Source: Anaeroplasmataceae bacterium
GTDB lineage: Bacteria > Bacillota_I > Bacilli_A > Acholeplasmatales > Anaeroplasmataceae
NCBI GenBank assembly: GCA_029067355.1
Contig: JAIEEQ010000011.1
Location: 2,208-66,207 of the forward strand
Reading direction: 5' to 3'
Length of the DNA: 64,000 bases
Part shown: piece by piece, positions 1 through 64,000 of the stretch
Layout of the letters: every line of letters begins with the position of its first letter
Position numbering within the stretch: the stretch's first letter is position 1
Made by a program: the position numbers and the translations under genes
The notes under the pieces: model-generated
Database searches by the model: none
Told to the model about the DNA's origin: nothing
What the model saw: the letters and a program-made list of their open reading frames with translations, nothing else

Positions 1-1209
1 TCTGAAACAGAGGCTTTTATGTGCGAAATTGGATTGGTTTTAAGTGATCTTTCTTATCAAATTAAACATTTAAAAAAGAATATGAAGAAAAAGCATAAAA
101 AAACACCTTTGGCTCAATTTAAAGGAAACAGTTATATTCATCCATGTCCTTATGGAAATACACTTATTATTTCTCCATGGAATTATCCGATTTTACTTGC
201 TTTAGAGCCTTTAGTAGGAGCAATTTCGGCAGGCAATACTGTGATTTTAAAACCGTCTGAATATTCTATCGCAACCAGTGCGGTAATCAAGGAAATGATT
301 GATGAGGTTTTCCCCGAGGAATATGCTTCAGTTGTTTTAGGGGATACCTCTGTCGCTTCTAAGCTTTTAGAGCTTGAATTTGATTACATCTTTTTTACAG
401 GGGGAACCAGTATAGGGAAAAAGGTTGCTCTCGCTGCTAGTAAACATTTAACTCCTGTAACATTAGAGCTGGGAGGAAAAAGTCCAGTAATTGTTGATTC
501 TTCTGCAAAAATAAGTTTAGCTGCCAAAAGAATTGTTTTTGGTAAGTTTTTGAATGCTGGTCAAACCTGTGTTGCTCCTGATTATATCTTAGTAGAGGAA
601 TCAAAAAAGGAGGAGATTATTTCAGCATTGATTGAATGGATTAGAAAGTTGTATCCAAATAGTTTAGAAAATCTAGATTATGTAAAAATAATTAATGAAC
701 AGCATTTTAACCGAATTAAAGATTATGTATGTACAGCTAGTAAAATTCTTTATGGAGGGAAAGCATCACAAGCAACATTAAAAATAGAGCCAACCCTTGT
801 AGAAGCTGATTTGGATTGCTCTATTATGCAAGAAGAAATATTTGGACCCGTCTTGCCAATTTTAACCTATAAAACAAGAGAAGAGCTTTTGGCGGTTTTG
901 CATAGAAATCCTAATCCTCTTGCCTTATATGTGTTTTCTACAAACAAAAAGAACATTGAGTGGATTACCTCACATATTTCTTTTGGTGGTGGATGCATCA
1001 ATGATACAATTATACATCTGGCTACAAATGAACTACCTTTTGGTGGGATTCGTCAATCGGGTATAGGGAGTTATCATGGAATAAAAAGCTTTGAAACCTT
1101 TACACACTATAAATCTATTTTGAGGAAATCCAATTGGATAGATATGCCAATCCGTTATACTCCTTATATCAAAAAGAAGAGGAAACTTATAAAATTTTTT
1201 ATGAAATAA
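1..1209 (+). CDS. Aldehyde dehydrogenase (ALDH class 3-like), 5' end outside window
   Basis: The frame is open from base 1. Motifs present: PWNYP, ELGGKSP, GQTCVAPDY and EEIFGPVLPI, the last three being the ALDH catalytic Glu/Cys region. Confidence 0.85.
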   Translation, partial: SETEAFMCEIGLVLSDLSYQIKHLKKNMKKKHKKTPLAQFKGNSYIHPCPYGNTLIISPWNYPILLALEPLVGAISAGNTVILKPSEYSIATSAVIKEMIDEVFPEEYASVVLGDTSVASKLLELEFDYIFFTGGTSIGKKVALAASKHLTPVTLELGGKSPVIVDSSAKISLAAKRIVFGKFLNAGQTCVAPDYILVEESKKEEIISALIEWIRKLYPNSLENLDYVKIINEQHFNRIKDYVCTASKILYGGKASQATLKIEPTLVEADLDCSIMQEEIFGPVLPILTYKTREELLAVLHRNPNPLALYVFSTNKKNIEWITSHISFGGGCINDTIIHLATNELPFGGIRQSGIGSYHGIKSFETFTHYKSILRKSNWIDMPIRYTPYIKKKRKLIKFFMK

Positions 1210-1220
1210 GTGCTTATTAT

Positions 1221-1243
1221 AGTCTCATTTGAGACTTTTTTTA
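1221..1243 (+). terminator. Intrinsic terminator after the ALDH gene
   Basis: AGTCTCA-TT-TGAGACT hairpin followed by a T7 run. Confidence 0.6.
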
Positions 1244-1358
1244 TTAAAATCCTATCTTTATTGAAAAAAATTGTAGAATTTATAGGAAAATACTCTAAAA
1301 AATAAACAAAATGTAAAAAAAGTGATATAATGAAACGTGATTAAGGAGTTGTAGAGTT

Positions 1359-2030
1359 ATGAAAAGATATTTTAATCAGTATTTAGGGATTGGAATAGGC
1401 TGTATTGGAGTATTTATTTTATTACTTATTTTATTATTTTTTGCAGACTGTCAAGAAATTCGTGGAAATGTAATTGGACTTGCTAGCTTTAATAAGCTGT
1501 TTTTGGTAAAACGATATGTGGATTCTTGGGATTCTCTTTCAGATGTAATTTTATTGTTTGGGCTTGGCTTTGGAGCAGGGATGGCAGTATATGGGCTAGT
1601 TCAGCTGATTAGTAGAAGAAATTTATTAAAAATGGACAAGGATATTCTTATTATGGGAAGTAGTATTGTGATTTTATTGATTCTTTGGATTTTGTTTGAT
1701 AAAGGACTTAAGATTAATTTTAGACCTCTTCCAAATCAACAAAGCAAAGAAGCTTCCTTTCCGTCTACCCACGTTATGCTTTCAAGCTATCTTTTATTAG
1801 CAAGTTGTAGATTGATATTAAAAAGAAATACACATACTCTTAAACACAGTATCATTGCCTATGGTGCTATGACGATATTAATTGTTCTTTGTGCTTTGGG
1901 AAGAATTTTATCCTGTATGCATTGGATGACTGATGTTCTTGGAGGTCTTTGTATCGGATTAGGAGTATTTATGATAGGGATAGGATTAGATAAAATATTT
2001 ACTACAAAGAAAGAGGAAGGAAAGGAGTAA
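1359..2030 (+). CDS. PAP2-superfamily membrane phosphatase (putative)
   Basis: AAGGAG RBS and multiple TM segments. FPSTH and GRILSCMHWMTDVLGG resemble PAP2 motifs C2/C3 (PSGH, SRxxxxxHxxxD). Confidence 0.55.
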   Translation: MKRYFNQYLGIGIGCIGVFILLLILLFFADCQEIRGNVIGLASFNKLFLVKRYVDSWDSLSDVILLFGLGFGAGMAVYGLVQLISRRNLLKMDKDILIMGSSIVILLILWILFDKGLKINFRPLPNQQSKEASFPSTHVMLSSYLLLASCRLILKRNTHTLKHSIIAYGAMTILIVLCALGRILSCMHWMTDVLGGLCIGLGVFMIGIGLDKIFTTKKEEGKE

Positions 2031-2202
2031 TCCCTTCCTTCTATTTATAAAACAAATTTTTTGAAAGATAAGCACAACATTTTATAAGATTTTTTCTTTG
2101 GTTTTAATCAAATGACATATTTTGTTCTTTTTTAGCAAAGCTTGTTTGCAAAAGAACGGAAGAAATGGTAAAATGGTAGTAGTAAATTGAGGAGGAAAAT
2201 AT

Positions 2203-2742
2203 ATGATTTTATATTTGATTTTAGGCTTGTTTTTAATGCTTGTTGGAATGAGTCTAATTGTCGTTTTTTGCTTTACAAATATAGGGCCCAATATAGCCTA
2301 TGCTGGAGCAGCAGTGCTTGTCTTTGGGTTTTTGCTTCAGGGAGCTCGTGCCTATATTGGGAAACGCCATGTTGTACCTAATCGTTCTGTTATTCGCCGA
2401 ATTATAGATATTGGAGATGAAGAACGCATCGCTTCTTGGGTTCAAAGCATGTTTCTTGGTTATGATTTTAAGCCAGCACGATATGGTAAAGAATCTGTTT
2501 TAAGATTGGGAGGATCCTTCTTCAAGATTCGGAATTATGCTAAATTTACTATTGTGGATCATGAGATTATTTTTGAAGCTTGGTATTCTGCTGGGATTGG
2601 CAGCTGGATAAACACAGAGGTGCCTATGGATGATATGATAGGAAGCTTAACCAATTATCATCTAGAGGCAGCCGTAGAAGATATTGTAGAAAGACTTGAC
2701 CGTATTTTGGCAGAAGCTAAGGTTGTAGAGGATGAATTATAG
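2203..2742 (+). CDS. Hypothetical membrane-anchored protein
   Basis: GAGGAGG RBS, two N-terminal TM helices, soluble C-terminal domain. I recognise no family. Confidence 0.5.
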   Translation: MILYLILGLFLMLVGMSLIVVFCFTNIGPNIAYAGAAVLVFGFLLQGARAYIGKRHVVPNRSVIRRIIDIGDEERIASWVQSMFLGYDFKPARYGKESVLRLGGSFFKIRNYAKFTIVDHEIIFEAWYSAGIGSWINTEVPMDDMIGSLTNYHLEAAVEDIVERLDRILAEAKVVEDEL

Positions 2743-2762
2743 TTTAAAATGAGGTGTTAAAA

Positions 2763-3407
2763 ATGAAAAAGGTAAGGGACTTTATACCAGTGATTCTTTC
2801 TGCCTTGATTAGTATAATTTCTATAATTATTTATTCAGCCCTTACAAAAGAGCGTTCATTTTTGATTTATTTACAAATATTTGTAGGACCCATTGCTTTA
2901 ATGGTTATTCCAATTTTGAATAAGTTTAAAATTGTGAAAATACCTGTGGTGCTGAGCTATTTGCTGTTGATTCATTTCTTTTTAGCTTTAATTTTAGGAA
3001 GCACCTTTGGGTTTTATGATCGTATTTCCTGCTGGGATATGATATTACATGGTTATTTTGGATTTGTTTTTGCTTTTTTAACATTATGTATTTTGTTGAA
3101 TTTTGATGGAGAAAAGCTGAATGGAGTGCTTCTTTTTATTCTTTTGTTCTTTGTTACTATGGGAGCAGCAGGGCTATGGGAAATCTGTGAATTTACTATG
3201 GATAGAATAATGAATGGAGATACTCAGAGAATTGAAGAATCTATTGCACAAGGGCATACTCCAGTGTGGGATACGATGATGGATATGATTATTGCAATTC
3301 CAGGTATTCTAATTTTTTATGTGTGTATAGGTATAGATAAGCTTATGGGATTTCATTTTTCGCGTTATATTTATCAGGATATAAAAAATAAAAATAAAGA
3401 AGATTAG
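2763..3407 (+). CDS. Multi-pass membrane protein, unknown function
   Basis: ATG at 2763 follows a GAGGTG RBS (the track start at 2754 is GTG). About 6 TM helices and a conserved-looking LWEICEFTMD motif. Confidence 0.5.
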   Translation: MKKVRDFIPVILSALISIISIIIYSALTKERSFLIYLQIFVGPIALMVIPILNKFKIVKIPVVLSYLLLIHFFLALILGSTFGFYDRISCWDMILHGYFGFVFAFLTLCILLNFDGEKLNGVLLFILLFFVTMGAAGLWEICEFTMDRIMNGDTQRIEESIAQGHTPVWDTMMDMIIAIPGILIFYVCIGIDKLMGFHFSRYIYQDIKNKNKED

Positions 3408-3430
3408 AAGCACCATTTGGTGCTTTATTT
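3408..3430 (+). terminator. Intrinsic terminator
   Basis: AAGCACCA-TT-TGGTGCTT hairpin plus a T-rich tail, immediately after the stop at 3407. Confidence 0.6.
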
Positions 3431-3473
3431 AATTAATGAATTATGGTAAGATATTATAGAAAGAAGGGATAGA

Positions 3474-4250
3474 ATGGAAGAGTATATTAAAACTAAAAAA
3501 ATGTGCAAAATTACATCTATTATTATGGCTATTCTTTCAGGGGTTGCTTTTATTGCTGGGCTAACGCTTGAGCTTCTTTCTGAAATAGAAAATGAAGTTG
3601 CACAAATTCCTTTTCTTTGTTCTTTCGTTTGTCTGGTTATATCAATCCTTGTATTCATTTTTTGTTATAAATTAAATTCAAAAAGTATTAAAAAAATAGT
3701 AGATCAGGTGAATCAAGAAATTGATGAGAAGTTTACCTATGTTGAAAATGTTCCAATTTCTGATTTGATTAAAGATAGTATGTTTCCTTGTAAGAACCAA
3801 GCTATTGCTTTGGATGGGATTGTTGGAAAATTTGATGATGTCCCCTTTGAATATTATTTAACTCGCTTTTATGATGATGATTTTTTTCCTTCTTCCTTTA
3901 AGAAGACAGCATTTGAGTTCTATGTTTTTAAAGATGTTTCTATTTTTCATAAGCAGTTTTTTGTGACTGATTTAAATATTAAGAATGCATCAGATTATAA
4001 AATTCTTCCCACAGATGGAACCGCAAGGATTTATACCATGAAGGAAGAGGAGTTTCCTTTTCTGCCTTTACCTGAGGGTGTTATCTTTTTGAGTGTGCAA
4101 GCAAGAACTTTATATATAGTAAAAACTTTTTCTCGTAAAAAGCCATTGTTTTTAGAAGCAAAAAGCTTAGAGGAAGTAAAGGAGAATTTTTTGCAGGAAA
4201 TTGAAAAAATCAAAAAAACTTTTGAAGAAGCTGAGTATTGGATATCGTAG
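3474..4250 (+). CDS. Hypothetical membrane protein (two N-terminal TM helices plus a cytoplasmic domain)
   Basis: ORF with a GAAGGGA RBS. No motif recognised. Confidence 0.45.
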   Translation: MEEYIKTKKMCKITSIIMAILSGVAFIAGLTLELLSEIENEVAQIPFLCSFVCLVISILVFIFCYKLNSKSIKKIVDQVNQEIDEKFTYVENVPISDLIKDSMFPCKNQAIALDGIVGKFDDVPFEYYLTRFYDDDFFPSSFKKTAFEFYVFKDVSIFHKQFFVTDLNIKNASDYKILPTDGTARIYTMKEEEFPFLPLPEGVIFLSVQARTLYIVKTFSRKKPLFLEAKSLEEVKENFLQEIEKIKKTFEEAEYWIS

Positions 4251-4264
4251 AAGAGGTGTTAAAG

Positions 4265-4885
4265 ATGAAAGGATTATTTATTACTTTTGAGGGTGGAGAA
4301 TGTAGCGGAAAAACTACAATTATAAAGGAAGTTTGTAAAGTTTTAGAGAAAAAAAAGATTTCTTATATTTCCACAAGAGAGCCTGGCGGAATTGATATTG
4401 CTGAAAAAATCAGAGATATTATTTTAGATGTTAATAATACAGCAATGACTGAGGAAACGGAGGCCTTGCTTTATGCAGCCAGCAGAATGCAACATTTAAA
4501 GGAGCGTGTTCTTCCTGCATTAGAAAAAGGTGATGTGGTCATCTGTGATCGTTTTTTAGATTCTTCACTAGCTTATCAGGGCTATGCTCGTGGACTTGGA
4601 ATGGATGCTATACTTAAAATAAATCATTTTGCACTAGACTTTTTACCTGATTTGACTTTGTTTATTGATGTTGAGCCAGAAGTGGCTTTAAAGCGTCTAA
4701 CAGGAAGAAACAAATCAGACCGACTGGATTTGGAGGACATTTCCTTTCATCAGAGGGTATATGATGGCTATGATGTGGTTTGTAATATGTATCCTAAGCG
4801 GATTAAAAGAATTAATGGAAATCAGGAGTTAGATAAGATTTGTGAGGAGTGTATTTCCTTTATTTTAGATTATATTGGCAGGTGA
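4265..4885 (+). CDS. tmk: Thymidylate kinase
   Basis: FITFEGGECSGKTT P-loop, REPGG, DRFLDSSLAYQG. ATG at 4265 follows a GAGGTG RBS. Confidence 0.9.
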   Translation: MKGLFITFEGGECSGKTTIIKEVCKVLEKKKISYISTREPGGIDIAEKIRDIILDVNNTAMTEETEALLYAASRMQHLKERVLPALEKGDVVICDRFLDSSLAYQGYARGLGMDAILKINHFALDFLPDLTLFIDVEPEVALKRLTGRNKSDRLDLEDISFHQRVYDGYDVVCNMYPKRIKRINGNQELDKICEECISFILDYIGR

Positions 4886-4890
4886 GTATC

Positions 4891-5850
4891 TTGAATATTG
4901 CTACTATGGTTTCAAACCAACAGCACATCTATGATGTATTAAAGCAAAACAAAATCAATAATCGTTTATCTCATGCCTATTTATTTTATGGGGATGAAGG
5001 GGTTGGAAAAAAAGAAATGGCTTATGCCTTGGCCTCTTTATTTTACTGTCAGCATGAGGGATGCTTAGAATGTGAAACCTGTAAGACGATTCTTGATGGA
5101 CAGCATTTGAATGTTTCTTATATTGGAGTTTTGGAATCTAAAAAGCTGATTTCTAAGGAACAGATTACTGATTTACAGGAGGAGTTTTCTAAAACCTCTT
5201 TGTTAGATGGGCCTCGTATTTATATTGTTGATGGTATTGATACGGCTTCTGCTTCTGCACAAAATAGCCTATTAAAGTTTATTGAGGAGCCAGTGAATAA
5301 TACTCCTACAATTGGGATCTTTATTGCTACGGATTTAGCAAATGTGGTTTCAACGATTGTTTCTCGTTGTTCTTTAATTCATTTTCCTTCCATAGAAGTA
5401 ACAAGATTAGCAAAGCAACTTGAACAAGAAGGCTTGACCTCCTTGGATTCTGCATTAACAAGCTTAATTACAAATAATATGGATGAAGCTAAGGAGCTTT
5501 TTACAACAAAATCATATGCTGATACGAAAGCTTTATTTTTAGAGTATTTAGAATTAAAAAACAGAAAGCAGGCCATTTTATTTTATGTGAATGAGCTATC
5601 TAATCTCACAGTGGAAAATATGAGATTATTTTTCAAATGGCTGATTGCATTTTATGAGGATGTCTTTAGAATAGAAGACAAAGAACATTTGATTTTGACA
5701 GCTTTGTATGATAAAATATTACTATATGCAAAAACAGAAAATACAATTCTTCAGAAGAGATTTGAATTTGTTTTGAATCTGTATTCTAAATTGGATTATA
5801 ACGTTTCTGCAAAAAATATATTTCATGAATTAATTTCTAAGCTATTTTAG
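4891..5850 (+). CDS. holB: DNA polymerase III delta' subunit
   Basis: HAYLFYGDEGVGKKE, a CxxC..C zinc module and SRC motif, plus synteny after tmk. The start is TTG at 4891 (AGGTGAG RBS) or ATG at 4906. Confidence 0.85.
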   Translation: MNIATMVSNQQHIYDVLKQNKINNRLSHAYLFYGDEGVGKKEMAYALASLFYCQHEGCLECETCKTILDGQHLNVSYIGVLESKKLISKEQITDLQEEFSKTSLLDGPRIYIVDGIDTASASAQNSLLKFIEEPVNNTPTIGIFIATDLANVVSTIVSRCSLIHFPSIEVTRLAKQLEQEGLTSLDSALTSLITNNMDEAKELFTTKSYADTKALFLEYLELKNRKQAILFYVNELSNLTVENMRLFFKWLIAFYEDVFRIEDKEHLILTALYDKILLYAKTENTILQKRFEFVLNLYSKLDYNVSAKNIFHELISKLF

Positions 5851-5861
5851 GATGTGATATA

Positions 5862-6710
5862 TTGAAAGCAATTCGAGTGAAATTTAAGCCGGTTGGTAAA
5901 CGATACTTTTTTGGTACTGCTAACCATAACCTAAAGGATGGAGATCCTGTAATTGTTAATACTATTCGTGGAATAGAGTTGGGATATTGCTGTGGCGATA
6001 TTTTTGAATTAAATGAACGTGATTTAACCTGTGAGTTAAAGGATATTGTTCGTGTTGCAACAAAGCATGATATTGAAACAAGTGAAAAGAATAAATTAGA
6101 AGAGCCTGCAATTGTAGCAAAAACAAAGGAAATTGCAAAATTTCTAGATTTACAAATTAAGGTTTTAGAAGCAGAATATACGCTGGATAAATCAAAATTG
6201 ATAATATATTTTGAATCTGAAAGCCGTATTGATTTTCGTGAACTTGTAAAAAGACTTGCTGAGCAATATCATACCAGAATTGAACTACGGCAAGTAGGCT
6301 CAAGAGATGGAGCTAAAGTTTTTGGTGGTATTGGTCCTTGCGGTCTTATTGTATGTTGTAGAACATTTATTACAGAATTTGACAATGTTTCTGTCAAGAT
6401 GGCAAAAAATCAGAATCTTTCTTTAAATCCTATAAAGATTAGTGGGAATTGTGGAAAACTTCTTTGCTGTATCAATTATGAAAATGAATTATACAAGGAG
6501 CTTAAACGATTTGCGCCTGATATTGGCGATGTTGTGAAAACTGAGGAAGGACCTGCAAAGGTGTTATCCTGTGATGTTTTGAATAGAACCTGTAAGGTTA
6601 GATATCTAGAGGAAGAGAATAAATTTGGCTATTTAAAGCTAGATGATGTGGAATTTGTTCGTTCTATGGATAAGCGCAAGGAGGAAGATGATGCCAATAG
6701 TGAGGAATGA
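5862..6710 (+). CDS. ricT: PSP1-domain protein YaaT/RicT
   Basis: PSP1-type Cys cluster (GPCGLIVCCRTF, GNCGKLLCCINYE) and conserved position after holB. TTG start. Confidence 0.8.
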   Translation: MKAIRVKFKPVGKRYFFGTANHNLKDGDPVIVNTIRGIELGYCCGDIFELNERDLTCELKDIVRVATKHDIETSEKNKLEEPAIVAKTKEIAKFLDLQIKVLEAEYTLDKSKLIIYFESESRIDFRELVKRLAEQYHTRIELRQVGSRDGAKVFGGIGPCGLIVCCRTFITEFDNVSVKMAKNQNLSLNPIKISGNCGKLLCCINYENELYKELKRFAPDIGDVVKTEEGPAKVLSCDVLNRTCKVRYLEEENKFGYLKLDDVEFVRSMDKRKEEDDANSEE

Positions 6711-7425
6711 TCTACTTGGCAGACCAGCTCTTGATATCTATCAGGATACAGAGGGCTTTAACTTTTCAATTGATACAATGCTTCTTGCAGATTTTGTTAC
6801 AATTCCAACTCGGACAAAACAAATTTGTGATTTGTGTAGTGGAAATGCCCCAATCCCCCTATACTTGTCATTACGGACAGAAGCAAGCATTGTTGGGGTA
6901 GAGATTCAAAAGAATTCTTATGATTTGGCGATGCGCTCCATTCAGCAAAATCATTTGGAGTCTCAGATTACAATGGTGTTAGACGATTTGAAGAATATCT
7001 CTGAAAAAATTGGGAAAGGCTGTTATGAAGTCGTTACTTGTAACCCTCCTTTTTTCAAGATAGGAGATTATCAGATTAATCCAAATGATAAGAAGGCGGT
7101 TGCTCGTCATGAGATTTTTGCTACACTAGAAGACATTATCAAGGAGGCAGCAAATCTTTTGAATACAAAGGGGCGATTCGCAATGGTGCATAGACCAGAT
7201 CGTTTATTGGAAATTATTGAGTTGTTCAGAAAGTATCATATTGAGCCTAAGCGTTTACGATTTGTATATCCTAAGCTTGGGAGTCCTTGTAATCATATTT
7301 TAATTGAAGGTATCAAGGATGGATCTTCTGGAGGGCTTGTAGTTTTATCTCCATTGATTGTTTATAATGATGAAAATCAATGGACAAAAGAGGTATTAAG
7401 GATATATAATTATGAAAAGGAGTGA
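6688..7425 (+). CDS. SAM-dependent methyltransferase, YabB / tRNA(m6A37) TrmN6-like
   Basis: NPPF catalytic motif, a Rossmann-type DLCSGNA motif, and the same synteny as B. subtilis yabB. AAGGAGGAA RBS before the ATG at 6688/6691. Confidence 0.75.
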   Translation: MMPIVRNDLLGRPALDIYQDTEGFNFSIDTMLLADFVTIPTRTKQICDLCSGNAPIPLYLSLRTEASIVGVEIQKNSYDLAMRSIQQNHLESQITMVLDDLKNISEKIGKGCYEVVTCNPPFFKIGDYQINPNDKKAVARHEIFATLEDIIKEAANLLNTKGRFAMVHRPDRLLEIIELFRKYHIEPKRLRFVYPKLGSPCNHILIEGIKDGSSGGLVVLSPLIVYNDENQWTKEVLRIYNYEKE

Positions 7426-7430
7426 TGATT

Positions 7431-7838
7431 ATGTTCTTAAGTTTATTAAATAAGAAGGAGATGCTCAAGTTTTTGGATTTGGCAATCTATATGGTTGACA
7501 TTGATGGAGAGCCAACACAATACGAGAAACGTATTCTGAACAAAATGATTGCTGAGCTTGATGAAATCAAGGATGAATATTCATTCCGTTTAACAGATTC
7601 AGTGGAGAATACGATTGATTTTTTTGCTCATACAAATAAGGTTGTGAAGAATGTTGTTTATTTAAATCTAGTTATAATTTCTATGGAGGATGATTTATAT
7701 AACACCTCTGAGCTATTATTTTTAGAGAAAATTCAAAAGAAGCTTGATATTTCTGCTGAAAAAAGACGTGAATTAATTTCTGTTGTTTATGCAGAACGCG
7801 ACCTAAGAGAAAAGGCAAATCGTATCATTAAGAACTAA
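7431..7838 (+). CDS. Small helical protein, TerB-like (tentative)
   Basis: AAGGAG RBS 8 nt before the ATG at 7431. The MVDIDGEPTQYEKRILNKM pattern is reminiscent of the TerB/DjlA N-terminal fold. Confidence 0.35.
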   Translation: MFLSLLNKKEMLKFLDLAIYMVDIDGEPTQYEKRILNKMIAELDEIKDEYSFRLTDSVENTIDFFAHTNKVVKNVVYLNLVIISMEDDLYNTSELLFLEKIQKKLDISAEKRRELISVVYAERDLREKANRIIKN

Positions 7839-8680
7839 TGAGAGTACGTAGCTTTGATGCCGATAAGGCAATCCTTTATTTGGTAGCTACACCAATTGGA
7901 AATCTTCAGGATATTACTTATCGGGCCATACAGATTTTAAGTTCAGTTGATAAAATTTATGCAGAGGATACAAGAACCTCAGGGGTTTTGTTGACGCATT
8001 ATCAGATTAAGACAAAGCTAGAAAGCTACCATGAATTTAATCAGGACTTAAAATCAGAGCAAATATTAAATGAATTAAAAACTGGGATGAAACTAGCCCT
8101 TATTTCAGATGCAGGGTTACCTGTTATTTCAGACCCTGGGTATAAGATTGTTTCCTTAGCTATACAAAATAATATTTCAGTTTCTACAATTCCAGGAGCT
8201 TCTGCGGGAATTAGTGCATTAATTGCTTCAGGGCTTGTTCCTATGCCTTATACCTTTTATGGCTTTTTAGATGCAAAGCACACCAAAAGAAAAAAGGAAC
8301 TGGAGGAGCTAAAGTATATCCCTCATACCTTGATATTCTATGAAGCGCCTCATCGAATTGAGGAAACCTTAAGAGATTTGCTAGAGGTTTTTGGGAATCG
8401 AAAGGCTGTTTTGGCTAGAGAATTAACAAAAACCTTTGAGGAATATATTAGAGGAACAATTGAGGAATGTTTACAGACACTTCCCTTAAAGGGGGAACTT
8501 GTTGTTTTGATTGAAGGCTATAAGGAAATGGATTGTATTACAAACCCCTATGAAAAGATTGAGGAACTCATTATGCTAGGCTATAAGCCTAATGAAGCAA
8601 TAAAAGAGGTTGCAAGATTAACTCAAGGGAACAGAAGTGAACTATATAAAGGATATTTGGAATTTAAAAATAAACAATAA
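7838..8680 (+). CDS. rsmI: 16S rRNA (cytidine1402-2'-O)-methyltransferase
   Basis: LYLVATPIGNLQDITYRA...EDTR and tetrapyrrole-methylase-fold motifs. Start overlaps the upstream stop (TAATG). Confidence 0.9.
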   Translation: MRVRSFDADKAILYLVATPIGNLQDITYRAIQILSSVDKIYAEDTRTSGVLLTHYQIKTKLESYHEFNQDLKSEQILNELKTGMKLALISDAGLPVISDPGYKIVSLAIQNNISVSTIPGASAGISALIASGLVPMPYTFYGFLDAKHTKRKKELEELKYIPHTLIFYEAPHRIEETLRDLLEVFGNRKAVLARELTKTFEEYIRGTIEECLQTLPLKGELVVLIEGYKEMDCITNPYEKIEELIMLGYKPNEAIKEVARLTQGNRSELYKGYLEFKNKQ

Positions 8681-8694
8681 AGGGGGATTTTCCT

Positions 8695-9246
8695 TTGAGC
8701 TATAATGATGACTATCCATTGTTAAAGGATAAATTTAATGTTTTTCGTGTTGCAACCTATGACAAGATTATGTCCATGTTTTCTAAATTTAAATCAGGTA
8801 TTATTTATATTGGAGGGGCTTGGTGTCAAAATTGTCAGGCTGTAATTTCGTTAATTAATAAAACCGCGAAAAAAAATAAAATTAGAACAATTCTTCATTA
8901 TGATCCACATTTTGTTGATGTTTTTAAGGACGTTGTTGATTTGCGGGATTGTGGAGATTTAGAAACAAAATTAAATTATTACTATTTAATAGAAAAGCTA
9001 GAATATAAAAGTGATACCTATGTACAGGACACACTGATTCCTCGTATCAATATTCCAGCAGTTATTGGCATCAAAAATGGAATTTGCGTTGGAATTATTG
9101 ATGAGGAATATATTTTAGATGATTTAGGACTTCATAAAGAGGGCGATTCAGTGGATTGTACAGAGGATTATACTAATCAGTTAACTGAATTATTTCAAAA
9201 GGTGAAGGACAAGAAGCATATTGGCTTTCATAGAAGAAAAAAATGA
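8695..9246 (+). CDS. Thioredoxin-fold protein with a WCQNC motif (putative)
   Basis: TTG start after an AAGGGGGA RBS. GGAWCQNCQA is a CxxC motif in a thioredoxin-like context. Confidence 0.4.
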   Translation: MSYNDDYPLLKDKFNVFRVATYDKIMSMFSKFKSGIIYIGGAWCQNCQAVISLINKTAKKNKIRTILHYDPHFVDVFKDVVDLRDCGDLETKLNYYYLIEKLEYKSDTYVQDTLIPRINIPAVIGIKNGICVGIIDEEYILDDLGLHKEGDSVDCTEDYTNQLTELFQKVKDKKHIGFHRRKK

Positions 9247-9255
9247 AATTGGAAT

Positions 9256-9283
9256 GCACTTATTGTTTTTATACGATAAGTGC
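9256..9283 (+). terminator. Possible terminator hairpin
   Basis: GCACTTAT / ATAAGTGC 8-bp stem with a 12-nt loop and a weak T tail. Confidence 0.35.
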
Positions 9284-9320
9284 TTTGCCTATTATTTAAG
9301 GAATAAAAGGGGTAAAATTT

Positions 9321-10430
9321 ATGTTTGACAATGTAAAGAAAAATTTCGGATTTGGTTGTATGAGATTACCAATGAAAAATGATGAGGTTGATTATGAGCT
9401 GTTGAATCAAATGGTAGATACTTTTTTAGAGCAGGGCTTCAATTATTTTGATACGGCACATGGCTATGTTGGTACAAAAAGTGAAATTGCTGTAAGGGAA
9501 AGTCTTGTTAAAAGACATTCAAGAGAGAGCTTTATTCTAACAGATAAGCTGACAGAGGCCTATTTTAAATCACAAGCAGATATTCGTCCTTTTTTTGAAA
9601 GTCAGCTTGAGGCCTGTGGAGTATCCTATTTTGATTTTTATTTAATGCATGCTCAAAATAAGAAAAATTTTCAGTTTTTTAAAGAGTGTCAGGCTTATGA
9701 AACGGCCTTTGCCTTAAAGAGTGAGGGTAAAATAAAACATGTTGGATTGTCCTTTCATGATACAGCGGAGGTATTAGATCAGATTTTAACAGAATATCCT
9801 CAAATTGAGGTTGTTCAGATTCAGTTGAATTATATTGATTTTGAGGATCCAGCAATTCAATCTCGGAAATGCTATGAGATTTGTCGCAAGCATCATAAGC
9901 CTGTTATTATTATGGAGCCTGTAAAGGGTGGGAATCTTGTGAACCTACCAGATGCTGCACAAAAGATTTTTACTGAGCTACATGGAGGAAGTAATGCAAG
10001 CTATGCTATTCGATTTGCTGCTGGCTTTGAAGGTGTATTTATGGTTCTTTCAGGAATGAGTAATATGGAACAATTGCTAGACAATATTTCCTATATGAAG
10101 GATTTTCAACCATTAAATAAGCAGGAAAAGGAAGCAGTAGCTAAGGTATGTGGTGTTTTCAAGGAAATGAATTTAATTGCTTGTACAGCATGCAGATATT
10201 GTATTGATGGATGTCCTAAGCAAATTTCTATTCCTGATTTATTTGCTTGTATGAATACGAAAAATCTATATCATGACTGGAATGCAAATTATTATTACCA
10301 GATTCATACAAGAACAAAGGGGAAAGCCTCTGATTGTATTGCGTGTGGAAAATGTGAAAGAGTGTGTCCACAGCATTTACCAATTCGCAAGATCTTAAAG
10401 GAAGCAGTTCAAGAATTTGAAAGCAAGTAA
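9321..10430 (+). CDS. Aldo/keto reductase fused to a C-terminal 2x[4Fe-4S] ferredoxin-like domain
   Basis: AKR N-terminus (FDTAHGY, LSFHD) plus CRYCIDGCP and CIACGKCERVCP cluster motifs. Confidence 0.8.
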   Translation: MFDNVKKNFGFGCMRLPMKNDEVDYELLNQMVDTFLEQGFNYFDTAHGYVGTKSEIAVRESLVKRHSRESFILTDKLTEAYFKSQADIRPFFESQLEACGVSYFDFYLMHAQNKKNFQFFKECQAYETAFALKSEGKIKHVGLSFHDTAEVLDQILTEYPQIEVVQIQLNYIDFEDPAIQSRKCYEICRKHHKPVIIMEPVKGGNLVNLPDAAQKIFTELHGGSNASYAIRFAAGFEGVFMVLSGMSNMEQLLDNISYMKDFQPLNKQEKEAVAKVCGVFKEMNLIACTACRYCIDGCPKQISIPDLFACMNTKNLYHDWNANYYYQIHTRTKGKASDCIACGKCERVCPQHLPIRKILKEAVQEFESK

Positions 10431-10478
10431 TTTTTCTTAGTATGAGATATAGCATAGATTGAAAAAGGGTGGTGTACA

Positions 10479-11378
10479 ATGTATAATTTACAGCTTCTTA
10501 CATTTATTTCTGTTGCAGAGCAGGGTAGCTTTTCTAAAGCAGCAGATGCGTTGTTTATCTCTCCTACTGCGGTTATGAAGCAGATAAATGCGCTAGAAGA
10601 ACGGTTAGGGATTTCAGTTTTTTCTCGAACAAATCAAGGACTTGAGCTTACTGAAGCTGGAAAAAGTCTTTTGGAGGATGCAAAGTATATCATTGACTAT
10701 TCTTTTAAAGCAGTAGAAAAGGCAAAAAAAATTGAAGATCAGGAGAAATATCAAACCATACGCATTGGAACCTCTATAATGACGCCTGCTAAATTTCTTC
10801 TTGATGTATGGAATGATATTCACCAAAAAAATCCTTTTCTTAAACTAGAACTCATCCCCTTTGATAATAATACTGTGAATTCTGTTGAAATCTTAAAAAA
10901 TTTAGGAAAGCATATTGATATTGTTGCGGGCTTATATGATGAAGAGTTTCTAAAGGAACGGCAATGCAATGCTGCATTCTTATACAATAAAAAGCTTCTA
11001 TTTGCAATTCCTGTAACTCATGAGCTCCATAGTAAAACAGAAATAACAATGCAGGATTTAAAAAATAAAAGAGTACTATTGATTCATAAAAATTGGAATA
11101 AGTTTATTGATGCCTTAAGAGAAGATTTAATAAGAAACAATGTTATAGTTGAAGATTTTGATTTGTTTAATATTGTTGCGTTCAATCAAGCGGTGAAAGA
11201 AAATATTCCAATTATTACTGTGGAAGGTTGGGAAGATGTTCATCCTCTTTTAAAGATTGTCCCATCAAATTGGGAGTATAGAATTCCCTTTGGAATCTTC
11301 TATTCCTTACAGCCAGAAAAGCACATTAAGAATTTTATAGAAATACTACAAGAAATTACAACGGTCGAATTAGGGTAA
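10479..11378 (+). CDS. LysR-family transcriptional regulator
   Basis: N-terminal wHTH (FISVAEQGSFSKAADALFISPTAVMKQINALEERLG) plus a LysR substrate-binding domain. Confidence 0.85.
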   Translation: MYNLQLLTFISVAEQGSFSKAADALFISPTAVMKQINALEERLGISVFSRTNQGLELTEAGKSLLEDAKYIIDYSFKAVEKAKKIEDQEKYQTIRIGTSIMTPAKFLLDVWNDIHQKNPFLKLELIPFDNNTVNSVEILKNLGKHIDIVAGLYDEEFLKERQCNAAFLYNKKLLFAIPVTHELHSKTEITMQDLKNKRVLLIHKNWNKFIDALREDLIRNNVIVEDFDLFNIVAFNQAVKENIPIITVEGWEDVHPLLKIVPSNWEYRIPFGIFYSLQPEKHIKNFIEILQEITTVELG

Positions 11379-11405
11379 GCAGAAATCTGTTTACCCTTTT
11401 TGTTT
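11373..11405 (+). terminator. Intrinsic terminator after the LysR gene
   Basis: GGGTAAGCAG-AAAT-CTGTTTACCC (10-bp stem, one G.U pair) followed by TTTTTGTTT. The stop codon lies in the stem. Confidence 0.7.
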
Positions 11406-11501
11406 GAACTAAAAGTTTATGCGATGAACAAATAGGAAATTCCTTTTTTTGATATTTCATTTTAAAATTAAGTTGTATAAAGAATTTGGAGGAAATTTAG
11501 A

Positions 11502-12389
11502 ATGAAATATGTAACATTATCAAATGGTGTAAAGATGCCAATGCTGGGATATGGTGTTTATCAGGTTTCTAAGGATGAATGTGAGCGTTGTGTTCTTGAT
11601 GCCCTTTCTTTAGGATATCGTCATATTGATACAGCACAAAGCTATTTTAATGAGGAGGAGGTAGGAAATGCGATTGTAAAATCTGGTATACCTAGAGAAG
11701 AAATATTTATTACAACTAAAGTTTGGTTGGAGCATTATGGGTATGAGGAAACAAAAAAATCAATTTATGATTCGTTATGTAAATTACAAACCAGTTATAT
11801 TGATTTGGTTTTACTTCATCAGCCTTTTGCAGATATTTATGGAGCTTGGAGAGCTTTAGAGGATTTATATGCGGATGGAAAGATTAAAGCTATTGGTATT
11901 TCTAACTTTTATCCAGACAGAATGATAGATATTTGTAGCTTTGCCCGGATAAAGCCAATGGTTAATCAAATTGAGCTTCATCCTTTAAATCAGCAGATAG
12001 ATGCTCAAAAATGGAATGAAAAGTATGGGGTACAGGTGGAGGCTTGGGCTCCATTTGGAGAAGGCCGTGGCGGATTATTTACAAATGAAGTGATTGCAGA
12101 AATTGGTAAGAAGTATAATAAAACAAATGCTCAGGTGATATTACGCTGGGAGCTACAACGAGGGATTGTTATCATCCCTAAGTCTGTACATAAGGAGCGT
12201 ATGGCACAGAATCTAGATGTGTTTGATTTTGAATTGACAGAAGAGGATATGAAGGTAATGTCAAGCTTGGATAAACAAGAGAGTTCCTTTTTCTCTCACA
12301 GAGATCCAAATATGGTAGAATGGTTTGCTAAGATGGTAGAAGAAAGAAAGCATAATAAAAACCACAAGAAGGAAAAAAAGAATTGGTAA
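11502..12389 (+). CDS. Aldo/keto reductase (2,5-diketo-D-gluconate reductase-like)
   Basis: GYRHIDTAQSY, LHQP and IPKS motifs typical of the AKR superfamily. Confidence 0.9.
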   Translation: MKYVTLSNGVKMPMLGYGVYQVSKDECERCVLDALSLGYRHIDTAQSYFNEEEVGNAIVKSGIPREEIFITTKVWLEHYGYEETKKSIYDSLCKLQTSYIDLVLLHQPFADIYGAWRALEDLYADGKIKAIGISNFYPDRMIDICSFARIKPMVNQIELHPLNQQIDAQKWNEKYGVQVEAWAPFGEGRGGLFTNEVIAEIGKKYNKTNAQVILRWELQRGIVIIPKSVHKERMAQNLDVFDFELTEEDMKVMSSLDKQESSFFSHRDPNMVEWFAKMVEERKHNKNHKKEKKNW

Positions 12390-12397
12390 GGAGAAAA

Positions 12398-13051
12398 ATG
12401 AACATGAAAAAGCTAATTTCAATTTTAGGAACTGCACTTTGCTTTCTTTTCCTGTTGGCATCCTGTGGAAAAGAAGCTGAGGTTCCGCCTATTGTCCCTG
12501 ATGAAAATCGTCCAACATTTGAGGATGCAACTACCTTAGTCATCTATTTTTCACAGCCAGATAATGTAGATAATAGTTCCGTAGTCATTGAAGGAGAAAT
12601 CTTAGGAAATACACAGTATATGGCATATGTTATTCAAGAAAATACGAATGCAGATATCTTTCGTATTCTTCCTGAAATCCCTTATCCAACAGATCATAGT
12701 ACACTTGTAGATTTAGCAAGTGAGGAAAAAAGTCAGGGAGCACGTCCAGCAATAAAGGATACTATCAAAAATTTTGAAAAATATGATGTCATATTTGTTG
12801 GATATCCAAATTGGTGGGGAGATATGCCAATGATCTTATATACACTTTTTGATACCTATGATTTTAGCAATAAGGTGATTATTCCATTTAATACACATGG
12901 TGGAAGTGGTTTTTCTAATACTATTTCAACAATCAAAAGGCTTGAGCCTCTGGCAGAAGTAAAGGATGGGAAATCTATTTCAAGAAATCATATTCAAGAC
13001 GCAGAACAAGAGATTATAGATTGGGTTGTTCAGTTAGGCTTTAAAAAATAA
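12398..13051 (+). CDS. Flavodoxin-like lipoprotein
   Basis: AAGGAG RBS and an LLASC lipobox. VIYFS...GYPNWWGDMPM...IIPFNTHGGSG matches the short flavodoxin-like family. Confidence 0.7.
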   Translation: MNMKKLISILGTALCFLFLLASCGKEAEVPPIVPDENRPTFEDATTLVIYFSQPDNVDNSSVVIEGEILGNTQYMAYVIQENTNADIFRILPEIPYPTDHSTLVDLASEEKSQGARPAIKDTIKNFEKYDVIFVGYPNWWGDMPMILYTLFDTYDFSNKVIIPFNTHGGSGFSNTISTIKRLEPLAEVKDGKSISRNHIQDAEQEIIDWVVQLGFKK

Positions 13052-13068
13052 AAAAGGAGAAAGACAAA

Positions 13069-13626
13069 ATGAAAAAGAATTTTGGAGCACAGACATGGGT
13101 ATATCCTATGCCAGTGTTTATTATTGCAACATATGATGAAAATGGAAATCCAGATGCTATGAATGCAGCATGGGGAGGGATTGTAGACAGAGGATATATT
13201 GGATTATGTCTGTCAGCTTCCCATAAAACCACAAAGAATATAATAAAAAATAAAGCTTTTACAGTTAGCGTTGCAGATACTAAGCACAGGATTGAAGCAG
13301 ATTATGTAGGAGTAGAGTCAGCAAATCAAGTTCCTAATAAGATAGAAAAATCAGGCTTTACTATGGTGAAAAGTGAGTTTGTCAATGCACCTGTTATAAA
13401 TGAGCTTCCAATGGCTTTAGAATGTGAGTATATAAAAACAACTCAAGAGGGTCTTATTATAGGAAAAATTATAAATGTCTGTGCTGATGAGGAGGTACTA
13501 TCTGAAAATGGGAAAATTGATCCTGCAAAATTTTCTCCAATCACCTTTGACCCCGTGAATAATACGTATATTGCCTTAGGGAATCCAGTTGGTAATGCAT
13601 TTTCTGATGGGACAAAGCTAAAGTGA
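13069..13626 (+). CDS. Flavin reductase-like FMN-binding domain protein (cytoplasmic)
   Basis: Split-barrel flavin reductase pattern (PVFIIATYDENGNPDAMNAAWGG...). No signal peptide. Confidence 0.7.
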   Translation: MKKNFGAQTWVYPMPVFIIATYDENGNPDAMNAAWGGIVDRGYIGLCLSASHKTTKNIIKNKAFTVSVADTKHRIEADYVGVESANQVPNKIEKSGFTMVKSEFVNAPVINELPMALECEYIKTTQEGLIIGKIINVCADEEVLSENGKIDPAKFSPITFDPVNNTYIALGNPVGNAFSDGTKLK

Positions 13627-13627
13627 T

Positions 13628-14611
13628 ATGGAAAAGAGAAGATTAGGAAAAACGGATTTATTTGTTAATCCTGTTGGTCTTGGATGTATGGGCTTATCTC
13701 ATGCTTATGGGACAGCGACAGATGAGAGTGCTGCTATTCAATTTTTGAGAGAAGCCTATGAGGCTGGATATAATTTTTTTGATACAGCTGAATGCTATAC
13801 TGGTCAAAATGAAGATGGTACTACAAGCAATAATGAAAGTATAGTTGGTAGGGCTTTAAAGGGGTTTAGAAAAATGGTTATTATTGCAACCAAGTTTGGG
13901 GTTTCTCATAAGGGAGAATATTTGGAATTGGATTCCTCACCCAAAAGAATTAGAGAATCTCTTGAAGGATCTCTTGCTAGATTACAAACCAATTATATAG
14001 ACTTATATTATCAACATAGAATTGACCCTAAGGTAGCACCAGAGGTGGTAGCTTCTGTAATGAAGGAATTTATTGCTGAGGGCAAGATAAAGGCTTGGGG
14101 AATCAGCGAAGCTAATGAGGAGTACATAAGAAGAGCACATGCTGTTTGTCCAGTTACAGCAATACAAAATCGATATTCTATGCTTGCAAGAGGATATGAA
14201 AGTTTATTTCCTCTTTGTGAGGAATTAGGAATAACCTTTGTAGCTTTTTCACCTTTAGGAAATGGGTTTTTATCCTGTATTTATAATGAAAATTCAACAT
14301 TTGAAAAAGGGGATTTTAGAAATTCAATGCCTCAATATACAGAAGAAGGATTCAAAAGAGCAAAAGCTCTTATTGAATTACTAAAGACAATGGCAGCAAA
14401 AAAGAAGACTTCTCCTGCACAACTATCTTTGGCTTGGATGCTATGCAAAAATAAGAATCTAGTAACGATTCCTGGTAGCAGAAAAATAGAAAATATGAAA
14501 TCCAATTTTGAAGCAGGAAATGTGATTATTACAAAGGAAGAACTTATTCAAATAGATGATTTATTAGATCAATCAAATATCCCTGTGTTTGAGGGACATC
14601 AATCTAAATAA
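13628..14611 (+). CDS. Aldo/keto reductase (AKR11/YhdN-like)
   Basis: LGCMGLSHAYG, FDTAECY and YYQHRIDP motifs. Confidence 0.9.
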   Translation: MEKRRLGKTDLFVNPVGLGCMGLSHAYGTATDESAAIQFLREAYEAGYNFFDTAECYTGQNEDGTTSNNESIVGRALKGFRKMVIIATKFGVSHKGEYLELDSSPKRIRESLEGSLARLQTNYIDLYYQHRIDPKVAPEVVASVMKEFIAEGKIKAWGISEANEEYIRRAHAVCPVTAIQNRYSMLARGYESLFPLCEELGITFVAFSPLGNGFLSCIYNENSTFEKGDFRNSMPQYTEEGFKRAKALIELLKTMAAKKKTSPAQLSLAWMLCKNKNLVTIPGSRKIENMKSNFEAGNVIITKEELIQIDDLLDQSNIPVFEGHQSK

Positions 14612-14626
14612 AAGGAAGTGGAAGAT

Positions 14627-16462
14627 ATGAAAAAAATTTTAAAATCAATATATTTATTACTTGGATGCTTTATGGTTTTATTTGTTTTGGCATCTTGTAC
14701 AACTCATGGAGGAGAAAATCCTCCAACAAATGATACTCCTCCTTCTGAGGAGGAGATAACCCTAGACAACGACTTTGTTGTATCCAGCAAGATTTTGATT
14801 GTCTATTTTTCAAAAACGAATACAACAGAGGACGTTGCTTTAAGAATTAAAGAATATACAAATGCAGATATTTTTGAAATTGAAAGAAAAGAACCTTATC
14901 CAGAGGAATACACACCAACAACAGAGGAAGCCAAGGAAGAAAAGGACACGAATGCTCGACCACTTTTGAAAGCTTATTTACCTAAGGAAGTTATTTCACA
15001 ATATGATACTATTTTTGTTGGGTTTCCTATTTGGTGGCATACTGCCCCTATGCCTGTTCTAAGCTTTCTCAATTTCTATGATTTTTCTGGAAAAACCATT
15101 TATACCTTCTGTACAGCTGCTTCTAGTCCAATTACAGAAAGTACCGCTGATATCAAGAGCAATAGCAAAGGAGCCACAGTGATTGAGGGAAAGAAGTTTT
15201 CTAGAAATGATAGTGGTATAGAGGAATGGATTCATTCTTTAAATTTGGAAATTAAAAATGAAGTAGGAGAAGAAACAGCTGGTCTAACCTATGAAAAAAA
15301 TGGTAATTCTTATACTGTGACAGGTTCAGGAGATGCAGAAGAAATTGTTATTCCTGCAATACATGAAGGATTACCTGTAACTGAAATAGGAGAAAGCGCC
15401 TTTGCATATAGCAGACATAATGCAAAAATTACCTCTGTTGTCCTTCCTGATTCAGTTGAGATTATTGGATTAAATGCTTTTTACAATAGAAGTGAGCTTA
15501 TATCTGTAAAAATAGGAGAAAACAGCCAACTTAAAACGATAGGAAAAAATGCATTTTCAGGAAACCATTCTTTAACAAGTATTTATATTCCGTCAGGTGT
15601 TGTTGAAATAGGAGATAGTGCTTTTAATAATTGTGGTGCATTAGATTCTATTGTGGTTGCGAGTGATAATCCAATTTATTCTAGTGAGGGAAATGCTTTA
15701 ATTGAAACAGCAAGTCATACCCTACTACGAGGAACAAATCGTACAACAATCTCTACTGGTGTTACAAGCATTGCAGATTCTGCATTTAGAAGGTGTACAA
15801 CTTTAGAAGAACTATCCATTCCATCAACTATTCAAAAAATTGGAAATTATTTTATTGCGGATAGCAGTATAACAAAAATTGTGTATCAGGGTACAGAAGA
15901 GCAATGGAACGCCATAGATAAAAGTGATAGAATGTGGAATTATGGAAATCGTGATGTTGAAGTAGAATTCAAAACAGAATCTAAAATTTTAATTGCTTAT
16001 TTTTCTTGGTCAGGAACAACAACGAGATTAGCTGAACATATTAAGAATCAAATTCCTGATGCCACAATGTTTCAGATTGAAAGAGTAACCCCATATAGTA
16101 CAGATTATAATACTGTGGCTTATGGAGAGGCAAAGGAGGAAGCGGATAGTAATGCTCGTCCTCCAGTTAAAAATTTACTTTCCGAAGAAGAGATGAGTGA
16201 GTTTGATATAATTATTCTTGCTTATCCAATTTGGTGGCATACTGCCCCTATGGTGGTAGGAACTTTCCTTGAAACCTACAATTTGGAAAATGTTGATATT
16301 TATCCAATCACACAATCAGCTTCTATGAATACTGCACAATTTGCAGAGTCCTTTGAATTTATAAAGGAGTGTGCAAAAAATGCCAATGTTTTTGAAGGCC
16401 TTGGAACAAAGAGTACAAGCGTGATTGATGATTATTTATTGAAATATAGTTTATTGCCATAG
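14627..16462 (+). CDS. Lipoprotein: flavodoxin-like domain, BspA-type leucine-rich repeats, then a second flavodoxin-like domain
   Basis: LASC lipobox. Two copies of the YFS..(T/G)TT...PIWWHTAPM module, which share an identical 26-nt stretch at about 15030 and 16225. They flank IGxxAFxxCxxLxSIxIP-type repeats. Confidence 0.75.
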   Translation: MKKILKSIYLLLGCFMVLFVLASCTTHGGENPPTNDTPPSEEEITLDNDFVVSSKILIVYFSKTNTTEDVALRIKEYTNADIFEIERKEPYPEEYTPTTEEAKEEKDTNARPLLKAYLPKEVISQYDTIFVGFPIWWHTAPMPVLSFLNFYDFSGKTIYTFCTAASSPITESTADIKSNSKGATVIEGKKFSRNDSGIEEWIHSLNLEIKNEVGEETAGLTYEKNGNSYTVTGSGDAEEIVIPAIHEGLPVTEIGESAFAYSRHNAKITSVVLPDSVEIIGLNAFYNRSELISVKIGENSQLKTIGKNAFSGNHSLTSIYIPSGVVEIGDSAFNNCGALDSIVVASDNPIYSSEGNALIETASHTLLRGTNRTTISTGVTSIADSAFRRCTTLEELSIPSTIQKIGNYFIADSSITKIVYQGTEEQWNAIDKSDRMWNYGNRDVEVEFKTESKILIAYFSWSGTTTRLAEHIKNQIPDATMFQIERVTPYSTDYNTVAYGEAKEEADSNARPPVKNLLSEEEMSEFDIIILAYPIWWHTAPMVVGTFLETYNLENVDIYPITQSASMNTAQFAESFEFIKECAKNANVFEGLGTKSTSVIDDYLLKYSLLP

Positions 16463-16471
16463 GAGATAAAT

Positions 16472-16846
16472 ATGAGAGAAATTAAAGAAAAGGCCATTCT
16501 ACAAATAGGGAATAGCAATATAAATATTGGCTTTTATGATATGGAAATTGCTTCTGAATTTATAAAGCAATTTCCATTGAACTTGGTTTTGGAACAAGCC
16601 ATGAACCGTGAATATTGTAGTGATGCTTTACCTTTTGTACCAGTTTGTAAAGAGCATAATCAAACTTTCTTTGAGGTTGGAGATTTAGCGTATTGGAAAA
16701 AAGGAAATGCGTTTGCGTTTTTCTATGCAGAAGGGATAAGTCAGGAGGTTCCTTCTGGCATTGTCGTGCTTGGTAAGATTTTGTCAGATTTATCCATATT
16801 TAGAGATATGCCTGCAAGTATCAAGATTATATTGAAGAAGCAATAA
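16472..16846 (+). CDS. Cyclophilin-like-fold protein (cytoplasmic)
   Basis: GDLAYWKKGNAFAFFY...VVLGKI pattern of the cyclophilin-like family that commonly neighbours flavodoxins. Confidence 0.55.
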   Translation: MREIKEKAILQIGNSNINIGFYDMEIASEFIKQFPLNLVLEQAMNREYCSDALPFVPVCKEHNQTFFEVGDLAYWKKGNAFAFFYAEGISQEVPSGIVVLGKILSDLSIFRDMPASIKIILKKQ

Positions 16847-16851
16847 AGCCT

Positions 16852-17394
16852 ATGAAAAAACTTTTGAATATCTTATTATTAGCTATATTATTCCTTTTGT
16901 CCTCTTGTGGGACATCTGATTTACCAGATTCTTCTTTGGATTTTAATCCTCCTAAGGATGATACTGAAAATATTAAGGAAGAGGATAAGAGAGGAAAAGT
17001 GGATACAGAAGTCTATAACACAGCATCTGTTTATGTTAAATTAAAAATCATAGCAGGCAATATAGAAATTGAAGCGATCCTGTTTGATAATCAAACCTCA
17101 AGAAGTGTTGCAGAAATGCTACCCTTAACCATAGAGATATGGCAACCTGCCTTAGGGTTTGCGAGTGCTTTTGATTTGCCACAGAGCTTTCCTTATTTTG
17201 AGCAGGAGCCTCCTCAAAGAGGCTATGAACTTGGGTCCCTAGCTTATTGGATGCCAGGACCAAGTATAGCTATGATTTATAATGATGATAGATACCAGAC
17301 GGTTGTTCCAGTTGTTCCGATTGGAAAGATCAATGGGGATATACGTTTCTTAGAAAGCTATGAAGGAACAATAACAATTGAAGCTGTGGAATGA
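16852..17394 (+). CDS. Cyclophilin-like-fold lipoprotein
   Basis: LSSC lipobox. The GSLAYWMPGPSIAMIYND...PIGKI pattern is paralogous to the preceding ORF. Confidence 0.55.
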   Translation: MKKLLNILLLAILFLLSSCGTSDLPDSSLDFNPPKDDTENIKEEDKRGKVDTEVYNTASVYVKLKIIAGNIEIEAILFDNQTSRSVAEMLPLTIEIWQPALGFASAFDLPQSFPYFEQEPPQRGYELGSLAYWMPGPSIAMIYNDDRYQTVVPVVPIGKINGDIRFLESYEGTITIEAVE

Positions 17395-17407
17395 AGGAGG
17401 TTCTAAA

Positions 17408-18100
17408 ATGGCAAAAAAAATAATCAAATTATTTGTTGATGCTGTTATGTTTGTTTTGTTTTTACTTCTTATGGAGGAACATTTAATATCAGATGGGATA
17501 CATGAATGGTTAGGGATTACTTTATTTTTGTTGTTTATTATTCATCTTCTATTAAACATAAAGTGGTTTTCCAAAATAGGGAAAGGAAAATATTCAGGTT
17601 ATCGAATTACCCTGCTTGTTGTAGATTTAAATCTGGCAGTAGCTATGATATGCTGTATACTCAGTTCCATTTTTGTTTCAGGCGTAGTCTTTGCAGGTCT
17701 GAATTTGCGAGGTAAGGAGTTTGGCAGAACCTTACATTTGGTATCTACAGCATGGGCATTTATACTAATGGCTATCCATTTGGGATTGCATTGGAATATG
17801 GCTGTGGGTATGACAAAGAAGTTACCACTTTCCAAATTCAAAAGAAGTATTTTAAAATGGGGGTTTCGTGTTATTGTTTTAGGCTTGTGTATCTATGGAA
17901 TTGTTATATTTATTGAACGTAGATTTTACGAGGAGTTATTCTTTATAACCTCCTTTAAAAGCTTTGATATGTCTGTGCCTACCTTTGTTTATTTCTTTCA
18001 AACCTTTGCATTAGCAGTAGTTTTTATAGGAGCAACATATTATATAAAATCAATTTGTATTTTTGTAAAGAAGGAGCAACGAAATGAAAAAACGAATTAA
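17408..18100 (+). CDS. DUF4405-like integral membrane protein with two His pairs (possible di-haem b-type)
   Basis: GAAGGAGG RBS before the ATG at 17408. His32/His46 and His110/His124 each lie 14 residues apart in predicted TM helices. Confidence 0.5.
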   Translation: MAKKIIKLFVDAVMFVLFLLLMEEHLISDGIHEWLGITLFLLFIIHLLLNIKWFSKIGKGKYSGYRITLLVVDLNLAVAMICCILSSIFVSGVVFAGLNLRGKEFGRTLHLVSTAWAFILMAIHLGLHWNMAVGMTKKLPLSKFKRSILKWGFRVIVLGLCIYGIVIFIERRFYEELFFITSFKSFDMSVPTFVYFFQTFALAVVFIGATYYIKSICIFVKKEQRNEKTN

Positions 18101-18686
18101 TATAATCACAGGACTTATTTTAATTATTTTATCAATGCTATGGGCAAGCTCTTGTACCTCTGCAATAGCTATTGATAATGAACCAGAAAAGCCAGTAACA
18201 GGAAATAGTGAAGCTTTGGTAGTATATTTTTCATGGTCTGGGAATACGCAGATTTTAGCCAATATAATAGCAGAGAAAAGAAATGCGGATTTGTTTCGTA
18301 TAGTTCCAGAGGTTCCTTATACAAATGAAGATGTATTTAGTAGAGCACAGGAAGAGCTTAACAATGGAGTAAGACCGCCACTAGCAGAGCATATTGATCA
18401 TGAAATTATGGACAGATATGAAATTATTTATATTGGATTTCCTGTATGGTGGTATGATCTTCCTATGCCTGTTTGGAGTTTTTTAGAAGAGTATGATTTT
18501 TCTGGGAAAACCATAGTACCCTTCTTTTCTCATAATGGTAGTTCCTCAGGGGCAAGCAGTATTTCAACAATTCGTAGGCTTTGCCCTAATTCAACGATAA
18601 TAGAAAGGTATTTATCTATACGTGGGTCAAATGTAAATAGTGCTGAGGCAGACGTTATACAGTGGATTAATAATTTAAATATATAG
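18084..18686 (+). CDS. Flavodoxin-like lipoprotein
   Basis: ASSC lipobox. VVYFSWSGNTQ (FMN phosphate-loop-like), GFPVWWYDLPMP and FFSHNGSSSG motifs. Confidence 0.7.
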   Translation: MKKRINIITGLILIILSMLWASSCTSAIAIDNEPEKPVTGNSEALVVYFSWSGNTQILANIIAEKRNADLFRIVPEVPYTNEDVFSRAQEELNNGVRPPLAEHIDHEIMDRYEIIYIGFPVWWYDLPMPVWSFLEEYDFSGKTIVPFFSHNGSSSGASSISTIRRLCPNSTIIERYLSIRGSNVNSAEADVIQWINNLNI

Positions 18687-18699
18687 GAGAAATAAGAAA

Positions 18700-19407
18700 A
18701 TGAATAGACCTTATACAATATGTCATATATTTTGCGCTCTTGATGGCGCAATCGTAGGTAACTATATGTACGCTCCTGAAACAACGGCAGCAAGGGAACA
18801 GTATGGAAAGTTACGCGCAACCTTTAACAGCAATGCCATTTTATATGGAACAACGACAATGCTTGATTTTTGTGATGGATATGTAGATAATTTAAAAGCA
18901 AGCCAGCCAATCAATCGTGAGGACTATATTGTGGCATCTCAAGAAAAAAATTATGTTATTGCCATAGATTCTTTAGGAAAGCTTGCCTATTCTAATAATT
19001 GCTTAGTAAGACATGGAATAAAACAGCAAATTATTGTTGTATTGTCTACAAAAGTGGAGGATGCCTATCTGCAATACCTTCAACAGCTGAAAATTTCTTA
19101 TATTTTTGCAGGAGAAACTTCTTTAGATTGTGAAATTATTATGAAAAAATTAAAAGAGAAATTTGGAATAGAACGGCTTTTAATAGCAGGTGGAGGCTAT
19201 ACAGATTGGGCATTTGCAGATGCGGGAATGATAGATGAGCTAAGCTTGGTTTTAGCTCCAGCAGCAGATGGAGAACATCAGGTTAGTGTGTTTCAAAGAA
19301 ATGAATCTTCAAGGCATTCCTCTATAACCTTTACACTAAAAGAGGTTCAGCAGGTAAATGGGAATGGAGTATGGCTACGCTATACCTTCAATAATGCCAA
19401 AAAATAA
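18700..19407 (+). CDS. RibD C-terminal / dihydrofolate-reductase-like family protein
   Basis: ALDGAI...ILYGTTT...LLIAGGG...DELSLVLAP pattern. Confidence 0.65.
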   Translation: MNRPYTICHIFCALDGAIVGNYMYAPETTAAREQYGKLRATFNSNAILYGTTTMLDFCDGYVDNLKASQPINREDYIVASQEKNYVIAIDSLGKLAYSNNCLVRHGIKQQIIVVLSTKVEDAYLQYLQQLKISYIFAGETSLDCEIIMKKLKEKFGIERLLIAGGGYTDWAFADAGMIDELSLVLAPAADGEHQVSVFQRNESSRHSSITFTLKEVQQVNGNGVWLRYTFNNAKK

Positions 19408-19421
19408 AGGGGTGAGTAGGA

Positions 19422-20060
19422 ATGAAGGTTTTATTAGTCAATGGTAGCCCCCACAAAGAGGGGTGCACTTATACAGCACTTAAAGAGATTGCAGATACTT
19501 TAGAATCCTGTGGAATTGAAACAGAAATCTTTTGGATTGGCAATCATAACTTTGGTGGATGTATCGCCTGCAAAAGTTGTGTAAAGACAGGGCAATGCGT
19601 ATACAAGGATTCAGTGAATGAGTGTCGAAAAAAAGCGTATGAGGCAGATGGATTTATATTTGGAACGCCTGTTCATTATGCGGCAGCAAGTGGTTCAATG
19701 ACCTCCTTTATGGACAGATTGTTTTATAGTGAATTATGTGGAAATGGGAATAAGGCATTTTATCTTAAGCCTACCGCAGCAGTAATGTCTGCTCGGCGTG
19801 CAGGAACAACTGCAACTTTTGATCAGATGAACAAGTATTTTACGATTCAGGAAATGCCAATCGTATCCTCTCGGTATTGGAATATGGTACATGGTACAAA
19901 TCCAGAAGAGGTTAGAAAGGATGCAGAAGGTATGCAGACAATGCGTATCTTGGCGAGAAATATGGCTTATATGCTAAAGTGTAGGGAAGTGGCTGAAAAA
20001 GCAGGAATATCTGCACCTAAACGTGAGCCAAGCGTGTTCACAAACTTTATAAGAGAGTAA
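19422..20060 (+). CDS. NADPH-dependent FMN reductase / iron-sulfur flavoprotein-like
   Basis: MKVLLVNGSPHKEGCTY N-terminus and a Cys cluster (GGCIACKSCVKTGQC) typical of this family. Confidence 0.75.
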   Translation: MKVLLVNGSPHKEGCTYTALKEIADTLESCGIETEIFWIGNHNFGGCIACKSCVKTGQCVYKDSVNECRKKAYEADGFIFGTPVHYAAASGSMTSFMDRLFYSELCGNGNKAFYLKPTAAVMSARRAGTTATFDQMNKYFTIQEMPIVSSRYWNMVHGTNPEEVRKDAEGMQTMRILARNMAYMLKCREVAEKAGISAPKREPSVFTNFIRE

Positions 20061-20066
20061 AATCTT

Positions 20067-20942
20067 ATGAAAAAAATAATAATAGGTATTATTGTCGTTT
20101 GCGTATCAATTATATCATCGTTTACGCTTTTCAGTTGTCATAGCAAAGACAATACGAACGTGGGTGGTAGCAACGCTGGTCAGATGGGAAACGAAGGAAA
20201 TATGATAGATAGCTCTGTTGTTACGATGGGGACGGAAACCTATCGCGGGTTTCTTGTGGATAACGTTTATCACTCCAAAAATAATGGTGATATTCATTTT
20301 CATATTTATGTTCCCAAAAGTTACGACGGAAACAAGCCTTATGCACTTTACGTTTCGTTGTGCGGATATGGTGGATACTACTTTCAAGGCGTTGGCATAA
20401 ATCTACGTCAAGAAAACTTTGTATTTGAAGCGCAAAAATATAATTTAGAAATGATTATCGTTGCACCACAACTAAATGATTGGGGGAATATATCTGCTAA
20501 TCAAACGATAGCATTGACTGAATATTTAATAAGTGCATATAACATTGAGAAATCAAAAGTGTATATGAACGGCTATTCAGGTGGTGGAGAAACATTGTCA
20601 CTTGTTATGGCAAAGAAGCCTGAATTGTTTTCAGCTGTTTTACACGTCAGTTCTATTTGGAATGGAGAAGTTCAACCACTTGCAAACAATAAAGTACCGG
20701 TTTATTTTGTGATAGGAGAGCGTGACGAGTATTACGGATCAACACGCATCAGCAGAACGTATGAAACGCTTTGCGGACTTTATAGGGCGCAAGGGCTGAG
20801 CGACGAACAAATAAACAATTTGGCGGTGTTGGACGTAAAGCCGCAGAGTTACTTTACAGAACGTGGTGCAAAAAGTCAACATGGCGGTGGAGGTTTGTTT
20901 GCTTTTGATGAGAATATTATGGATTGGCTATTCAATAGGTAA
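20067..20942 (+). CDS. Alpha/beta-hydrolase esterase lipoprotein
   Basis: LFSC lipobox and a GYSGGG nucleophile elbow (GxSxG). Visibly higher G+C than neighbouring genes. Confidence 0.65.
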   Translation: MKKIIIGIIVVCVSIISSFTLFSCHSKDNTNVGGSNAGQMGNEGNMIDSSVVTMGTETYRGFLVDNVYHSKNNGDIHFHIYVPKSYDGNKPYALYVSLCGYGGYYFQGVGINLRQENFVFEAQKYNLEMIIVAPQLNDWGNISANQTIALTEYLISAYNIEKSKVYMNGYSGGGETLSLVMAKKPELFSAVLHVSSIWNGEVQPLANNKVPVYFVIGERDEYYGSTRISRTYETLCGLYRAQGLSDEQINNLAVLDVKPQSYFTERGAKSQHGGGGLFAFDENIMDWLFNR

Positions 20943-20957
20943 AATGAAGGAGACGCA

Positions 20958-22832
20958 ATGATGAAAAAATTTATAGTTTTTGTTTTGGCAGTCATATTAT
21001 CTTTTTGCACATTGACTGCTTGTACAAGTGGAATTATGGATGAAGGAAATAATGAGGTTGTTACGCCTATTCCCAATATGATTTCAGAGATTCCGAAAGC
21101 CTTTTATTCAATTGCAAATGAACAAGGTACGCTTGTTGAATTGTGGTATAATACATATGAATCATTTTCTTATGGAACCACAAATTTGCCCCTATCTAAA
21201 CGGGCAATTGTTTATTTGCCTTTTGGATATTCTGATGGAATTAAATATAATGTTATGTATATGATGCATGGTGGCTGGAGCAATGAAGCAGGGCTTTTGG
21301 GAACCCCTGAAAGTCCAACGAATTTTAAGAATGTTATTGATAATGCGATAGAAAATGGTATTTTTGCACCACTCATTATTGTATGTCCAACATATAACAA
21401 TACCAATGCAAATGGACAGGATAGTGATAATTATAGTCTAGCCTTGCAACTTACACATAATTACCACAATGAGCTTGTGAACGATTTAATTCCAGCAGTA
21501 GAGGGCAGATATTCCTCTTATGCTCAAAGTACGAATACAATGGACTTGATTGCTTCCCGCGACCATCGTTCGTTTATGGGATTTTCTATGGGTAGCGTTA
21601 CTACTTGGCGTACTTTTGAATATTGTCTTGATTATTTCCGTTATTTTTTCCCTTCAAGTGGTTCAATCACGTCTAGTGGAAGTTATATGGAAAATATTGT
21701 TAAGAAGTCAGGTTATACAGCAAACGATTTTTTCATTTATGCAATGTCAGGTACAAACGATTTTGCTTATTCAGGATTTACTGCACAAATAAATGCTATG
21801 CTTGCAACTGATACTTTTATAAAAGCAGATAACAAAAAAGATGGCAATCTTGCCTACAACGTCAAAGAGGGATATTCTCATAATGGTATGGCACAAATAG
21901 AATATTTTTATAACGCACTTTCTTGGGTATGGAAAGGAAAAAACGAGGTGGCACAATCAGACTATACAGCAGAAACAAAAATTACTGATGTGATAAACGA
22001 TCCTGTATTTGGAAATTGGGGAAGAATGATATTCCCTGTAAATAGTGGATACTATGGTGGCACAACGCTTGGCAATCTATCACTTACTTGGTATCAAAAT
22101 ATCAATGTCAACCACACAGTAGAAATTTGTAATTATTTTAAGAATCAAACGCTAGAAGGGAATCAGGTGTTTTATGATATTTATACAGAGGGGGAAAAGA
22201 TGGCTGATCCACACAAAGCGGACACAGGCTTGTTCTTTTTCAGAGGTGAGAAAAATGCACCCTTTGCTGTAACCTGTGCAGGTGGAGGCTGGGCCTATGT
22301 TGGGGCTATGCATGATAGTTTTCCTCATGCCTTAGAATTAAGCAAGAGAGGCTATAATGCTTTTGCAATCATCTATCGTCCAGGAGCCCAGACAGCTTAT
22401 GAGGATTTAGCTCGTGCCATATCCTTTATTTTTATGAATGCTAAAGCATTGGGTGTAGATACAAATGGATATTCTGTTTGGGGTGGTAGTGCAGGTGGAA
22501 GAATGACAGCAACGATTGCCTCCTATGGAGTAGAAGCATTTGGAGGAAATTCTTTAATACCTAAGCCAAGTACAGCTGTGATTCAGTACACAGGCCATAC
22601 AGATTATAATCCTATGGGCGAAGTGCCTACCTTTGTAACGGTTGGCGAAAATGATGGAATCGCTAATTATCAAACGATGAAAAGAAGAATAGATATTTTA
22701 AATGCTATGGGAGTTCCTACGGAGTATCATGCTTATAGGGGCTTAGGACATGGATTTGGTTTGGGTGTTGGTACAATTGCAGAAGGATGGCTAGATTTAG
22801 CAGTAGAATTTTGGATGAATCACAAGAGTTAA
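20958..22832 (+). CDS. Two-domain esterase lipoprotein (esterase-family N-domain plus alpha/beta-hydrolase C-domain)
   Basis: LTAC lipobox and two nucleophile elbows, GFSMGS and GGSAGG, plus a C-terminal HGFG motif. Confidence 0.7.
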   Translation: MMKKFIVFVLAVILSFCTLTACTSGIMDEGNNEVVTPIPNMISEIPKAFYSIANEQGTLVELWYNTYESFSYGTTNLPLSKRAIVYLPFGYSDGIKYNVMYMMHGGWSNEAGLLGTPESPTNFKNVIDNAIENGIFAPLIIVCPTYNNTNANGQDSDNYSLALQLTHNYHNELVNDLIPAVEGRYSSYAQSTNTMDLIASRDHRSFMGFSMGSVTTWRTFEYCLDYFRYFFPSSGSITSSGSYMENIVKKSGYTANDFFIYAMSGTNDFAYSGFTAQINAMLATDTFIKADNKKDGNLAYNVKEGYSHNGMAQIEYFYNALSWVWKGKNEVAQSDYTAETKITDVINDPVFGNWGRMIFPVNSGYYGGTTLGNLSLTWYQNINVNHTVEICNYFKNQTLEGNQVFYDIYTEGEKMADPHKADTGLFFFRGEKNAPFAVTCAGGGWAYVGAMHDSFPHALELSKRGYNAFAIIYRPGAQTAYEDLARAISFIFMNAKALGVDTNGYSVWGGSAGGRMTATIASYGVEAFGGNSLIPKPSTAVIQYTGHTDYNPMGEVPTFVTVGENDGIANYQTMKRRIDILNAMGVPTEYHAYRGLGHGFGLGVGTIAEGWLDLAVEFWMNHKS

Positions 22833-22963
22833 TTTCATAAGCGTGAAGATAGGGGGGCGCAGCTTTATACTGAATATTGTTTTATAAATACAATCGTTTG
22901 TCACTTTTGTGTAATTTAAAATAAAACGAAATTGAAGGAAATAAAAATTTAGAGCATATTTCG

Positions 22964-22992
22964 TTGAATTTTTACTATGAATTCGGTATAAT
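22964..22992 (+). promoter_or_regulatory. Sigma-A-type promoter for the M16 peptidase gene
   Basis: TTGAAT, 17 nt, TATAAT. Confidence 0.5.
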
Positions 22993-23024
22993 ATTAAATA
23001 ATTATGAGAAGAAAGGAAAAGTTT

Positions 23025-25910
23025 ATGAAAAATTATACAAAAGTAACTAGTAAGTTTATTGAAGATATTCAATCTGAAGTAACCATTTATAAGCATAATA
23101 AAACGGGTGCACGTATTTGTACCATTGCAAATGATGATTCAAATAAGGTATTTTCTATTGCGTTTAGAACGCCACCTATGAATAATGGAGGCTTAACCCA
23201 TATTCTTGAACACTCTGTTTTATGTGGTTCAAAAAATTATCCAGTAAAGGATCCGTTTGTAGAATTATTGAAAAGCTCTTTAAATACATTTTTAAATGCA
23301 TTTACATTCCCTGATAAAACGATGTATCCTTGTGCAAGCCAAAATGATAAGGATTTTAAAAATCTGATGAGCGTTTATATGGATGCTGTTTTTTATCCAC
23401 AAATTTATGCTCATGAGGAAATCTTTATGCAGGAGGGATGGCATTATCATATCTTAGATGAAAATGAGCCAGTTCAATATAATGGTGTTGTTTATAATGA
23501 AATGAAGGGAGCCTTCTCTGATCCTCAGCAAATTTTATTTAGAAATTTAATGCATTCCTTGTATCCTGATACGGCTTATGGCTTTGAATCTGGCGGAGAT
23601 CCAGCATATATTCCAGATTTAACCTATGAAGAGTTTAAAGAATTCCACTCTAAATATTATCATCCAAGCAATTCTTATATTTTCTTATATGGAAATTGTG
23701 ATATGGAAGAGAGAATGGCATGGTTAGATGAAGCCTATTTAAAGGATTTTGATCATATTGATTTTGATACAACTATAAAGTATCAAAAGCCATTTGCAAA
23801 ACCAATATCTCAAACAGGATATTATCCAATGGCTAAGGAAGCACCGTTAGATAATAAGAGCTTCCTGTCCTATAATGTAGCTTTTCCTACAACACTAGAT
23901 CCAAAGCTTATGATTGCAACATCTACATTAGTTGATGTTCTATTGAATAATCCAGGAGCTCCTTTAAAACAAGCGTTAATTGATGCAAACCTAGGCGCAG
24001 ATGTTATGGCTGCCTTTGATGATGGACTATTACAGCCTATTTTAGGAATCATTGTAGTGAATGCAGATGAGAAAAGAGAGCAGGAATTTATTGAGCTAGT
24101 AGATTCAACATTAAGGGATTTATTATCAAAGGGGTTAGACCATGAGGCTTTAAAATCCTTAATCAATTATCAGGAATTTAAGGTTCGTGAGGGCAAATTT
24201 GGACGTATGCCAAAGGGCTTAGAAATTGAAATGAATTGTTTAAGCTCATGGCTTTATGATGAAGATCAGCCATTCTCTAAGCTAGAGAATTTAAAATATT
24301 ATCAGGAATTAAGAGAGGATATTGAAAAAGGATATTTTGAAAAGATTATTGAAGACCATATTTTAAATAACCCTCATAAGAGCTTTACAAAGCTTTGTCC
24401 TTCTCATACCTGTGCAGAAGAAAAAGAGGCAGCATTGACTGAAAAATTAGCTAATTTTAAGGCTTCTCTATCTAAGGATGAGATTACAGCCTTAATTGAA
24501 AAGAATAAGGCATTAGCTGTATATCAGTCTACACCATCAACGGCAGAGGAAATTGCAACGCTTCCTAAGCTTGAATTAGAGGATTTAAATCCAAAGCCTG
24601 AAAAGCTAAACTGTGAAAAGATTAGCGGAACATTTGATACACTTTATTCTGATTATTTCACCAATGGAATTGATTATATGAATTATTCCTTTGATTTAAC
24701 AGGAATAGATGCAAAGGATTTACAATATGTAAAGCTTCTTTGTGATCTATTTATGAATTTATCTACGTCAGATAAATCCTATTTTGAAATTAATCAGTGG
24801 GTACAAAATTACACAGGCGGTATCACATTTGCAGTTTCTCCTTATAAAACGGTAAAGCGTGAAACAAGAGTTAATCTGGGAGTTTCCTTTAGTGCTTTAG
24901 AAAAGAATGTTGGCTTGGTAACGGATTTAATTCACGAAATTATTTTTAAGACAAATTTTAAGGATTTCAAGAGATTATATGAAAGAATGAATGAGCTAAA
25001 TGCTGGTCTTGAGATGAGTGTTGCAAATCGTGGACATGTTGTTAGTTTGATTCGCGCATCTTCTTATTTTGATGAAGCAAGCTATCTAAACGATTCAATT
25101 AGTGGTATTGGCTATATTGATTTCATTCATGATCTCTTTGTTAATTTTGAAGCAAAGAAGGAAGAGCTTGCTGGTACGTTAGAATCTTTGGTAAGCAAGC
25201 TATTTAATCAGCAGAAGTTCATTTTACGATTTACAGGTAAGAAGGAAGCTTTAGATGCAGCTATGCCTGTTGTAGAAAACTTCTATAATAAATTAGAAAA
25301 TAAGGCTTACCGCTTTAGTTCTGTTTATGAGCCTAAGCTTTTAAATGAGGGTATTAAGACTCAATTTGATGTCAACTTTGTGGCAAGAGCAGGTAGCTAT
25401 AATGCACCTTTCCATGGAGCGATGTATGTACTAAATAATGCATTAAGCTTAGACTATTTGTGGATGCAGGTTCGTGTTCATGGTGGTGCTTATGGTTGTA
25501 TGCTAAACACTCAGGAAACTGGTGGTATTGGATTTACCTCTTACCGTGATCCTGAAATTGCAAGAACAAAGCAGGTGTATGAGGATGTTGTTTCTTATAT
25601 TGAAAATCTAAATCCAAGTGAGGAGGATTTATTAAAGTATAAGATTGGTGCTATTGGTGGTTTAGATACAGTGCTACATGCTAGTGATAAGGGAGCAAAG
25701 GCTCAAAGTGATTATATGGCTGGAAATTCTTATGAAATTCAATCTAGAATTCGTAAGGAAGCTATAAACGCAACATCAAAGGACTTAGTAAATTTAGCTC
25801 CATTATTTAAAGAAGCCTTATCTACTGATTGTCTATGTGTTATAGGTAATGCGAATAAAGTTGATGCAAATAAGGCTTTATTTAAGGAAGTAAGAAATTT
25901 AACAAAATAA
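23025..25910 (+). CDS. Insulinase-family (M16C, PreP-like) zinc metallopeptidase
   Basis: HILEH inverted zinc motif and about 960 aa with the M16C architecture. AAAGGAAAAG RBS before the ATG at 23025. Confidence 0.85.
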   Translation: MKNYTKVTSKFIEDIQSEVTIYKHNKTGARICTIANDDSNKVFSIAFRTPPMNNGGLTHILEHSVLCGSKNYPVKDPFVELLKSSLNTFLNAFTFPDKTMYPCASQNDKDFKNLMSVYMDAVFYPQIYAHEEIFMQEGWHYHILDENEPVQYNGVVYNEMKGAFSDPQQILFRNLMHSLYPDTAYGFESGGDPAYIPDLTYEEFKEFHSKYYHPSNSYIFLYGNCDMEERMAWLDEAYLKDFDHIDFDTTIKYQKPFAKPISQTGYYPMAKEAPLDNKSFLSYNVAFPTTLDPKLMIATSTLVDVLLNNPGAPLKQALIDANLGADVMAAFDDGLLQPILGIIVVNADEKREQEFIELVDSTLRDLLSKGLDHEALKSLINYQEFKVREGKFGRMPKGLEIEMNCLSSWLYDEDQPFSKLENLKYYQELREDIEKGYFEKIIEDHILNNPHKSFTKLCPSHTCAEEKEAALTEKLANFKASLSKDEITALIEKNKALAVYQSTPSTAEEIATLPKLELEDLNPKPEKLNCEKISGTFDTLYSDYFTNGIDYMNYSFDLTGIDAKDLQYVKLLCDLFMNLSTSDKSYFEINQWVQNYTGGITFAVSPYKTVKRETRVNLGVSFSALEKNVGLVTDLIHEIIFKTNFKDFKRLYERMNELNAGLEMSVANRGHVVSLIRASSYFDEASYLNDSISGIGYIDFIHDLFVNFEAKKEELAGTLESLVSKLFNQQKFILRFTGKKEALDAAMPVVENFYNKLENKAYRFSSVYEPKLLNEGIKTQFDVNFVARAGSYNAPFHGAMYVLNNALSLDYLWMQVRVHGGAYGCMLNTQETGGIGFTSYRDPEIARTKQVYEDVVSYIENLNPSEEDLLKYKIGAIGGLDTVLHASDKGAKAQSDYMAGNSYEIQSRIRKEAINATSKDLVNLAPLFKEALSTDCLCVIGNANKVDANKALFKEVRNLTK

Positions 25911-25928
25911 TTCTAATATGAAATGATT

Positions 25929-25960
25929 AAGTTGTCCTTGTAATGGGGCAACTTTTTGGT
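25929..25960 (+). terminator. Intrinsic terminator
   Basis: AAGTTGTCC / GGGCAACTT 9-bp stem (one G.U pair) followed by TTTTTGGTTTTT. Confidence 0.6.
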
Positions 25961-26097
25961 TTTTAAAAAACCCAGCTATGCTAGTGAATAATTTCTTTGG
26001 TTTTTCCCACTATTACCTAGTATCATTTTTCTTGCATTATCGTCAAAAAATGATAAAATAATAATTAACATAATTGTAAATTGGCAAGGGGAAGAGC

Positions 26098-26415
26098 GTG
26101 GGAGATAATTTAATTGTAGGATTTAATGGCGAAGTACAGCGCGGTTATGGAGAAACCTTATTATATGGATTAGGATATGAAAGATTTTATGATGATTCAT
26201 TGGATACTAGCAAAAATAATTACAAGGATTCCTGTGTAATGTCAGGAATTATTACGACTTTCTATACAACAGGAATTGTTGAAAATACTCAAATGTATAA
26301 ATTAACTTCAAATGAATATCAAAAATGGTGGGGAAACCAAAATTTATGGACTGCAAATGTTACAGCTTATGTTATGTGTAATATAAGAGAAGAAGTTCTT
26401 TACGGATTAAAATGA
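26098..26415 (+). CDS. Hypothetical small protein
   Basis: GTG-start ORF 20 nt upstream of the ABC gene. Aromatic/Gly-rich with no signal peptide. Coding status uncertain. Confidence 0.3.
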   Translation: MGDNLIVGFNGEVQRGYGETLLYGLGYERFYDDSLDTSKNNYKDSCVMSGIITTFYTTGIVENTQMYKLTSNEYQKWWGNQNLWTANVTAYVMCNIREEVLYGLK

Positions 26416-26434
26416 AATTGGGAGATGATTTGAA

Positions 26435-28507
26435 ATGATACAAGTAACTAATGTATCTAAAACGTATCAAACAAAAAGCGGGATTGCGGTTGAGGCTTTG
26501 AAAGATGTATCTTTGCAATTTAAAAATAAAGGATTATATTTTATATTGGGAAAGTCTGGCTCTGGGAAAACGACTCTATTAAATTTGATTTCTGGATTAG
26601 ATAAACCAACAACTGGAACAATCTCAGTTTATGGAAGTCCAATAAAGGATATAGATGCTTTTCGGAATTCTTTTGTTGGTATTGTATTTCAAGAAAATAA
26701 TTTATTATATGAATTTAATGTAAAAGGAAATGTAGAATTAGCTTCTAAACTTCAAGGATTAAAAAGCACAAAAGAAGACATATTATCTGTGCTAGAGCAA
26801 GTAGAAATTAAAGAGCTAGTGGATCGAAACATAGATGAGCTTTCAGGGGGCCAAAAGCAAAGAGTTGCCATAGCACGAGCAATTCATAAAAAATCAAAGC
26901 TTCTTATAGCAGATGAGCCAACAGGATCATTAGATTCAACTACTGCAAAATCAATCTTTTCTTGTTTAAAAAAATTATCAGAGAAGCAATTAGTTATTGT
27001 GGTTACGCATGAGGAAGAATTTGCATATGCCTATGGGGATGAAGTTATTTTATTAGAGGATGGTTCTGTAAAGAAAGTAGAATCACTTTGTGCAATTTCT
27101 GAAATTAAATCTCAAGAAGAAGGTACCAAAAGAAGATATATTCCAGTTATTAGTTCTTTGAAAATTGGTTTAATGAGTATGAAAACAAAATTGACGAGAT
27201 GTTTTTTGATTATACTTCTTTCTGTATTTTCTTTTACGTGCTTTGGAGTTGCCTTGGCAACAGGAACCTACAATAAAACGAATACCATTCTTAATGAATT
27301 AAAGAAAAATGACTATATTGATCCTTTTGCCATACAAACAAGAAGGAAAAAAGATTCCTCAATTTTTCAAGCCTACATTTATCCAAAGGAGTTAGAAAAA
27401 ATCAATCAGGATTTAGATCTAAATTTGAGAGGGGTAGTGGAAGGATATGAAACCAAAAGTAATTTTTATAATCGAGATATCCTGAACAAAGGCTCAGGTC
27501 AGGAATATTGGGATGCCTTATCTCTGTCAACATTAAATGGTTATATTACAAATGCAGACGAATTAGGATTTACTATCAAGGGAAGATATCCTGTAAGCAA
27601 AAATGAAATTGTGATTCCCTATTATTTCTATCAAAGCTTTAAAAAATATGGATACTCGTATAAGGATATTACAATCCTTCCAGAGGATATTACAGAAGAT
27701 GTGCTAATAGGAAAAACCCTTATTCTAGATCGAGGGATTTATGAAGTGGAAAAACTACACTTTACGATAGTAGGAATATTAGATACAGAGCTATTTTTAG
27801 ATGGATATGAGGATTTATTCCAGTATAATTATTTCAAAGAGGATTTAGAAAGAAAAAAATCAAGGATAGAAACAATACAAATTTGTAGTCTTCATTCAGT
27901 CGGGTACATAACAGAAGAGGCTGTAAAGGAATATTTTATTGAAGAAAATGGATATGAGTATCTTTTAGACAAAATGCCAAATGAAGCAAAAATAAAACAG
28001 ACAATATTTTATTTGGATAATTTTGGAAATGATAGCAATATATATGAGCTCTTTAATTCAACGCTTGTTTGGATAGATGATATAGATTTTTGGATGAATA
28101 CATGTAAATATATAGGAAGTATTTTTGGTGTGATTTTAGCTTTATTTTCAGGAATTCTTTTATTTTCCTTTATTAATATTTTAATGAAGCAAAAGGAAAA
28201 GGAAATGGGAATATTTAGAGCCTTGGGAGCTAGAAGTAGAGATGTATTTTTTGTGTTTTTTGGAGACGGTATTTTTATAGGGCTTATTAGTTTCTTGTTT
28301 TCATTGATTGGTACTTTTATTGCATTATTCTTTTTGAATCAAGAATTTCAGAAGTCCTTTCAAATTGATTTTTCCTTATATTCTTTTAGCTTTTTACATG
28401 CTCTTTATATGTTCCTTTTGATATTTGCTGTAATTTTTATAGCAACTGCTTATCCCATTTTAAGATATACAAAAAGGCCTTTAGTAGAACTATTAAAAAG
28501 AAATTAG
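26435..28507 (+). CDS. ABC transporter, fused ATPase plus FtsX/MacB-type permease
   Basis: Walker A GKSGSGKTT, LSGGQKQR signature and Walker B LLIADEPT, then a large extracytoplasmic loop and C-terminal FtsX-like TM helices. Confidence 0.8.
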   Translation: MIQVTNVSKTYQTKSGIAVEALKDVSLQFKNKGLYFILGKSGSGKTTLLNLISGLDKPTTGTISVYGSPIKDIDAFRNSFVGIVFQENNLLYEFNVKGNVELASKLQGLKSTKEDILSVLEQVEIKELVDRNIDELSGGQKQRVAIARAIHKKSKLLIADEPTGSLDSTTAKSIFSCLKKLSEKQLVIVVTHEEEFAYAYGDEVILLEDGSVKKVESLCAISEIKSQEEGTKRRYIPVISSLKIGLMSMKTKLTRCFLIILLSVFSFTCFGVALATGTYNKTNTILNELKKNDYIDPFAIQTRRKKDSSIFQAYIYPKELEKINQDLDLNLRGVVEGYETKSNFYNRDILNKGSGQEYWDALSLSTLNGYITNADELGFTIKGRYPVSKNEIVIPYYFYQSFKKYGYSYKDITILPEDITEDVLIGKTLILDRGIYEVEKLHFTIVGILDTELFLDGYEDLFQYNYFKEDLERKKSRIETIQICSLHSVGYITEEAVKEYFIEENGYEYLLDKMPNEAKIKQTIFYLDNFGNDSNIYELFNSTLVWIDDIDFWMNTCKYIGSIFGVILALFSGILLFSFINILMKQKEKEMGIFRALGARSRDVFFVFFGDGIFIGLISFLFSLIGTFIALFFLNQEFQKSFQIDFSLYSFSFLHALYMFLLIFAVIFIATAYPILRYTKRPLVELLKRN

Positions 28508-28525
28508 TGATGAAAGGAGTACCTT

Positions 28526-29029
28526 ATGCTATACTACAAGAAAATTGATTCCATTGTAGGAGAAATTACAATAGTTTGTGATGATGAAAATTTAATTGCT
28601 GTATGGATTGAGGGACAAAGTGACGAGGAAAACTACAATTTGACTCAGCTTATTCAAAAGGAAGCATCCATTATTAGTCAAACTGAAAGCTGGCTAAAAA
28701 GATACTTTAATCTAGAAAGACCCCAAATCTCTGAGCTACCTATAAAATTTATGGGAACTCCCTTTCAGCTGATGGTATGGGAGGAGCTTTGTAAAATACC
28801 TTATGGAGAAGTGACAACCTATAAAGCAATTGCCCTGCAAATAGCGAAGAAAATGAATAAGGCTAAGATGTCTGCTCAGGCAGTAGGACAAGCTGTTGGA
28901 AGAAATCCGATTTCTATTATTGTTCCTTGTCATCGTGTCATTGGATCAAATGGAGCTATGATTGGATATAATGGCGGTATATCTATAAAAGAGAAGCTAT
29001 TAAGACTAGAAAAAGAGAACCTCAAATGA
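28526..29029 (+). CDS. ogt: Methylated-DNA--protein-cysteine methyltransferase
   Basis: PCHRVIG active-site motif and a TYKAIA helix. Confidence 0.85.
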   Translation: MLYYKKIDSIVGEITIVCDDENLIAVWIEGQSDEENYNLTQLIQKEASIISQTESWLKRYFNLERPQISELPIKFMGTPFQLMVWEELCKIPYGEVTTYKAIALQIAKKMNKAKMSAQAVGQAVGRNPISIIVPCHRVIGSNGAMIGYNGGISIKEKLLRLEKENLK

Positions 29030-29040
29030 GGTTTTTTTCT
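29018..29040 (+). terminator. Intrinsic terminator overlapping the ogt stop
   Basis: AACCTCA-AA-TGAGGTT followed by a T-run. Confidence 0.6.
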
Positions 29041-29107
29041 TTTTTAAAATTTCGATTAGATTCGCATCTAAAGTATGGTAAAGTATGAAATCAAAGGAAG
29101 GATGCAT

Positions 29108-30403
29108 ATGAAATATTTTGGTACTGATGGAATTCGTGGAATTCCAAATCAAAAGCTAAGTGTTGAATTTGTTGCAACTGTGGGAAAGGCTTTGTCTGTA
29201 TTAAATGTGAATAATGTAATAGTAGGAACAGATACTAGAGAGTCTAAGGATATGATAGCCTATGCTTTGATTTCAGGAGCATTGGCTCAAGGACTTTGTG
29301 TAGAATATGTTGAGGTTATTCCAACTCCAGGAATTTTATATTTGTCTAAAATAAAAAATACGATAGGAGTTATGATTACAGCCTCTCATAATCCGTATTT
29401 TTATAATGGCATTAAAATTATAAAAAACGGGAAAAAGCTTACAGAAGTAGAGGAGAAACAAATAGAAGCATTTTTAAATAATCCAACTCTGAGGTTAATG
29501 GAAATTGGAAGTCTTATTGTTTCCTCTAAGCTAGTTAAAGAATATCATAAAATGCTTTTTCCATATGCTATCTCAACTCATTTGAGGATTGCGGTGGATT
29601 GTGCAAATGGCGCAACCTATAAGATTGCCCCTCTATTATTTAACCTAATTACAGGTTCTTTATTTGTTATTAATGATTGTCCAAATGGAAAAAACATTAA
29701 TGAGGGGTGTGGGGCAACCTGCTTGAAGCAGTTATCTAAAATAGTTGTAGAGGAGCATTGTGATTTAGGAATTGCCTTTGATGGAGATGGAGATAGGATT
29801 ATTTGTGTAGATAGCAAAGGGATTCCTGTGGATGGGGATTTACTTCTATATGTGTTTGCTTGTTATTTAAAGGATAAAAATCTTTTGCATAAGAATACAA
29901 TTGCTTTAACCATAATGAGTAATTTAGGAGTTGTTCGAGGATTAAACAAAAGAGGAATTCAAACCATAGAAACACCAGTAGGGGATAAATATATCGCAGA
30001 GGCAATAAAGGAAAATAATTTATCCTTGGGAGGAGAAAATAGTGGGCATATTATCTTTCCAAGGATTACAACTACTGGAGATGGAATACTACTTGCAATG
30101 AAGCTGATTCAGATTTTAGAGGAAACAAATACATTACTGGAGGATTGGTTTTCTGATTTGATTTTATATCCAGACAAACTACAAAATGTTTCTGTCAAAA
30201 ATAAAACAAGGGTAATGGGAGTACCCTTGCAAAATCAAATTGAAGAAATAAAAGAAGAACTTCATCACGATTGCAAAATTATAGTTCGTCCTTCAGGAAC
30301 AGAGGATTGCATTCGAGTGAGTGTAATGGCTAAAACAGAAGAGCTTGTTTCTGAATATGAGGAAAGGCTTGTTTCCTTTATTCGTCAGCTGGACGTCTCA
30401 TAG
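29108..30403 (+). CDS. glmM: Phosphoglucosamine mutase
   Basis: MKYFGTDGIRG N-terminus, TASHNPYFYNGIK phosphoserine loop, FDGDGDR Mg site. AGGAAGGA RBS before the ATG at 29108. Confidence 0.9.
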   Translation: MKYFGTDGIRGIPNQKLSVEFVATVGKALSVLNVNNVIVGTDTRESKDMIAYALISGALAQGLCVEYVEVIPTPGILYLSKIKNTIGVMITASHNPYFYNGIKIIKNGKKLTEVEEKQIEAFLNNPTLRLMEIGSLIVSSKLVKEYHKMLFPYAISTHLRIAVDCANGATYKIAPLLFNLITGSLFVINDCPNGKNINEGCGATCLKQLSKIVVEEHCDLGIAFDGDGDRIICVDSKGIPVDGDLLLYVFACYLKDKNLLHKNTIALTIMSNLGVVRGLNKRGIQTIETPVGDKYIAEAIKENNLSLGGENSGHIIFPRITTTGDGILLAMKLIQILEETNTLLEDWFSDLILYPDKLQNVSVKNKTRVMGVPLQNQIEEIKEELHHDCKIIVRPSGTEDCIRVSVMAKTEELVSEYEERLVSFIRQLDVS

Positions 30404-31373
30404 CAATAGAATCACGGAGCTTGATTTCTCCATTTATGACAAGTCTTTGACTTGAACGATTCATTAAAATACTAGTTAATAGCGTAAATGCCTTTTCTCC
30501 CATTTCGTTTGGATCCTGATGTATTGTGGTTAAGGAAGGCTTGAGGTATTTAGATATTTCTAAATCATCATATCCAGTAACTGAAATGTCTTCAGGAACA
30601 CGAATGCCTTCTTTCTCTAAACCTTGGATTAATCCAATTGCCATTAAATCACTAGCGCAAACAATCGCTGTTACATCGGTTTGACTGAAATACTTGGCGG
30701 CCTCTATTCCACAAGCCTCACTAAAATCCCCATAATAGATGTATTTAGGATTGTAATCTATGTTATTTATGACCTGACCAATAATATATCCTGCAAAACG
30801 CTCATTACTAACAAATGAGTTTTTATCTCCGTGGATAAATCCAATTTTTGTATGATTGTGCTTGATTAAAATTTCTACAAGCTGGGCCACTGTATTTATA
30901 TTTTCGTTATGGATTGTCGCAACCATATCTCCTGTTAAAATGTTGTCATAAAGAACGGTTGGATAAATAGCAGAGCTTAATTCCTTTAATAAATTGCTTT
31001 TATAATTTAGGCCTGCAATAAATGAGCCGTCAAAATTGTTTTGCTTCATAAATTCATTATAGGGTAAATTGATTGACTCAATAGGAGTTTGCACCACTTC
31101 AAAGTTATTTTTTCTTGCATAACTGGAAAAGGCTAGACCAAGGGGCATAATAATGTTGGCTTGATTTGCAATATTTCCATTATCATAAATAAAGCATAAT
31201 CTTCTTAATGTTTTTACAGAGAGTCGTTCGTCTCTTGATTTATAGCCATGAGCCTTAGCATAGGTGATTACCATCTGCTTTGTTTCTTTAGAAACATCAA
31301 AAGCACCATTTAGTGCTTTGGATACAGTGGATATAGATAAATGAAGTTCTTTTGCGATATCTTTTACTTTCAT
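30378..31373 (-). CDS. LacI-family transcriptional repressor (probable maltodextrin regulator)
   Basis: N-terminal HTH MKVKDIAKELHLSISTVSKALNG plus a periplasmic-binding-fold domain. ATG at 31373 follows an AAGAGGTG RBS. Divergent from malQ. Confidence 0.85.
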   Translation of the reverse strand: MKVKDIAKELHLSISTVSKALNGAFDVSKETKQMVITYAKAHGYKSRDERLSVKTLRRLCFIYDNGNIANQANIIMPLGLAFSSYARKNNFEVVQTPIESINLPYNEFMKQNNFDGSFIAGLNYKSNLLKELSSAIYPTVLYDNILTGDMVATIHNENINTVAQLVEILIKHNHTKIGFIHGDKNSFVSNERFAGYIIGQVINNIDYNPKYIYYGDFSEACGIEAAKYFSQTDVTAIVCASDLMAIGLIQGLEKEGIRVPEDISVTGYDDLEISKYLKPSLTTIHQDPNEMGEKAFTLLTSILMNRSSQRLVINGEIKLRDSIAMRRPADE

Positions 31374-31437
31374 AGACAACACCTCTTTACTTAATTATAA
31401 GGTGTTTAGCTTGATATATCAAGTTTTTTCGTTAAAA

Positions 31438-31456
31438 TATCGAAATATTTTCGATA
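31438..31456. promoter_or_regulatory. Perfect inverted repeat TATCGAAA-TAT-TTTCGATA (candidate operator)
   Basis: 8-bp arms seen directly in the lacI-malQ divergent intergenic region. A further TTTTCGAT copy lies at about 31477. Confidence 0.4.
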
Positions 31457-31491
31457 AAAGTATTCGTTTTTTGAAAATTTTCGATTTTGCT

Positions 31492-31530
31492 ATAAAAACG
31501 CTTGCAAACCTTAGTAAAACGCTTTAAAAT
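31492..31530 (+). promoter_or_regulatory. malQ promoter overlapped by two AAAACGCTT boxes (cre/LacI-type operator candidates)
   Basis: TTGCAA (31502-31507), 17 nt, TAAAAT (31525-31530). ATAAAAACGCTTGCA has one mismatch to the cre consensus WTGNAANCGNWNNCW. The AAAACGCTT boxes at 31495 and 31516 are 21 bp apart. Confidence 0.45.
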
Positions 31531-31574
31531 ACAAATATATTGTACGATAAAAAGAATAAGAAGGAGGAGTAACC

Positions 31575-33074
31575 ATGAATTTCAAGCGAAATGCAGGTGT
31601 GCTTTTACACATTACGTCCCTTCCCTCTGCCTATGGTGTGGGAACCTTAGGGGATGTGGCATTTGGATTTGTGGATTGGATGGAAAAGGCTGGTTTAAAA
31701 ATCTGGCAGGTATTGCCCTTAGTTCCGACCAATTTTGGAGATTCGCCATATCAATCTGTTTCTTCAACAGCTTTAAATTATTATTTCATAGATTTTGATA
31801 TTTTACATAAGAAGGGCTTGTTGAAAAAGAAAGATTATGAAACCCGAAAATTCAGTGAGTATGTGAATAGAGTGAATTACAGCCTGTTATTTACTGAAAA
31901 AACAAAGGTTCTACGATTAGCCTTTGAAAAATTTAATAAAAAGGATCCTTCCTTTGTTCTTTTTGAGCAAAAGGGAGATTATCGGGATTTTGCATTATTT
32001 ATGACGCTAAAGGCTATGCATGAATATCGTCCTTGGAATCTTTGGGAGAAGGAATATCAAAATTATTCTGAAGAACTAGAGAAGCATATTCTTGCAGAAT
32101 ATAAAAATGATTATTTATTTTGGGTTTGGACTCAATATGAGTTTTTAGAGGAATGGAACGCATTACATACTTACGCAAAGGTTAAAGGCATTGAGATTAT
32201 GGGGGATATGCCTCTATATGTTGCTTATGATAGTGTAGAAGTATGGAAGCATCCTGAGATGTTTATTTTGACAGAGAATAAGGAGCCTAAGCTTGTTGCT
32301 GGATGTCCGCCTGACTTCTTTACAGAGGATGGTCAACTTTGGGGAAATCCAGTATATGATTGGGATTATTTAAAATCTACAAATTATGCTTGGTGGAATA
32401 TGCGTATTCAAAGGGCATTTGAATTATTTGACATTCTTAGAATTGATCATTTTAGAGGATTTGCTCAGTTCTATGCAATTCCTGCTGGGCTTCCAAATGC
32501 TAGGATTGGACAATGGATGGATGGACCTAAATTTGACTTGTTTAAGGATAAAACAGACTTTAGAATTGTTGCTGAGGATTTAGGATTTATAGATGAAGAG
32601 GTTAGAACTCTTTTAAAACAAACAACTTATCCTGGAATGAAGATTATAGAGTTTGCCTTTGATGGTTCAAAGGACAATGAGCATAAGCCATCAAATTATA
32701 CAGAAAATTATATTGTTTATACAGGAACGCATGATAATATGCCTCTTTATCAATACATTTTAGATTTGAATTCACAAGGCTTGGAAGTTTTCTTAGAGGA
32801 TTTGAAGAAAGAATGTAAAGCGTTAGGTGTAGAGGTAAAGGATAGTAGCTATGAAGCAATCACAGAAAGCGTAGTAGAGCTTGCGTTCGCATCTAAGGCA
32901 AATACCTGTATTATTCCTTTTCAGGATTTTTTAGCTCAGGATGGTTCTTCAAGAATGAATCTGCCTTCTACGGTATCTACGAAAAACTGGAGCTATCGTA
33001 TTTCTAAAAATCAGATTTCAGATCGTTTAGCTACCCGTATTAAGGATTATGTACTTTTGTACAATAGAAATTAA
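31575..33074 (+). CDS. malQ: 4-alpha-glucanotransferase (amylomaltase, GH77)
   Basis: GVLLHITSLPS, SPYQS, RIDHFRGF and GTHDN motifs. Confidence 0.9.
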   Translation: MNFKRNAGVLLHITSLPSAYGVGTLGDVAFGFVDWMEKAGLKIWQVLPLVPTNFGDSPYQSVSSTALNYYFIDFDILHKKGLLKKKDYETRKFSEYVNRVNYSLLFTEKTKVLRLAFEKFNKKDPSFVLFEQKGDYRDFALFMTLKAMHEYRPWNLWEKEYQNYSEELEKHILAEYKNDYLFWVWTQYEFLEEWNALHTYAKVKGIEIMGDMPLYVAYDSVEVWKHPEMFILTENKEPKLVAGCPPDFFTEDGQLWGNPVYDWDYLKSTNYAWWNMRIQRAFELFDILRIDHFRGFAQFYAIPAGLPNARIGQWMDGPKFDLFKDKTDFRIVAEDLGFIDEEVRTLLKQTTYPGMKIIEFAFDGSKDNEHKPSNYTENYIVYTGTHDNMPLYQYILDLNSQGLEVFLEDLKKECKALGVEVKDSSYEAITESVVELAFASKANTCIIPFQDFLAQDGSSRMNLPSTVSTKNWSYRISKNQISDRLATRIKDYVLLYNRN

Positions 33075-33112
33075 TTTGTTTTTTGATGTTTTAGCTTTCT
33101 CCTTCTTTGGGG

Positions 33113-33160
33113 CCATTGTTAAGTAATGAAGGCTTAACAATGGTACCCAGTCTTTTTGAG
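33113..33160 (+). terminator. Hairpin/terminator after malQ
   Basis: Perfect 11-bp stem CCATTGTTAAG / CTTAACAATGG with a 9-nt loop. The T5 run lies 8 nt downstream. Confidence 0.45.
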
Positions 33161-33191
33161 AAGTAAAAGAAAGCCAATAAAACGTTTATGG

Positions 33192-33220
33192 TTGAAAGCG
33201 CTAACAAAAAGTGCTATAAT
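33192..33220 (+). promoter_or_regulatory. Near-consensus extended -10 promoter
   Basis: TTGAAA, 17 nt, TGcTATAAT. Confidence 0.55.
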
Positions 33221-33325
33221 ATTTGTAGAATAAAGGATAAAATAACTAAATATCTCTTTTATGCCTCCTCTCAGGGGTTTCGTTTATTAGCCAAGGGCTA
33301 ATTATTTTTAAAGCGAAATTATACT

Positions 33326-33335
33326 GGGGGGGGGG
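33326..33335. repeat. G10 homopolymer tract in the 5' leader
   Basis: Ten consecutive G in an AT-rich intergenic region, counted directly. Confidence 0.9.
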
Positions 33336-33384
33336 TATATTTATGTTCAGAGGTAAAAGATAATTTTTAGGAGCTGTGTATAGA

Positions 33385-34053
33385 ATGAAGGCCATATTGT
33401 TTGATTTATATGGAACCTTGATAGATATTCGTACAAACGAAGAAGATGAAAGACTTTGGAAAAAAATATCTAAAAAGGTTAAAACAATTCAACATTTTTC
33501 TCCTGAGAAATTAAGGGAGCAATATAAAACGTTATGCAAGGAAAAGGAACAGATTATAGAGGAAATAGAAATTTTAGAAGTGTTTGAAGCTTTGTTTTCT
33601 GTTTCAAAGGATGATGCTTTAAAAATAGCTTGGAAGTTTAGAAGGGCATCTACAATACACATTCATCTTTACAAGGGAGTAAAGAAATTACTTAAAAAAT
33701 TAAGGGATGAAGGATATTCTCTTTATGTTTTATCAAATGCACAGGAAGCATTCACCTTGCCAGAATTAGAAAGATTAGGAATCAAAAACTATTTTAATGG
33801 CATTGCGATTTCTTCAGCTTATGGTGTGAAAAAGCCAAATGTAAAATTTTTCAGTGAGGCCATAAAAAATTTTAGCCTTAGTGGCGAGATTTGGATGATA
33901 GGTAATGATGCAATTTGCGACATACATCCTGCAAAGCAGCTTGGATTGAGAGCCATTTTTGTAGAATCCAATCTTACTCCTGAGAATCAGGAAGAGGATA
34001 AGGTGGTCGGCTTCAATTATCAAAAGATTTATAAAATCATATCAGGATATTAA
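33385..34053 (+). CDS. HAD-superfamily hydrolase
   Basis: FDLYGTLID motif I, LSNA motif II, GNDAICD motif IV. Confidence 0.7.
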   Translation: MKAILFDLYGTLIDIRTNEEDERLWKKISKKVKTIQHFSPEKLREQYKTLCKEKEQIIEEIEILEVFEALFSVSKDDALKIAWKFRRASTIHIHLYKGVKKLLKKLRDEGYSLYVLSNAQEAFTLPELERLGIKNYFNGIAISSAYGVKKPNVKFFSEAIKNFSLSGEIWMIGNDAICDIHPAKQLGLRAIFVESNLTPENQEEDKVVGFNYQKIYKIISGY

Positions 34054-34131
34054 TTTGGGCAACCAATTAATAAATAATATTATTTCACTTAAGCGTGAAA
34101 TGGCAAATATAAATTTAAGGAGGAACAAAAA

Positions 34132-35364
34132 ATGAAGAAAAAATTATTTGCCCTAGGAGCAGCTACTGTTCTAGCTTTAGGATTGGCTAGCTGTGGAGAA
34201 ACTGAAAATTCTAATGTGATTAAATTAGAGTACTCAGGAACTGCTTCAAATAAAGCTTTTAATGAAAGTCTATTTGAAGATTTTAAGGCAGCAAGAAGAG
34301 CTGCGGGTGATACTCACGAGTATCAAATCACTTATGTAGAACATGGACCAGATTTAGTGGATAGCGAGGTTCAGGACTGGGTAGTTGGACCAGATGTTTA
34401 TGAATTTGCATCTGATAAAATTACAGCACTTTATGAGAAAGGAGCTCTTGCAAAGATCTCTGGTCCAAATGCGATTTTCCTTGAAGAAAACAATAGTGAA
34501 TTAGGTGTTGATTTAGCTACATTTAATGGAGAATTTTATGCTTATCCTTATACAGGAGATAACACCTACTACCTACAATATGATAAATCATTAATCAGTG
34601 CGGAAGATGTTACTTCCATTGAAAGAATATTTGAGGTTTGTGCTGAAAAAGGATTAAAGCTTGGATATAACCTAGAAGAAGCATTCTGGGGTGCAGCGTC
34701 CTTATTTACCTTTGGAGCAGATTATAAAATGACATTTGATGAGGATGGAGCTGTACATAGTGTTGAGGCTGATTTTGATTCTGAAAAGGGATTAAAGGCT
34801 GCAAAGGCATTATATTCAATTATGAATAATCCTGCATGGCAAAATGCAATGGAAGCACCAACTCCAACAAATGGATTAATTGGCTGTATTGCTGGTACAT
34901 GGGATATTGCTACATATAAAGAGGCATTAGGGGATAACTATGCTTGTGCTCCTATGCCAACTATTACAATTGATGGCGAAACTAAAAATTTAGGTGCTTT
35001 CCTAGGTGGTAAATTATTTGGTGTTAATCCACAAAGAAATCAAGGCAACCCAGATCGTTTGGCTGCTGCTCATCAATTGGCTATCTTCCTATCTGGTAAA
35101 GAGTGTCAATTAAAGAGATTTGATGATCAAGGTGTCGCTCCTTGTAATTTAGAGGCTGCTAAAGAAGAAAGAGTATTAGCAAGTCCAAATGTAAAGGTAT
35201 TAGTTGAGCAAGCTAAATTTGCTCATGCTCAAACTGCTGTTCCTGCATCCTTCTGGACAGCTCCAAATACTTTGACTGCTGGAATTAAAGCTGGAACAAC
35301 AACATTAGAAAACCTTCAAGAAGCAATGACTATTTTAAATAATAGCATCAAAAGCAGTAAATAA
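34132..35364 (+). CDS. Maltodextrin/oligosaccharide ABC transporter substrate-binding lipoprotein
   Basis: LASC lipobox, family-1 solute-binding-protein features, and context with MalF/G-like permeases. Confidence 0.8.
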   Translation: MKKKLFALGAATVLALGLASCGETENSNVIKLEYSGTASNKAFNESLFEDFKAARRAAGDTHEYQITYVEHGPDLVDSEVQDWVVGPDVYEFASDKITALYEKGALAKISGPNAIFLEENNSELGVDLATFNGEFYAYPYTGDNTYYLQYDKSLISAEDVTSIERIFEVCAEKGLKLGYNLEEAFWGAASLFTFGADYKMTFDEDGAVHSVEADFDSEKGLKAAKALYSIMNNPAWQNAMEAPTPTNGLIGCIAGTWDIATYKEALGDNYACAPMPTITIDGETKNLGAFLGGKLFGVNPQRNQGNPDRLAAAHQLAIFLSGKECQLKRFDDQGVAPCNLEAAKEERVLASPNVKVLVEQAKFAHAQTAVPASFWTAPNTLTAGIKAGTTTLENLQEAMTILNNSIKSSK

Positions 35365-35378
35365 AGATTTTTAACTAC

Positions 35379-35411
35379 GGTACAGATTGCCTTTTTAAGG
35401 CGGTCTGTACC
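35379..35411 (+). terminator. Strong stem-loop after the binding-protein gene (partial terminator / mRNA stabiliser)
   Basis: GGTACAGA..GCCTT-TTT-AAGGC..TCTGTACC nested hairpin followed by a T-rich stretch. Confidence 0.5.
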
Positions 35412-35440
35412 AACATCTTTTTGTAAAGGGGTGGATTTTT

Positions 35441-36982
35441 ATGACAACAATTGAATATCTTGCACTCCCAACTTATAAGAGATTTCTTTATAAAATAGGA
35501 GCATTTTTTGTCGCTATTCCCAAGGTGATTTGGAATTTTATTTCTGTGACGATTCTTCAGTTTTTTTCAAAAATCGGAAAAGGAATAGCAAACTATTTTG
35601 TAAATCTTTATGAAATTTTTATAAGCGGGGACTGGAAGACAAGGCTTTCCTATTTAATTATGGGATTTGGTCATATTTGGCGAAAATCCTATATTAAAGG
35701 ATTTATGTATTTATTGTATGAAATCATATTTATTTATTTCATGATTTCGACTGGAATTCCAGCAATGATGAGGATAGGAACATTTGGATATGTAGCCCAA
35801 ACCTCTTATACTCATCCTATTGCAGGAATTGAAGTTTCAGAATTTAGAGATGACAGCTTAATGATTTTATTGAGCTTTGTTATTTCTTTAATCTTTATTG
35901 CGATATTGATTTTCCTATGGACCATTCAGGTAAAAGAAAATAGTCAGCTGGAGAATATGAATAAGATAGGGAAGCGTGTTGGAGATAGAGATACGATTAA
36001 TAGCTTGGTAGGTAGAAACTTTCATAAGGTTTTACTTGCCTTTCCTACCTTTGGAGTGGTTATGTTTACAATCATTCCACTTATCTTAATGATTATTGTA
36101 GGATTTACAAATTATTCCTCTACCTACCAGAATCCAAAGGAATTGTTTGACTGGGTTGGAGTTTATAACTTTTCTAAGCTGTTTGGTTTAACAGGTAGTG
36201 GAGGTTCACAATTTGCTTATGTATTTGGGCAAATTCTATTATGGACGCTAGTCTGGGCAATTTTTGCAACCTTCACCAATTACTTTTTAGGAATGATTGT
36301 TGCGATGATGATTAATAAAAAAGGAATTCGGTTTAAGAAGCTTTGGAGAACCATTTTAATTACAACGATTGCTGTACCACAATTTATCTCTTTATTATTT
36401 TTATCCAAATTCTTAAGTACAGATTTAGGTGCATTAAATGCAATATTAAGAAAAATGGGTCTGATTACTGAAAATATAAAATTTTTAGAGGATGGAATGA
36501 TTGCTAAGGTCACTATCATTGTTGTCAATATGTGGATTGGTATTCCTTACACGATGTTGATGTGCTCTGGTATTTTAATGAACATTCCACAGGATTTATA
36601 TGAATCTGCAAAGATTGATGGTGCAAGCCCTGCAAGGATGTATTTAAAGATCACTTTGCCTTATATGCTATTTGTAACAGGTCCTTATTTGATTTCAAAC
36701 TTTGTGGGAAACATCAATAATTTCAATGTTATTTTCTTACTTTCTGGAGGTGGACCAACCTTTAGTAGTATTAATGGAGCCTCCTTAAGTGTGGACGTAT
36801 ATGGTGCAGGACAAACGGATTTGCTGATTACATGGTTATATAAAATTGCGATGACACAGGCTACTAAGGATTATGGTGTTGCGTCTGTAATTGGTATTAT
36901 CGTATTTATTGTGGTTGCCTCCCTGTCTATGATTTTCTATTCTAGAACGAATGCTGTAAAGAATGAAGGTGATTTCCAATGA
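35441..36982 (+). CDS. Sugar ABC transporter permease (MalF-like, extended N-terminus)
   Basis: EAA-loop region (ESAKIDGASPARMYLKITLP) and 8 or more TM helices. Confidence 0.85.
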   Translation: MTTIEYLALPTYKRFLYKIGAFFVAIPKVIWNFISVTILQFFSKIGKGIANYFVNLYEIFISGDWKTRLSYLIMGFGHIWRKSYIKGFMYLLYEIIFIYFMISTGIPAMMRIGTFGYVAQTSYTHPIAGIEVSEFRDDSLMILLSFVISLIFIAILIFLWTIQVKENSQLENMNKIGKRVGDRDTINSLVGRNFHKVLLAFPTFGVVMFTIIPLILMIIVGFTNYSSTYQNPKELFDWVGVYNFSKLFGLTGSGGSQFAYVFGQILLWTLVWAIFATFTNYFLGMIVAMMINKKGIRFKKLWRTILITTIAVPQFISLLFLSKFLSTDLGALNAILRKMGLITENIKFLEDGMIAKVTIIVVNMWIGIPYTMLMCSGILMNIPQDLYESAKIDGASPARMYLKITLPYMLFVTGPYLISNFVGNINNFNVIFLLSGGGPTFSSINGASLSVDVYGAGQTDLLITWLYKIAMTQATKDYGVASVIGIIVFIVVASLSMIFYSRTNAVKNEGDFQ

Positions 36983-37875
36983 TAAAAGCGAAAAAGATGA
37001 GTGTATTTGCTAACCCCAAAATGTCTGGTGGTAAACGGGCAAAGGAACGGATTAGTAAAACAGTAATTTATATTATTTTGGGAATTATTTCTATTATATG
37101 GATATTACCCTTTGTCTATCTGTTACTACAATCCTTTGCCGTGAAATATGAAACCAATATTATTGTACCAAATCAGTGGACCTTTAATAATTATGTGGCT
37201 TTAGTTAAGGATGAGGTGTATCCATTTTGGAGATGGTATTTAAATACATTAATTATAGCATTAGTGGTTTCTGTTTTAAATACAGTTTTAACTCTGGTTA
37301 GTGCTTATGCATTTTCAAGATTACGTTTCAAAACAAGAAAAGGGTATATGAAGATTATTTTGGTGATTGGAATGTTTCCTGGTTTCTTAGGTATGATTGT
37401 TACCTATTATATGCTGAAGCAAATTGGATTAACAAACGGAGTTCCTGGGTTGTTTGGATTGGTTCTTGTATATATTTCTGGATGTGTGATGAACTATTAT
37501 GTTGCTAAAGGCTTTTTTGACACAATTTCTAAGTCCTTAGATGAAGCAGCAATGATTGATGGGGCAAATAAAAATACCATATTCTGGCGAGTTATTATGC
37601 CTCTATCTAAGCCAATTGTAGTTTATACCGTTTTATTGGCATTTACAGCTCCTTGGGGAGATTATATGCTTGCTAGTGTTATGGCGGGTGGGCATACAGA
37701 ATTATATAACGTAGCTGTTGGTCTGCAACAAATGATGAGTAAGGCTGATGGTACAAAATACTTCCCAGTATTCTGTGCTGCTGGAGTAGTTGTATCAATC
37801 CCAATTATGATTTTATTCTTTTTACTTCAGGGATATTATGTAGAAGGAGTAACAGGAGGAGCAGTAAAAGGATAA
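36979..37875 (+). CDS. Sugar ABC transporter permease (MalG-like)
   Basis: EAA loop (DEAAMIDGANKNTIFWRVIMP). ATGA overlap with the upstream gene. Confidence 0.85.
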   Translation: MIKAKKMSVFANPKMSGGKRAKERISKTVIYIILGIISIIWILPFVYLLLQSFAVKYETNIIVPNQWTFNNYVALVKDEVYPFWRWYLNTLIIALVVSVLNTVLTLVSAYAFSRLRFKTRKGYMKIILVIGMFPGFLGMIVTYYMLKQIGLTNGVPGLFGLVLVYISGCVMNYYVAKGFFDTISKSLDEAAMIDGANKNTIFWRVIMPLSKPIVVYTVLLAFTAPWGDYMLASVMAGGHTELYNVAVGLQQMMSKADGTKYFPVFCAAGVVVSIPIMILFFLLQGYYVEGVTGGAVKG

Positions 37876-37876
37876 T

Positions 37877-39505
37877 ATGAAGTATTTGAGAAAGGTATTT
37901 TTAGTTATGGTAGTAGCTCTTTTAGGTATGTGCTTTGGTTGCACAGAAAAGGACGGAGCCTATGGGAAACGCATAGAAGAGGATTTAACTACTACAAACA
38001 TTTTAGATGACAATTATAGAAATTATTATGAGATTTTTGTTCGCTCCTTTTATGATTCTGATGGTGATGGCATTGGGGATTTACAGGGAGTGATCCAGAA
38101 GCTGGATTATATAAAGGATTTAGGATTTACAGGAATTTGGCTTATGCCTATTAATTCCTCAACCTCCTATCATAAATATGATGTAACAGATTATTATACG
38201 ATAGACAAAAATTATGGAACGATGGAGGATTTAGAAGAGCTGATTTCTGAGTGTCATAAGCGTGGAATCAAATTGATTATGGATTTGGTTTTAAATCATT
38301 CTGGAAGCTCTAATAAATGGTTTTCAAAAGCAAAATCTGCTCATGAAAAGGTTATGGCTGGTTTACCTTTAACTGAAGATGAGCAGGGCTGGGATAGTTT
38401 TTATTGCTTCTATGATAATAAAAGCGACATTCCTAGCAGTAAGGTTTGCCAGCCAGTTAGCAATAAAGGGTATTTTTATGAATGTAACTTTTCATCTAAT
38501 ATGCCAGAATTCAATTTAGATAATGAACTAGTACATGAAGAGTTTCAAAAGCTGATGAAGTTCTATTTGGATAAAGGAATTGATGGATTCCGTTTAGATG
38601 CAGTGAAATATTATTATGTAGAAAGTCATGCAAAGAGTATTGAATTTTTAAAGAAAATTAACGCTTGGGCAAAAGCAATTAAACCTGATGCCTACATTGT
38701 TGGGGAGTGCTGGGATTCAGCAGATATTATTACTCAATATTATGGAAGTGACTGTGATTCGTTTTTTAACTTTACAACCAGTGCTAATAATTCTTCAAGT
38801 GGTGTTTTGAATTCTTTAAATTTAGATGGAAAGATGCTGAATCGGTATTATGATGCCTTGCTGAGTAATGTGGAAATGGCTGGAGAGGGTATCCCAGCTC
38901 CATTTCTAGATAATCATGATATGCCAAGATTTACGTCTAGTGCTAGTCCAAGTAAATCTAAATTTCAATATGCCTTGTTATCTATGATGAATGGAACAAC
39001 CTTTACCTACTATGGAGATGAGGTAGGAATGGTTGGAAGTAATGGAGGAAACAGACCAGACGAAAATGTTCGTATCCCAATTTTATGGGGAGAAGGGAAT
39101 GGGCTTGGTGATTGTAAAACATTATCTGCGGCAACAGAAAATGAATATCCTTATGCCTCTGTTAAGTATCAGATGGAGGATGAAAATTCCATTTATAGCT
39201 TTTATAAGAAATGTCTGCTAATTAGAAATCAGAATCCAGAAATTGCTAGAGGAAAGATTTCTTTAGTAGAAATGGATCGTGAAGATAAGAAGTTATTGTT
39301 TATTGAAAAGGAATATAACGGTAGTAAGATTGGCATTATTATCAATTTTTCACCAACAAGTAATTTAAATGTTGATTTTCAAAATGCTGGATTTACTAAA
39401 GTTGTTGGACAGCTAGTTGCTGATAGCTCAAAGGATGCCTATATTGGGTTACAAAAAAATAACAGCATTTTGTTACCGCCATATAGTATTGCAATTGTTA
39501 AGTAA
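37877..39505 (+). CDS. GH13 alpha-amylase-family lipoprotein (alpha-glucosidase/maltogenic-type)
   Basis: Lipobox MCFGC. The four conserved GH13 regions are present: DLVLNHSG, GFRLDAVKY, VGECW, FLDNHDMPR. Confidence 0.85.
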   Translation: MKYLRKVFLVMVVALLGMCFGCTEKDGAYGKRIEEDLTTTNILDDNYRNYYEIFVRSFYDSDGDGIGDLQGVIQKLDYIKDLGFTGIWLMPINSSTSYHKYDVTDYYTIDKNYGTMEDLEELISECHKRGIKLIMDLVLNHSGSSNKWFSKAKSAHEKVMAGLPLTEDEQGWDSFYCFYDNKSDIPSSKVCQPVSNKGYFYECNFSSNMPEFNLDNELVHEEFQKLMKFYLDKGIDGFRLDAVKYYYVESHAKSIEFLKKINAWAKAIKPDAYIVGECWDSADIITQYYGSDCDSFFNFTTSANNSSSGVLNSLNLDGKMLNRYYDALLSNVEMAGEGIPAPFLDNHDMPRFTSSASPSKSKFQYALLSMMNGTTFTYYGDEVGMVGSNGGNRPDENVRIPILWGEGNGLGDCKTLSAATENEYPYASVKYQMEDENSIYSFYKKCLLIRNQNPEIARGKISLVEMDREDKKLLFIEKEYNGSKIGIIINFSPTSNLNVDFQNAGFTKVVGQLVADSSKDAYIGLQKNNSILLPPYSIAIVK

Positions 39506-39519
39506 AGGAGAATAAGGTT

Positions 39520-42066
39520 ATGGCAGGATTAAGATTAGAGCATATATATAAGGTTTATCCTAATGGTACAAAAGCAGTATCTGATTTTACTATGGATATA
39601 GAGGATAAAGAATTTATTGTTTTTGTTGGACCTTCTGGTTGTGGGAAATCAACAACCTTAAGAATGATTGCTGGACTTGAGGATATAAGTGCAGGTGAAT
39701 TATATATTGGCGATAGAATTGTCAATGATGTTGAACCAAAGGATAGAGATATTGCGATGGTTTTTCAAAATTATGCGTTATATCCACACATGACAGTATA
39801 TGAAAATATGGCATTTGGGTTAAAGCTTAGACATGTACCCAATGCAGAAATACATGAAAAGGTATTATGGGCAGCACAGGTACTAGACTTAACAGAATAC
39901 CTTGACAGAAAGCCTAAGGCAATGTCAGGCGGACAACGTCAAAGAGTAGCTTTAGGTAGAGCTATTTTAAGAAATCCAAAGGTAATGCTTTTAGATGAGC
40001 CATTATCAAATTTAGATGCAAAGCTTCGTGCTCAAATGCGTAGTGAAATTGCGAAGCTACATGATCAGCTACAAACAACTTTTATTTATGTAACTCATGA
40101 TCAGGTAGAAGCTATGACATTAGGTACTCGAGTTGTTGTAATGCGTTTAGGACGTATCATGCAAATTGATACACCAAAGAATCTATATGACTATCCAAAT
40201 AATCTGTTTGTTGCAGGATTTATTGGCACTCCACAAATGAATTTCTTTCATGCAACCCTAACAAAGAAGGCTAGCATGATTCATATGGATTTTAAATGGA
40301 GTAAAGAAAGTTTAGAGATCCCTCAGGCTTTATTAGCAAAAGTAAAACCACAATATTTTGATGGTGAATCTGAGGTTATTGTTGGGGTAAGGTGTGAGCA
40401 TATTTCCTTAGATCCTGAAGTGGTTTCTAAATCAAAATATGTTTTGAATGTTCGGATATCTCATTTTGAGGAGCTTGGAAATGAAACCTTGATTTATGCA
40501 GATATTAACGAAGCAGGAGATGGCTTTACAGAATCCTCTACAAGAGTCATTATTAAAGGTACTTCAAACTATGGTTTGGTTAAGGGGGCTATTGCCAAAG
40601 CGGCAATAGATGTTACAAGACTTCATATGTTTGATATGGAAACAGAAAATACCATAAATCCAAGAATTCCTAGTGATAATTTAATTACAGGAAAGGTTTC
40701 TAAGGGTGTTTTAAAGCTGGGCACTTTATCTTATCCTCTTCCAAACGCTATTCATTTAACTGATGGGACCTATGATGTTTTGATACCAGCATCTGCAATA
40801 AAGCTTGGAAATGAATCGACCAATACCGCAGAGCTTGTTTCCTTAGAAAAAATTGATGGATTAAATATAGCTGGATTAGCTGTGGCTGATCAGCTATTGT
40901 TTACAACCACCAAAGAAGAAATGAAAGCCAATATGAGCTATTCATTAGAATTAGATTATACTCAGCTAGAGTTTAGACAGGAAGGCAAGGTGGTGCATTC
41001 TGCCATTTCTGAATTTGACAAGGTCAATGCAATTTTCTTAAATCATTCTACCGCAAAAGCCTTTGTAGGGGATACCTATGACCCAGTTGTGCAGGAACGC
41101 CTTCAGTCCGTTGATGATACCTTCTTGCCTCAAATTCAGGCTTTAAAAGAACAGTTTGAAATAAACTCTTTAGAGGCAAATAAAGTGGATTCTAAGGCTG
41201 TTATGGAACAAAAGAGGGCTGGAATAGAGGAGAAGAAAAAAGGTGTGGAACAAGAGATTGCCAAGCTTAAGGCTGAATTTAGTCTTGCAGAAAAAAGCCT
41301 AAAGGAAGAACATCTTCAAAAGAATGTAGAAATTACCCAAAAGGTAAATGAAACCTATGCCAAGATTAAAAATGATGAATTATCCGCCTTTGCTTCCTTT
41401 AAGGAAATGAACAAGGATCGTGATGCTTATCGAAAAAGAGCGGCAGAGATTCGTGACTTTAAATCTAATTTTGCTCTTGAAAAGAAGAACGAATTAGATA
41501 AGCAAATTAATTTAGAAGCCATTCGCTATGAAAGTGATCTCAATGCTTTAAAAGGAAATTATAAGCGTAATGTTGAGAGCTTAAAGAAGGAATATAAGGA
41601 TTATGTTTCAGAATGCCAAGATGCTGCATATCCATTAAAGAAGATAACAAAGGAATATCAGAAAAATTTAAAAGAGGTTAACAAGAAATATCAGGAAGCA
41701 AAGAATCTTGCAAATATTATTTTCTTCTTGAAGACAAATGACTTAGTAACCTTATGTACAGATGCTATTTCAAATAAGATGATTCAAAGTCTTGGGGTGA
41801 AGGTGTTTACAAAGCAATACTTGGTGGAAATACCCCATAATGCATATCAAGAAACAAAGGATGCTGGCTTAGAACTTCAGGTTAAAGAAATCTTAGATTA
41901 TGGAACACGAAAATATCTTCATTGTAATTTAGATGATGGAACTGGAATAAAAGATATCTATATGGAAACAGAGCGTACATCCATAGATTCTCAAACGATT
42001 CATGTGACCTTTGATGTAACAAAGATTCATATTACTGAAAAATCTATGGAAATTAAAATTTATTAA
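39520..42066 (+). CDS. MalK/MsmK-type sugar ABC ATPase with a C-terminal extension of about 460 aa
   Basis: GPSGCGKST, LSGGQRQR and LLDEPLSNLD motifs, plus a TOBE-like domain in the first ~385 aa. This is followed by additional beta-rich segments and a K/E-rich heptad-like region. Confidence 0.85.
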   Translation: MAGLRLEHIYKVYPNGTKAVSDFTMDIEDKEFIVFVGPSGCGKSTTLRMIAGLEDISAGELYIGDRIVNDVEPKDRDIAMVFQNYALYPHMTVYENMAFGLKLRHVPNAEIHEKVLWAAQVLDLTEYLDRKPKAMSGGQRQRVALGRAILRNPKVMLLDEPLSNLDAKLRAQMRSEIAKLHDQLQTTFIYVTHDQVEAMTLGTRVVVMRLGRIMQIDTPKNLYDYPNNLFVAGFIGTPQMNFFHATLTKKASMIHMDFKWSKESLEIPQALLAKVKPQYFDGESEVIVGVRCEHISLDPEVVSKSKYVLNVRISHFEELGNETLIYADINEAGDGFTESSTRVIIKGTSNYGLVKGAIAKAAIDVTRLHMFDMETENTINPRIPSDNLITGKVSKGVLKLGTLSYPLPNAIHLTDGTYDVLIPASAIKLGNESTNTAELVSLEKIDGLNIAGLAVADQLLFTTTKEEMKANMSYSLELDYTQLEFRQEGKVVHSAISEFDKVNAIFLNHSTAKAFVGDTYDPVVQERLQSVDDTFLPQIQALKEQFEINSLEANKVDSKAVMEQKRAGIEEKKKGVEQEIAKLKAEFSLAEKSLKEEHLQKNVEITQKVNETYAKIKNDELSAFASFKEMNKDRDAYRKRAAEIRDFKSNFALEKKNELDKQINLEAIRYESDLNALKGNYKRNVESLKKEYKDYVSECQDAAYPLKKITKEYQKNLKEVNKKYQEAKNLANIIFFLKTNDLVTLCTDAISNKMIQSLGVKVFTKQYLVEIPHNAYQETKDAGLELQVKEILDYGTRKYLHCNLDDGTGIKDIYMETERTSIDSQTIHVTFDVTKIHITEKSMEIKIY

Positions 42067-42089
42067 TCTTGCCTATAAGGAGGTAAAGT

Positions 42090-42734
42090 ATGAAGCGTAA
42101 ATGGAAAGGTGTACTTTTATTGGGAATTTTCTTACTACTTACAGCTGTAACAGGATGTAGTGATCATAAAACACCAATGAAAGGATACATATCAGATGAT
42201 GATGTTTACAAAATTGTTACTCAATTTGACGAAAACACAAGCTATACCAAATATGCTTATGAAGGAACATTAAATTATTTTGGATACGCAGATGAAATTG
42301 TACCGCAAACGATTAGCAAAAGAAATCAGGAATTTACAGATTCTTTAGACATTTATAGTGAAAAATGTGCTTCTTATTATTTGAGATTGCCTTTGCATAT
42401 CACTTTGACGAATTGGACGACAGATGCTTCTAATGGATTATCCTTGTCTACAAAGTATCAGCTTGAATCCAAGGTATATCGTCCTGCTGGACTAGATTCT
42501 GTTTACTATTATAACCGGGAGGGTGGAGGTTTTATTTTAAGAACCTTTGGTGTCAATAAGGCCCTTATTATAAAGAAGCCTAGTGATATTACCTGTCGTG
42601 CAAAATGGGATATAGAAATTGAATATGATGCGAACGGATATTTGGTTCGTGAAAGCTTTGCGACAGTAAATAAATCTGAAAAAAATAAAAGTGAGTGCTG
42701 TTATGGAGAAGCAACATATACCTATGAGAAATAA
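42090..42734 (+). CDS. Lipoprotein of unknown function
   Basis: AAGGAGG RBS and VTGC lipobox. Confidence 0.5.
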   Translation: MKRKWKGVLLLGIFLLLTAVTGCSDHKTPMKGYISDDDVYKIVTQFDENTSYTKYAYEGTLNYFGYADEIVPQTISKRNQEFTDSLDIYSEKCASYYLRLPLHITLTNWTTDASNGLSLSTKYQLESKVYRPAGLDSVYYYNREGGGFILRTFGVNKALIIKKPSDITCRAKWDIEIEYDANGYLVRESFATVNKSEKNKSECCYGEATYTYEK

Positions 42735-43449
42735 ACTAAGCTTGTTTGCTTTAGGCTTTTTAGGAGCTTTTGCTTTGACTTCCTGTGCCTTGCAAATACC
42801 AGATGGTGATATTAAGGAATTTGTTGAGCAAATTGATTTTGCTCATGCAAAAGAACAGGTTGTAACAGGGACAAGCTATATTCAAGCGATATATAGTGAA
42901 AATGACGAAGAAAAAGGTCGTATCTCTATAACAACACAAATTGATCAAAGTGATAAATATTATTTTTCTAGTACTGAAGCTAGTGGTAGCTATACAGAGG
43001 AATATAATTTTGAGCAACAACAGATTCTTTGTTATGCTGAAGAAGATACAATTCAGGCTTTTAAAAAAACGAATGAGAATTTTGAAGATGTTACATATAA
43101 CGTAGATGACCTTTATCAGCTGATATCCACTTTCTTTTATACAAAGGTAGAAGGTGGGTATCATCAGGGAGCTGTGTATTATGGTGATTATGTTGTTGCA
43201 AATTGTGCGAAATATTATCCTTGTTTTTCCTTGAATGAGAATAAGACGATTTTAACCTATGAGGTAAACACAGCTCAAAAGAATACAGAGGGTGATGAAA
43301 TTGTTACAATGCATCATTTTGAGATTGATGCTTATGGAATGATTTTGAGCCTTCATACAAAGTCTATGGTTATGGAAAAAAATATTGTAATTGATACTAC
43401 AATTGATTGCACCTATAATACACAAATTGATAAAAAAACAAAGCTATAA
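42724..43449 (+). CDS. Lipoprotein of unknown function
   Basis: The ATG at 42724 gives MRNKLSLFALGFLGAFALTSC (lipobox). Overlaps the upstream stop. Confidence 0.5.
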   Translation: MRNKLSLFALGFLGAFALTSCALQIPDGDIKEFVEQIDFAHAKEQVVTGTSYIQAIYSENDEEKGRISITTQIDQSDKYYFSSTEASGSYTEEYNFEQQQILCYAEEDTIQAFKKTNENFEDVTYNVDDLYQLISTFFYTKVEGGYHQGAVYYGDYVVANCAKYYPCFSLNENKTILTYEVNTAQKNTEGDEIVTMHHFEIDAYGMILSLHTKSMVMEKNIVIDTTIDCTYNTQIDKKTKL

Positions 43450-43461
43450 GGAAAGGAGTGT

Positions 43462-46146
43462 ATGGTTTTGAAAAGAAAGAAAATATTGTCATTTTTCCTT
43501 TGCTTGCTTATGGGATTTACTTTAGTGGCTTGTAATGAAAATACAAATAAGGAACCTGATGATCCAGGAAAGGATAAACCAATAGAGCCTGAATTACCAA
43601 TTACAGATGAGAATTTGGGTTTTGCTATTCATTATGATCAAACAACAAAAACGAACGATACATACAAATATAATCTATGGTTGTGGGAAAATGGCAAAGA
43701 TGGTGGAGATTATCAGTTCAATGGAGAAGATAGCTATGGAATTGTAGCTAGATATCAATGGACTGAATTTTCTACAACGGCATATCAAAATGGTATAGGA
43801 CTGATTGTGAAGGAAAATAAGCCTTGGTCAGAAAATCCTGTCAAGGATGGAGATGGTGATCGCTACATTGATTTTTCCGCTTTGACTAAAGATGCTTACG
43901 GGTACTATAACATTTATTTGAAATTTGGAGATAAGACGATATACACAAGTGCTGATGGAGAGGTTAATGAAATGATAAGTGCATTTAGTTTAGCCTACAA
44001 CAAGGTAAAGGGATTCCAGATTTGGTTTCAAACAAACAAGGATTTCAAGAACTATGAAATCACACTAGGAGATAAGGTTGTTTTCTCTGACACTGTTGGA
44101 ACAGATAAAATTGAATCTCAGTCTGAAAGGAGAATGGTATTCTCTTTGGGACAAGAGCTTCCTTCTATTTTAGAGGAATATCATTTAAAGGTTATTTTTG
44201 AATCAGGGAAAGAAATGACCAAGATTGCGGATAATTCAACATTATTCTCTACTCAGGCATTTGAGGATGCTTATACCTATACAGGAGAACTAGGAGCCAT
44301 TTATGCAAAAGAAAGCACAACCTTTAGAGTTTGGTCGCCAGTTTCTACTCAAATGAAGCTTCGCATTTACAATACAGGTACACCTGCTAGCTTGGGTGGA
44401 AGTGATGTTCATCAGGAATATCCTATGATACAAGGAGAAAAGGGAACTTGGGAATTTGTATATAATGGAGATTGTGAAGGGAAATATTATACCTATGTTG
44501 TAACGAATTCCACCTACAAGAATATGGAAGTTGTAGATCCTTACGCAAAATCCACTGGAGTTAATGGCTTAAGAGGAATGGTTGTAGATTTTTCTAAAAC
44601 AAATCCTGAGGGCTGGGATCAGGTAGAGATTCATGATTATGCAGCAACAGGATTAACCGTATATGAAACGCATATTGCAGATTTAACCTCTAGTGCAACC
44701 TGGGGTGGAACAGCAGCAAATGCTAAGCTTTATAAAGGGTTTTATGAATCAGGAACTACCTATACAAAGGGTGGAGTTACTGTATCTACGGGCTTTGATC
44801 ATATTAAAGAGTTGGGCGTAAATGCTGTCCAAATCTTACCTATATTTGATCAGGCAAATGAAGAGCGTGTGGGAAAGCGTACGTTTAACTGGGGATATAA
44901 TCCATTAAATTATAATGCATTGGATGGAATTTATTCAGAGGACCCAACAGATGGCTATGTTAAGATTAGAGAATTTAAAAGTCTAGTACAAGCCTATAAC
45001 GAGGCAGGAATCAACATCATTATGGATGTTGTATACAATCATGTTGCGGGTCTTGAAAAATGTAATTTTGATGTTTTAATGCCAAAATATTATTTTAGAT
45101 ATACATCAGCAGGAGCTTCTAATGGCTCAGGCTGTGGAAATGAAACAGCATCAGAAATGGCAATGTTTAGAAAATTTATGATTGATTCAACAGAATTCTG
45201 GGCAAGTGAATATAAGCTTGGAGGCTTCCGCTTTGATCTTATGGGAATTCATGATGTTGAAACAATGAATCAGCTTGCTAAAAATTTGCATGAGAATGTA
45301 AATGATTCTATCACGGTTTATGGTGAACCTTGGGCTGGCGGAACCATTGCGTTAACCACAGGAACAGCAGCTTCCCAAGCTGCAATGAATAGTTATCAGG
45401 GCTATGGATGTTTTAATGATAAGATGAGAGATGCTCTTATTAAAGGAGGGCTTAATTCTAATAGCAGTAAGGGCTGGATTACCAATTCAACGAAGGTGGC
45501 AGCAAGCGATATAACGGATATTAAATCAGGTATAAGAGGATTAGTTCTTTCTGGTAATACAAAATGGGAACCAGAAAAGTGTGTCAATTATGTTACCTGC
45601 CATGATAACTATACCTTATATGACCGTATTAAGGCTGCTGGTATAAAGGATGAGGATATGATTCTTAAAATGGCGATGTTATCCAATTCAGTTGTTTTCA
45701 CATCACAGGGTATAACCTTTATGCTTGCTGGAGAAGAATTCTTAAGAACGAAAGGTGGAAACGAAAATTCTTACAATGCCTCTTATAAGGTAAATGAGCT
45801 AGATTATTCATTAAAGATAAAGAATTTGACTTTATTTAAGAATTATCAAAGGCTAATTGCTTTAAAGCAAAATACAAATCTATTTGGTAAGAGTGGGACA
45901 GATTGTAAGAATATAGACGTTACTACAAATTCTGACGGAAGTATGATTATGTATGACATCGTTGATACAGTAAAGAATTGTACCTATCGGATTGTTCATA
46001 GCAATGGTGTTTCTGCTAGTGATAAAGTAGTTAATTTAGAAGGATATTCATTATATTTAGACACATTAAATTTACAGGGATTGTCCTTAACCGCTAACAC
46101 AGTAATCAGCAATTATCAAACAATTATTGCATTCAAAGCAAATTAA
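43462..46146 (+). CDS. Type I pullulanase (GH13) lipoprotein with N-terminal carbohydrate-binding modules
   Basis: LVAC lipobox. FNWGYNPLNY (YNWGYDP-type), MDVVYNHV, GGFRFDLMG, YGEPW and YVTCHDN motifs. Confidence 0.9.
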   Translation: MVLKRKKILSFFLCLLMGFTLVACNENTNKEPDDPGKDKPIEPELPITDENLGFAIHYDQTTKTNDTYKYNLWLWENGKDGGDYQFNGEDSYGIVARYQWTEFSTTAYQNGIGLIVKENKPWSENPVKDGDGDRYIDFSALTKDAYGYYNIYLKFGDKTIYTSADGEVNEMISAFSLAYNKVKGFQIWFQTNKDFKNYEITLGDKVVFSDTVGTDKIESQSERRMVFSLGQELPSILEEYHLKVIFESGKEMTKIADNSTLFSTQAFEDAYTYTGELGAIYAKESTTFRVWSPVSTQMKLRIYNTGTPASLGGSDVHQEYPMIQGEKGTWEFVYNGDCEGKYYTYVVTNSTYKNMEVVDPYAKSTGVNGLRGMVVDFSKTNPEGWDQVEIHDYAATGLTVYETHIADLTSSATWGGTAANAKLYKGFYESGTTYTKGGVTVSTGFDHIKELGVNAVQILPIFDQANEERVGKRTFNWGYNPLNYNALDGIYSEDPTDGYVKIREFKSLVQAYNEAGINIIMDVVYNHVAGLEKCNFDVLMPKYYFRYTSAGASNGSGCGNETASEMAMFRKFMIDSTEFWASEYKLGGFRFDLMGIHDVETMNQLAKNLHENVNDSITVYGEPWAGGTIALTTGTAASQAAMNSYQGYGCFNDKMRDALIKGGLNSNSSKGWITNSTKVAASDITDIKSGIRGLVLSGNTKWEPEKCVNYVTCHDNYTLYDRIKAAGIKDEDMILKMAMLSNSVVFTSQGITFMLAGEEFLRTKGGNENSYNASYKVNELDYSLKIKNLTLFKNYQRLIALKQNTNLFGKSGTDCKNIDVTTNSDGSMIMYDIVDTVKNCTYRIVHSNGVSASDKVVNLEGYSLYLDTLNLQGLSLTANTVISNYQTIIAFKAN

Positions 46147-46289
46147 TTTATTTGTTATAGATGCAAATCTATAATTCAATAAAAGGTTTTGTCCTTTCCT
46201 TTAAAAAAGGATGGTGTTAGGACACGCCAATTTGAAGCTTTTAAAGCAGTTCTAAAAATCTTTTGAATTTAATTAAGGAGGAAAGAAAA

Positions 46290-47891
46290 ATGAAAAAGAT
46301 TTTAAGAAGCTTCATTTTCGTACTTGCAGGCTTGCTTACCGTAGTTGCTCTTGCATCTTGTGGACATTCTCATAAGTATGAATATGAAAGTGATAACACA
46401 AAGCATAGACAGGTGTGCGAGGAGTGTGGAGATGAACAGGAATGGGAGGCTCATACATGGGGAGACTGGGTGGTAACTAAGGAAGCTACTGAAGATGAAA
46501 AAGGATCCCGTATGCATGCTTGTACAGCGTGTGGCAAGGAAGTATCAGAGGATATTAGTGAGAAAGAACCTGCAACAGGTGTTGCAACAGAGCTAACAGC
46601 TGTATATGCACAGGTACCTGCTGATTGGGAAGTAGCTAATGTTTATTACTGGAATAATCTTACAGGAGAGGAAAATACTTTACCTGATGACTATAAGGTA
46701 GTATGGCCTGGAGTTGAAATGACATTGGTTGATGAAACAACTCATCTTTATGGATTCAAGGTTCCTGCTGGTGTGAATATGCTTATTTTCAATAATGGAG
46801 ATGCTCAAACAGTAGATATTAAGCTTGCTTTAGCTAAGAATCTATATGTATTAGATACTGAGGCTGAAGACCAAAAGAGCATTAGTATTTCTTATAGAGC
46901 CTATACTCCTAAGGATACTGATCCTGTATTAGGAGAGCCTGTTGTTACAGTAATTGAAAGAATTACTCTATATGCTCAGCTTCCTGCTGAATGGGCAGCT
47001 CAAAAAATTCATTACTGGGGCTTAGAAGAAACTAAATGGCCAGGAGCAGATATGGTTGAGGTTGATGCAGAGAACCATATCTATAAGCTTGATAACTTTA
47101 TAACAAGCTCTGGATTTATTTTAAATAGTGGTGATGGATCTCAAACAGAAAACCTTGCTTTAATTGAAGGCAAAGATATTAACATTATTATTGTAGCAGA
47201 AGATAATACAGTATCTTATGGTAAATATGAAAATGGTGTAATTACTCCAGTGGAGGTTGAAACAGCTTTTCCTGATGTTTATGTCCGTGGAGATATGAAT
47301 AGTTGGGCTGCAAAAGATGAGTATAAGCTAGTTGTTGATGGAAATAAGGCTACACTTGAAATAAGTATTTTAGCTGGTAAATCTTTTAAAATTGCTGATG
47401 CAAATTATGGTAAACAATTTGGATATGTAGATACTCTTGGAGAAGAATTTGAAAATGGCGGTGGATTAGGCGCTGCAAATATTACCTGTGTGGTTTCTGG
47501 TAAATATCGTATTGTTCTTGATAATCTTGATGGGGAGCCAACATTAACTATAACAAGAATTGGTGATTCTGAGATTGAAGAGGAAGATCATACCATAACT
47601 GAGCTTTACGTTGTTGGTTCAATAAATTCTTGGACTAAGAGTGATGATCACAAGTTTACTATTGCTGATGACACTGCAACTATTGAATTAACATTAGCAG
47701 CGGATGATGAATTCAAAATTTTTGATGGAAGCTGGGATCATAATTGGTCAACCTTTGGCTATGTAGATAGCTTAGGAGAAGCATTCGCTAATAACAATGG
47801 CAATATTAAAGTTGTTACTGCTAATACCTATGTTATTACCATTTCTGGACTAAATACAAATCCAGTATTAAGTATTCAAGCAAAGGCTTAA
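46290..47891 (+). CDS. Non-catalytic surface lipoprotein with tandem starch-binding-like modules
   Basis: LASC lipobox and a CxxC...CxxC segment. Two YAQ(V/L)PA(D/E)W...Y(Y/H)W...WPG...M modules (CBM25/26-like) and two Y(V)xG(D/S)(M/I)NSW modules. Confidence 0.6.
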   Translation: MKKILRSFIFVLAGLLTVVALASCGHSHKYEYESDNTKHRQVCEECGDEQEWEAHTWGDWVVTKEATEDEKGSRMHACTACGKEVSEDISEKEPATGVATELTAVYAQVPADWEVANVYYWNNLTGEENTLPDDYKVVWPGVEMTLVDETTHLYGFKVPAGVNMLIFNNGDAQTVDIKLALAKNLYVLDTEAEDQKSISISYRAYTPKDTDPVLGEPVVTVIERITLYAQLPAEWAAQKIHYWGLEETKWPGADMVEVDAENHIYKLDNFITSSGFILNSGDGSQTENLALIEGKDINIIIVAEDNTVSYGKYENGVITPVEVETAFPDVYVRGDMNSWAAKDEYKLVVDGNKATLEISILAGKSFKIADANYGKQFGYVDTLGEEFENGGGLGAANITCVVSGKYRIVLDNLDGEPTLTITRIGDSEIEEEDHTITELYVVGSINSWTKSDDHKFTIADDTATIELTLAADDEFKIFDGSWDHNWSTFGYVDSLGEAFANNNGNIKVVTANTYVITISGLNTNPVLSIQAKA

Positions 47892-48043
47892 TTATTATAC
47901 GTATAAAGTAAGGGCTTATAAGGACTATCCTTTAGGCCTTTTCTTTTTTCTCTAGCTAAAAGGTTTTTGATTCTTGAAATGAAAATTATTTTACTAATTT
48001 AAAAAAAGTGTTATAATACTAAGAGATAAAAAGGAGGAAGCCT

Positions 48044-48856
48044 ATGATTGAATTTAAAAATGTATCATTTCAATATATGAATAATGAGCCTAATGCATTA
48101 GACGATGTCAGCTTTATGGTAGAAGATGGTCAGTGGGTTTCTATCCTAGGTCATAATGGAAGTGGGAAATCAACCATTGCCAAGCTTATGATTGGATTAT
48201 TAGAAGCTTCTAAAGGTCAAATCCTATATGATGGTAAGGCATTATCAGAAGAAACACTGTATGATGTTAGAAAAAGAGTGGGCATTGTTTTTCAAAACCC
48301 AGACAATCAGTTTGTTGGTTATAATGTGAAATATGATATTGCTTTTGGAATGGAAAATCATCAAATTTCAAGAGAAGAAATGCTTAAGCGGATTGATGAA
48401 TTTTCTAAAAAGGTTGATATGCAGGACTTTCTTGAACGTGAGCCACAGACCCTGTCTGGTGGGCAGAAACAGCGAGTTGCTATTGCGGGAATTTTAGCCT
48501 TAAATTGTGATATTGTAATTTTAGACGAGGCAACCTCTATGCTTGACCCAGAAGGAATTAAGGAAATTACAAAGCTTATTATTGAACTAAAAGAAAAATA
48601 TCATAAAACTATCATTATGATTACTCATGATTTAGCTTTGGCAAATCGTAGTGATTATATTCTTGTTTTAAAGGAAGGTAAAATTATAAAGGAGGGAACT
48701 CCAGAGAAGGTCTTCCAAAATAGAGAGATTTTACAAAGCTCAAATTTGGATGTGCCATTTTCTCTGCGCTTCTATTTAGAAGCAAAGCATCAGGATACCT
48801 TGAATAAGGATACTAGATTAATGGAGGCCTTATGGAAATATCATTTAAAGAAGTAA
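48044..48856 (+). CDS. ecfA1: Energy-coupling-factor transporter ATPase
   Basis: GHNGSGKST, LSGGQKQRVAIAGILA and ILDEATSMLDP motifs, plus order with ecfA2-ecfT. Confidence 0.9.
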   Translation: MIEFKNVSFQYMNNEPNALDDVSFMVEDGQWVSILGHNGSGKSTIAKLMIGLLEASKGQILYDGKALSEETLYDVRKRVGIVFQNPDNQFVGYNVKYDIAFGMENHQISREEMLKRIDEFSKKVDMQDFLEREPQTLSGGQKQRVAIAGILALNCDIVILDEATSMLDPEGIKEITKLIIELKEKYHKTIIMITHDLALANRSDYILVLKEGKIIKEGTPEKVFQNREILQSSNLDVPFSLRFYLEAKHQDTLNKDTRLMEALWKYHLKK

Positions 48857-49692
48857 GCCACTTATATCCTACGCAAAAGCGTAAGATATTTACAGTGGCA
48901 TTAGATCATATCAATTTAAATATAAATAAGACAGATGAATTTGTGGCTTTGGTAGGAAAGACGGGGAGTGGAAAATCCACACTTATGGAGCATATGAATG
49001 CTCTCTTATTGCCAAGCTCAGGAAGTGTTGACATATTAGGAAGTGTTATCACACCTAAAAAAAATAAAAATCCTAAGCTAAAGGAAGTACGTAAAAAGGT
49101 TGGATTTGTCTTTCAGTTCCCTGAATATCAGTTATTTGAGGAAACGGTATTAAAGGATATTATGTTTGCTGGAAAGAATTTTGGATTATCAGATGATGAG
49201 GCAAAAAAGCAGGCCTTAGAAACAGCACGGATTTTAAAGATAGATGAGACACTATTAAAGAAATCTCCTTTTAATCTTTCTGGTGGACAAATGCGTAAAG
49301 TTGCTATTGCGGGAATTTTGGCTTATAATCCAGACATCATTTTATTAGATGAGCCAACAAGAGGATTAGACCCAAAGACAGCAGATGAAATTATGGAATT
49401 ATTTTATGAACTTCATAGAACAACGCACAAAACGATTATCTTAATTTCTCATGATATGGATCTTGTCTATAAATATGCAAATCGAGTTATTGTTTTGAAT
49501 CAGGGAAAGATTGTTTTTGATGGAAATAAGGTTAATTTGTTTTCTTCATCTGTTTATGAGGAAAACCATTTAGCTAAGCCAGAGGTTTTACAAATGATTG
49601 ATTATTTAAATCAAACCTTAGGCTATTCCATAAGCTATTCTGTCTTTGATGAAGAGGAATTATTAAGACGGGTGGTGGAAATGCATGAATAA
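48832..49692 (+). CDS. ecfA2: Energy-coupling-factor transporter ATPase
   Basis: GKTGSGKST, LSGGQMRKVAIAGILA and LLDEPTRGLDP motifs. Confidence 0.9.
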   Translation: MEISFKEVSHLYPTQKRKIFTVALDHINLNINKTDEFVALVGKTGSGKSTLMEHMNALLLPSSGSVDILGSVITPKKNKNPKLKEVRKKVGFVFQFPEYQLFEETVLKDIMFAGKNFGLSDDEAKKQALETARILKIDETLLKKSPFNLSGGQMRKVAIAGILAYNPDIILLDEPTRGLDPKTADEIMELFYELHRTTHKTIILISHDMDLVYKYANRVIVLNQGKIVFDGNKVNLFSSSVYEENHLAKPEVLQMIDYLNQTLGYSISYSVFDEEELLRRVVEMHE

Positions 49693-50653
49693 TATTACCA
49701 TCGGTCAGTATGTGCCAGGAAATTCATGGCTTTATAAATTAGATCCTAGAACAAAGGTGATTTTAACAATATTATGCATTGTATTAATTTTTTTAATCCA
49801 ATCATTTTATGCAATGCTGATTGCCTTTGGTGTGTTTCTATTGATTTTTTTATCCACACGTGTTTCTATCATTCGTTTGATTCGGGGATTAAAGCCAATA
49901 CTATTTTTACTAGTATTCACGTTTATTTTACAGCTCATCTATAATAAAGAGGGGAAGATACTCTACACCTTTTCTATGCAAATTGGTTTGTTTCAGCTTC
50001 TTTTGATGCTTGCAATTGTTTTCGTATATTTTTTTACAAAGAAATATATAAAGGTAAAGATTCTTTATACCTTAGCTATGGGAATCAGTATATTTTTAGT
50101 TCTTTGGTTATCTAGATTCGATTTGATGAAATGGAGTGATTTTGATTTTGTCATTTATGAGTCAGGTTTAATGAATGCAAGCTTTGTTTTTATTCGTATC
50201 GTTATGATGATTGGAATCACTTCCTTATTGACGATTTCTACAATGTCTACAGATATCAACAATGGACTAGAATGGCTTTTGGCTCCTTTAAAGCTTATTA
50301 AGATACCAGTAAGTGTTTTCTCAATGACGATTGCGTTAACCTTGCGTTTTATACCAACACTTTATGAAGAATCAAAAAAGATTATGAATGCTCAAGCTTC
50401 TAGAGGAGTGGACTTTCAGGAAGGAAGGCTTCATAATAAGGTAACACAAATTATTTCTTTATTGATTCCAATGTTTGTGATTTCCTTTAGGAGAGCAGAG
50501 GATTTATCAAACGCAATGGAAGCAAGAGGTTATATTATTGGAGCAAGAAGAACTAAGCTAGATGAATTGAGGTTTCGCTTTTTAGATTATTTCAGTTTTA
50601 TTCTTTGCTTGGGTTTTCTTGGCTTATCAATATGGAGTCGATTCCTTGGCTAG
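49685..50653 (+). CDS. ecfT: Energy-coupling-factor transporter transmembrane component
   Basis: Multi-TM protein with the conserved ARG coupling motifs (AQASRG, MEARG). Confidence 0.85.
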   Translation: MNNITIGQYVPGNSWLYKLDPRTKVILTILCIVLIFLIQSFYAMLIAFGVFLLIFLSTRVSIIRLIRGLKPILFLLVFTFILQLIYNKEGKILYTFSMQIGLFQLLLMLAIVFVYFFTKKYIKVKILYTLAMGISIFLVLWLSRFDLMKWSDFDFVIYESGLMNASFVFIRIVMMIGITSLLTISTMSTDINNGLEWLLAPLKLIKIPVSVFSMTIALTLRFIPTLYEESKKIMNAQASRGVDFQEGRLHNKVTQIISLLIPMFVISFRRAEDLSNAMEARGYIIGARRTKLDELRFRFLDYFSFILCLGFLGLSIWSRFLG

Positions 50654-51431
50654 ATATAAACTAATTTGTAGCTATGATGGCTATGATTATATGGGATTTC
50701 AGATTCAAAATGCTCTTCCTACGATTGAACTGGAACTGAAAAAGGCGTTTCTGGCGGTATGTAAGGAGGAAGTAAAAATATACCCTTCTGGACGGACGGA
50801 TCGTCATGTACATGCGGTTGGACAAGTGTTTCATGTAGACTTAGATACCAACATCCCACCTTATGGCTTGAAAAGAGGATTGAATTCTTTTTTGCCAAAG
50901 GATATCTATATTAAGCATTGTGAGCTTGCTTCTAATGAGTTTCATGCACGATTCAGTGCAGTTCAAAAGGAATATCGCTATTATATTAATACAAAAGAGT
51001 ATAATCCAATTACTAAAAGGTATATGCCGTATATCCCGTCCTTAGATGCTGAAGCAATGAAAGAGGCTTCAAAGCTTTTAATTGGAACACACGATTTTAA
51101 GGGTTTTGCATCAGCTAGTATTGATCCTAGAAAAAACACCTGTAAGACAATATTTTCAATTGAAGTTAAGGAGTATGAGGGATATTTAGAATTTTCCTTT
51201 ATTGGAGATGGTTTTCTTAAATACCAAATCAGAAGAATGATGGGGATTTTGGTTGAAATTGGGAAGCATCGGTTTTCGTCTTCAAAGGTTCAAGAAATTC
51301 TTTATTCCAAGAATCCTTGTGATTCAAAATATATTGTAGAAGGTTGTGGATTATATTTGTTTAAGGTTACTTATGAAGAGGATTATCCTATAATAAAGCA
51401 GAGAATTCATAAGGATAATAAAAAAATCTAA
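50646..51431 (+). CDS. truA: tRNA pseudouridine(38-40) synthase
   Basis: YKLICSYDGYDYMGFQIQ and GRTDRHVHA (catalytic Asp). The TTG at 50646 gives the canonical N-terminus; the track start at 50619 is also possible. Confidence 0.85.
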   Translation: MARYKLICSYDGYDYMGFQIQNALPTIELELKKAFLAVCKEEVKIYPSGRTDRHVHAVGQVFHVDLDTNIPPYGLKRGLNSFLPKDIYIKHCELASNEFHARFSAVQKEYRYYINTKEYNPITKRYMPYIPSLDAEAMKEASKLLIGTHDFKGFASASIDPRKNTCKTIFSIEVKEYEGYLEFSFIGDGFLKYQIRRMMGILVEIGKHRFSSSKVQEILYSKNPCDSKYIVEGCGLYLFKVTYEEDYPIIKQRIHKDNKKI

Positions 51432-51547
51432 CCTCTTGTTTAAAGAAAATGAAATGATTTGGTCAACTTTTTTGAAAAAAATGACTAAAAAATCATTTAT
51501 TATATTTTCTTTTTGAGGTATAATAGGAAAAGAAAAGAGGGAATAAA

Positions 51548-52174
51548 ATGAAAAAAATATTAGACACGTTATTTCATCCTGCAAAAACAAAATGGTTTTG
51601 GGCATACATTGTTTTTGGCATTTTAGGAATATTCATTGGAATTGTACTTATGCCCGTGTGGACAAATGTAGAATGGGCACCATGGAAGACATGGGGATAT
51701 GATATTTTAAATATTATCATCTTTGTTTGTATTGTCTTGTATTTGTGCTTATTCTTAATTAAAAAGATATTAACAAGAACGAATGGTGTAATTAAGGTTT
51801 TAACTATATTAGAATTTGTTTTGTTAGCCTTAGTAGCTTTAGGATGTATTTTACAGCAATTCAAAGTTATTACCATTGCTAATGGTGCTTGTGCGATTGT
51901 AGGTCTTGCTTTGTGGTGCAGAGGAGCAGTAGAAATTTTTAGAGCATATTATCATCAAAGAGGAAATAATGATCGTTATCCAGTTTGGTGGTTAGCTGTT
52001 TCTATCGCTTTTGTTACACTTGGAGTTTATCTTATTGTTGCTCATCCAATTCCAGATGTTTACATTTTATGGACTTTTGTAATTTTGATTTTATTGGTTT
52101 CTATTATTTTAATTGTTGATGGTATCTTAGCAAAGCCAGCATCTAGAAAAACAAAGAAATCAAAAAGTAAGTAA
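51548..52174 (+). CDS. Integral membrane protein, unknown function
   Basis: About 6 TM helices and a basic C-terminal tail. Confidence 0.5.
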   Translation: MKKILDTLFHPAKTKWFWAYIVFGILGIFIGIVLMPVWTNVEWAPWKTWGYDILNIIIFVCIVLYLCLFLIKKILTRTNGVIKVLTILEFVLLALVALGCILQQFKVITIANGACAIVGLALWCRGAVEIFRAYYHQRGNNDRYPVWWLAVSIAFVTLGVYLIVAHPIPDVYILWTFVILILLVSIILIVDGILAKPASRKTKKSKSK

Positions 52175-52182
52175 TTTCAATG

Positions 52183-52211
52183 GCTCTATCTATTTGGATA
52201 GAGCTATTTTT
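52183..52211 (+). terminator. Intrinsic terminator
   Basis: GCTCTATC-TATTTG-GATAGAGC followed by TATTTTT. Confidence 0.65.
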
Positions 52212-52289
52212 CTTTAAAAAGAAGAAGATAGAATATTTTTTTGTTTATTTTATATTTTTATGGTAAAATAAATTAAAGCTGGTGATGAT

Positions 52290-53108
52290 ATGATTACAAT
52301 TCAAATTGCAAAAATAAATATAGGAGTAGATTTTCTGTTTGAGGATCAATTCTATAATATAGAATCCTTTCAGGTAGATGAGAAGGAGCAATATAGAATT
52401 AAGTCCTATTCTAAGGAATTTTCTATTCCTCAAGAAGAGCCGGATCGTAAAACGGAATTTTATGATATTTATGAAACGGATACCTCAGTTATACAAGTTC
52501 AGAAAAATAAAGGAGCTATTTTAGGGGCTATTGTTTATAAGGGAAATGAAATTGATTTATATTTGAAGAACGTTACTTTTGTAACAGAGTATTTATTGAG
52601 TCAATATGCGTTACTTTATATTCTAGGTCAAAAAAGTAATGCCCTATTTATTCATGGCTCTTCCATAGTGTATCAAGGAAAAGGAATTTTATTCTGCGCA
52701 AAAAGTGGCACAGGAAAAAGTACTCAAGCTAGCTTATGGAGAACTTTTACGGATGCAGTTTCTTTAAACGACGATAAGAACATTATTGTCTTTGAAGAAA
52801 ACTCCTTAAGACTATATTCAAATCCTTGGAGTGGTAAACATCAGATTCATCAAAACATTGTAGCCCCATTAACCTGTGTTGTATTTTTATCACAGGCAAG
52901 GAAGAATAGAGTAGACCGCCTTGAGGGAATGGAAACTATGCGTCTTTTGCTTGGACAAATTGAGCCACCTAAAAAAGCATCTGTGGAAAATTGGAATACC
53001 ATGGTAGATCAGGTACTAAAGCTACCTATGTATACCTATGGATGTAATATGAAGCCTGAGGCAGTAACCATATTAAAAGAGAGATTGGAGAGAGATTTAT
53101 GCCTTTAA
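52290..53108 (+). CDS. HPr-kinase-C-terminal-like P-loop protein (putative peptide kinase)
   Basis: HGSSIVYQGKGILFCAKSGTGKST resembles the HprK catalytic-domain P-loop context. First gene of an overlapping five-gene operon. Confidence 0.6.
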   Translation: MITIQIAKINIGVDFLFEDQFYNIESFQVDEKEQYRIKSYSKEFSIPQEEPDRKTEFYDIYETDTSVIQVQKNKGAILGAIVYKGNEIDLYLKNVTFVTEYLLSQYALLYILGQKSNALFIHGSSIVYQGKGILFCAKSGTGKSTQASLWRTFTDAVSLNDDKNIIVFEENSLRLYSNPWSGKHQIHQNIVAPLTCVVFLSQARKNRVDRLEGMETMRLLLGQIEPPKKASVENWNTMVDQVLKLPMYTYGCNMKPEAVTILKERLERDLCL

Positions 53109-53365
53109 ATGAGAATTTTATTTTAAAGAACGTTGGAAAGGAATATATGATTATTCCCTTATTAGATGGAGGAGTAGATTTTAGTAAGGTTTATAATGTT
53201 TCATCTACTGGAGCCTTTATTTACGAGCAACTTAAAAAGAATAAAACAGCAGAAGAAATTGCAGATCTTATGATAAAGGAATATGAGGTTTCCTATGAGG
53301 TTGTAAAACAGGATATTGATGACTTTATTAAAGAACTGAAAAGGCGCGGAATGTATAATGATTAA
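53099..53365 (+). CDS. PqqD-family protein (RiPP recognition element)
   Basis: 88 aa. The pattern ...YMIIPL...YNVSSTGAFIYEQL...TAEEIADLMIKEYEV..E.VKQDIDDFIKELKRRG is typical of PqqD/RRE proteins. Confidence 0.7.
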   Translation: MPLNENFILKNVGKEYMIIPLLDGGVDFSKVYNVSSTGAFIYEQLKKNKTAEEIADLMIKEYEVSYEVVKQDIDDFIKELKRRGMYND

Positions 53366-53774
53366 AATAGAGGAGTTCTATCCTTTAATTTTAGAGGCGT
53401 TTGAAAAAGGACAAACCTTTACCTTTCCCATTCGGGGGACAAGTATGCAACCATTACTTCATACCAATGATTTAGTTGTAGTAAAAGCAATTGAACAAGT
53501 AAAGAGGGGAGATATTATTCTTTATAGAAGAGAAAATGGACAGTTTGTTGTTCATCGGATTTTAAAGGTAGTAGGGGATTCTTTTACATTTGTTGGAGAT
53601 CATCAGACTCAGGTAGAAAAAGGGGTAAAGCTTAACCAATGTATTGGTAAGGTCATTGCCTATAAAAAGCAGGGAAAGGAGAAGCAGTATCTCTTAAAGG
53701 GGTTTCGGTATAGGTTTTATTGTAAACTGGTACGTATGAAATTGTTTCGAGGGATTTTTGCAAAGCTATTATGA
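53358..53774 (+). CDS. S24/S26-family serine peptidase (signal-peptidase-I/LexA-like fold)
   Basis: FPIRGTSMQPLL...DLVVVK...RGDIILY pattern. Confidence 0.6.
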   Translation: MIKIEEFYPLILEAFEKGQTFTFPIRGTSMQPLLHTNDLVVVKAIEQVKRGDIILYRRENGQFVVHRILKVVGDSFTFVGDHQTQVEKGVKLNQCIGKVIAYKKQGKEKQYLLKGFRYRFYCKLVRMKLFRGIFAKLL

Positions 53775-55360
53775 AGCCAAAGAAGAAATATTGTGTAATT
53801 TTATCTATTGTTGATTTCTTTTATTCCTGTTTTTTATTGATGGTTCCTGTTCTAACAAGCAATTTGGTAAATGAAGCAGTTGCGGCATCTAAGCTTAATC
53901 ATCCAGATCTGACACTTTTGATTTGGTATGGGATTGGAGTAATAGCTGCAATTTTTATGGATATCATATTATACCTACTTGAAGGAATTCTTTATTTTAG
54001 GTTTTCCATTGCTCGTGAAAAGGAAATTAAAGAAGACTTGTTTTATTGTATATTTGAAAAAGAATATGGACAGGTTGCAAGATTTCATACCGCTCAGATA
54101 GAACAGCTTTTTACAACAGATATCAGCAATATCATTCGTAACGAACTTGAAACCATTCCTGACTTTGTTCGTCAGACGACTCGGCTTTTATTAGCCATTG
54201 GGATTGTAGTTTACATTGATTTATGGTTTTTGGCTTTGATTCTATGCTGTGGAATTTTAGGTTTCATTTTTGCAAAGCTTTATTCTAAATGGATTAGACC
54301 ACATCATCATAGAGTGTTAGAGAGTGAAGGAATGTTTAATGGATACATTTTAGAATCCATTTCTCAAATGAAATTGATTCAGGCATATGATGCAAATCAG
54401 TATTCTAATGAGCATTTTGACCATTTGAATGCATCTCAAATTGAAGCAAAGAGAAAAAGAAATCGAATTCTTTTTTTTGCCAATGGGGGCTTATTTGCCT
54501 TTAGTAATATAATCTATTTATTTGCTTTATGCTATGGAGCTTATGGAATAGCAGTACAGCTTTTAACCTATGGTAGTATGATTGCGTTAGTTCAACTACT
54601 TAGTAATATCCAAAATCCTTTAATTTCATTTTCCTCCCTATGGAATCAGTACAATTTGGCAGTAGCCTCAAAAAAAAGAATTCAGTCTGTTTATGAGCTT
54701 TCTGACAAGGTAATTGAAGAAGGGATTCCTGACTTTGATTCTATTGTATTTGATAATGTAAGCTTTGCCTATCAGGACCATTCTGTAATCAAGGATTTTT
54801 CTTTTGAAATCAAAAAGGATGAAATTGTCTTATTTCAAGGACCTTCTGGCATTGGAAAAACAACAGTTTTTATGCTTCTTATGGGATTTTTAAAGCCAGA
54901 TAAAGGAAGAATTTATATAAAGTATAAAAAGAACATTTATCCTGTTACTAGAAATTTATTTAGCTATGTTCCTCAGGAAAATCTTTTGTTTAGTGGGAGC
55001 ATTGCAGAAAATATTTATATCTTAACTGGGAAAACAATAGAGGAAGCCACATGGGCGTTAAAGCAGGCTCATATTTATGATGAGCTTATGAAGCTTCCAG
55101 AGGGGATGAATACGATTTTAAAGGAGCGGGGGAGTGGATTATCCTTAGGACAGCTCCAAAGAATCTGGATTGCGATTGCATTACTTAAGGATCGTCCCAT
55201 TCTATTATTAGATGAATTTTCCAGTGCGTTAGATAAAGAAAATGAAGAAATTATAATGAGTAATTTAGCAAACCTCCAAAAGACTATTATCTTTATTTCT
55301 CATAGAACAAAGGAAATGGAGCGTCAGCGAGTTATCCTATTTCAGGAGGTGAATTCCTAA
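53771..55360 (+). CDS. ABC exporter (fused TMD-NBD)
   Basis: Six predicted TM helices, then GPSGIGKTT, LSLGQLQR and LLLDEFSSALD motifs. Confidence 0.85.
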   Translation: MKPKKKYCVILSIVDFFYSCFLLMVPVLTSNLVNEAVAASKLNHPDLTLLIWYGIGVIAAIFMDIILYLLEGILYFRFSIAREKEIKEDLFYCIFEKEYGQVARFHTAQIEQLFTTDISNIIRNELETIPDFVRQTTRLLLAIGIVVYIDLWFLALILCCGILGFIFAKLYSKWIRPHHHRVLESEGMFNGYILESISQMKLIQAYDANQYSNEHFDHLNASQIEAKRKRNRILFFANGGLFAFSNIIYLFALCYGAYGIAVQLLTYGSMIALVQLLSNIQNPLISFSSLWNQYNLAVASKKRIQSVYELSDKVIEEGIPDFDSIVFDNVSFAYQDHSVIKDFSFEIKKDEIVLFQGPSGIGKTTVFMLLMGFLKPDKGRIYIKYKKNIYPVTRNLFSYVPQENLLFSGSIAENIYILTGKTIEEATWALKQAHIYDELMKLPEGMNTILKERGSGLSLGQLQRIWIAIALLKDRPILLLDEFSSALDKENEEIIMSNLANLQKTIIFISHRTKEMERQRVILFQEVNS

Positions 55361-56454
55361 TGAATCATCCTATTCTTACAATGCTGAAAGCATATTTTAA
55401 AAAAGAAACCTTATCTATTGATATAGAGGAAGCTCAGCGATTGATTCCTTTGGCAAAGGAGCAATCTCTACAACCCTTTCTTTATGTGGTGTATCCAATA
55501 AAGGAATTTAAGAAATACTACATTTCGGCAGCTATTATGCAGGAGGATTTTTTAAAGCTTCAAAGAGAAATAACTCTTTTGTTTAATCAGGAGGAAATTC
55601 CGCATGTTTATTTTAAAGGTAGCGTGTTAAATGAAATTTATCCTGATTCAGCTCTCCGCACAAGAGGAGATATAGATGTTTATGTAGATAAAAAGAATTT
55701 TACAAAAGCAAAAAGTATTTTCATAAAGAATGGTTTTGAAATTTTACATATTGATTCACAGCATCACATTGAATTTATTAAAAACAATTTAATGGTTGAG
55801 CTTCATTTTGCTTTATTTGACATCGTTCGGAGCTCAGATTATTTTAAGGAACCCTTTTCTTTGTGTGAAAAGGTTGAGCAAAATTTATATGCCTTTACAG
55901 AAATTAATCATTTTATTTATTGCTTGCATCATTTTCAAAATCATCTTAGATTAGGTGCAGGAATTCGTTATTTGTTAGATTTTTACTATATGCTAAAGAC
56001 GTACCATCTAGATATGGATGTCTTGCATTCTAAAATTGATCAACTGGGATATAAAAGATTATATCAAAATATTATAAATTCTCTTTATGAATTAACAGAG
56101 GAAGAATTAGATAATGTCCCTAAAGAAAATGTGGATTTCTTTTTAGAATACCTGCTTAAATCAGGGATTCATGGATTTGGACAGGAAAGCAATCGTGATA
56201 ATAAAGGGTTTGCGATTAAAGATAATAAGCTTAAAGCTATACTGCTAGGAACATTTATGACTGAAAAATCCTATCGCATTGCGAAGTATCCAACCTTAGG
56301 TAAGCATTGGTTTACTTACCCTCTTTGCTTAATTCATCGTATTTTCTATTTGCTGTTTACCCAGACGGGAAAACTATTTAAGCTTCTGTTTTTTAAGAAA
56401 AATAAAATATCAAAAGAAGAAAAGGAACTAAGAAAAAATCTAGGAATAGATTAA
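55360..56454 (+). CDS. Nucleotidyltransferase-family protein ('uncharacterised nucleotidyltransferase' type)
   Basis: RTRGDIDVYVD motif (GDxD nucleotidyltransferase) followed by a helical C-terminal region. TAATG overlap with the ABC gene. Confidence 0.6.
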   Translation: MNHPILTMLKAYFKKETLSIDIEEAQRLIPLAKEQSLQPFLYVVYPIKEFKKYYISAAIMQEDFLKLQREITLLFNQEEIPHVYFKGSVLNEIYPDSALRTRGDIDVYVDKKNFTKAKSIFIKNGFEILHIDSQHHIEFIKNNLMVELHFALFDIVRSSDYFKEPFSLCEKVEQNLYAFTEINHFIYCLHHFQNHLRLGAGIRYLLDFYYMLKTYHLDMDVLHSKIDQLGYKRLYQNIINSLYELTEEELDNVPKENVDFFLEYLLKSGIHGFGQESNRDNKGFAIKDNKLKAILLGTFMTEKSYRIAKYPTLGKHWFTYPLCLIHRIFYLLFTQTGKLFKLLFFKKNKISKEEKELRKNLGID

Positions 56455-56753
56455 TCCTTTACCAAACACCTCTTATGGAAAATAACAGGGATAAAAATTC
56501 CTGCCACCTGACAGAGGTTTTTTATTTTGTTTTAGCTTTTGACTTTACTCCTTGATTTGAATTTATTTTCTTTTTACTCATAATATGGCATATCAGAAAG
56601 AATAATTTTATAAAATTATTTTGAAGGGTGTACTAGCTGTCTGTTTTTAAGAAATCGCAAGTAGCTTTATAATGGCAAAAAATATAAAATATCTTGAAAT
56701 ATCGTGATTTTTTTCTTTTTCTTATGAAAATGAATGAAAGTGAATGCGTTTTC

Positions 56754-56782
56754 TTGACAAATGAATATGAGGGGGGTATAAT
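56754..56782 (+). promoter_or_regulatory. Consensus sigma-A promoter for the surface-protein module
   Basis: TTGACA, 17 nt, TATAAT. Confidence 0.6.
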
Positions 56783-56846
56783 TAGGTTTAAAGGAAAACG
56801 TTTACAAACGTCGTACAAATAAATTATAAAAGGAGAAAAGGAAAAT

Positions 56847-58487
56847 ATGAAAAAAATTAAGGGTTTACTATTTGCTTTTGTAGCATTATTTGCATTTACA
56901 TTAGCAATGGTAAAGGTAAGTGCTGAGGTCGTATTCTCATATGATGCGGATTCAGACACTAACACAAGCTATGGAAAGAATGCGGCAGTATCTTTAATTA
57001 CAGGCTCTGACTTGGCTACGGTAAATACTGTACGTAGCTGTAATATTCAGGCTACGGGTGCTGGATCTGCTACTTTTGATACTGAAACATCATTTACTAG
57101 AGGAATGGTTCCTGGTGGAAACTGTGGTACAGCAGCTAATGCAGCTTTAAAGATTGTTTCTAAGGTTGCAGGTGTAAAAGTTGGTTATTATTATACAATT
57201 TCAGATTCTACTTTTGCTAGCTCACCTGAAGCAGTTAATGCAGGAAATGTTATTGTTATGAATAGCGCAGGGGAAACCTTAAAGTCTTATGATAATGTTG
57301 CAGGTAAAAATAATGAAGCATATTATTTAGAATATACAATTAATAGTGCAAATGAAACTATTTTAATTGGTTCACCAAAAAGAGTAATTACATTCGCTAT
57401 TGTTCTTTCACAGGGTGAGATTGCTCAAGAGCATACAGTAACTATTATGGATGGAACAACTCAATTAAGACAACAGAAGGTTGTTGCTGGCGAATCATTG
57501 GCATTCACTCCTTCAAAATATGGATTTGATTTTGCTGGATATTATACAGATGACTCTTTAGAAACTGCTTTTGATGGAGTAGTTACTAGTGATGTTACTA
57601 TTTATGTAAAATGGACTCCTTGGACAATTGCAATTAAGAGAAATCATCTTTCTCCAGAGTTAATTACTAAGGTTGCTGAAAGCTTTACTACATTTGATGC
57701 TAGCTTAGCTTTAGAAGGCACAATCTTTACAGTTATGAAGGGTAGTCAAACAGAAGCAAGCAGTAATTCTATTAAAACTGTTGGTGGTTTAACTCCAAAA
57801 ACAGAAGAAAAGGGTATTAAAATCGTTGCTCCTGAGGCAGGAACATTAACAGTAAGAACAATTGCAGGTGGATCTTCTGCACGTAATGCAAAATTAGTAA
57901 CTTATGATGGAACTAATACTAATGAGATTTCTGTAACTTCTGGAGATCCAGTATTTACTGATGGACAAGACAAGGGAGAGCCAAGAGTATTAACATATCG
58001 TATTGAAGCAGCTGGAACATACTATTTTGGTGGTTCTAATGGTTGTAAAGTATTTGAAATGAAATTCGTTGGCGATACTGAACCACAAGTAGATTTCTAT
58101 CAACAATCTGGATATAATGCAGCTGGAACAGAATTAGTAAGATATGTAACTATTCTTAAGAATGTTTCTGAAGCAGATGTTGCTAATTTCAGTTTAGTTA
58201 TTACTGGTGAAGGCTTAGGAGAGGGCTTTGATGTAACAAGTCATTGCAAGGTTGCAACTCGTATTACTAGCAATGGTGAAACTTATAAGGCCAATATCAA
58301 TGGTGCAGAATATGCTTTTGATGGTCATGATGGTGCAATATATTTAATTTGTGTTGTGGCTGTTTCTAATGATGGTGCAGCTTTAACAGACCAATATGTC
58401 GGAAAAGAATTGACTGCTACCTTTACTTGGGGAACAGATGCACCTGTTGTAAAAACATACACTGTTTTAGGTGCACAACAACAATAA
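56847..58487 (+). CDS. Secreted protein with one Listeria-Bacteroides (Flg_new/InlB B-type) repeat and beta-rich modules
   Basis: Signal peptide with a VSA|E cleavage site. HTVTIMDG...FDFAGYYTD...VTIYVKW matches the repeat consensus. Confidence 0.7.
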   Translation: MKKIKGLLFAFVALFAFTLAMVKVSAEVVFSYDADSDTNTSYGKNAAVSLITGSDLATVNTVRSCNIQATGAGSATFDTETSFTRGMVPGGNCGTAANAALKIVSKVAGVKVGYYYTISDSTFASSPEAVNAGNVIVMNSAGETLKSYDNVAGKNNEAYYLEYTINSANETILIGSPKRVITFAIVLSQGEIAQEHTVTIMDGTTQLRQQKVVAGESLAFTPSKYGFDFAGYYTDDSLETAFDGVVTSDVTIYVKWTPWTIAIKRNHLSPELITKVAESFTTFDASLALEGTIFTVMKGSQTEASSNSIKTVGGLTPKTEEKGIKIVAPEAGTLTVRTIAGGSSARNAKLVTYDGTNTNEISVTSGDPVFTDGQDKGEPRVLTYRIEAAGTYYFGGSNGCKVFEMKFVGDTEPQVDFYQQSGYNAAGTELVRYVTILKNVSEADVANFSLVITGEGLGEGFDVTSHCKVATRITSNGETYKANINGAEYAFDGHDGAIYLICVVAVSNDGAALTDQYVGKELTATFTWGTDAPVVKTYTVLGAQQQ

Positions 58488-58503
58488 TAAGGAGATTATT
58501 AAA

Positions 58504-58644
58504 ATGAAAAAAATTTACGAAAAACCAATATTAGAAGTAGAAAATGTACAAATTGAAGATGTTTGTGCTGTTAGCGTAAATGCTGATGAAGGTGTTAGTC
58601 TTCCTACACCATCAAGCAATGTTACTCGTTGGGGTAGAAAATAG
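58504..58644 (+). CDS. 46-aa ORF, candidate leader-containing peptide: MKKIYEKPILEVENVQIEDVCAVSVNADEGVSLPTPSSNVTRWGRK
   Basis: Hand-translated; absent from the ORF track because it is under 60 aa. AAGGAG (58489-58494) lies 9 nt before the ATG. YEKPIL matches the YxxPxL leader motif. Confidence 0.5.
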   Translation: MKKIYEKPILEVENVQIEDVCAVSVNADEGVSLPTPSSNVTRWGRK

Positions 58645-58658
58645 TTAATAGAAGCTGT

Positions 58659-58676
58659 GGGGTGCTTAAGGCACCC
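58659..58676 (+). other. GC-rich stem-loop immediately after the small ORF
   Basis: GGGTGC-TTAAG-GCACCC with no strong T tail. Possible attenuator or processing site. Confidence 0.3.
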
Positions 58677-58697
58677 TACATTTCATACGGGAAGAAA

Positions 58698-58913
58698 ATG
58701 AAGAAAATTATAGGATTTGCTTTATTTTTAATTATGGTATTATGCTCTTGTAGTCATGCATCAGTTGATTCTTCGTTAGATGAGGGAGATGAATCGGAGA
58801 TTGTACAACCAGATGCTAAAGATGAAGAGAATAAGAAAGATGATGACAAGCAAGACGAGGGTACTGAAGACAAAGTTTATGATGATGATGTTGAGTGGGG
58901 GCCTTTGTCATAA
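58698..58913 (+). CDS. Small, highly acidic lipoprotein (71 aa)
   Basis: MKKIIGFALFLIMVLCSC lipobox. The mature part is dominated by D/E. Confidence 0.5.
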   Translation: MKKIIGFALFLIMVLCSCSHASVDSSLDEGDESEIVQPDAKDEENKKDDDKQDEGTEDKVYDDDVEWGPLS

Positions 58914-58931
58914 AGAAAAGAGAGGGAAAAC

Positions 58932-61900
58932 ATGAAACTTAAAAAGATAATTATTGGACTTTTTATGATTTCAGCTGTAATTGGTTTGGCAGCTTGTAAA
59001 ACAGATGATGATCCAAACCAAAATATTCCACCAGAAGAAGATGTTTTAAAGTACACAGTTACTTTTGATACAGATGGTGGTAGCGCAATTGCAGTTCAAA
59101 ATGTAGAAAGAGGACAAACAATCAGCAATCCAGATACTCCTGTAAAAGCAGGTTATGAATTTAAGGGATGGTATAAGGATAAAGCTTGCAATTATATATG
59201 GGATTTTGAAGAAGATATTGTTACAGGAAATGTAACCTTATATGCGAAATGGGAAGCAAAGGTAATATATACAGTTATCTTTGATTCTAAAGAGGGTAGC
59301 CCAGTTGATTCACAGCAGGTGAAGTATAACGAGAAGGCACAAAGACCAATCAGTCCAACAAGAGAGGGCTATATCTTTGCAGGCTGGTTTACAGAGAGTG
59401 CATGTATTTATGAATTTGATTTTGTGAATACAGAAATAACAAAGGATATCACCTTATATGCGAAATGGGTAGAAAGATCAACAGATCCAACCAAGGTAAA
59501 GGTACTCTTTAACTCAAAAGGTGGTAGTTTGGTACCTGATTTAACAGATGTAGAGATTGGTTCAAAGATTAGCAAGCCAGCAGATCCAGTAAGAGAAGGG
59601 TATACCTTTGTTGGCTGGTTTAAGGATGAGGATGGTCCTTTAACAGGTAAGTTTAACTTTGAAGAAGAAGTGATTACTGAGGGTATCACATTATTTGCAA
59701 GATGGGATATCAATATGTATACCATAACTTTTGACTCAAATAATGGTAGCAGTGTAGAATCTCAATCTGTTGGATATAAGCATAAGGCACAAAGACCAGT
59801 AAGCCCAACAAGAGAAGGCTATATTTTTGCAGGTTGGTTTACAGAATCCTCATTTATTCATGAATTTGACTTTGTGAATACAGAAATAACAAATAGTATT
59901 ACCTTATATGCAAAATGGGTAGAAAGATCAACAGATCCAACCAAGGTAAAGGTACTCTTTAACTCAAAAGGTGGTAGTTTAGTACCTGATTTAACAGATG
60001 TAGAGATTGGTTCAAAGATTAGTAAGCCAACAGATCCAGTAAGAGAAGGATATACCTTCCTTGGCTGGTTTAAGGATGAGGATGGTCCTTTAACAGGTAA
60101 GTTTAACTTTGAAGAAGAAGTGATTACTGAAGGAATTACTTTATATGCTAGATGGGAAATCAATATATATACAGTAACCTTTAATTCAAATAATGGTAGC
60201 AGTGTAGAATCACAAAAAGTACAATATGATCATGTAGCCTCTAGACCAGTAAGTCCAACAAGAGAAGGCTATATTTTTGCAGGCTGGTTTACAGAGGCTG
60301 CTGGTATTCATGAATTTGACTTTGTGAATACAAAAATTACAGGAAATATTACCTTATATGCAAAATGGACACCAAATTCATCTACTTCTGATGTGTTCAC
60401 AGTAACCTTTAATTCAAAAGATGGTAGTTATGTTCCAGCTATTGAAAATATTTTACCAGGTTCAAAGATTCAAAGACCAACGGATCCAATAAGAGAGGGA
60501 TATAGATTCTTAGGCTGGTTTAAGGATGAAAATGGTCCATTGAGAGATGAATTTAATTTTGATGAAGAAGTAATTACTGAAAATATAATCTTATATGCTA
60601 GATGGGAAGTTTCTGAATATAAAGTTACATTCAGTGGAACAACTTTAGCTCCACAGATTGTACCTGTTGGAGGAAAGATTACAAAGCCTAGCCCTGATCC
60701 AGTTAAAGCAAATCATATTTTTGTTGGCTGGTATGAGGATGCAGCATTTACAAGAATTTGGGATTTTGATACAGTATTAACAAGCTCTATAACACTTTAT
60801 GCAAAGTTTGAAGAAAAGCTTCCAACAGATCAGGATAATACAATTAAATTCCCATTCAATTCTTTCCATACTACGGCACAGGCAAATTTAGATTCTAGTA
60901 CAGGTAAGACAAATAAAGACTTAACCACAGGTCAATTCACTGTTGATGCTGGAGTTAAAACGGAAGCAGCGATTTTAAATACGCAGGGTAAGGGAGTAAC
61001 ATTTACAGTAAATGGTACAATTAGTAATGGATTTGTATTGACTGGTACAGGTGCCTCTACTGGTAAGGTAGTTACTGTAACGCTATACCAAGGAACTAAT
61101 ATTTTAGGCACATGGGAGATTGGCTATCAGGCTACTAAAACAATTACAGTAGATGGTTTAGATGCTGGCTCTTATAAAATTACAACTTCTGGCTCTGTTA
61201 GAATTACAAACTTTACATTATATGAATACAATGTTCCAGTAGAGCTAGTTGTTCATTTCGATTCAAAGAATGGAACTCGTGTTCCAGATGTTGTTGTAAA
61301 TAAGTGGGGTAAGCTAACTGCACCTACTGCTCCAACTAAAGATGGTTATATCTTTGCTGGATGGTATATAGATGATAGCCTTCAAACAGCATTTGATTTC
61401 AATACTAAGATTTTAGAAGAAATGACCTTATATGCAAAATGGGACGAAAAACCTGTGGATCCTAATTTGACGATTTATACAATATCCTATAATCCACATG
61501 GTGGAAATGATATTCCAGATAAGCAGGTTAATGAAGGCAACAAGGTTGCTGCACCTGAAAATCCAGTAAGAGAAGGATATACTTTTGTTGGCTGGTATGA
61601 GGAAGATAGCTATATTAACCTTCATGATTTCACCAAGCCTGTAAATCAAAACTATACTTTACATGCAAGATGGGTTGAAAAGCCATTAGTTATTAGCTTT
61701 GTAGGAGCAGATATTGAAGACATGCAAGTTTATCGTAATAATACGATTGAAGAACCTGCTACTCCACAAAGACCAAATTATATTTTTGAAGGCTGGTATG
61801 AAGATGAGGCCTTTACAAAGAGATTTGATTTCTCTATTCCTTTGACAAAGGATACGACCATTTATGTTAGATGGGAAAAGGATCCTGATGCATCTGATTA

Positions 61901-64000
61901 TATTGAGGGTGGTCAAGGAACAGTAGGCCAAAAGGGTACCGTAGAAATTACAGAGGCAATGGGCTTATCTGAGGCTGCTTATATTACCTTTAAGAAGGTA
62001 ACAGGGGCTACTGGATATTCCATTACATTAAAGAATTCAAGCAACGCAATTCGTGTTCTTGATGATAATAGCGTTTATATTCGTGAAGTAAATGGTGGCA
62101 TGCGTGCTGATATCTTTGGCGTTGTTCCAGGGACTTATGAGGCAACCATTCTTCCATTGAATACTTCAAGTGCAAATCCATCAACTGCTACATTTAATGT
62201 TGGTGCGTATGATCGTTCTGGCTATGCACACTTTAACTATACAGATGGTGTTGGTGCGTATAATGATGATGGATCATTAAAGAAAAATGCAATTGTACTT
62301 TATGTAACAGATGCAAATAAAAATACTGTTTCCATTACACATAAGGGTATTACGGTTACTGGTATTGGTAATATCTTAAACTCTGTTGGTGAAGATGTTG
62401 GTGGCGGAGTTACTGCAAAGGGTGGAAAAGCAAATACAAATCAAGGAATCTTGAAGCTTCTTGCTGAGGATAATATTCCTCTTGTAGTAAGATTTATTGG
62501 TTGTGTATCTAATACAGGCTTATATAAGCAAGGTACCTTTGCTGCTTCAACTGCTCCAAAGGTTGAGGGCTTAACAATTTATAACTCTTTAGACAATGGT
62601 GGATCTGTGGGCGACAATGGACATATGGCTCGTATGAAGTCTGGAAAGAACATTACTCTTGAAGGTGTTGGAGAGGATGCAATTGTTGATGGCTGGGGCT
62701 TCCATTTTATGGCTGAAAGCTCAGCTCCAGATCTTGGAAAGAATTTTGAAGTAAGAAATCTAACCTTTATTAATACACCTGAGGATGCCGTTGGTATGGA
62801 GGGTGTACAGTCTACGGCTAATACTAGTGCTATAATTACAGCAAGTGTTGAAAGATGCTGGGTTCATAATTGTGAATTCTATTGTCCAAGCATTTCTAGC
62901 CCTGCTGAATCTGATAAGGCTCAGGGTGATGGTTCTGTGGACTTCAAGAGAGGTCAGTACTTTACATGTAGCTATAACTACTATGAGGGATGCCATAAGA
63001 CAAATCTTGTTGGCTCAGCTGATAGTTCATTACAATTTAATTTAACATATCATCATAATTATTATAAGAATTGTGAGTCAAGAGGACCACTTTCTCGTAA
63101 TGCAAATATTCATATGTATAATAATGTATTTGAGGGACAATCCTCTTATGCAATGGATGCAAGAGCAACTGCCTTCATCTTCTCTGAATACAATTTATTC
63201 TATTGCTGTAAATCACCTCAAACAAATGCAAGTGGTGGTGTTATTAAGAGTTATAACGATTGCTTCTCTAGTGTAATCAATGATCAGTTAGGTGTTATTG
63301 TTACAGATAAGACACAAAACGTATCTAACTCTTGTCAATATATTGCAGGTGGCATTGATTATTCTAAGTTTGAAACAAATCCAAACCAGTCTTACATTCC
63401 TTCTGGGGATTATGTTCTTCAAACTAATATGACTGACGTTAGAAAAGCATGTGCAGCGAGATGTGGTGTTGTAAAAGATCATGGTGTTGCAATGCAGGAT
63501 GTACCTATGTCTCAAATATCATATCTTCCTAGTGGTGTTACTCCTACAAAGGTTACAAGCTATCCAACAACCTTAACTCCAGGTAAGATTAGCAAGGTAG
63601 TTTATGCATTTACGTTAGATCGTACCACAGAAGTAACAGTTTCCTATACAGGTGAAGGTGTTTTAGTAAATGAGGCTGGAGAAAAATTCATTGATGGTAA
63701 TGGAACAGCTATCTTAAAGCCAGGAACCTATATGTGTCAATCTGTTAACTTTAACCCAGATAAGGGTAGTGGTTTATCCTTCAAGGATTTAACAATCAAC
63801 TCAATAGAAATTAAAGAACATAATTCAGAAGAATTAAATCAACAGATTATTGCTGAATTTGAAGCTAAGGTTGCAAAGATTCCAGCAGAAATTGTTTATA
63901 CAGATTCTTGCTTAGCATCAATCACTTCAGCAAGAGAGGCTTATAATCAATTAAGTCCTGAATTAAAGACAAGAGTAACTGCATCTTACACTAAGATTCA
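58932..64000 (+). CDS. Giant surface lipoprotein, 3' end outside window: 11 Listeria-Bacteroides repeats, beta-sandwich modules and a PL1-like pectate lyase domain
   Basis: Hand-translated and open from the ATG at 58932 wherever I checked (58932-59460 and 62703-63180 read codon by codon). LAAC lipobox. Repeated (Y/F)T(V/I)TF(D/N)S..G....REGY.F.GW......F.F.....(I/V)TLYA(K/R)W units. Lyase motifs GDGSVDFKRG, HKTNLVGSADS and LTYHHNYYKNCESRGPLSRNANIHMYNN. Confidence 0.85.
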   Translation, partial: MKLKKIIIGLFMISAVIGLAACKTDDDPNQNIPPEEDVLKYTVTFDTDGGSAIAVQNVERGQTISNPDTPVKAGYEFKGWYKDKACNYIWDFEEDIVTGNVTLYAKWEAKVIYTVIFDSKEGSPVDSQQVKYNEKAQRPISPTREGYIFAGWFTESACIYEFDFVNTEITKDITLYAKWVERSTDPTKVKVLFNSKGGSLVPDLTDVEIGSKISKPADPVREGYTFVGWFKDEDGPLTGKFNFEEEVITEGITLFARWDINMYTITFDSNNGSSVESQSVGYKHKAQRPVSPTREGYIFAGWFTESSFIHEFDFVNTEITNSITLYAKWVERSTDPTKVKVLFNSKGGSLVPDLTDVEIGSKISKPTDPVREGYTFLGWFKDEDGPLTGKFNFEEEVITEGITLYARWEINIYTVTFNSNNGSSVESQKVQYDHVASRPVSPTREGYIFAGWFTEAAGIHEFDFVNTKITGNITLYAKWTPNSSTSDVFTVTFNSKDGSYVPAIENILPGSKIQRPTDPIREGYRFLGWFKDENGPLRDEFNFDEEVITENIILYARWEVSEYKVTFSGTTLAPQIVPVGGKITKPSPDPVKANHIFVGWYEDAAFTRIWDFDTVLTSSITLYAKFEEKLPTDQDNTIKFPFNSFHTTAQANLDSSTGKTNKDLTTGQFTVDAGVKTEAAILNTQGKGVTFTVNGTISNGFVLTGTGASTGKVVTVTLYQGTNILGTWEIGYQATKTITVDGLDAGSYKITTSGSVRITNFTLYEYNVPVELVVHFDSKNGTRVPDVVVNKWGKLTAPTAPTKDGYIFAGWYIDDSLQTAFDFNTKILEEMTLYAKWDEKPVDPNLTIYTISYNPHGGNDIPDKQVNEGNKVAAPENPVREGYTFVGWYEEDSYINLHDFTKPVNQNYTLHARWVEKPLVISFVGADIEDMQVYRNNTIEEPATPQRPNYIFEGWYEDEAFTKRFDFSIPLTKDTTIYVRWEKDPDASDYIEGGQGTVGQKGTVEITEAMGLSEAAYITFKKVTGATGYSITLKNSSNAIRVLDDNSVYIREVNGGMRADIFGVVPGTYEATILPLNTSSANPSTATFNVGAYDRSGYAHFNYTDGVGAYNDDGSLKKNAIVLYVTDANKNTVSITHKGITVTGIGNILNSVGEDVGGGVTAKGGKANTNQGILKLLAEDNIPLVVRFIGCVSNTGLYKQGTFAASTAPKVEGLTIYNSLDNGGSVGDNGHMARMKSGKNITLEGVGEDAIVDGWGFHFMAESSAPDLGKNFEVRNLTFINTPEDAVGMEGVQSTANTSAIITASVERCWVHNCEFYCPSISSPAESDKAQGDGSVDFKRGQYFTCSYNYYEGCHKTNLVGSADSSLQFNLTYHHNYYKNCESRGPLSRNANIHMYNNVFEGQSSYAMDARATAFIFSEYNLFYCCKSPQTNASGGVIKSYNDCFSSVINDQLGVIVTDKTQNVSNSCQYIAGGIDYSKFETNPNQSYIPSGDYVLQTNMTDVRKACAARCGVVKDHGVAMQDVPMSQISYLPSGVTPTKVTSYPTTLTPGKISKVVYAFTLDRTTEVTVSYTGEGVLVNEAGEKFIDGNGTAILKPGTYMCQSVNFNPDKGSGLSFKDLTINSIEIKEHNSEELNQQIIAEFEAKVAKIPAEIVYTDSCLASITSAREAYNQLSPELKTRVTASYTKI
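59268..60617 (+). repeat. Three tandem 450-bp coding repeat units (each two Flg_new repeats) inside the giant ORF
   Basis: AAATGGGTAGAAAGATCAACAGATCC recurs at 59463 and 59913, exactly 450 bp apart. 59463-59720 versus 59913-60170 differ at about 14 positions by eye. Confidence 0.85.

Follow-up and report, generated by a model that had tools for sequence, protein, structure and literature searches.

The genes between 11502 and 22832 probably constitute a 13-gene, LysR-controlled operon organized around a transmembrane electron-export chain; that this operon exports electrons through a DUF4405 membrane protein to flavodoxins on the cell surface is, on balance, the reading I favour. The genes form a single close-packed block on the plus strand, with a LysR gene upstream (Table 1). 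The genes listed in the initial annotation lie where it put them, all on the plus strand, but its limits of 12398 to 20060 were too narrow, since the block actually extends from the aldo-keto reductase gene at 11502 through the end of the esterase gene at 22832. Six of its products are lipoproteins: three of the Flavodoxin_4 family, which carry four such domains between them, one cyclophilin-like protein and two esterases. The others include a six-helix DUF4405 protein and cytoplasmic reductases; no transporter gene lies within the block. Past the hairpin that separates LysR from the operon, the plus strand has no strong terminator-like hairpin until 25929. The LysR protein reaches the cut-off of no specific subfamily. 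Of 39 related loci, 22 likewise have a LysR gene ahead of the block, and the order LysR, aldo-keto reductase (295 aa), Flavodoxin_4 is kept in loci L002, L008, L009, L018, L022, L056 and L057. The aldo-keto reductase-ferredoxin gene that precedes LysR, the C-terminus of whose product matches RnfC/ferredoxin-like families, may also be associated with the block. The Pfam assignments of the genes from 12398 to 20060 all exceed the Pfam cut-offs.

Table 1. Features of the block and of its upstream flank, by position in the window.
Position	Strand	Feature	Evidence
9321..10430	+	Aldo-keto reductase with C-terminal 2x[4Fe-4S]-type ferredoxin-like region	Precomputed Pfam Aldo_ket_red and Fer4 families
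10479..11378	+	LysR-family transcription regulator, presumed regulator of the operon	HTH_1 and LysR_substrate domains
11372..11397	+	Terminator-like hairpin between LysR and operon, 11 bp stem and T tract	
11502..12389	+	Cytoplasmic aldo-keto reductase (DkgA-like), operon gene 1	Pfam; NCBIfam DkgA-like 263 bits, below equivalog cut-off
12398..13051	+	Lipoprotein Flavodoxin_4, PRK06934 type, one domain	PF12682 E 5.6e-28; NF005389 184 bits vs cut-off 172
13069..13626	+	Cytoplasmic flavin-reductase-like (flavoredoxin-type) protein	PF01613 (Flavin_Reduct) E 7.6e-14
13628..14611	+	Cytoplasmic aldo-keto reductase	PF00248 E 8.8e-70
14627..16462	+	Lipoprotein Flavodoxin_4 - BspA-type leucine-rich repeats - Flavodoxin_4	PF12682 (two stretches) and PF13306 (LRR_5)
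16472..16846	+	Cytoplasmic cyclophilin-like protein without signal peptide, paralogue of 16852	PF18050 (Cyclophil_like2) E 3.5e-15
16852..17394	+	Cyclophilin-like lipoprotein	PF18050 (Cyclophil_like2) E 1.3e-16; lipobox LSSC, Cys19
17408..18100	+	DUF4405 six-helix membrane protein	PF14358, 36.1 bits vs cut-off 26.7
18084..18686	+	Lipoprotein Flavodoxin_4, short canonical YFSWSGNT loop	PF12682 E 9.7e-31
18700..19407	+	Cytoplasmic RibD_C-family (pyrimidine-reductase/DHFR-like) protein	PF01872 E 5.1e-15
19422..20060	+	Cytoplasmic iron-sulfur-flavoprotein-type FMN reductase	PF03358 (FMN_red) E 1.8e-30
20067..20942	+	Lipoprotein alpha/beta hydrolase (S9/PHB-depolymerase-like esterase)	Lipobox Cys24; weak Peptidase_S9; esterase-like NCBIfam matches
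20958..22832	+	Lipoprotein two-domain esterase, final gene of the block	Lipobox LTAC, Cys22; Esterase PF00756 and BD-FAE (precomputed Pfam)

The two histidine pairs noticed at first in the DUF4405 protein, His32/His46 and His110/His124, are confirmed and lie in the second and fourth of six hydrophobic segments; all four residues are invariant among 24 homologues with identities down to 31%. The AF2 model of the protein (pLDDT 84) consists of six long helices. Its predicted loops contain 13 lysines and arginines inside against 5 outside, which puts His32 and His110 near the outer face of the membrane and His46 and His124 near the inner one. The protein is thus predicted to be a di-haem b cytochrome, with His32 and His110 serving the outer haem and His46 and His124 the inner haem. 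Haem b binding has been shown for a purified DUF4405 relative from an Oscillospiraceae bacterium (PMC11334425). The initial annotation described DUF4405-type proteins as candidate electron conduits, which is correct in direction but too weak, since both haem b binding and the link to Flavodoxin_4 are published (PMC11334425). A Foldseek search with the DUF4405 model returned no similar solved structure (best E 1.1), so that kinship to MsrQ/NOX-type cytochromes rests on the histidine geometry, on a published AlphaFold comparison and on weak, sub-threshold Pfam matches, to Ferric_reduct for the protein itself (E 0.0094) and to Ni_hydr_CYTB for some homologues.

Linkage was assessed in 39 distinct DUF4405 loci, each flanked by at least 1.5 kb on either side; they come from Clostridia, spirochaetes, Coriobacteriia and Elusimicrobia. 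A Flavodoxin_4 gene directly adjoins DUF4405 on the same strand in 30 of the 39, and its product has a lipobox in 26 of those 30. The cyclophilin-like lipoprotein is accompanied by Flavodoxin_4 in 14/15 metagenome loci, and the association supposed initially thus holds far beyond this genome. Fusions were surveyed among the best 147 family representatives, 13 of which are at least 290 aa long; the 10 of these 13 that were scanned include six DUF4405::Flavodoxin_4 proteins and one DUF4405::FMN_bind protein, the latter with a DAVSGAT flavinylation site. The natural DUF4405::Flavodoxin_4 fusions independently tie the two parts together. An extra seventh hydrophobic helix precedes the flavin domain in all seven flavin-domain fusions, indicating that the C-terminus of the DUF4405 core is cytoplasmic and that the flavin domain is outside the cell. 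One fusion (P0235) has a short, non-flavinylatable YFSWGGNT loop like that of the 18084 protein. In the block itself, the stop of DUF4405 and the start of 18084 overlap by 17 nt, exactly as in L002, L056 and L057, which makes the 18084 protein the likely direct partner of DUF4405. The electron export proposed at the outset therefore finds comparative support in adjacency, in fusions and in the haem b-binding relative, and none of the contrary findings named at the outset that could be looked for in silico turned up. Judging from gene neighbourhoods, not every surface Flavodoxin_4 needs DUF4405 as a neighbour, since DUF4405 is within reach in only 4 of the 15 cyclophilin-like lipoprotein loci and L058 encodes Flavodoxin_4::esterase proteins without it.

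Lipoboxes were called with a PROSITE-type rule, which also selects the positive controls in the window (a solute-binding protein, a pullulanase and other expected surface proteins). The rule is satisfied by the four proteins originally credited with such signals, namely those of 12398 (LASC, Cys23), 14627 (LASC, Cys24), 16852 and 18084 (ASSC, Cys24). The claim of four flavodoxin-like domains on three lipobox proteins stands, but only two of these domains have the exact YFSWSG(N/T)T loop ascribed to them. Integrity of the FMN site was judged by alignment to PDB 3KLB: the 12398 (E 9e-24) and 18084 (E 1.6e-24) proteins keep all three FMN-loop regions, although in the former a conserved insertion of 17 residues separates strand beta1 from helix alpha1 (YFS-QPDNVDNSSVVIEGEIL-GNT). 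In the 14627 protein, whose architecture is shared by L008, L009 and L056, the loop of domain 1 reads YFSKTNTT, and domain alignment shows the third FMN loop to be diverged in both domains.

The core idea, DUF4405 acting with extracytosolic Flavodoxin_4, is already known from a system described in 2024 in which the flavodoxin is flavinylated by ApbE (PMC11334425). The block resembles that system, and the chief difference is the missing ApbE. As first stated, no ApbE was found in the window (the whole 64-kb stretch analysed) by phmmer or with a profile built from locus sequences; EetA and EetB were likewise absent by both methods, and no flavin exporter lies within the 64 kb. Unlike in the published system, the conserved D-x-x-[ST]-[GS]-A-[ST] flavinylation motif is absent from every exported protein of the block; a lone SGAS in 18084 falls within the third FMN loop and is SGAG in orthologues. 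The absence of a conserved motif suggests that FMN is presumably held non-covalently by the surface domains and not attached by ApbE, as in 3KLB, where the cofactor is bound non-covalently (PMC11334425). The Sec-exported flavodoxins would then have to take up FMN on the outside, with no flavin exporter encoded in the cluster. ApbE occurs in only 4/39 DUF4405 loci (absent from 35/39) and in 0/15 cyclophilin-like loci. The block further differs from the published system in its extra surface partner, the cyclophilin-like lipoprotein of a conserved family, in the Flavodoxin_4::esterase fusions of its relatives, and in its host, a gut mollicute. Cytochromes and quinones are said to be absent from mollicutes (PMC7930009); the haem would therefore probably need to come from scavenging, of which the window bears no sign.

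Pfam bears out the interleaved cytoplasmic enzymes of the initial annotation: Flavin_Reduct at 13069, aldo-keto reductase at 13628, RibD_C at 18700 (below all NCBIfam equivalog cut-offs) and FMN_red at 19422. The last carries CIACKSCVKTGQC (CX2CX2CX5C), the compact cysteine motif of iron-sulfur flavoproteins (Isf), which is present in 20 of 23 FMN_red proteins from related clusters. Isf-type FMN_red genes occur in 14/39 DUF4405 loci, often directly beside DUF4405 (as in L002, L018, L005, L012 and L040), and the 19422 protein is a candidate electron donor to DUF4405. Counterparts of the flavin-reductase-like 13069 protein also recur in related loci.

From these data I infer the direction of electron flow, the partners, the donor and the acceptor. 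NAD(P)H or reduced ferredoxin would reduce soluble cytoplasmic flavoproteins, for which the Isf-type [4Fe-4S]/FMN protein 19422 and the 13069 protein are candidates; these would deliver electrons to the inner haem of DUF4405 (His46/His124), whence they would travel across the membrane by way of the outer haem (His32/His110) to the FMN of the Flavodoxin_4 lipoproteins tethered to its outer face. The first flavodoxin acceptor would probably be the translationally coupled 18084 protein, with 12398 and 14627 next. The MsrQ system, in which a cytosolic NADH oxidoreductase feeds a haem b membrane protein and thereby an extracytoplasmic enzyme (PMC12525009), provides a precedent for such a path.

An acceptor outside the cell would finally take up electrons from the reduced surface flavodoxins; the cyclophilin-like lipoprotein, as a small-molecule-binding barrel, and the pair of surface esterases probably share in handling it. 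My guess, drawn purely from gene content, is that the acceptor consists of quinones, carbonyls or other electrophiles of dietary origin that can permeate membranes and are released from plant phenolic esters. It is prompted by the lack of a transporter, by the presence in the block of both a cytoplasmic and a surface form of the cyclophilin-like protein, and likewise of flavoproteins, by the recurring partners in related loci (LysR or MerR regulators, AKR, Fe-ADH, cupin and CMD), by Flavodoxin_4::BD-FAE (esterase) fusions in L056 and L058, and by the plant-fibre niche suggested by pectate-lyase and starch-degrading types among the surface proteins of the host. Reduction of these electrophiles would take place both outside the cell and in the cytoplasm, where the aldo-keto reductases, the cyclophilin-like paralogue without a lipobox and the RibD_C protein would act.

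The two cyclophilin-like paralogues are as first described, 16852 with a lipobox and 16472 cytoplasmic, and such a pair is also found in L056. By its sequence, the 16852 protein is a member of a strongly conserved extracytoplasmic family, with 122 homologues; of 20 that were inspected, 150-200 aa in length, 19 have a lipobox cysteine. The AF2 model of the 16852 protein resembles TM1367 and AF2241. The position of the 20067 esterase is kept in L002, L056 and L057, where a 20958-type esterase is again the final gene.

The window is of low GC content (about 34%), nearly all its genes lie on the + strand, and its host family, the Anaeroplasmataceae, is placed in the Mollicutes by NCBI taxonomy. 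The 13 genes of the block, whose products are named here by the position at which each gene starts, are separated by 1-17 nt or overlap slightly. No strong terminator-like site was seen on the + strand within the block, and the gene that follows starts beyond a 172-nt gap, with a promoter-like site, which indicates a unit larger than the one delimited in the initial annotation: the genes recognized there stand, but the unit runs from 11502 to 22832 and takes in two more lipoproteins, both esterases, that had not been listed. The block contains no transporter. Pfam scans of most other large ORFs of the window returned housekeeping genes, a starch-utilisation locus, a general ECF module and surface glycan-degrading proteins.

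Genes of the block and its upstream border, in window coordinates
Feature	Position	Strand	Remarks
LysR	10479-11378	+	precedes block
Terminator-like hairpin	11372-11397	+	after LysR
AKR (aldo-keto reductase)	11502-12389	+	Pfam above gathering score
Flavodoxin_4 lipoprotein	12398-13051	+	Pfam above gathering score; lipobox rule
Flavin-reductase-like protein	13069-13626	+	Pfam above gathering score
AKR	13628-14611	+	Pfam above gathering score
Flavodoxin_4 - LRR - Flavodoxin_4 lipoprotein	14627-16462	+	Pfam above gathering score; lipobox rule
Cyclophilin-like protein, cytoplasmic	16472-16846	+	Pfam above gathering score
Cyclophilin-like lipoprotein	16852-17394	+	Pfam above gathering score; lipobox rule
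DUF4405 membrane protein	17408-18100	+	Pfam above gathering score
Flavodoxin_4 lipoprotein	18084-18686	+	Pfam above gathering score; lipobox rule
RibD_C protein	18700-19407	+	Pfam above gathering score
FMN_red protein	19422-20060	+	Pfam above gathering score
Esterase lipoprotein	20067-20942	+	weak precomputed Pfam match; lipobox rule
Esterase lipoprotein	20958-22832	+	weak precomputed Pfam match; lipobox rule

Lipoproteins were predicted with a PROSITE-type rule: an uncharged hydrophobic core, the pattern [LIVMFWSTAG]2-[LIVMFYSTAGCQ]-[AGS]-C with its cysteine at position 15-35, and K or R within the first seven residues. All six proposed surface proteins of the block obey it, among them the four (12398, 14627, 16852 and 18084) for which lipoboxes had been claimed at the outset. 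Elsewhere in the window the rule picks out the maltodextrin-binding protein, the pullulanase, the CBM26 protein and the giant repeat protein, proteins that one would expect to be lipoproteins in such cells and that serve as a check on it. The signal peptides of the exported flavodoxins carry KK rather than RR, which points to export by Sec. The LysR regulator has a single cysteine and reaches no subfamily cut-off, OxyR included, and was for these reasons rejected as an OxyR-type peroxide sensor; E. coli OxyR has two redox cysteines. Just upstream of LysR lies an AKR fused to a C-terminal 2x[4Fe-4S] ferredoxin-like region (9321-10430), whose electrons may come from iron-sulfur clusters, not NAD(P)H. 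A 183-aa ORF (8695-9246) matches no Pfam or NCBIfam family, contains the CxxC motif GGAWCQNCQ and may be thioredoxin-like.

The membrane protein 17408 matches PF14358 (DUF4405) with 36.1 bits, against a cut-off of 26.7 (E = 9.6e-9). It has six hydrophobic segments, and its AF2 model consists of six long helices (pLDDT 84, pTM 0.82). The two histidine pairs first noticed in the sequence are indeed located in helices, His32 and His46 in the second segment and His110 and His124 in the fourth, and these four residues, together with His128, are invariant in 24 homologues with identities down to 31%. Lysines and arginines number 13 in the N-terminus, loops 2-3 and 4-5 and the C-terminus, and 5 in the remaining loops, an asymmetry indicating that both termini are cytoplasmic, which would put His32 and His110 on the outer side and His46 and His124 on the inner side. 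Two bis-His haems stacked across the membrane would require just this predicted placement. The motifs HEWLG and RxFYEE are conserved on the outer side. In the cytoplasmic loop after helix 2 (residues 59-66, 17582-17605), G60 and R66 are invariant and K59 and Y62 nearly so (KGKY...R); this loop could be a docking site for the electron donor, or a flavin site like R77/R78 of MsrQ.

A purified DUF4405 protein from an Oscillospiraceae bacterium is pink and has haem b spectra; as in MsrQ and PepSY proteins, its AlphaFold model shows four histidines placed centrally among six helices, and its cluster also contains apbE, a flavinylated Flavodoxin_4 and a flavin exporter (Huang et al. 2024, mSystems, PMC11334425). 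By analogy, the window protein is predicted to be a haem b cytochrome, haem b having been shown only for the Oscillospiraceae homologue. The statement in the initial annotation that DUF4405 proteins had been flagged as candidate transmembrane electron conduits was therefore right but too modest, since the core mechanism is already published (PMC11334425). A Foldseek search of the PDB with the AF2 model returned no solved structure with significant resemblance (best E 1.1), and Ferric_reduct (PF01794) scores 16.4 bits, below its cut-off of 28; on these two grounds, assignment of the protein to the MsrQ/NOX/STEAP superfamily was rejected. It may work like these proteins, membership not being claimed. 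An exhaustive profile search (E <= 1e-10) put the DUF4405 family at 3,469 clusters at 50% identity.

Natural fusions, which carry the most weight among the new evidence, bear on the orientation of the DUF4405 core and on its partner. Among the 147 best family representatives, 13 are at least 290 aa long, and 10 of these were scanned. Six proved to be DUF4405::Flavodoxin_4 fusions and one a DUF4405::FMN_bind fusion with a canonical DAVSGAT site, and in all seven the six-helix core is joined to the flavin domain through a further hydrophobic helix, near residues 227-250. Since FMN_bind flavinylation is an extracytosolic event, the seventh helix implies that the C-terminus of the core lies inside and the flavin domain outside, a predicted topology that agrees with the lipoprotein signals in the window. 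The fusion P0235 has a short YFSWGGNT loop with no modification site, which indicates that a non-flavinylated Flavodoxin_4 domain can also be the fused external partner. In P0235 and in another family representative, P0242, DUF4405 is fused to an FGE-sulfatase (formylglycine-generating-enzyme-like) domain, followed in P0235 by Flavodoxin_4; P0242 has an N-terminal MerR domain as well, either a real sensor fusion or a gene-call artefact.

Gene linkage was followed in 49 loci from species-representative genomes and in loci obtained by exact protein look-ups, the ORFs being annotated by phmmer with seed proteins of the window and of two loci that carry ApbE. These genomes belong to gut and rumen Clostridia, Treponema, Sphaerochaetaceae, Coriobacteriia and one Elusimicrobium. 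Thirty-nine distinct loci extend 1.5 kb or more to each side of DUF4405; this sample, which stems from a genome scan built on 10 closer sequences, is biased toward relatives keeping HEWLGIx[LV]F. Flavodoxin_4 directly adjoins DUF4405 on the same strand in 30 of them (26 with a lipobox), so that the co-occurrence which the initial annotation asked to be checked does extend beyond this genome. The same loci contain LysR (22 of 39) or MerR (13) regulators, AKRs (23), FMN_red proteins and BD-FAE/Esterase-type esterases (14 each), flavin-reductase-like proteins (8) and cyclophilin-like proteins (7); ApbE is present in 4 and absent from 35. The overlap between the DUF4405 stop and the Flavodoxin_4 start is 17 nt in the window and in three related loci (L002, L056, L057), and its conservation suggests that the two genes are translationally coupled. 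The protein 19422, read earlier as an Isf/NADPH-FMN-reductase-like enzyme, has the FMN_red fold (PF03358, E = 1.8e-30) and carries CIACKSCVKTGQC, the compact cysteine motif of iron-sulfur flavoproteins (Isf; spacing CX2CX2CX4-7C), as do 20 of the 23 FMN_red proteins of related clusters; it is classified here as an Isf-type FMN_red protein with putative cluster binding. On an Oscillospiraceae chromosome (L043, CP091718.1), the homologous cluster is split into many short ORFs (LysR, esterases, DUF4405), as a result either of pseudogenisation or of assembly frameshift errors.

All four Flavodoxin_4 domains of the block match PF12682 above cut-off. The proteins 12398 and 18084 are related to PDB entry 3KLB (E about 1e-24; 35-38% identity in a MAFFT alignment) and retain its three FMN-loop regions, 12398 with an insertion, whereas the third FMN loop has diverged in both domains of 14627; the FMN site is predicted to be intact in the former two proteins. 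The YFSWSG(N/T)T loop originally ascribed to these domains is present in two of them, but 12398 has a conserved 17-residue insertion and the first domain of 14627 reads YFSKTNTT. The structural-genomics entries 3KLB, 4ICI and 4J8P are Flavodoxin_4 proteins like the window domains and have no assigned function; the window proteins differ in being predicted lipoproteins and, for 12398, in the insertion. The latter (xPDNxDNSxVxIxGExL; residues 51-67, 12548-12598) lies before the FMN phosphate loop, and PRK06934-type 17-residue insertions occur also in L005, L008, L009, L019-L021, L023 and L044. Across loci, three loop types can be distinguished: a short WSGNT loop, the 3KLB form; an insertion of PRK06934 type, xPDNxDNSxVxIxGExLGNTQYMA, which has no flavinylation core; and a longer loop with DAVxSAT/S motifs, found in the ApbE-positive L024 and L027 and also, with no ApbE nearby, in L016, L025, L031 and L036-L038. 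The window contains the first two types only.

The two cyclophilin-like proteins match PF18050 (E = 1.3e-16 and 3.5e-15), and the lipobox rule bears out their description as one lipoprotein (16852) and one cytoplasmic paralogue (16472). Similarity of these Cyclophil_like2 proteins to true cyclophilins is low. Among the 122 homologues of 16852, 20 were inspected, all of 150-200 aa, and 19 of them have the lipobox cysteine; the motifs MLPLTV..WHPAPxFARAFDLP, YELGSLAYW and TVVPVVPIGK are nearly invariant among those inspected. The AF2 model of the 16852 ectodomain (barrel pLDDT > 90) matches TM1367 (1ZX8; target-normalised TM-score 0.75, E = 5e-7), AF2241 (2NNZ) and, in the Pictet-Spenglerases KslB and McbB, the barrel that binds the substrate (E about 1e-4), with identities of about 13-22%. 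Neither TM1367 nor AF2241 has a known function, and the window family differs from them in being extracytoplasmic and in having its own strongly conserved motifs. Judging from the model, a small-molecule-binding or catalytic role fits better than prolyl isomerisation. Literature searches on Cyclophil_like2/PF18050 and on this gene combination returned nothing.

Four contexts of 16852 homologues were inspected, two of which (L056 and L057) are syntenic with the window, gene for gene. A metagenome scan added 47 loci, mostly from human gut. In the 15 that are distinct and have at least 1.5 kb on either side, the cyclophilin-like gene is accompanied by Flavodoxin_4 in 14, which gives this pairing too a footing outside the genome, by Fe-ADH in 13, by AKR and cupin genes in 11 each, by RibD_C in 8, by flavin-reductase-like genes in 7, by DUF4405 in 4 (within about 8 kb) and by ApbE in none. 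Some of the loci lacking DUF4405 (L072, L073, L083) are short contigs that end before the position it occupies in L088 and L091; in L058, it is absent within 9 kb. Flavodoxin_4::BD-FAE-type esterase fusions are encoded in L056 (7104-8606, 500 aa) and L058 (9513-11981, 822 aa), and tie the esterases functionally to the flavodoxins. L081 has adjoining ORFs of 1136 aa (esterase-type) and 716 aa (Flavodoxin_4-type). The gene set as a whole is a putative broad, recurrent regulon under LysR or MerR, which joins surface Flavodoxin_4, cyclophilin-like and esterase lipoproteins to cytoplasmic AKR, Fe-ADH, cupin, RibD_C, flavin-reductase-like and Isf proteins, and of which DUF4405 would be a frequent, not universal, membrane link.

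The block most likely works as an electron-export chain, a proposal whose basis, as for the other functional statements made here, is comparative genomics together with the biochemistry of a relative from a single paper. Electrons would pass from a cytoplasmic Isf-type or flavin-reductase-like flavoprotein to the inner and then the outer haem of DUF4405, from there to the FMN of the 18084 lipoprotein, and through the other surface flavodoxins to an extracellular acceptor; I infer the donor, flavin loading, haem loading and the acceptor alike. MsrQ offers a precedent in which a soluble flavin reductase supplies such a small haem b membrane protein: in the E. coli MsrPQ system, a cytosolic NADH oxidoreductase passes electrons to the haem b/FMN membrane protein MsrQ and thence to periplasmic MsrP (PMC12525009). 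The proposed logic is the same, from soluble flavin reductase to small bis-His haem b membrane protein to extracytoplasmic redox enzyme, and in neither case would the quinone pool be the donor; the block differs in showing no significant sequence or fold match and in having a flavodoxin-type lipoprotein, not a molybdoenzyme, as external partner. In flavin-based extracellular electron transfer of the Listeria type, electrons flow from Ndh2 and DMK through EetA/EetB to the FmnB-flavinylated lipoprotein PplA (PMC9973259). The block resembles it in having a predicted FMN-bearing surface lipoprotein as the last cell-bound carrier in a Gram-positive-type envelope, and an ECF energising module is present in the window. 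In contrast, the window has no FMN_bind, FmnB/ApbE, EetA/EetB, Ndh2 or quinone step, and the membrane step would be performed by a haem protein.

The system of Huang et al. (PMC11334425) shares with the block the PF14358 protein with six helices and four histidines, the extracytosolic Flavodoxin_4 (PF12682) and the adjacency of their genes. Four relatives of the window DUF4405 at 34-42% identity (L004, L005, L024, L027) are followed by ApbE, a NusG_II-type EetA and a Hpre_diP_synt_I-type EetB, exactly the published arrangement in L004 and L005; flavin export requires EetB, an ECF-S-like subunit (PMC9973259). By contrast, phmmer and profile searches of the 64-kb window found no ApbE, EetA or EetB (best E 0.2, 3.5 bits, which is noise), in line with the first report that it holds no ApbE/FmnB-type transferase, and no flavin-specific S component of the RibU/EetB type was seen there. 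The block also has partners not described for the published system, namely cyclophilin-like lipoproteins, lipoprotein esterases, an LRR-bearing double flavodoxin and, under LysR, cytoplasmic Isf-type, flavin-reductase-like, RibD_C and AKR enzymes. The Flavodoxin_4 domains of the window have no flavinylation site, which indicates that FMN would be bound non-covalently, and the block is presumably a non-covalent version of the published system; ApbE-less versions appear to be the majority among the loci sampled. Alternatively, one or more of the surface proteins might be flavinylated by an ApbE whose gene, like that of a flavin exporter, lies in another part of the genome, the operon then being the published system itself. 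The ApbE-bearing relatives fit this possibility, as does the 64-kb view of this genome, and the DAVxSAT/S-like loops in loci with no ApbE nearby indicate that ApbE can act in trans. It is nevertheless quite improbable, because none of the six exported block proteins has a conserved flavinylation motif, and because the loop of 18084 and of the second 14627 domain is of the short 3KLB type, WSG(N/T)T, and has no insertion to bear the Ser/Thr that is modified in the published cases (PMC11334425). The one match to D-x-x-[ST]-[GS]-A-[ST] in these six proteins, GSSSGAS in 18084, was rejected as a site, since SGAS belongs to the third FMN loop, is aligned with SGIG of 3KLB and is replaced by SGAG in four of the five other short-loop orthologues. 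The insertion of 12398 (DNSSVV) was considered as a degraded flavinylation loop and likewise rejected: a G/S-A-S/T core is missing, DNS is followed by S, T or Y, and an insertion of this type occurs, unmodified, beside a motif-bearing paralogue in the ApbE-positive L005. That a cyclophilin-like protein replaces ApbE as flavin loader is unsupported, the two occurring together in L024 and L027.

For the electron-export chain, the acceptors I propose, with low confidence, would be membrane-permeant quinone- or carbonyl-type electrophiles from dietary phenolic esters. This choice is based on the lack of a transporter in the block, the presence of the same protein types on both sides of the membrane, the flavodoxin::esterase fusions of relatives, the pectin- and starch-degrading surface proteins of the host, and the likeness of the regulators and cytoplasmic partners to Bacillus regulons for quinone and aldehyde stress. 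The block could instead consist of co-regulated stress or detoxification enzymes with no electron wire, whose surface lipoproteins act on a small molecule, toxic or nutritive, by binding, hydrolysis or sequestration (flavin capture for an auxotroph would be one example) while DUF4405 does something else, for example with another partner. The scarcity of DUF4405 near cyclophilin-like, Flavodoxin_4 and esterase genes in the metagenome loci, L058 included, agrees with this, and with no flavin exporter present a flavin-binding or scavenging role of the apo-proteins is conceivable; an ECF energising module is encoded in the window at 48044-50653. I consider it unlikely, however, because many of these loci are contigs too short to reach the DUF4405 site, because the link seen from the DUF4405 side is very tight, down to the conserved start/stop overlap, and because the DUF4405::Flavodoxin_4 fusions with their added helix make coincidence unlikely. 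Reductive iron acquisition, in which the surface esterases would cleave ester-linked (catecholate) siderophores and the flavodoxins at the surface reduce the Fe(III) to be taken up, is hinted at by the weak precomputed match of 20958 to PF00756 (Esterase), a family that presumably includes enterochelin esterase. It deserves very little credence: nothing iron-related recurs in about 90 related loci, on a screen of 18 families that held no iron-transporter or Fur/DtxR model, and the recurrent LysR/MerR, AKR, Fe-ADH, cupin and CMD partners fit carbonyl or quinone chemistry better. Finally, the same wiring might deliver electrons to oxygen or free flavins, as a NOX-like outlet on the cell surface by which a strictly anaerobic host close to the mucosa would scavenge O2 or balance its redox state. 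Both O2 and H2O2 are substrates of iron-sulfur flavoproteins in anaerobes, and O2 readily oxidises reduced FMN. The architecture parallels NOX/MsrQ-type exporters (PMC12525009). Such an outlet hardly seems likely, as it leaves unexplained the conserved esterases, the cyclophilin-like lipoproteins, the Flavodoxin_4::esterase fusions and the many AKRs, and the regulator, with its single cysteine, reaches no OxyR cut-off.

The DUF4405-Flavodoxin_4 conduit is itself already published (PMC11334425). What is new is the presumed independence from ApbE, apparently the common state among the loci sampled, the evidence from fusions and topology, the candidate Isf-type donors, the cyclophilin-like lipoprotein family, the esterase partnership and the occurrence in a mollicute, the class Mollicutes being described as devoid of quinones and cytochromes (PMC7930009). 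A tentative and more general hypothesis, which I rate as less likely than not, is that gut anaerobes, including a wall-less mollicute, export electrons independently of ApbE from a haem b DUF4405 protein to non-covalent FMN flavodoxin lipoproteins, which would be general carriers for an unrecognised extracellular reductive metabolism acting, with a new family of cyclophilin-like lipoproteins and with surface esterases, on ester-bound dietary compounds; this would be a widespread gut pathway without a characterised member, and its cytochrome the first predicted in a mollicute. Extracytosolic flavoproteins are thought to need covalent attachment by ApbE, failing which the flavin is lost outside the cell; the haem-to-flavodoxin module, here and in most sampled loci, has neither ApbE nor a modification site. 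If it works, a non-covalent flavodoxin can be a surface electron carrier, and there are more routes than those known by which fermentative gut bacteria shed electrons or disarm dietary oxidants. The analysis gives a first functional context to two large families, the Flavodoxin_4 and the Cyclophil_like2 lipoproteins, and delineates a gene set under LysR or MerR control that recurs in metagenomes of human gut and rumen and is open to direct test. A predicted cytochrome in the Anaeroplasmataceae also bears on the textbook view of mollicutes as cytochrome-less.

Other loci of the window are worth recording. A starch/maltodextrin locus (30378-47891) contains a LacI regulator, GH77, a solute-binding lipoprotein, two permeases, GH13, an 848-aa MalK-like ATPase with a lengthy extension at its C-terminus, and two lipoproteins, one a pullulanase and the other a CBM26 protein; two further lipoproteins within it (42090-43449) have no family match. 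The region 48044-51431 encodes the general ECF energising module (EcfA/A'/T: two ABC ATPases and a CbiQ-type T subunit), followed by truA. At 58932-64000, running off the end of the window, lies a gene whose product, a lipoprotein of over 1689 aa, combines a pectate lyase domain with 11 Listeria-Bacteroides repeats (PF09479) and is predicted to be a giant surface pectin-degrading protein in a genome of mollicute lineage.

Follow-up and report, generated by a model that had tools for sequence, protein, structure and literature searches.

Five consecutive genes at 52290-56454 of a 64,000-nucleotide stretch of an Anaeroplasmataceae genome (hereafter the window) raise the question of which peptide they act on and what kind of product they make. 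The initial annotation had read them as a RiPP pathway akin to the paeninodin-type lasso clusters, without cyclase and B2 protease and with an S26-type enzyme as leader peptidase, an arrangement that has been shown experimentally for a homologous cluster, the lpp ('linear polyphosphorylated peptides') cluster lppA-K-B-S-D-N of Paenibacillus alginolyticus DSM5050 (Popov et al., Nat Commun 2026; PMC13381572). In this system, the kinase polyphosphorylates a core Ser, the RiPP recognition element (RRE) presents the leader to the signal peptidase I (SpI)-like peptidase LppS, which cleaves it in an RRE-dependent manner, and leader-cleaved core peptides with 1-4 phosphates were detected in a heterologous host (PMC13381572). 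The description of the pathway as uncharacterised, with no assigned product, has been out of date since the lpp pathway was first described in May 2026 (PMC13381572), and the window matches the described family in gene set and order. We consider it highly probable (roughly 0.85) that the genes at 52290-56454 form a RiPP cluster of the lpp type (lppK-lppB-lppS-lppD-lppN), whose product is a linear phosphorylated peptide and whose substrate is the peptide encoded at 58504-58644.

The layout of the operon is exactly as annotated at the outset, with each gene overlapping the next by 10, 8, 4 and 1 nt in turn in the ORF list (Table 1). The order K-B-S-D-N is that of the published lpp cluster and of our reference locus L081. 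An upstream terminator, previously placed at 52183-52211, was found a few bases away; its stem of 13 pairs is followed by TTTTCTTT, and it delimits the operon on its 5' side. The roughly 390 bp of non-coding DNA reported downstream correspond to a gap of 392 bp (56455-56846) that holds a weak hairpin and a sigma-70-type promoter. The hairpin and its U-run are statistically weak (z only -0.7) and received no plus-strand terminator call in the consensus scan; it is possibly the operon terminator. The promoter, judged by its consensus match, probably drives the following secreted-protein gene together with the precursor gene.

Table 1. Coordinates of the cassette, the precursor gene and neighbouring elements in the window.
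Feature	Position	Strand	Size or evidence
Intrinsic terminator of upstream DUF308 membrane-protein gene	52179-52208	+	13-pair stem, 4-nt loop, T-run
ORF1, lppK-like kinase	52290-53108	+	272 aa
ORF2, lppB-like discrete RRE, PqqD family	53099-53365	+	88 aa
ORF3, lppS-like leader peptidase, soluble archaeal/SipW-type (Ser-His) signal peptidase I homologue	53358-53774	+	138 aa
ORF4, lppD-like MsbA-type ABC exporter, TMD-NBD half transporter	53771-55360	+	529 aa
ORF5, lppN-like NTP_transf_5 nucleotidyltransferase-fold protein	55360-56454	+	364 aa
Candidate operon terminator, long hairpin then U6AU4	56468-56528	+	MFE -14.1 kcal/mol, z -0.7
Sigma-70-type promoter, TTGACA-17-TATAAT	56754-56782	+	12/12 consensus matches
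Secreted protein with signal peptide	56847-58487	+	546 aa; ORF, hydrophobic N-terminus
lppA-like precursor, MKKIYEKPILEVENVQIEDVCAVSVNADEGVSLPTPSSNVTRWGRK	58504-58644	+	46 aa; YxxP leader, HMM match
Strong hairpin directly 3' of precursor, without U-run	58651-58684	+	MFE -20.9 kcal/mol, z -4.9

ORF1 had been likened to HPr kinase/phosphorylase on the basis of its P-loop motif, HGSSIVYQGKGILFCAKSGTGKST, which we located at residues 122-145. A profile search of the Pfam copy used gave no match for this protein. Its AlphaFold (AF2) model (pLDDT 92) agrees with the assignment, the best Foldseek matches being HPr kinase/phosphorylase (1knx, 6e-7; 1jb1/1kkm, about 4e-5, with a TM of about 0.5-0.56 on target), followed by PEPCK. 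Residues H122, G132, GTGKST 140-145, N160 and D162 are invariant among 25 homologues. Homologues of ORF1 have the precomputed annotation PF27840, a family named ScmC. Alignment with the Paenibacillus LppK orthologue gives 97.4% (E 1.4e-11) in hhalign and 27% over 133 aa (E 1e-8) in BLASTP. We assign ORF1 to the ScmC (PF27840) type of P-loop proteins with an HPr-kinase/PEPCK fold, the kinase family common to the window and lpp. The pairing of an HPr-kinase-like with a PqqD-like protein is also found in the SynChlorMet cassette (ScmC/ScmD with the radical SAM enzymes ScmE/ScmF; TIGR04248-04251), and the best NCBIfam match of ORF1 is ScmC, while ORF2 weakly matches ScmD; however, the scores lie far under the equivalog cut-offs (24.6 vs 125 and 21 vs 100, respectively), and the window has no radical SAM enzymes. 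The label 'HPr-rel-A system', also brought up previously, is a misfit (TIGR04352 reaches 16.6 bits, the cut-off being 200). The best NCBIfam matches of the window, TIGR04249, TIGR02228 and TIGR02203, are the models used to annotate LppK, LppS and LppD (PMC13381572).

For ORF2, the proposed PqqD-type RRE is borne out by Pfam (PF05402, 3.4e-14). In BLASTP it is closer to LppB (31%, E 3e-9) than to PbaB1 (21%, E 3e-6), and its D72 and F76 align with the Tyr-binding D70 and F74 of LppB, D72 being kept in 32 of 34 clade members and F76 in 26. Its best PDB sequence match, on the other hand, is the lasso B1 protein TbiB1 (1.2e-4), ahead of LppB (9x8z_B, 2.6e-3) and PbaB1 (0.25). This, together with the location of about one third of SpI-containing clusters in Bacilli beside lasso genes (PMC13381572), L081 among them, would be expected if the operon belonged to an ordinary lasso cluster of the paeninodin type with its cyclase and B2 protease outside the window. 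Paeninodin- and pseudomycoidin-type clusters share with the window an HPr-kinase-fold kinase, a PqqD-type B1 protein, an ABC exporter, an NTP_transf_5 protein and the [Y/W]xxPx[L/V] leader box. Yet neither Asn_synthase nor Transglut_core3 matched any of the 47 window proteins that were profile-scanned (of ten further ORFs of at least 110 aa, which include a plain ABC ATPase and ECF/TruA genes, those on the plus strand were read by eye), and the SGGxDS PP-loop motif is absent from every frame of the window. The lack of the lasso cyclase and the B2 protease, already remarked upon, extends over 52 kb upstream and 7.5 kb downstream of the cassette, and the 80 related loci likewise have no PP-loop cyclase within 10 kb. 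Moreover, lasso kinases, including that of L081, belong to PF07475, and paeninodin leaders carry Trp where the window leader has Tyr. We regard an ordinary lasso cluster as very improbable; in contrast to one, the window uses a serine SpI-like enzyme as leader peptidase and its product is expected to be linear.

The leader peptidase, ORF3, matches both Peptidase_S24 (PF00717, 5.9e-10) and S26 (PF10502, 1.9e-6), as had been proposed from its GTSMQP (residues 27-32) and GD (51-52 and 80-81) motifs. It aligns with LppS over 109 aa at 28% identity (E 2e-14), the catalytic residues falling at matching positions (S29=S29, H66=H68, E87=D93), and S29, H66, R67, G80, D81 and E87 are invariant in all 44 clade members. 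It is nearer (42%) to a Ruminococcus protein of the published, unstudied SSN cluster 9 than to LppS. S26 fold and Ser-His chemistry are shared with SipW, archaeal-ER-type signal peptidase I and SodX, the NiSOD maturation protease; SodX is an earlier example of a soluble S26 enzyme taking off an N-terminal propeptide. Models of SipW and of archaeal SPase I match ORF3 (best NCBIfam model TIGR02228 sigpep_I_arch, 1.7e-11), and the cassette has secreted-protein genes on its flanks both in the window and at many of the related loci, so that ORF3 might be a SipW-like dedicated signal peptidase, with the operon serving to mature and export nearby secreted or surface proteins. This seems most unlikely to us: unlike SipW, ORF3 lacks a membrane anchor; translational coupling links it to an RRE and a kinase; the secreted proteins next to the cassette have standard Sec signal peptides and come from unrelated families; and a conserved YxxP small ORF suits the RRE. 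By homology to LppS, ORF3 would depend on the RRE for substrate presentation, which also sets it apart from SipW and SodX.

The two remaining genes were assigned to their families correctly. The TMD-NBD exporter ORF4 matches ABC_membrane (6.8e-28), ABC_tran (2.1e-24) and TIGR02203 (2e-50), contains no C39 peptidase domain and aligns with LppD at 29% identity over 461 aa (E 1e-52). ORF5 matches the uncharacterised nucleotidyltransferase family NTP_transf_5 (PF14907, 3.6e-33), with GDIDVYV at residues 103-109 and with D104 and D106 invariant. Its pairwise similarity is weak both to LppN (E 1.1) and to the lasso-cluster paralogue (E 2e-6), with no detectable preference for LppN. The study of the reference system assigns no role to the NTP-transferase, and deleting it caused no detectable change (PMC13381572). 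Of the product proposed earlier, the phosphorylated, exported linear peptide is supported by lpp homology, while nucleotidylation is without support. No transmembrane segments are predicted in ORF1, ORF2, ORF3 or ORF5, which appear to be cytoplasmic enzymes.

The candidate substrate lies about 2 kb downstream of the operon in a separate transcription unit. It carries the RRE-binding box YxxPxL (Y5, P8, L10), is the sole match in the six frames of the window to a leader HMM derived from small ORFs linked to the cassette (E 3.5e-10), and has a Shine-Dalgarno sequence, AGGAG, at 58490-58494, 9 nt ahead of its ATG. The preceding gene, whose product shows a weak Flg_new match in Pfam, stops 17 bp 5' of the precursor start and is probably co-transcribed with it; the related genome L001 keeps this order, with a precursor orthologue at the same position. 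The hairpin behind the precursor gene (0 of 200 shuffles as stable) is a possible attenuator or transcript-stabilising element. The precursor gene was missed in the earlier reading; it lies outside the coordinates considered there, behind the next gene. Ser24 closes the conserved block of the peptide, as does a Ser in 31 of 41 peptides of the family, and is the predicted phospho-acceptor; the published motif likewise ends in the phosphorylated Ser. However, the window peptide reads P-x6-V-x-I instead of Px9Fx[T/A], LppA is not recovered by the leader HMM (E 0.3-1), and MAFFT places Ser3, the phosphorylated residue of LppA, opposite Val20, not a Ser; the phospho-site and the cleavage site are therefore guesses.

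Of the 80 related loci, which stem from gut and rumen anaerobes, 29 have a cassette-linked peptide with a YxxP leader, almost always on the cassette strand and usually less than 1 kb away; the other 51 contain no recognisable precursor. About five loci add an rSAM/SPASM maturase.

By homology with the experimentally studied P. alginolyticus system, we infer each chemical step and the biological role as follows. ORF2 would bind the YxxPxL box of the leader, ORF1 would add one or more phosphates to a Ser just past the leader, predicted to be Ser24, and ORF2 would present the leader-core junction to the Ser29/His66 peptidase ORF3 in the cytoplasm, which would cut somewhere between residues 17 and 23. 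ORF4 would export the product of roughly 22-29 residues, and ORF5 would probably add a further group to the phosphate. A variant of this scheme retains leader-dependent processing and export, with phosphorylation only licensing cleavage and the released short peptide, for example a pheromone, being unmodified or transiently phosphorylated. It would account for the poor cleavage of unphosphorylated precursor in the reference system, where the final product was not identified (PMC13381572), for the short (mean about 20 aa), variable, Gly/Asp/Glu-rich tails in the clade, and for the tandem precursors and nearby LytTR-type regulators or sensor kinases at some loci. Against it stand the phosphorylated cleaved cores from the heterologous host, and no receptor or regulator gene adjoins the window cassette; we consider the variant improbable, though less so than the lasso and signal-peptidase readings.

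Compared with the published lpp cluster, to which it is distantly homologous (about 27-31% identity), the cassette described here contains the five enzyme and transport families of lpp in unchanged order, the Tyr-binding Asp of the RRE, the soluble Ser-His SpI-like peptidase, the MsbA-like exporter, an NTP_transf_5 protein and a YxxP leader, and both are without macrolactam cyclase. In contrast, ORF5 can hardly be aligned with LppN, the acid residue of the peptidase is Glu87 (invariant in the clade) instead of Asp93, and the leader, which has no F-x-T, is three residues shorter from the YxxP box to the position that aligns with the cleavage motif. The core is acidic to neutral, whereas that of lpp is Gly/Asn/Lys-rich; the precursor gene sits behind a secreted-protein gene and not directly upstream of lppK; no lasso cluster or capsular polysaccharide locus adjoins the cassette; and the host is an Anaeroplasmataceae (Mollicutes) MAG, while the published survey covers Bacilli (PMC13381572). 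The cassette is a divergent gut-bacterial member of the newly known lpp family rather than a system of a new kind, and its clade differs from the published one in its shorter leader motif, its displaced precursor and its neighbourhood free of lasso and capsule genes.

The gene cassette formed by ORF1 to ORF5 is a divergent member of the linear polyphosphorylated peptide (LPP) family, and the locus does not amount to a new kind of system. LPPs were first defined in 2026, from Bacilli, when about two thirds of the SpI-containing biosynthetic gene clusters were reported to be without lasso enzymes and their products were given this name (Popov et al., Nat Commun 2026;17:6633; PMC13381572). With a length of 35-200 aa, their precursors contain the motif YxxPxVLxHQxIxFETxxS, and the survey found such clusters in 80 of 9173 Bacilli genomes. 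Expression of lppA-K-B-S-D-N in B. subtilis gave the precursor and a leader-cleaved core with one to four phosphates on core Ser3; deletion of lppK abolished phosphorylation and impaired cleavage, deletion of lppS abolished cleavage after Thr-1, and deletion of lppN had no effect (PMC13381572). Cleavage by LppS requires LppB, and the substitutions S29A, H68A and D93A inactivate LppS. Drawing an analogy to lasso peptides of the paeninodin type, the same paper describes the RiPPs as both phosphorylated and glycosylated. The initial annotation had proposed an uncharacterised RiPP-like pathway yielding an exported linear peptide, phosphorylated and/or nucleotidylated; the functional inference was essentially right, whereas 'uncharacterised' no longer holds since that publication.

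The layout described initially, five overlapping forward-strand genes behind a terminator and ahead of about 390 bp of non-coding DNA, was recovered in full, with successive overlaps of 10, 8, 4 and 1 nt (8 nt between the RRE gene ORF2 and the peptidase gene ORF3) and a downstream gap of 392 bp that holds a weak hairpin followed by a U-run. The coordinates are collected in the table. All genes around the cassette lie on the same strand, and its base composition does not stand out within the window (about 33% GC, GC skew positive throughout). A defence or phage origin was set aside because the context is chromosomal housekeeping, with an ECF transporter (ecfA/ecfT), truA and starch and maltodextrin genes upstream.

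Features of the cassette and the region downstream of it
Feature	Position	Strand	Remark
Intrinsic terminator	52179-52208		ends the upstream DUF308 gene
ORF1	52290-53108	+	ORF call
ORF2	53099-53365	+	ORF call
ORF3	53358-53774	+	ORF call
ORF4	53771-55360	+	ORF call
ORF5	55360-56454	+	ORF call
Promoter	56754-56782		perfect TTGACA-17-TATAAT, in the gap after ORF5
Secreted 546-aa protein gene	56847-		stop 17 bp before the precursor gene
Precursor gene (46 aa)	58504-58644	+	AGGAG Shine-Dalgarno 9 nt 5' of the ATG
GC-rich hairpin	58651-58684		just 3' of the precursor stop; very stable, -20.9 kcal/mol, z -4.9; no U-run after it
Acidic lipoprotein-like ORF (72 aa)	58695-58913		ahead of the giant surface-protein gene
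Giant surface-protein gene	58932-64000		runs past the window end; >1689 aa, 11 Listeria-Bacteroides (Flg_new) repeats and a pectate-lyase domain

For comparison we used LppS, LppB, LppA and the lasso protein PbaB1 from Supplementary Data 1 of Popov et al., together with a P. frigoriresistens locus (L081) reached via a protein 97% identical to LppS. This control encodes lppA, K (PF27840 ScmC), B (PqqD), S, D and N (PF14907), adjoined by a canonical lasso cluster with Asn_synthase, a PF07475 Hpr_kinase_C kinase, PqqD, Transglut_core3 and NTP_transf_5. The models used in the paper to annotate LppK (mainly TIGR04249), LppS (TIGR02228) and LppD (TIGR02203) are likewise the top models for the corresponding window proteins.

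ORF1 has no match in the local Pfam copy, and its NCBIfam matches are all sub-threshold, led by ScmC (TIGR04249; 1.4e-5, 24.6 bits against a cut-off of 125). Its score against the HprK-related kinase A model HprK_rel_A (TIGR04352) is 16.6 bits, far from the cut-off of 200, and the 'HPr-rel-A system' label considered initially was dropped. As a profile-to-PDB sequence search returned HPr kinase only at E 0.15, a search by fold was needed. The AlphaFold model of ORF1 (pLDDT 92.4) has HPr kinase/phosphorylases as its top PDB matches (1knx at 6e-7; 1jb1 and 1kkm at about 4e-5), followed by PEP carboxykinases, and an alignment with 25 homologues shows H122, G132, the P-loop GTGKST (140-145), N160, D162, P179 and G182 to be invariant. 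The modelled structure places ORF1 in the HPr-kinase fold and, together with the invariant residues, bears out the original interpretation of its P-loop. ORF1 aligns with an LppK orthologue over 133 aa (BLASTP 27%, E 1e-8; hhalign 97.4%, E 1.4e-11) and with the lasso kinase of the control locus only in the P-loop region by BLASTP (hhalign 94.5%, E 7.8e-8). PF27840/ScmC is carried by ORF1 homologues and LppK alike, and ORF1 is an HprK-like kinase of the LppK type.

Profile searches upheld the families that had been read from the sequence for the other four genes, namely a PqqD-type RRE for ORF2 (PF05402, 3.4e-14), an S24/S26 peptidase for ORF3 (Pfam Peptidase_S24 5.9e-10, S26 1.9e-6), a TMD-NBD exporter for ORF4 (ABC_membrane plus ABC_tran) and a nucleotidyltransferase for ORF5 (NTP_transf_5, PF14907, 3.6e-33). 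ORF2 is nearer to LppB (31%, E 3e-9) than to PbaB1 (21%, E 3e-6), and its D72 and F76 align with LppB D70, which hydrogen-bonds the leader Tyr, and F74, which separates the pockets (PMC13381572); it would thus be a discrete, Tyr-recognising RRE. ORF4 resembles LppD (29% over 461 aa, E 1e-52). ORF5 aligns with the nucleotidyltransferase of the control lasso cluster at E 2e-6 and with LppN at about 22% (not significant pairwise, E 1.1), with PF14907 common to all three. The core includes an MsbA-like ABC exporter and an NTP_transf_5 protein.

ORF3, whose top NCBIfam model is TIGR02228, is by its sequence of the archaeal/ER/SipW type. It is 28% identical to LppS (E 2e-14), with S29 matching S29, H66 matching H68 and E87 matching D93, and 42% identical (E 1e-23) to Ruminococcus SCH01704.1, a member of the unstudied SSN cluster 9 of the LPP paper. 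Across 44 clade members, residues S29, H66, R67, G80, D81 and E87 do not vary. Where LppS has its catalytic Asp93, ORF3 and its 44 relatives thus have an invariant Glu, and D81 of the GD box is invariant as well, so that either E87 or D81 may be the acid of a predicted Ser-His-acid set, in a signal peptidase I homologue encoded beside a discrete RRE. Membrane segments are lacking in ORF1, ORF2, ORF3 and ORF5; in ORF3 no 19-residue window reaches a Kyte-Doolittle mean of 1.6. Identity with a housekeeping SipW-type signal peptidase was rejected, as ORF3 has no N-terminal membrane anchor and scores 30.6 bits against NF046067 SipW (cut-off 190). That ORF3 might instead mature the neighbouring secreted proteins in a SipW-like fashion is unlikely, because the enzyme is unanchored and coupled to an RRE.

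The absence of a lasso cyclase and of the transglutaminase-like leader peptidase B2, noted initially, stood up to closer inspection. No Asn_synthase, Transglut_core3 or Radical_SAM domain was detected by Pfam among 47 window proteins (8 and 39 further ORFs; ten other ORFs of at least 110 aa, including an ABC ATPase and ECF/TruA genes, lay outside the profile scan, with those on the forward strand read by eye), and the PP-loop motif SGGxDS occurs in no frame of the window. In the control locus both lasso cyclase and B2 were present and recognised. The window thus holds neither a cluster-owned macrolactam cyclase nor B2, as in LPP clusters, and a paeninodin-type lasso cluster was rejected on these absences. 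A lasso cluster served by a distant cyclase is also improbable, given that no PP-loop cyclase-like ORF lies within 10 kb in the 80 related loci, that the window lacks both cyclase and B2 and that the kinase is of the LppK type. A SynChlorMet cassette was rejected as well, with ScmC at 24.6 of 125 and ScmD (TIGR04248) at 21 of 100 bits and no Radical_SAM in the scanned window proteins. In earlier surveys, kinases and S24 peptidases are unmentioned by RRE-Finder (PMC7470986), and a rumen lasso survey handles such genes only as lasso accessories (PMC7533575).

Elsewhere in the window, a dense gene block at 9321-20060 resembles an extracytoplasmic redox module. It encodes a LysR regulator, a DUF4405 membrane protein, two cyclophilin-like proteins, an FMN reductase, a flavin reductase and three aldo/keto reductases, one of which has a 4Fe-4S dicluster tail. 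The block also includes four Flavodoxin_4 proteins; three of them are lipoprotein-like, and one has two flavodoxin domains and a fusion to BspA-type leucine-rich repeats. Seven ORFs of 138-258 aa (2203-4250, 7422-7838, 8695-9246 and 42090-43449) have no Pfam match at E 1e-5, and several resemble membrane proteins or lipoproteins by eye.

When a single genome for each GTDB species was scanned, at least 591 stretches encoded relatives of ORF1, the majority in Firmicutes of the gut and rumen; this count may include lasso-type kinases. The best 80 of these, which we examined as loci, belong chiefly to Clostridia, Erysipelotrichales and Acholeplasmatales of the same two habitats, and their cultured hosts include Kandleria vitulina DSM 20405, Anaerostipes butyraticus JCM 17466 and a Prevotella strain. 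The full kinase-RRE-peptidase-ABC-NTase set is present in 13 of the 80, the set without the NTase in 14, and kinase-RRE-peptidase in 15. Prevotella aff. ruminicola Tc2-24, a cultured Bacteroidota isolate, carries a kinase-peptidase-RRE-ABC set (L054, 9647-12867 of a 425-kb contig), in which the leader model described below finds no precursor; this set lies outside the Bacillota, to which LPPs are restricted according to the LPP paper.

A neighbourhood comparison, as suggested in the initial annotation, connected the cassette to a family of small peptides. When the small intergenic ORFs of the 80 loci were clustered, one family emerged, with the consensus M-x-K-Y-E-x-P-x-[ML]-E-V-V-E-F-E-x-E-D-V-I-T-T-S and a short variable tail. 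An HMM built from it recovered 41 peptides, in 29 of the 80 loci and the window, nearly all on the cassette strand and in most cases no more than 1 kb 5' of the kinase gene; in the remaining 51 loci the listing of small ORFs gave noise only. The sole match in the window (58471-58644, E 3.5e-10) reads, from its ATG, MKKIYEKPILEVENVQIEDVCAVSVNADEGVSLPTPSSNVTRWGRK. Six precursor-like peptides matched no Pfam or NCBIfam model, the window peptide had no match among PDB sequences, a search that also left the LppA leader undetected, and literature searches on the EDVITTS motif, PF27840 and PF14907/NTP_transf_5 yielded nothing relevant. Some loci carry tandem precursor copies: in L029 (2215-3223), six genes with near-identical leaders and short acidic tails (e.g. 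GELIEDGDED, GIIDGDED) lie upstream of a kinase-peptidase-NTase set, adjoined by LytTR-type regulator and sensor-kinase genes. In K. vitulina DSM 20405 (L028, 6303-6677) the same leader (…KPYIEIVRFDAEDVIATSG…) is carried by a 117-aa protein, so that substrates of the clade span about 30 to more than 100 residues. In some loci (L048, 10594-12159; L050, 10580-12159 region; L075), a radical SAM/SPASM maturase is inserted beside same-leader peptides with Cys-containing cores; the best NCBIfam matches of these maturases are Clo7bot, TIGR04463 and PapB-like. This suggests that differing tailoring enzymes reuse one leader/RRE/peptidase platform.

The window peptide has the relaxed RRE box [Y/W]xxPx[L/V/I/F/A] and the YxxPx[L] part of the published motif (Y5, P8, L10), but neither the complete YxxPxVLxHQxIxFETxxS nor the search motif Px9Fx[T/A], as spacing and cleavage motif differ. 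It reads P-x6-V-x-I where Clostridial relatives have P-x6-F-x-T, and the leader is therefore three residues shorter than with the published Px9 spacing; LppA escapes detection by the clade HMM (E 0.3-1). A Ser closes the conserved block in 31 of the 41 peptides, the sole computational hint of Ser phosphorylation in the clade, and Ser24 is the predicted acceptor in the window peptide. Alignment on the F-E-T motifs would put cleavage after I17 and pair LppA Ser3 with Val20, whereas anchoring on the conserved Ser would put it nearer residues 21-23, a choice that sequence alone cannot make.

In contrast to published LPP clusters, the window precursor is encoded outside the operon, behind a secreted-protein gene, and no lasso or capsule genes lie near the cassette; the host belongs to the Mollicutes, phylum Mycoplasmatota, in NCBI taxonomy, while the LPP survey covered Bacilli. 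A protein identical to ORF1 is recorded from an Anaeroplasmataceae MAG. The promoter at 56754 is strong and probably drives the precursor gene, and the hairpin that follows this gene may limit read-through into the genes of the lipoprotein and the giant surface protein, or else confer stability on the precursor transcript. The gene order of cassette, 546-aa protein homologue and peptide recurs in L001. More generally, 2-63 bp separate the start of the precursor gene from the stop codon of a preceding gene, both in the window and in about 15 of the 29 loci with such peptides (L001, L002, L008, L019, L020, L024, L025, L033, L039, L042, L056, L062, L070, L071 and L080), and the proteins encoded just before it mostly have a signal peptide and are often very large. 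This pairing is absent from the account in the LPP paper (PMC13381572). By BLAST these secreted proteins fall into singletons and two groups of six that are unrelated to each other, and the 546-aa protein matches none of the others; the pairing is therefore positional and not bound to one family. A common domain was rejected, a possible C-terminal beta-sandwich being seen only by eye.

By homology with the published system, ORF2 would bind leader residues Y5, P8 and L10 and present the leader-core junction to the cytoplasmic Ser29/His66 peptidase, the kinase would phosphorylate the Ser just past the leader (predicted Ser24), the ABC transporter would export the phosphopeptide, and the NTP_transf_5 protein may attach a further group to the phosphate. 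An alternative, to which we give a low probability, is that phosphorylation serves only to license the cleavage of an otherwise plain signalling peptide.

As a tentative reading, to which we give a probability of about one in four, the gut and rumen clade (Acholeplasmatales/Anaeroplasmataceae, Clostridia, Erysipelotrichales and one Prevotella) would form a separate, much larger LPP-like subfamily with its own platform leader, YxxPx[ML]EVVEFExEDVITTS, whose exported acidic phosphopeptide partners surface or matrix proteins; more than half of the peptide-bearing loci may co-transcribe the precursor with a secreted or cell-surface protein. Of moderate interest are a leader subfamily distinct from the published one, the association of the precursor with genes for secreted proteins and the wide distribution among gut anaerobes. 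The same LPP machinery in gut bacteria of a wall-less lineage widens its taxonomic range, and motif-based mining will miss the precursors of this clade because they escape the published search motif. If the reading is true, the phosphopeptide might modify, anchor or regulate surface or matrix proteins and not act as a free antimicrobial. The recurrent placement of precursors directly behind secreted-protein genes offers a testable lead on LPP function, which complements the speculation on capsule and biofilm in the LPP paper (PMC13381572).

Follow-up and report, generated by a model that had tools for sequence, protein, structure and literature searches.

The 46-codon open reading frame at 58504-58644 is a real, conserved gene, and we think it very probable that its product is the LppA-type precursor of the linear polyphosphorylated peptide (LPP) pathway encoded at 52290-56454 of the same window, that is, of the whole 64,000-nucleotide stretch of Anaeroplasmataceae DNA analysed here (GC content 34%). 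The initial annotation had read the peptide as a candidate substrate of the PqqD operon upstream, a proposal supported by the co-occurrence of the leader family and the cassette in distant taxa and by five of six contexts looked up from the peptide side. Its description of that operon as an orphan did not hold, as the cassette corresponds to the LPP pathway described in 2026 (PMC13381572). The lesson for annotation is that a 46-codon ORF below the length cut-off can be the key gene of an otherwise "orphan" operon.

LPPs were described by Popov et al. (Nat Commun 2026;17:6633; PMC13381572), who tested the lppA-K-B-S-D-N operon of Paenibacillus alginolyticus DSM5050. According to that study, LPP clusters encode a SipW-like archaeal-type signal peptidase, LppS (catalytic residues S29/H68/D93), a discrete RRE, LppB, an HprK-like kinase, LppK, an NTP transferase, LppN, and an MsbA-like pump, LppD, and are often found in capsule loci. 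The precursors follow the consensus YxxPxVLxHQxIxFETxxS, and LppK places one to four phosphates on core Ser3. LppS needs LppB, cuts after Thr(-1) and cleaves the unphosphorylated precursor poorly, while LppN was silent in the heterologous host (PMC13381572).

The probable precursor gene and its peptide family

Three features define the gene and its immediate surroundings:

58489-58494, + strand: Shine-Dalgarno sequence AAGGAG, 9 nt 5' of the ATG, with identical spacing in loci L001-L009
58504-58644, + strand: predicted LppA-type precursor peptide gene, 46 aa, with its ATG at 58504-58506 and a TAG ending at 58644; called from homologues, the leader HMM and the codon pattern
58651-58684, + strand: stable hairpin GGGGTGC...GCACCC, -20.9 kcal/mol, z = -4.9, with 0/200 shuffles folding equally well

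Re-reading the sequence bore out the ATG at 58504, the AAGGAG 9 nt upstream, the translation and the YEKPIL motif that the initial annotation had reported. The gene translates to MKKIYEKPILEVENVQIEDVCAVSVNADEGVSLPTPSSNVTRWGRK, with Y-E-K-P-I-L at residues 5-10. A conserved leader, which contains Y5-x-x-P8-x-L10 and the conserved Ser24, runs from residue 1 to about residue 21-24 and is followed by a variable middle and by RWGRK, the C-terminus conserved in the clade. Five metagenome homologues with 76-100% identity all have MKK(I)YEKPILEEEKVQIEDICAVS and end in a conserved RWGR(K), with a variable stretch in between. The annotation had made its proposal depend on the ORF being neither lost nor frameshifted in relatives, and the ORF is conserved there, with its length and frame intact.

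Compared with L003, codons 1-24 of the leader carry five synonymous changes and one non-synonymous change, versus four synonymous and ten non-synonymous changes in the tail codons, showing that the leader is under purifying selection as a protein and that the tail is diversifying. A conserved leader joined to a diversifying tail is the usual signature of a RiPP precursor.

The family to which the peptide belongs is large and carries no name. When the leader HMM was run, after a motif scan, over 42,203 small ORFs from kinase-profile loci, about 50 scored at E < 0.02 and the remainder at E > 1. A profile search started from the peptide returned at least 151 clusters, none of them named or with a Pfam domain, and among 1.84 billion representatives searched exhaustively with HMMER, 3,410 peptides reached E <= 0.001. 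No model in Pfam or NCBIfam, both of which were searched, covers the family, and a PDB search with the peptide profile returned spurious designed-repeat matches only. The family consensus is M-x-K-Y-x-x-P-x-h-E-V-V-E-F-x-x-E-D-V-I-T-T-S, and the logo anchored on Tyr reads M-x-K-Y-x-K/T-P-x-h-E-V/I-V/I-E-F/L-x-x-E-D/E-V/I-I-T/A-T/A-S; the hypervariable tail behind it has a median of 24 residues and a median net charge of -3. No gap is needed to fit the window peptide to the logo. In subfamily B, Leu or Pro replaces Ser at the conserved Ser position, suggesting that the phosphosite may differ between branches. Against a paeninodin leader sequence, the leader HMM matches at HMM positions 1-11 only.

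The GC-rich hairpin that had been noted at 58659-58676 proved genuine, its full span being 58651-58684. The Anaeroplasmataceae relatives L001, L003 and L009 have a counterpart behind their homologous gene; in the comparison of relatives' loci the hairpin was not conserved in the distant ones. A role as an intrinsic terminator is not supported, since no U-tract follows and the terminator scan makes no call; the hairpin might serve in attenuation or stabilise the mRNA.

The upstream cassette and its association with the peptide

A terminator at 52179-52208 precedes a cassette of five overlapping or abutting genes on the + strand, in the order K-B-S-D-N:

52290-53108, + strand: HprK-like peptide kinase (LppK equivalent), PF27840 ScmC in the precomputed Pfam annotation
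53099-53365, + strand: discrete PqqD-type RRE (LppB equivalent), PF05402, 3e-14
53358-53774, + strand: TM-less archaeal/SipW-type signal peptidase I homologue, 138 aa (LppS equivalent), with NCBIfam sigpep_I_arch as best match, 1.7e-11
53771-55360, + strand: MsbA-like ABC exporter (LppD equivalent), without a C39 peptidase domain
55360-56454, + strand: NTP_transf_5 nucleotidyltransferase (LppN/PsmN-type), PF14907, 3.6e-33, with the G-S...D-I-D motif present

The kinase family is invariant at H122, G140-T-G-K-S-T145, N160 and D162, and the window enzyme retains the H...G-x-G-K-S...D-D motif seen in lasso and LPP kinases (PMC10368454). Its AlphaFold model has a pLDDT of 92 and finds its best PDB fold matches in HPr kinase/phosphatase, and its sequence is 100% identical to that of a MAG protein in NCBI. 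The best solved relatives of the RRE are TbiB1, LppB (9x8z) and TfuB1; it is 31% identical to LppB (E 3e-9 / 4e-8), versus an E-value of 3e-5 for the paeninodin-type PbaB1 (PDB 9x90), and its best matches of all are the RREs of the uncharacterised SSN clusters #4 and #9. The peptidase gene starts at 53358 and so overlaps the end of the PqqD gene at 53365. Across 15 members of the peptidase family S29, H66 and E87 are invariant and Lys70 is not conserved, which marks the enzyme as a Ser-His type and led us to reject the classical Ser-Lys S24 (LexA-like) mechanism. It is 28% identical to LppS (E 2e-14), with S29/S29, H66/H68 and E87/D93 aligned. Of the SSN clusters in the LPP paper, two minor ones come nearest to both the peptidase and the RRE of the window: #9, with Ruminococcus at 42% identity, and #4, with Dehalobacter and Anaerocolumna.

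Two other known systems were considered for the cassette and rejected. The matches to ScmC and ScmD of the SynChlorMet cassette reach 24.6 and 21 bits, where the cut-offs are 125 and 100, a remote family resemblance only. More distant ScmC-like kinases do adjoin radical SAM genes, in what is a different system. A relation to WGK/tryglysin (WgkA/B/C) was discarded because the WgkC match of the PqqD protein scores 27.9 bits against a cut-off of 110 and the cassette has no radical SAM gene, the class to which WgkB belongs, and we take the likeness of the RWGRK ending to the WGK core motif as coincidental.

The kinase profile (A1) led to 80 genome loci, which were taken with 10-kb flanks and searched by tblastn for the cassette genes. 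They come from Clostridia, Erysipelotrichia (Kandleria, Solobacterium), Acholeplasmatales and even one Prevotella, and the kinase-PqqD-S24-ABC(-NTP5) cassette recurs in most of them. One or more leader-family ORFs are present in 29 of the 80, nearly all on the kinase strand and typically a few hundred nucleotides away, some in tandem arrays of up to six. In the 51 other cassette loci no family peptide lies within the 10-kb flanks, and iterating the leader HMM brought up no further peptides there. Looked up from the peptide side, a ScmC-like kinase and a PqqD gene adjoin the peptide gene in five of six contexts.

The initial annotation had posed the alternative that the peptide travels with surface-protein genes and not with the modification genes. 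In the tblastn search of the 80 loci, the 546-aa protein encoded just upstream of the precursor was confined to close Anaeroplasmataceae relatives, while the same leader family adjoins the cassette in distant Clostridia, Erysipelotrichia and Acholeplasmatales without that protein, so the outcome favours the link to the cassette. Unlike in most loci, the precursor gene of the window is not next to the kinase gene: 2 kb of sequence separate it from the cassette upstream, and a strong promoter of its own precedes it.

Gene content around the precursors varies among the loci. In some, tandem precursors are paired with LytTR two-component genes; in others, the same leader, kinase and RRE occur with a radical SAM enzyme and Cys-containing cores.

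Secreted-protein companions and competing explanations

The genes on either side of the precursor encode a secreted protein and a small lipoprotein:

56754-56782, + strand: sigma-70-type promoter with the perfect consensus TTGACA-17-TATAAT, found by the promoter scan ahead of the secreted-protein/precursor bicistron
56847-58487, + strand: gene for a 546-aa secreted protein that has a signal peptide and matches List_Bact_rpt weakly, with its stop codon 16 nt 5' of the precursor ATG
58698-58913, + strand: small acidic lipoprotein gene, directly 3' of the precursor

The surface-protein gene had been taken as an unrelated interruption between the cassette and the precursor, a view at odds with many distant loci, where the precursor gene likewise comes straight after a gene for a secreted protein. 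In about 18 loci, spread over three leader subfamilies, only 14-60 nt separate the end of a gene for a protein with a signal peptide from the precursor gene, so that the apparently interrupting gene of the window is a regular companion. The C-terminal domains of these secreted proteins are common only within a subfamily and have no Pfam match. In subfamily B the secreted-protein gene is itself part of the cassette, which runs PqqD-S24-ABC-secreted protein-precursor-kinase-SLH protein. Small lipoprotein genes often follow the precursor in other loci too, and in the window the one at 58698-58913 is succeeded by a surface lipoprotein of >1,689 aa with Listeria-Bacteroides repeats. By eye alone, the C-terminal part of that large lipoprotein looks pectate-lyase-like. 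The recurrent secreted- and surface-protein companions of the precursor point to the cell envelope, which agrees with the frequent location of LPP clusters in capsule loci, and the pairing of precursor, secreted protein and small lipoprotein offers a handle on function, in a cell-envelope or signalling role.

The same arrangement could mean that the peptide serves the 546-aa surface protein as a partner, ligand or regulator and is not a substrate of the cassette, its YxxPxL resemblance being incidental. The precursor starts 16 nt after the 546-aa gene and behind the perfect promoter of that gene, the 14-60 nt spacing recurs across the three subfamilies, and one peptide-first context (L101) has no cassette within 9 kb. 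We consider this explanation unlikely, since the tandem-precursor loci L037/L094, L057 and L083 have no secreted-protein gene, yet keep the kinase, the S24/S26-type peptidase and NTP_transf_5 (PqqD is annotated in L094), and since homology across subfamilies holds for the cassette but not for the secreted proteins. The pattern of a conserved leader and a variable tail is also that of a RiPP precursor, and the peptide has no signal peptide and would thus need the ABC exporter. Being a companion of a surface protein and being a cassette substrate are, in any case, compatible with each other. A chance or untranslated reading frame in an intergenic region is the least probable of the explanations we weighed: the ORF is short and without a name or family in any database tried, but its strong Shine-Dalgarno sequence, the retention of length and frame in relatives, the large excess of synonymous over non-synonymous changes in the leader and the 3,410 representative peptides retrieved at E <= 0.001 in the profile search leave such an origin next to no room.

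The lasso-type reading of the YxxPxL motif was right as regards the motif itself, since the [Y/W]xxP RRE-binding motif is common to LPP and lasso leaders (PMC13381572). A true lasso precursor would have a core A22...D28/E29 forming a 7- or 8-membered ring, with the cyclase and B2 encoded elsewhere. Lasso leaders carry YxxPxL at -17 to -12 and usually Thr at -2, and lasso cores begin with G, A, S or C and have Asp or Glu at 7-9. The spacing rule for lasso leaders puts the Tyr at -17, and Val(-2) is tolerated in some of them (PMC10368454); with Y5 at -17, the core of the window peptide starts at Ala22, Asp28 and Glu29 fall at positions 7 and 8, and Val stands at -2. This D7/E8 pattern is kept in close relatives, and the best solved relatives of the RRE include lasso B1 proteins. 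However, a search of the 64-kb window and of about 100 related loci (1.35 Mb) turned up no PP-loop, Asn-synthetase-like cyclase ORF; the only three SGGxDS ORFs, all in the related loci, encode ~360-aa MnmA-like proteins. The compact cassettes have no room for a ~600-aa cyclase or a B2 protease, and none of the five contiguous genes at 52290-56454 encodes a B2-type protease, each matching another family. Moreover, the SpI-type peptidase fills the leader-peptidase role, and the wider family has Thr or Ala at "position 1" and tails of insufficient length or with no acidic residue at 7-9. We rejected the lasso assignment on the lack of a cyclase and of B2 in the cassette and of any PP-loop, Asn-synthetase-like ORF in the window and the related loci, and the chance that such a precursor is encoded here appears very slight.

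Proposed pathway and comparison with known systems

For an LPP-type precursor, the course of biosynthesis can be sketched by analogy with P. alginolyticus. The PqqD-type RRE would bind the leader through Y5-x-x-P8-x-L10 as an added beta-strand, and the HprK-like kinase, guided by the RRE, would put one or more phosphates on Ser24, the Ser conserved family-wide and the counterpart of Ser3, which is phosphorylated in LppA. Leader removal would fall to the cytoplasmic, TM-less signal-peptidase-I homologue (Ser29/His66/Glu87), with the RRE presenting the substrate. The predicted product is a linear phosphopeptide of about 22-25 residues ending in RWGRK, which the MsbA-like ABC pump would export. 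The NTP_transf_5 enzyme may decorate the phosphate further, much as hexose addition to phospho-pseudomycoidin depends on PsmN (PMC6993621).

The leader is probably cut between residues 21 and 24, our best guess being between C21 and A22 or between A22 and V23. The former cut would keep Ser at core position 3, while the latter is favoured by the S26-type preference for a small residue at -1 and an aliphatic one at -3; at cuts of this second type the family as a whole has T/A at -1 and V/I/N at -3. A cut between S24 and V25 would also be allowed by the S26-type -1/-3 preference. Naming an S26-type peptidase as the leader peptidase, as the initial annotation did, was right in principle, but the site proposed there, after VNA (between A27 and D28), does not stand: VNA is replaced by VDV in P0004 and by TSV in L009, and the cut would discard Ser24.

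Judged from sequence comparisons, the system of the window is most likely a divergent LPP member in a gut-bacterial branch whose precursors were previously unidentified. It would place the LPP pathway in the wall-less-related gut Anaeroplasmataceae; LPPs were described in 2026 from Bacilli, and the main text of the LPP paper makes no mention of Clostridia, Mollicutes, gut or secreted proteins (PMC13381572). For SSN clusters #9 and #4, its supplementary table gives the RRE and lists the precursor as "ND", and our family supplies candidate precursors for these SpI/RRE branches. In gut and rumen Firmicutes this family of precursors has very many members. More tentatively, and with the odds in our view against it, the gut Clostridia/Anaeroplasmataceae branch may form a much larger sub-class of LPP-like RiPPs, with ~3,400 precursor clusters at 50% identity, a leader grammar of its own, mixed enzyme sets including radical SAM variants, and precursors systematically co-transcribed with secreted or surface proteins. 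If this were true, the exported phosphopeptide would be a dedicated partner of secreted or surface proteins, or a signal, and could act as a ligand, an anchor or a quorum signal, the last option being suggested by the LytTR two-component genes that flank tandem precursor arrays.

Among known enzymes, the peptidase resembles the SipW/archaeal-ER-type signal peptidases I (S26B) in its G-x-S-M-x-P nucleophile box, H-R box and G-D box. It differs from them in having no N-terminal membrane anchor, in being encoded with an RRE and in having a substrate without a signal peptide, and it would act as a cytoplasmic RiPP leader peptidase, a role demonstrated for LppS only.

The phosphorylated lassos paeninodin, pseudomycoidin and Bsf (PadeK, PsmK/PsmN, BsfK/BsfB1) share with the window system a YxxPxL leader, a PqqD-type B1 RRE, an HprK-like kinase acting on the leader-bearing precursor, an NTP_transf_5-type enzyme and an ABC exporter, and BsfK phosphorylates core Ser3 in an RRE-dependent manner. 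The window differs in having no Asn-synthetase-like cyclase and no transglutaminase-like B2 protease; its leader peptidase is a serine signal-peptidase homologue, and its product is expected to be linear.

The direct comparison with LPPs used sequences of Supplementary Data 1 of PMC13381572. Several differences mark the window system as divergent. Beyond YxxPxL, its leader reads E-D-V-I/C-T/A-x-S versus F-E-T-x-x-S in LppA, the H-Q and F-E-T(-1) elements are absent from the window peptide, the spacing from Tyr to the conserved Ser is 19 versus 18, and LppA receives no score from the leader HMM of the window's peptide family. The core has about 22-25 aa versus 45 aa, and the precursor gene lies 2 kb downstream of the lppN-like gene and behind a secreted-protein gene, whereas lppA lies upstream of the kinase gene. 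The host is an Anaeroplasmataceae MAG and not one of the Bacilli, and the peptidase and RRE share no more than 28-31% of their residues with LppS and LppB. The two systems nonetheless agree in their five enzyme families and in their gene order, K-B-S-D-N here and lppKBSDN there, with no macrolactam cyclase or B2 protease in the cluster. They also share a precursor that has YxxPx[V/L] near its N-terminus, a conserved Ser and a C-terminal part that varies, a peptidase whose catalytic residues align pair by pair (S29/S29, H66/H68, E87/D93), and a locus associated with the cell envelope.

Genes adjoining the precursor gene

In about 18 loci, spanning three leader subfamilies, a gene encoding a secreted or surface protein with a signal peptide stops 14-60 nt 5′ of the precursor gene. 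Homology among these proteins was found within a subfamily only, and Pfam gave no match to their C-terminal domains. Loci of subfamily B have the secreted-protein gene within the cassette. A gene for a small lipoprotein or membrane-anchored protein also directly adjoins the precursor gene, 3′ in most loci and 5′ in the related locus L047, and its product may serve for immunity or binding.

Genes beside the precursor gene in the window and in related loci (L numbers)
Secreted-protein gene with precursor gene
window 56847-58487 with 58504-58644 (+, precursor)
L010 6174-8616
L027 3122-9063
L041 5197-7521
L047 437-3708
L079 6916-9158
L096 7003-8162
L098 7134-8186
Small lipoprotein or membrane-anchored protein gene
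window 58698-58913
L016 9492-9740
L027 9188-9694
L047 5380-5919
L064 1200-1838

Farther 3′, window 58932-64000 encodes a giant lipoprotein of more than 1,689 aa that extends beyond the window end and carries many Listeria-Bacteroides-type repeats; read from its sequence, the C-terminal part looks pectate-lyase-like. The antisense ORFs 59408-59725 and 59858-60163 are almost identical owing to long internal DNA repeats in this gene. At the other side, a DUF308 membrane-protein gene directly 5′ of the cassette is kept in Anaeroplasmataceae relatives, and in the window a terminator (52179-52208) stands between it and the kinase gene.

DUF308 membrane-protein gene
window 51548-52174
L001 2629-3297
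L009 9229-9831

Enzyme sets and precursor arrays in related loci

Two loci join a radical SAM enzyme with the same leader family, an ScmC-like kinase and PqqD (L100 7197-9880 and L058 9800-12209); their precursor cores contain Cys, and they look like a mix-and-match RiPP variant. Acholeplasmatales relatives carry the kinase, PqqD, peptidase and ABC genes without an NTP_transf_5 gene (L092 8001-11073, L011 125-3260 and L010 8702-11786). No precursor was seen within the flanks of L092 and L011, and in L010 the precursor gene is directly 5′ of the kinase gene. Elsewhere, four to six tandem precursor genes adjoin a divergent pair encoding a response regulator and an HATPase_c_5 sensor kinase (L094 5428-8297 and L037 66-3223), with a LytTR-type regulator farther along L094, an arrangement that suggests quorum-sensing-like control.

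Peptide variants and the proposed phosphosite

Protein P0001, from a 2.7-kb Logan contig, is a 65-aa form of the window peptide that runs on past the TAG stop, with the sequence …WGRK-Q-LIEAVGCLRHPTFHTGRK. An artefact of gene calling, or a SNP, could account for it. The subfamily B2 peptides (P0128-P0240) have a TVY[DN]LT...TS tail in common. The subfamily B1 peptides (P0171-P0238) lack Ser at Tyr+19, the proposed phosphosite counted from the leader Tyr, and the phosphosite may differ from branch to branch. All B1 peptides have Ser as the C-terminal residue, a feature shared with paeninodin-type precursors, which are phosphorylated at their C-terminal Ser.
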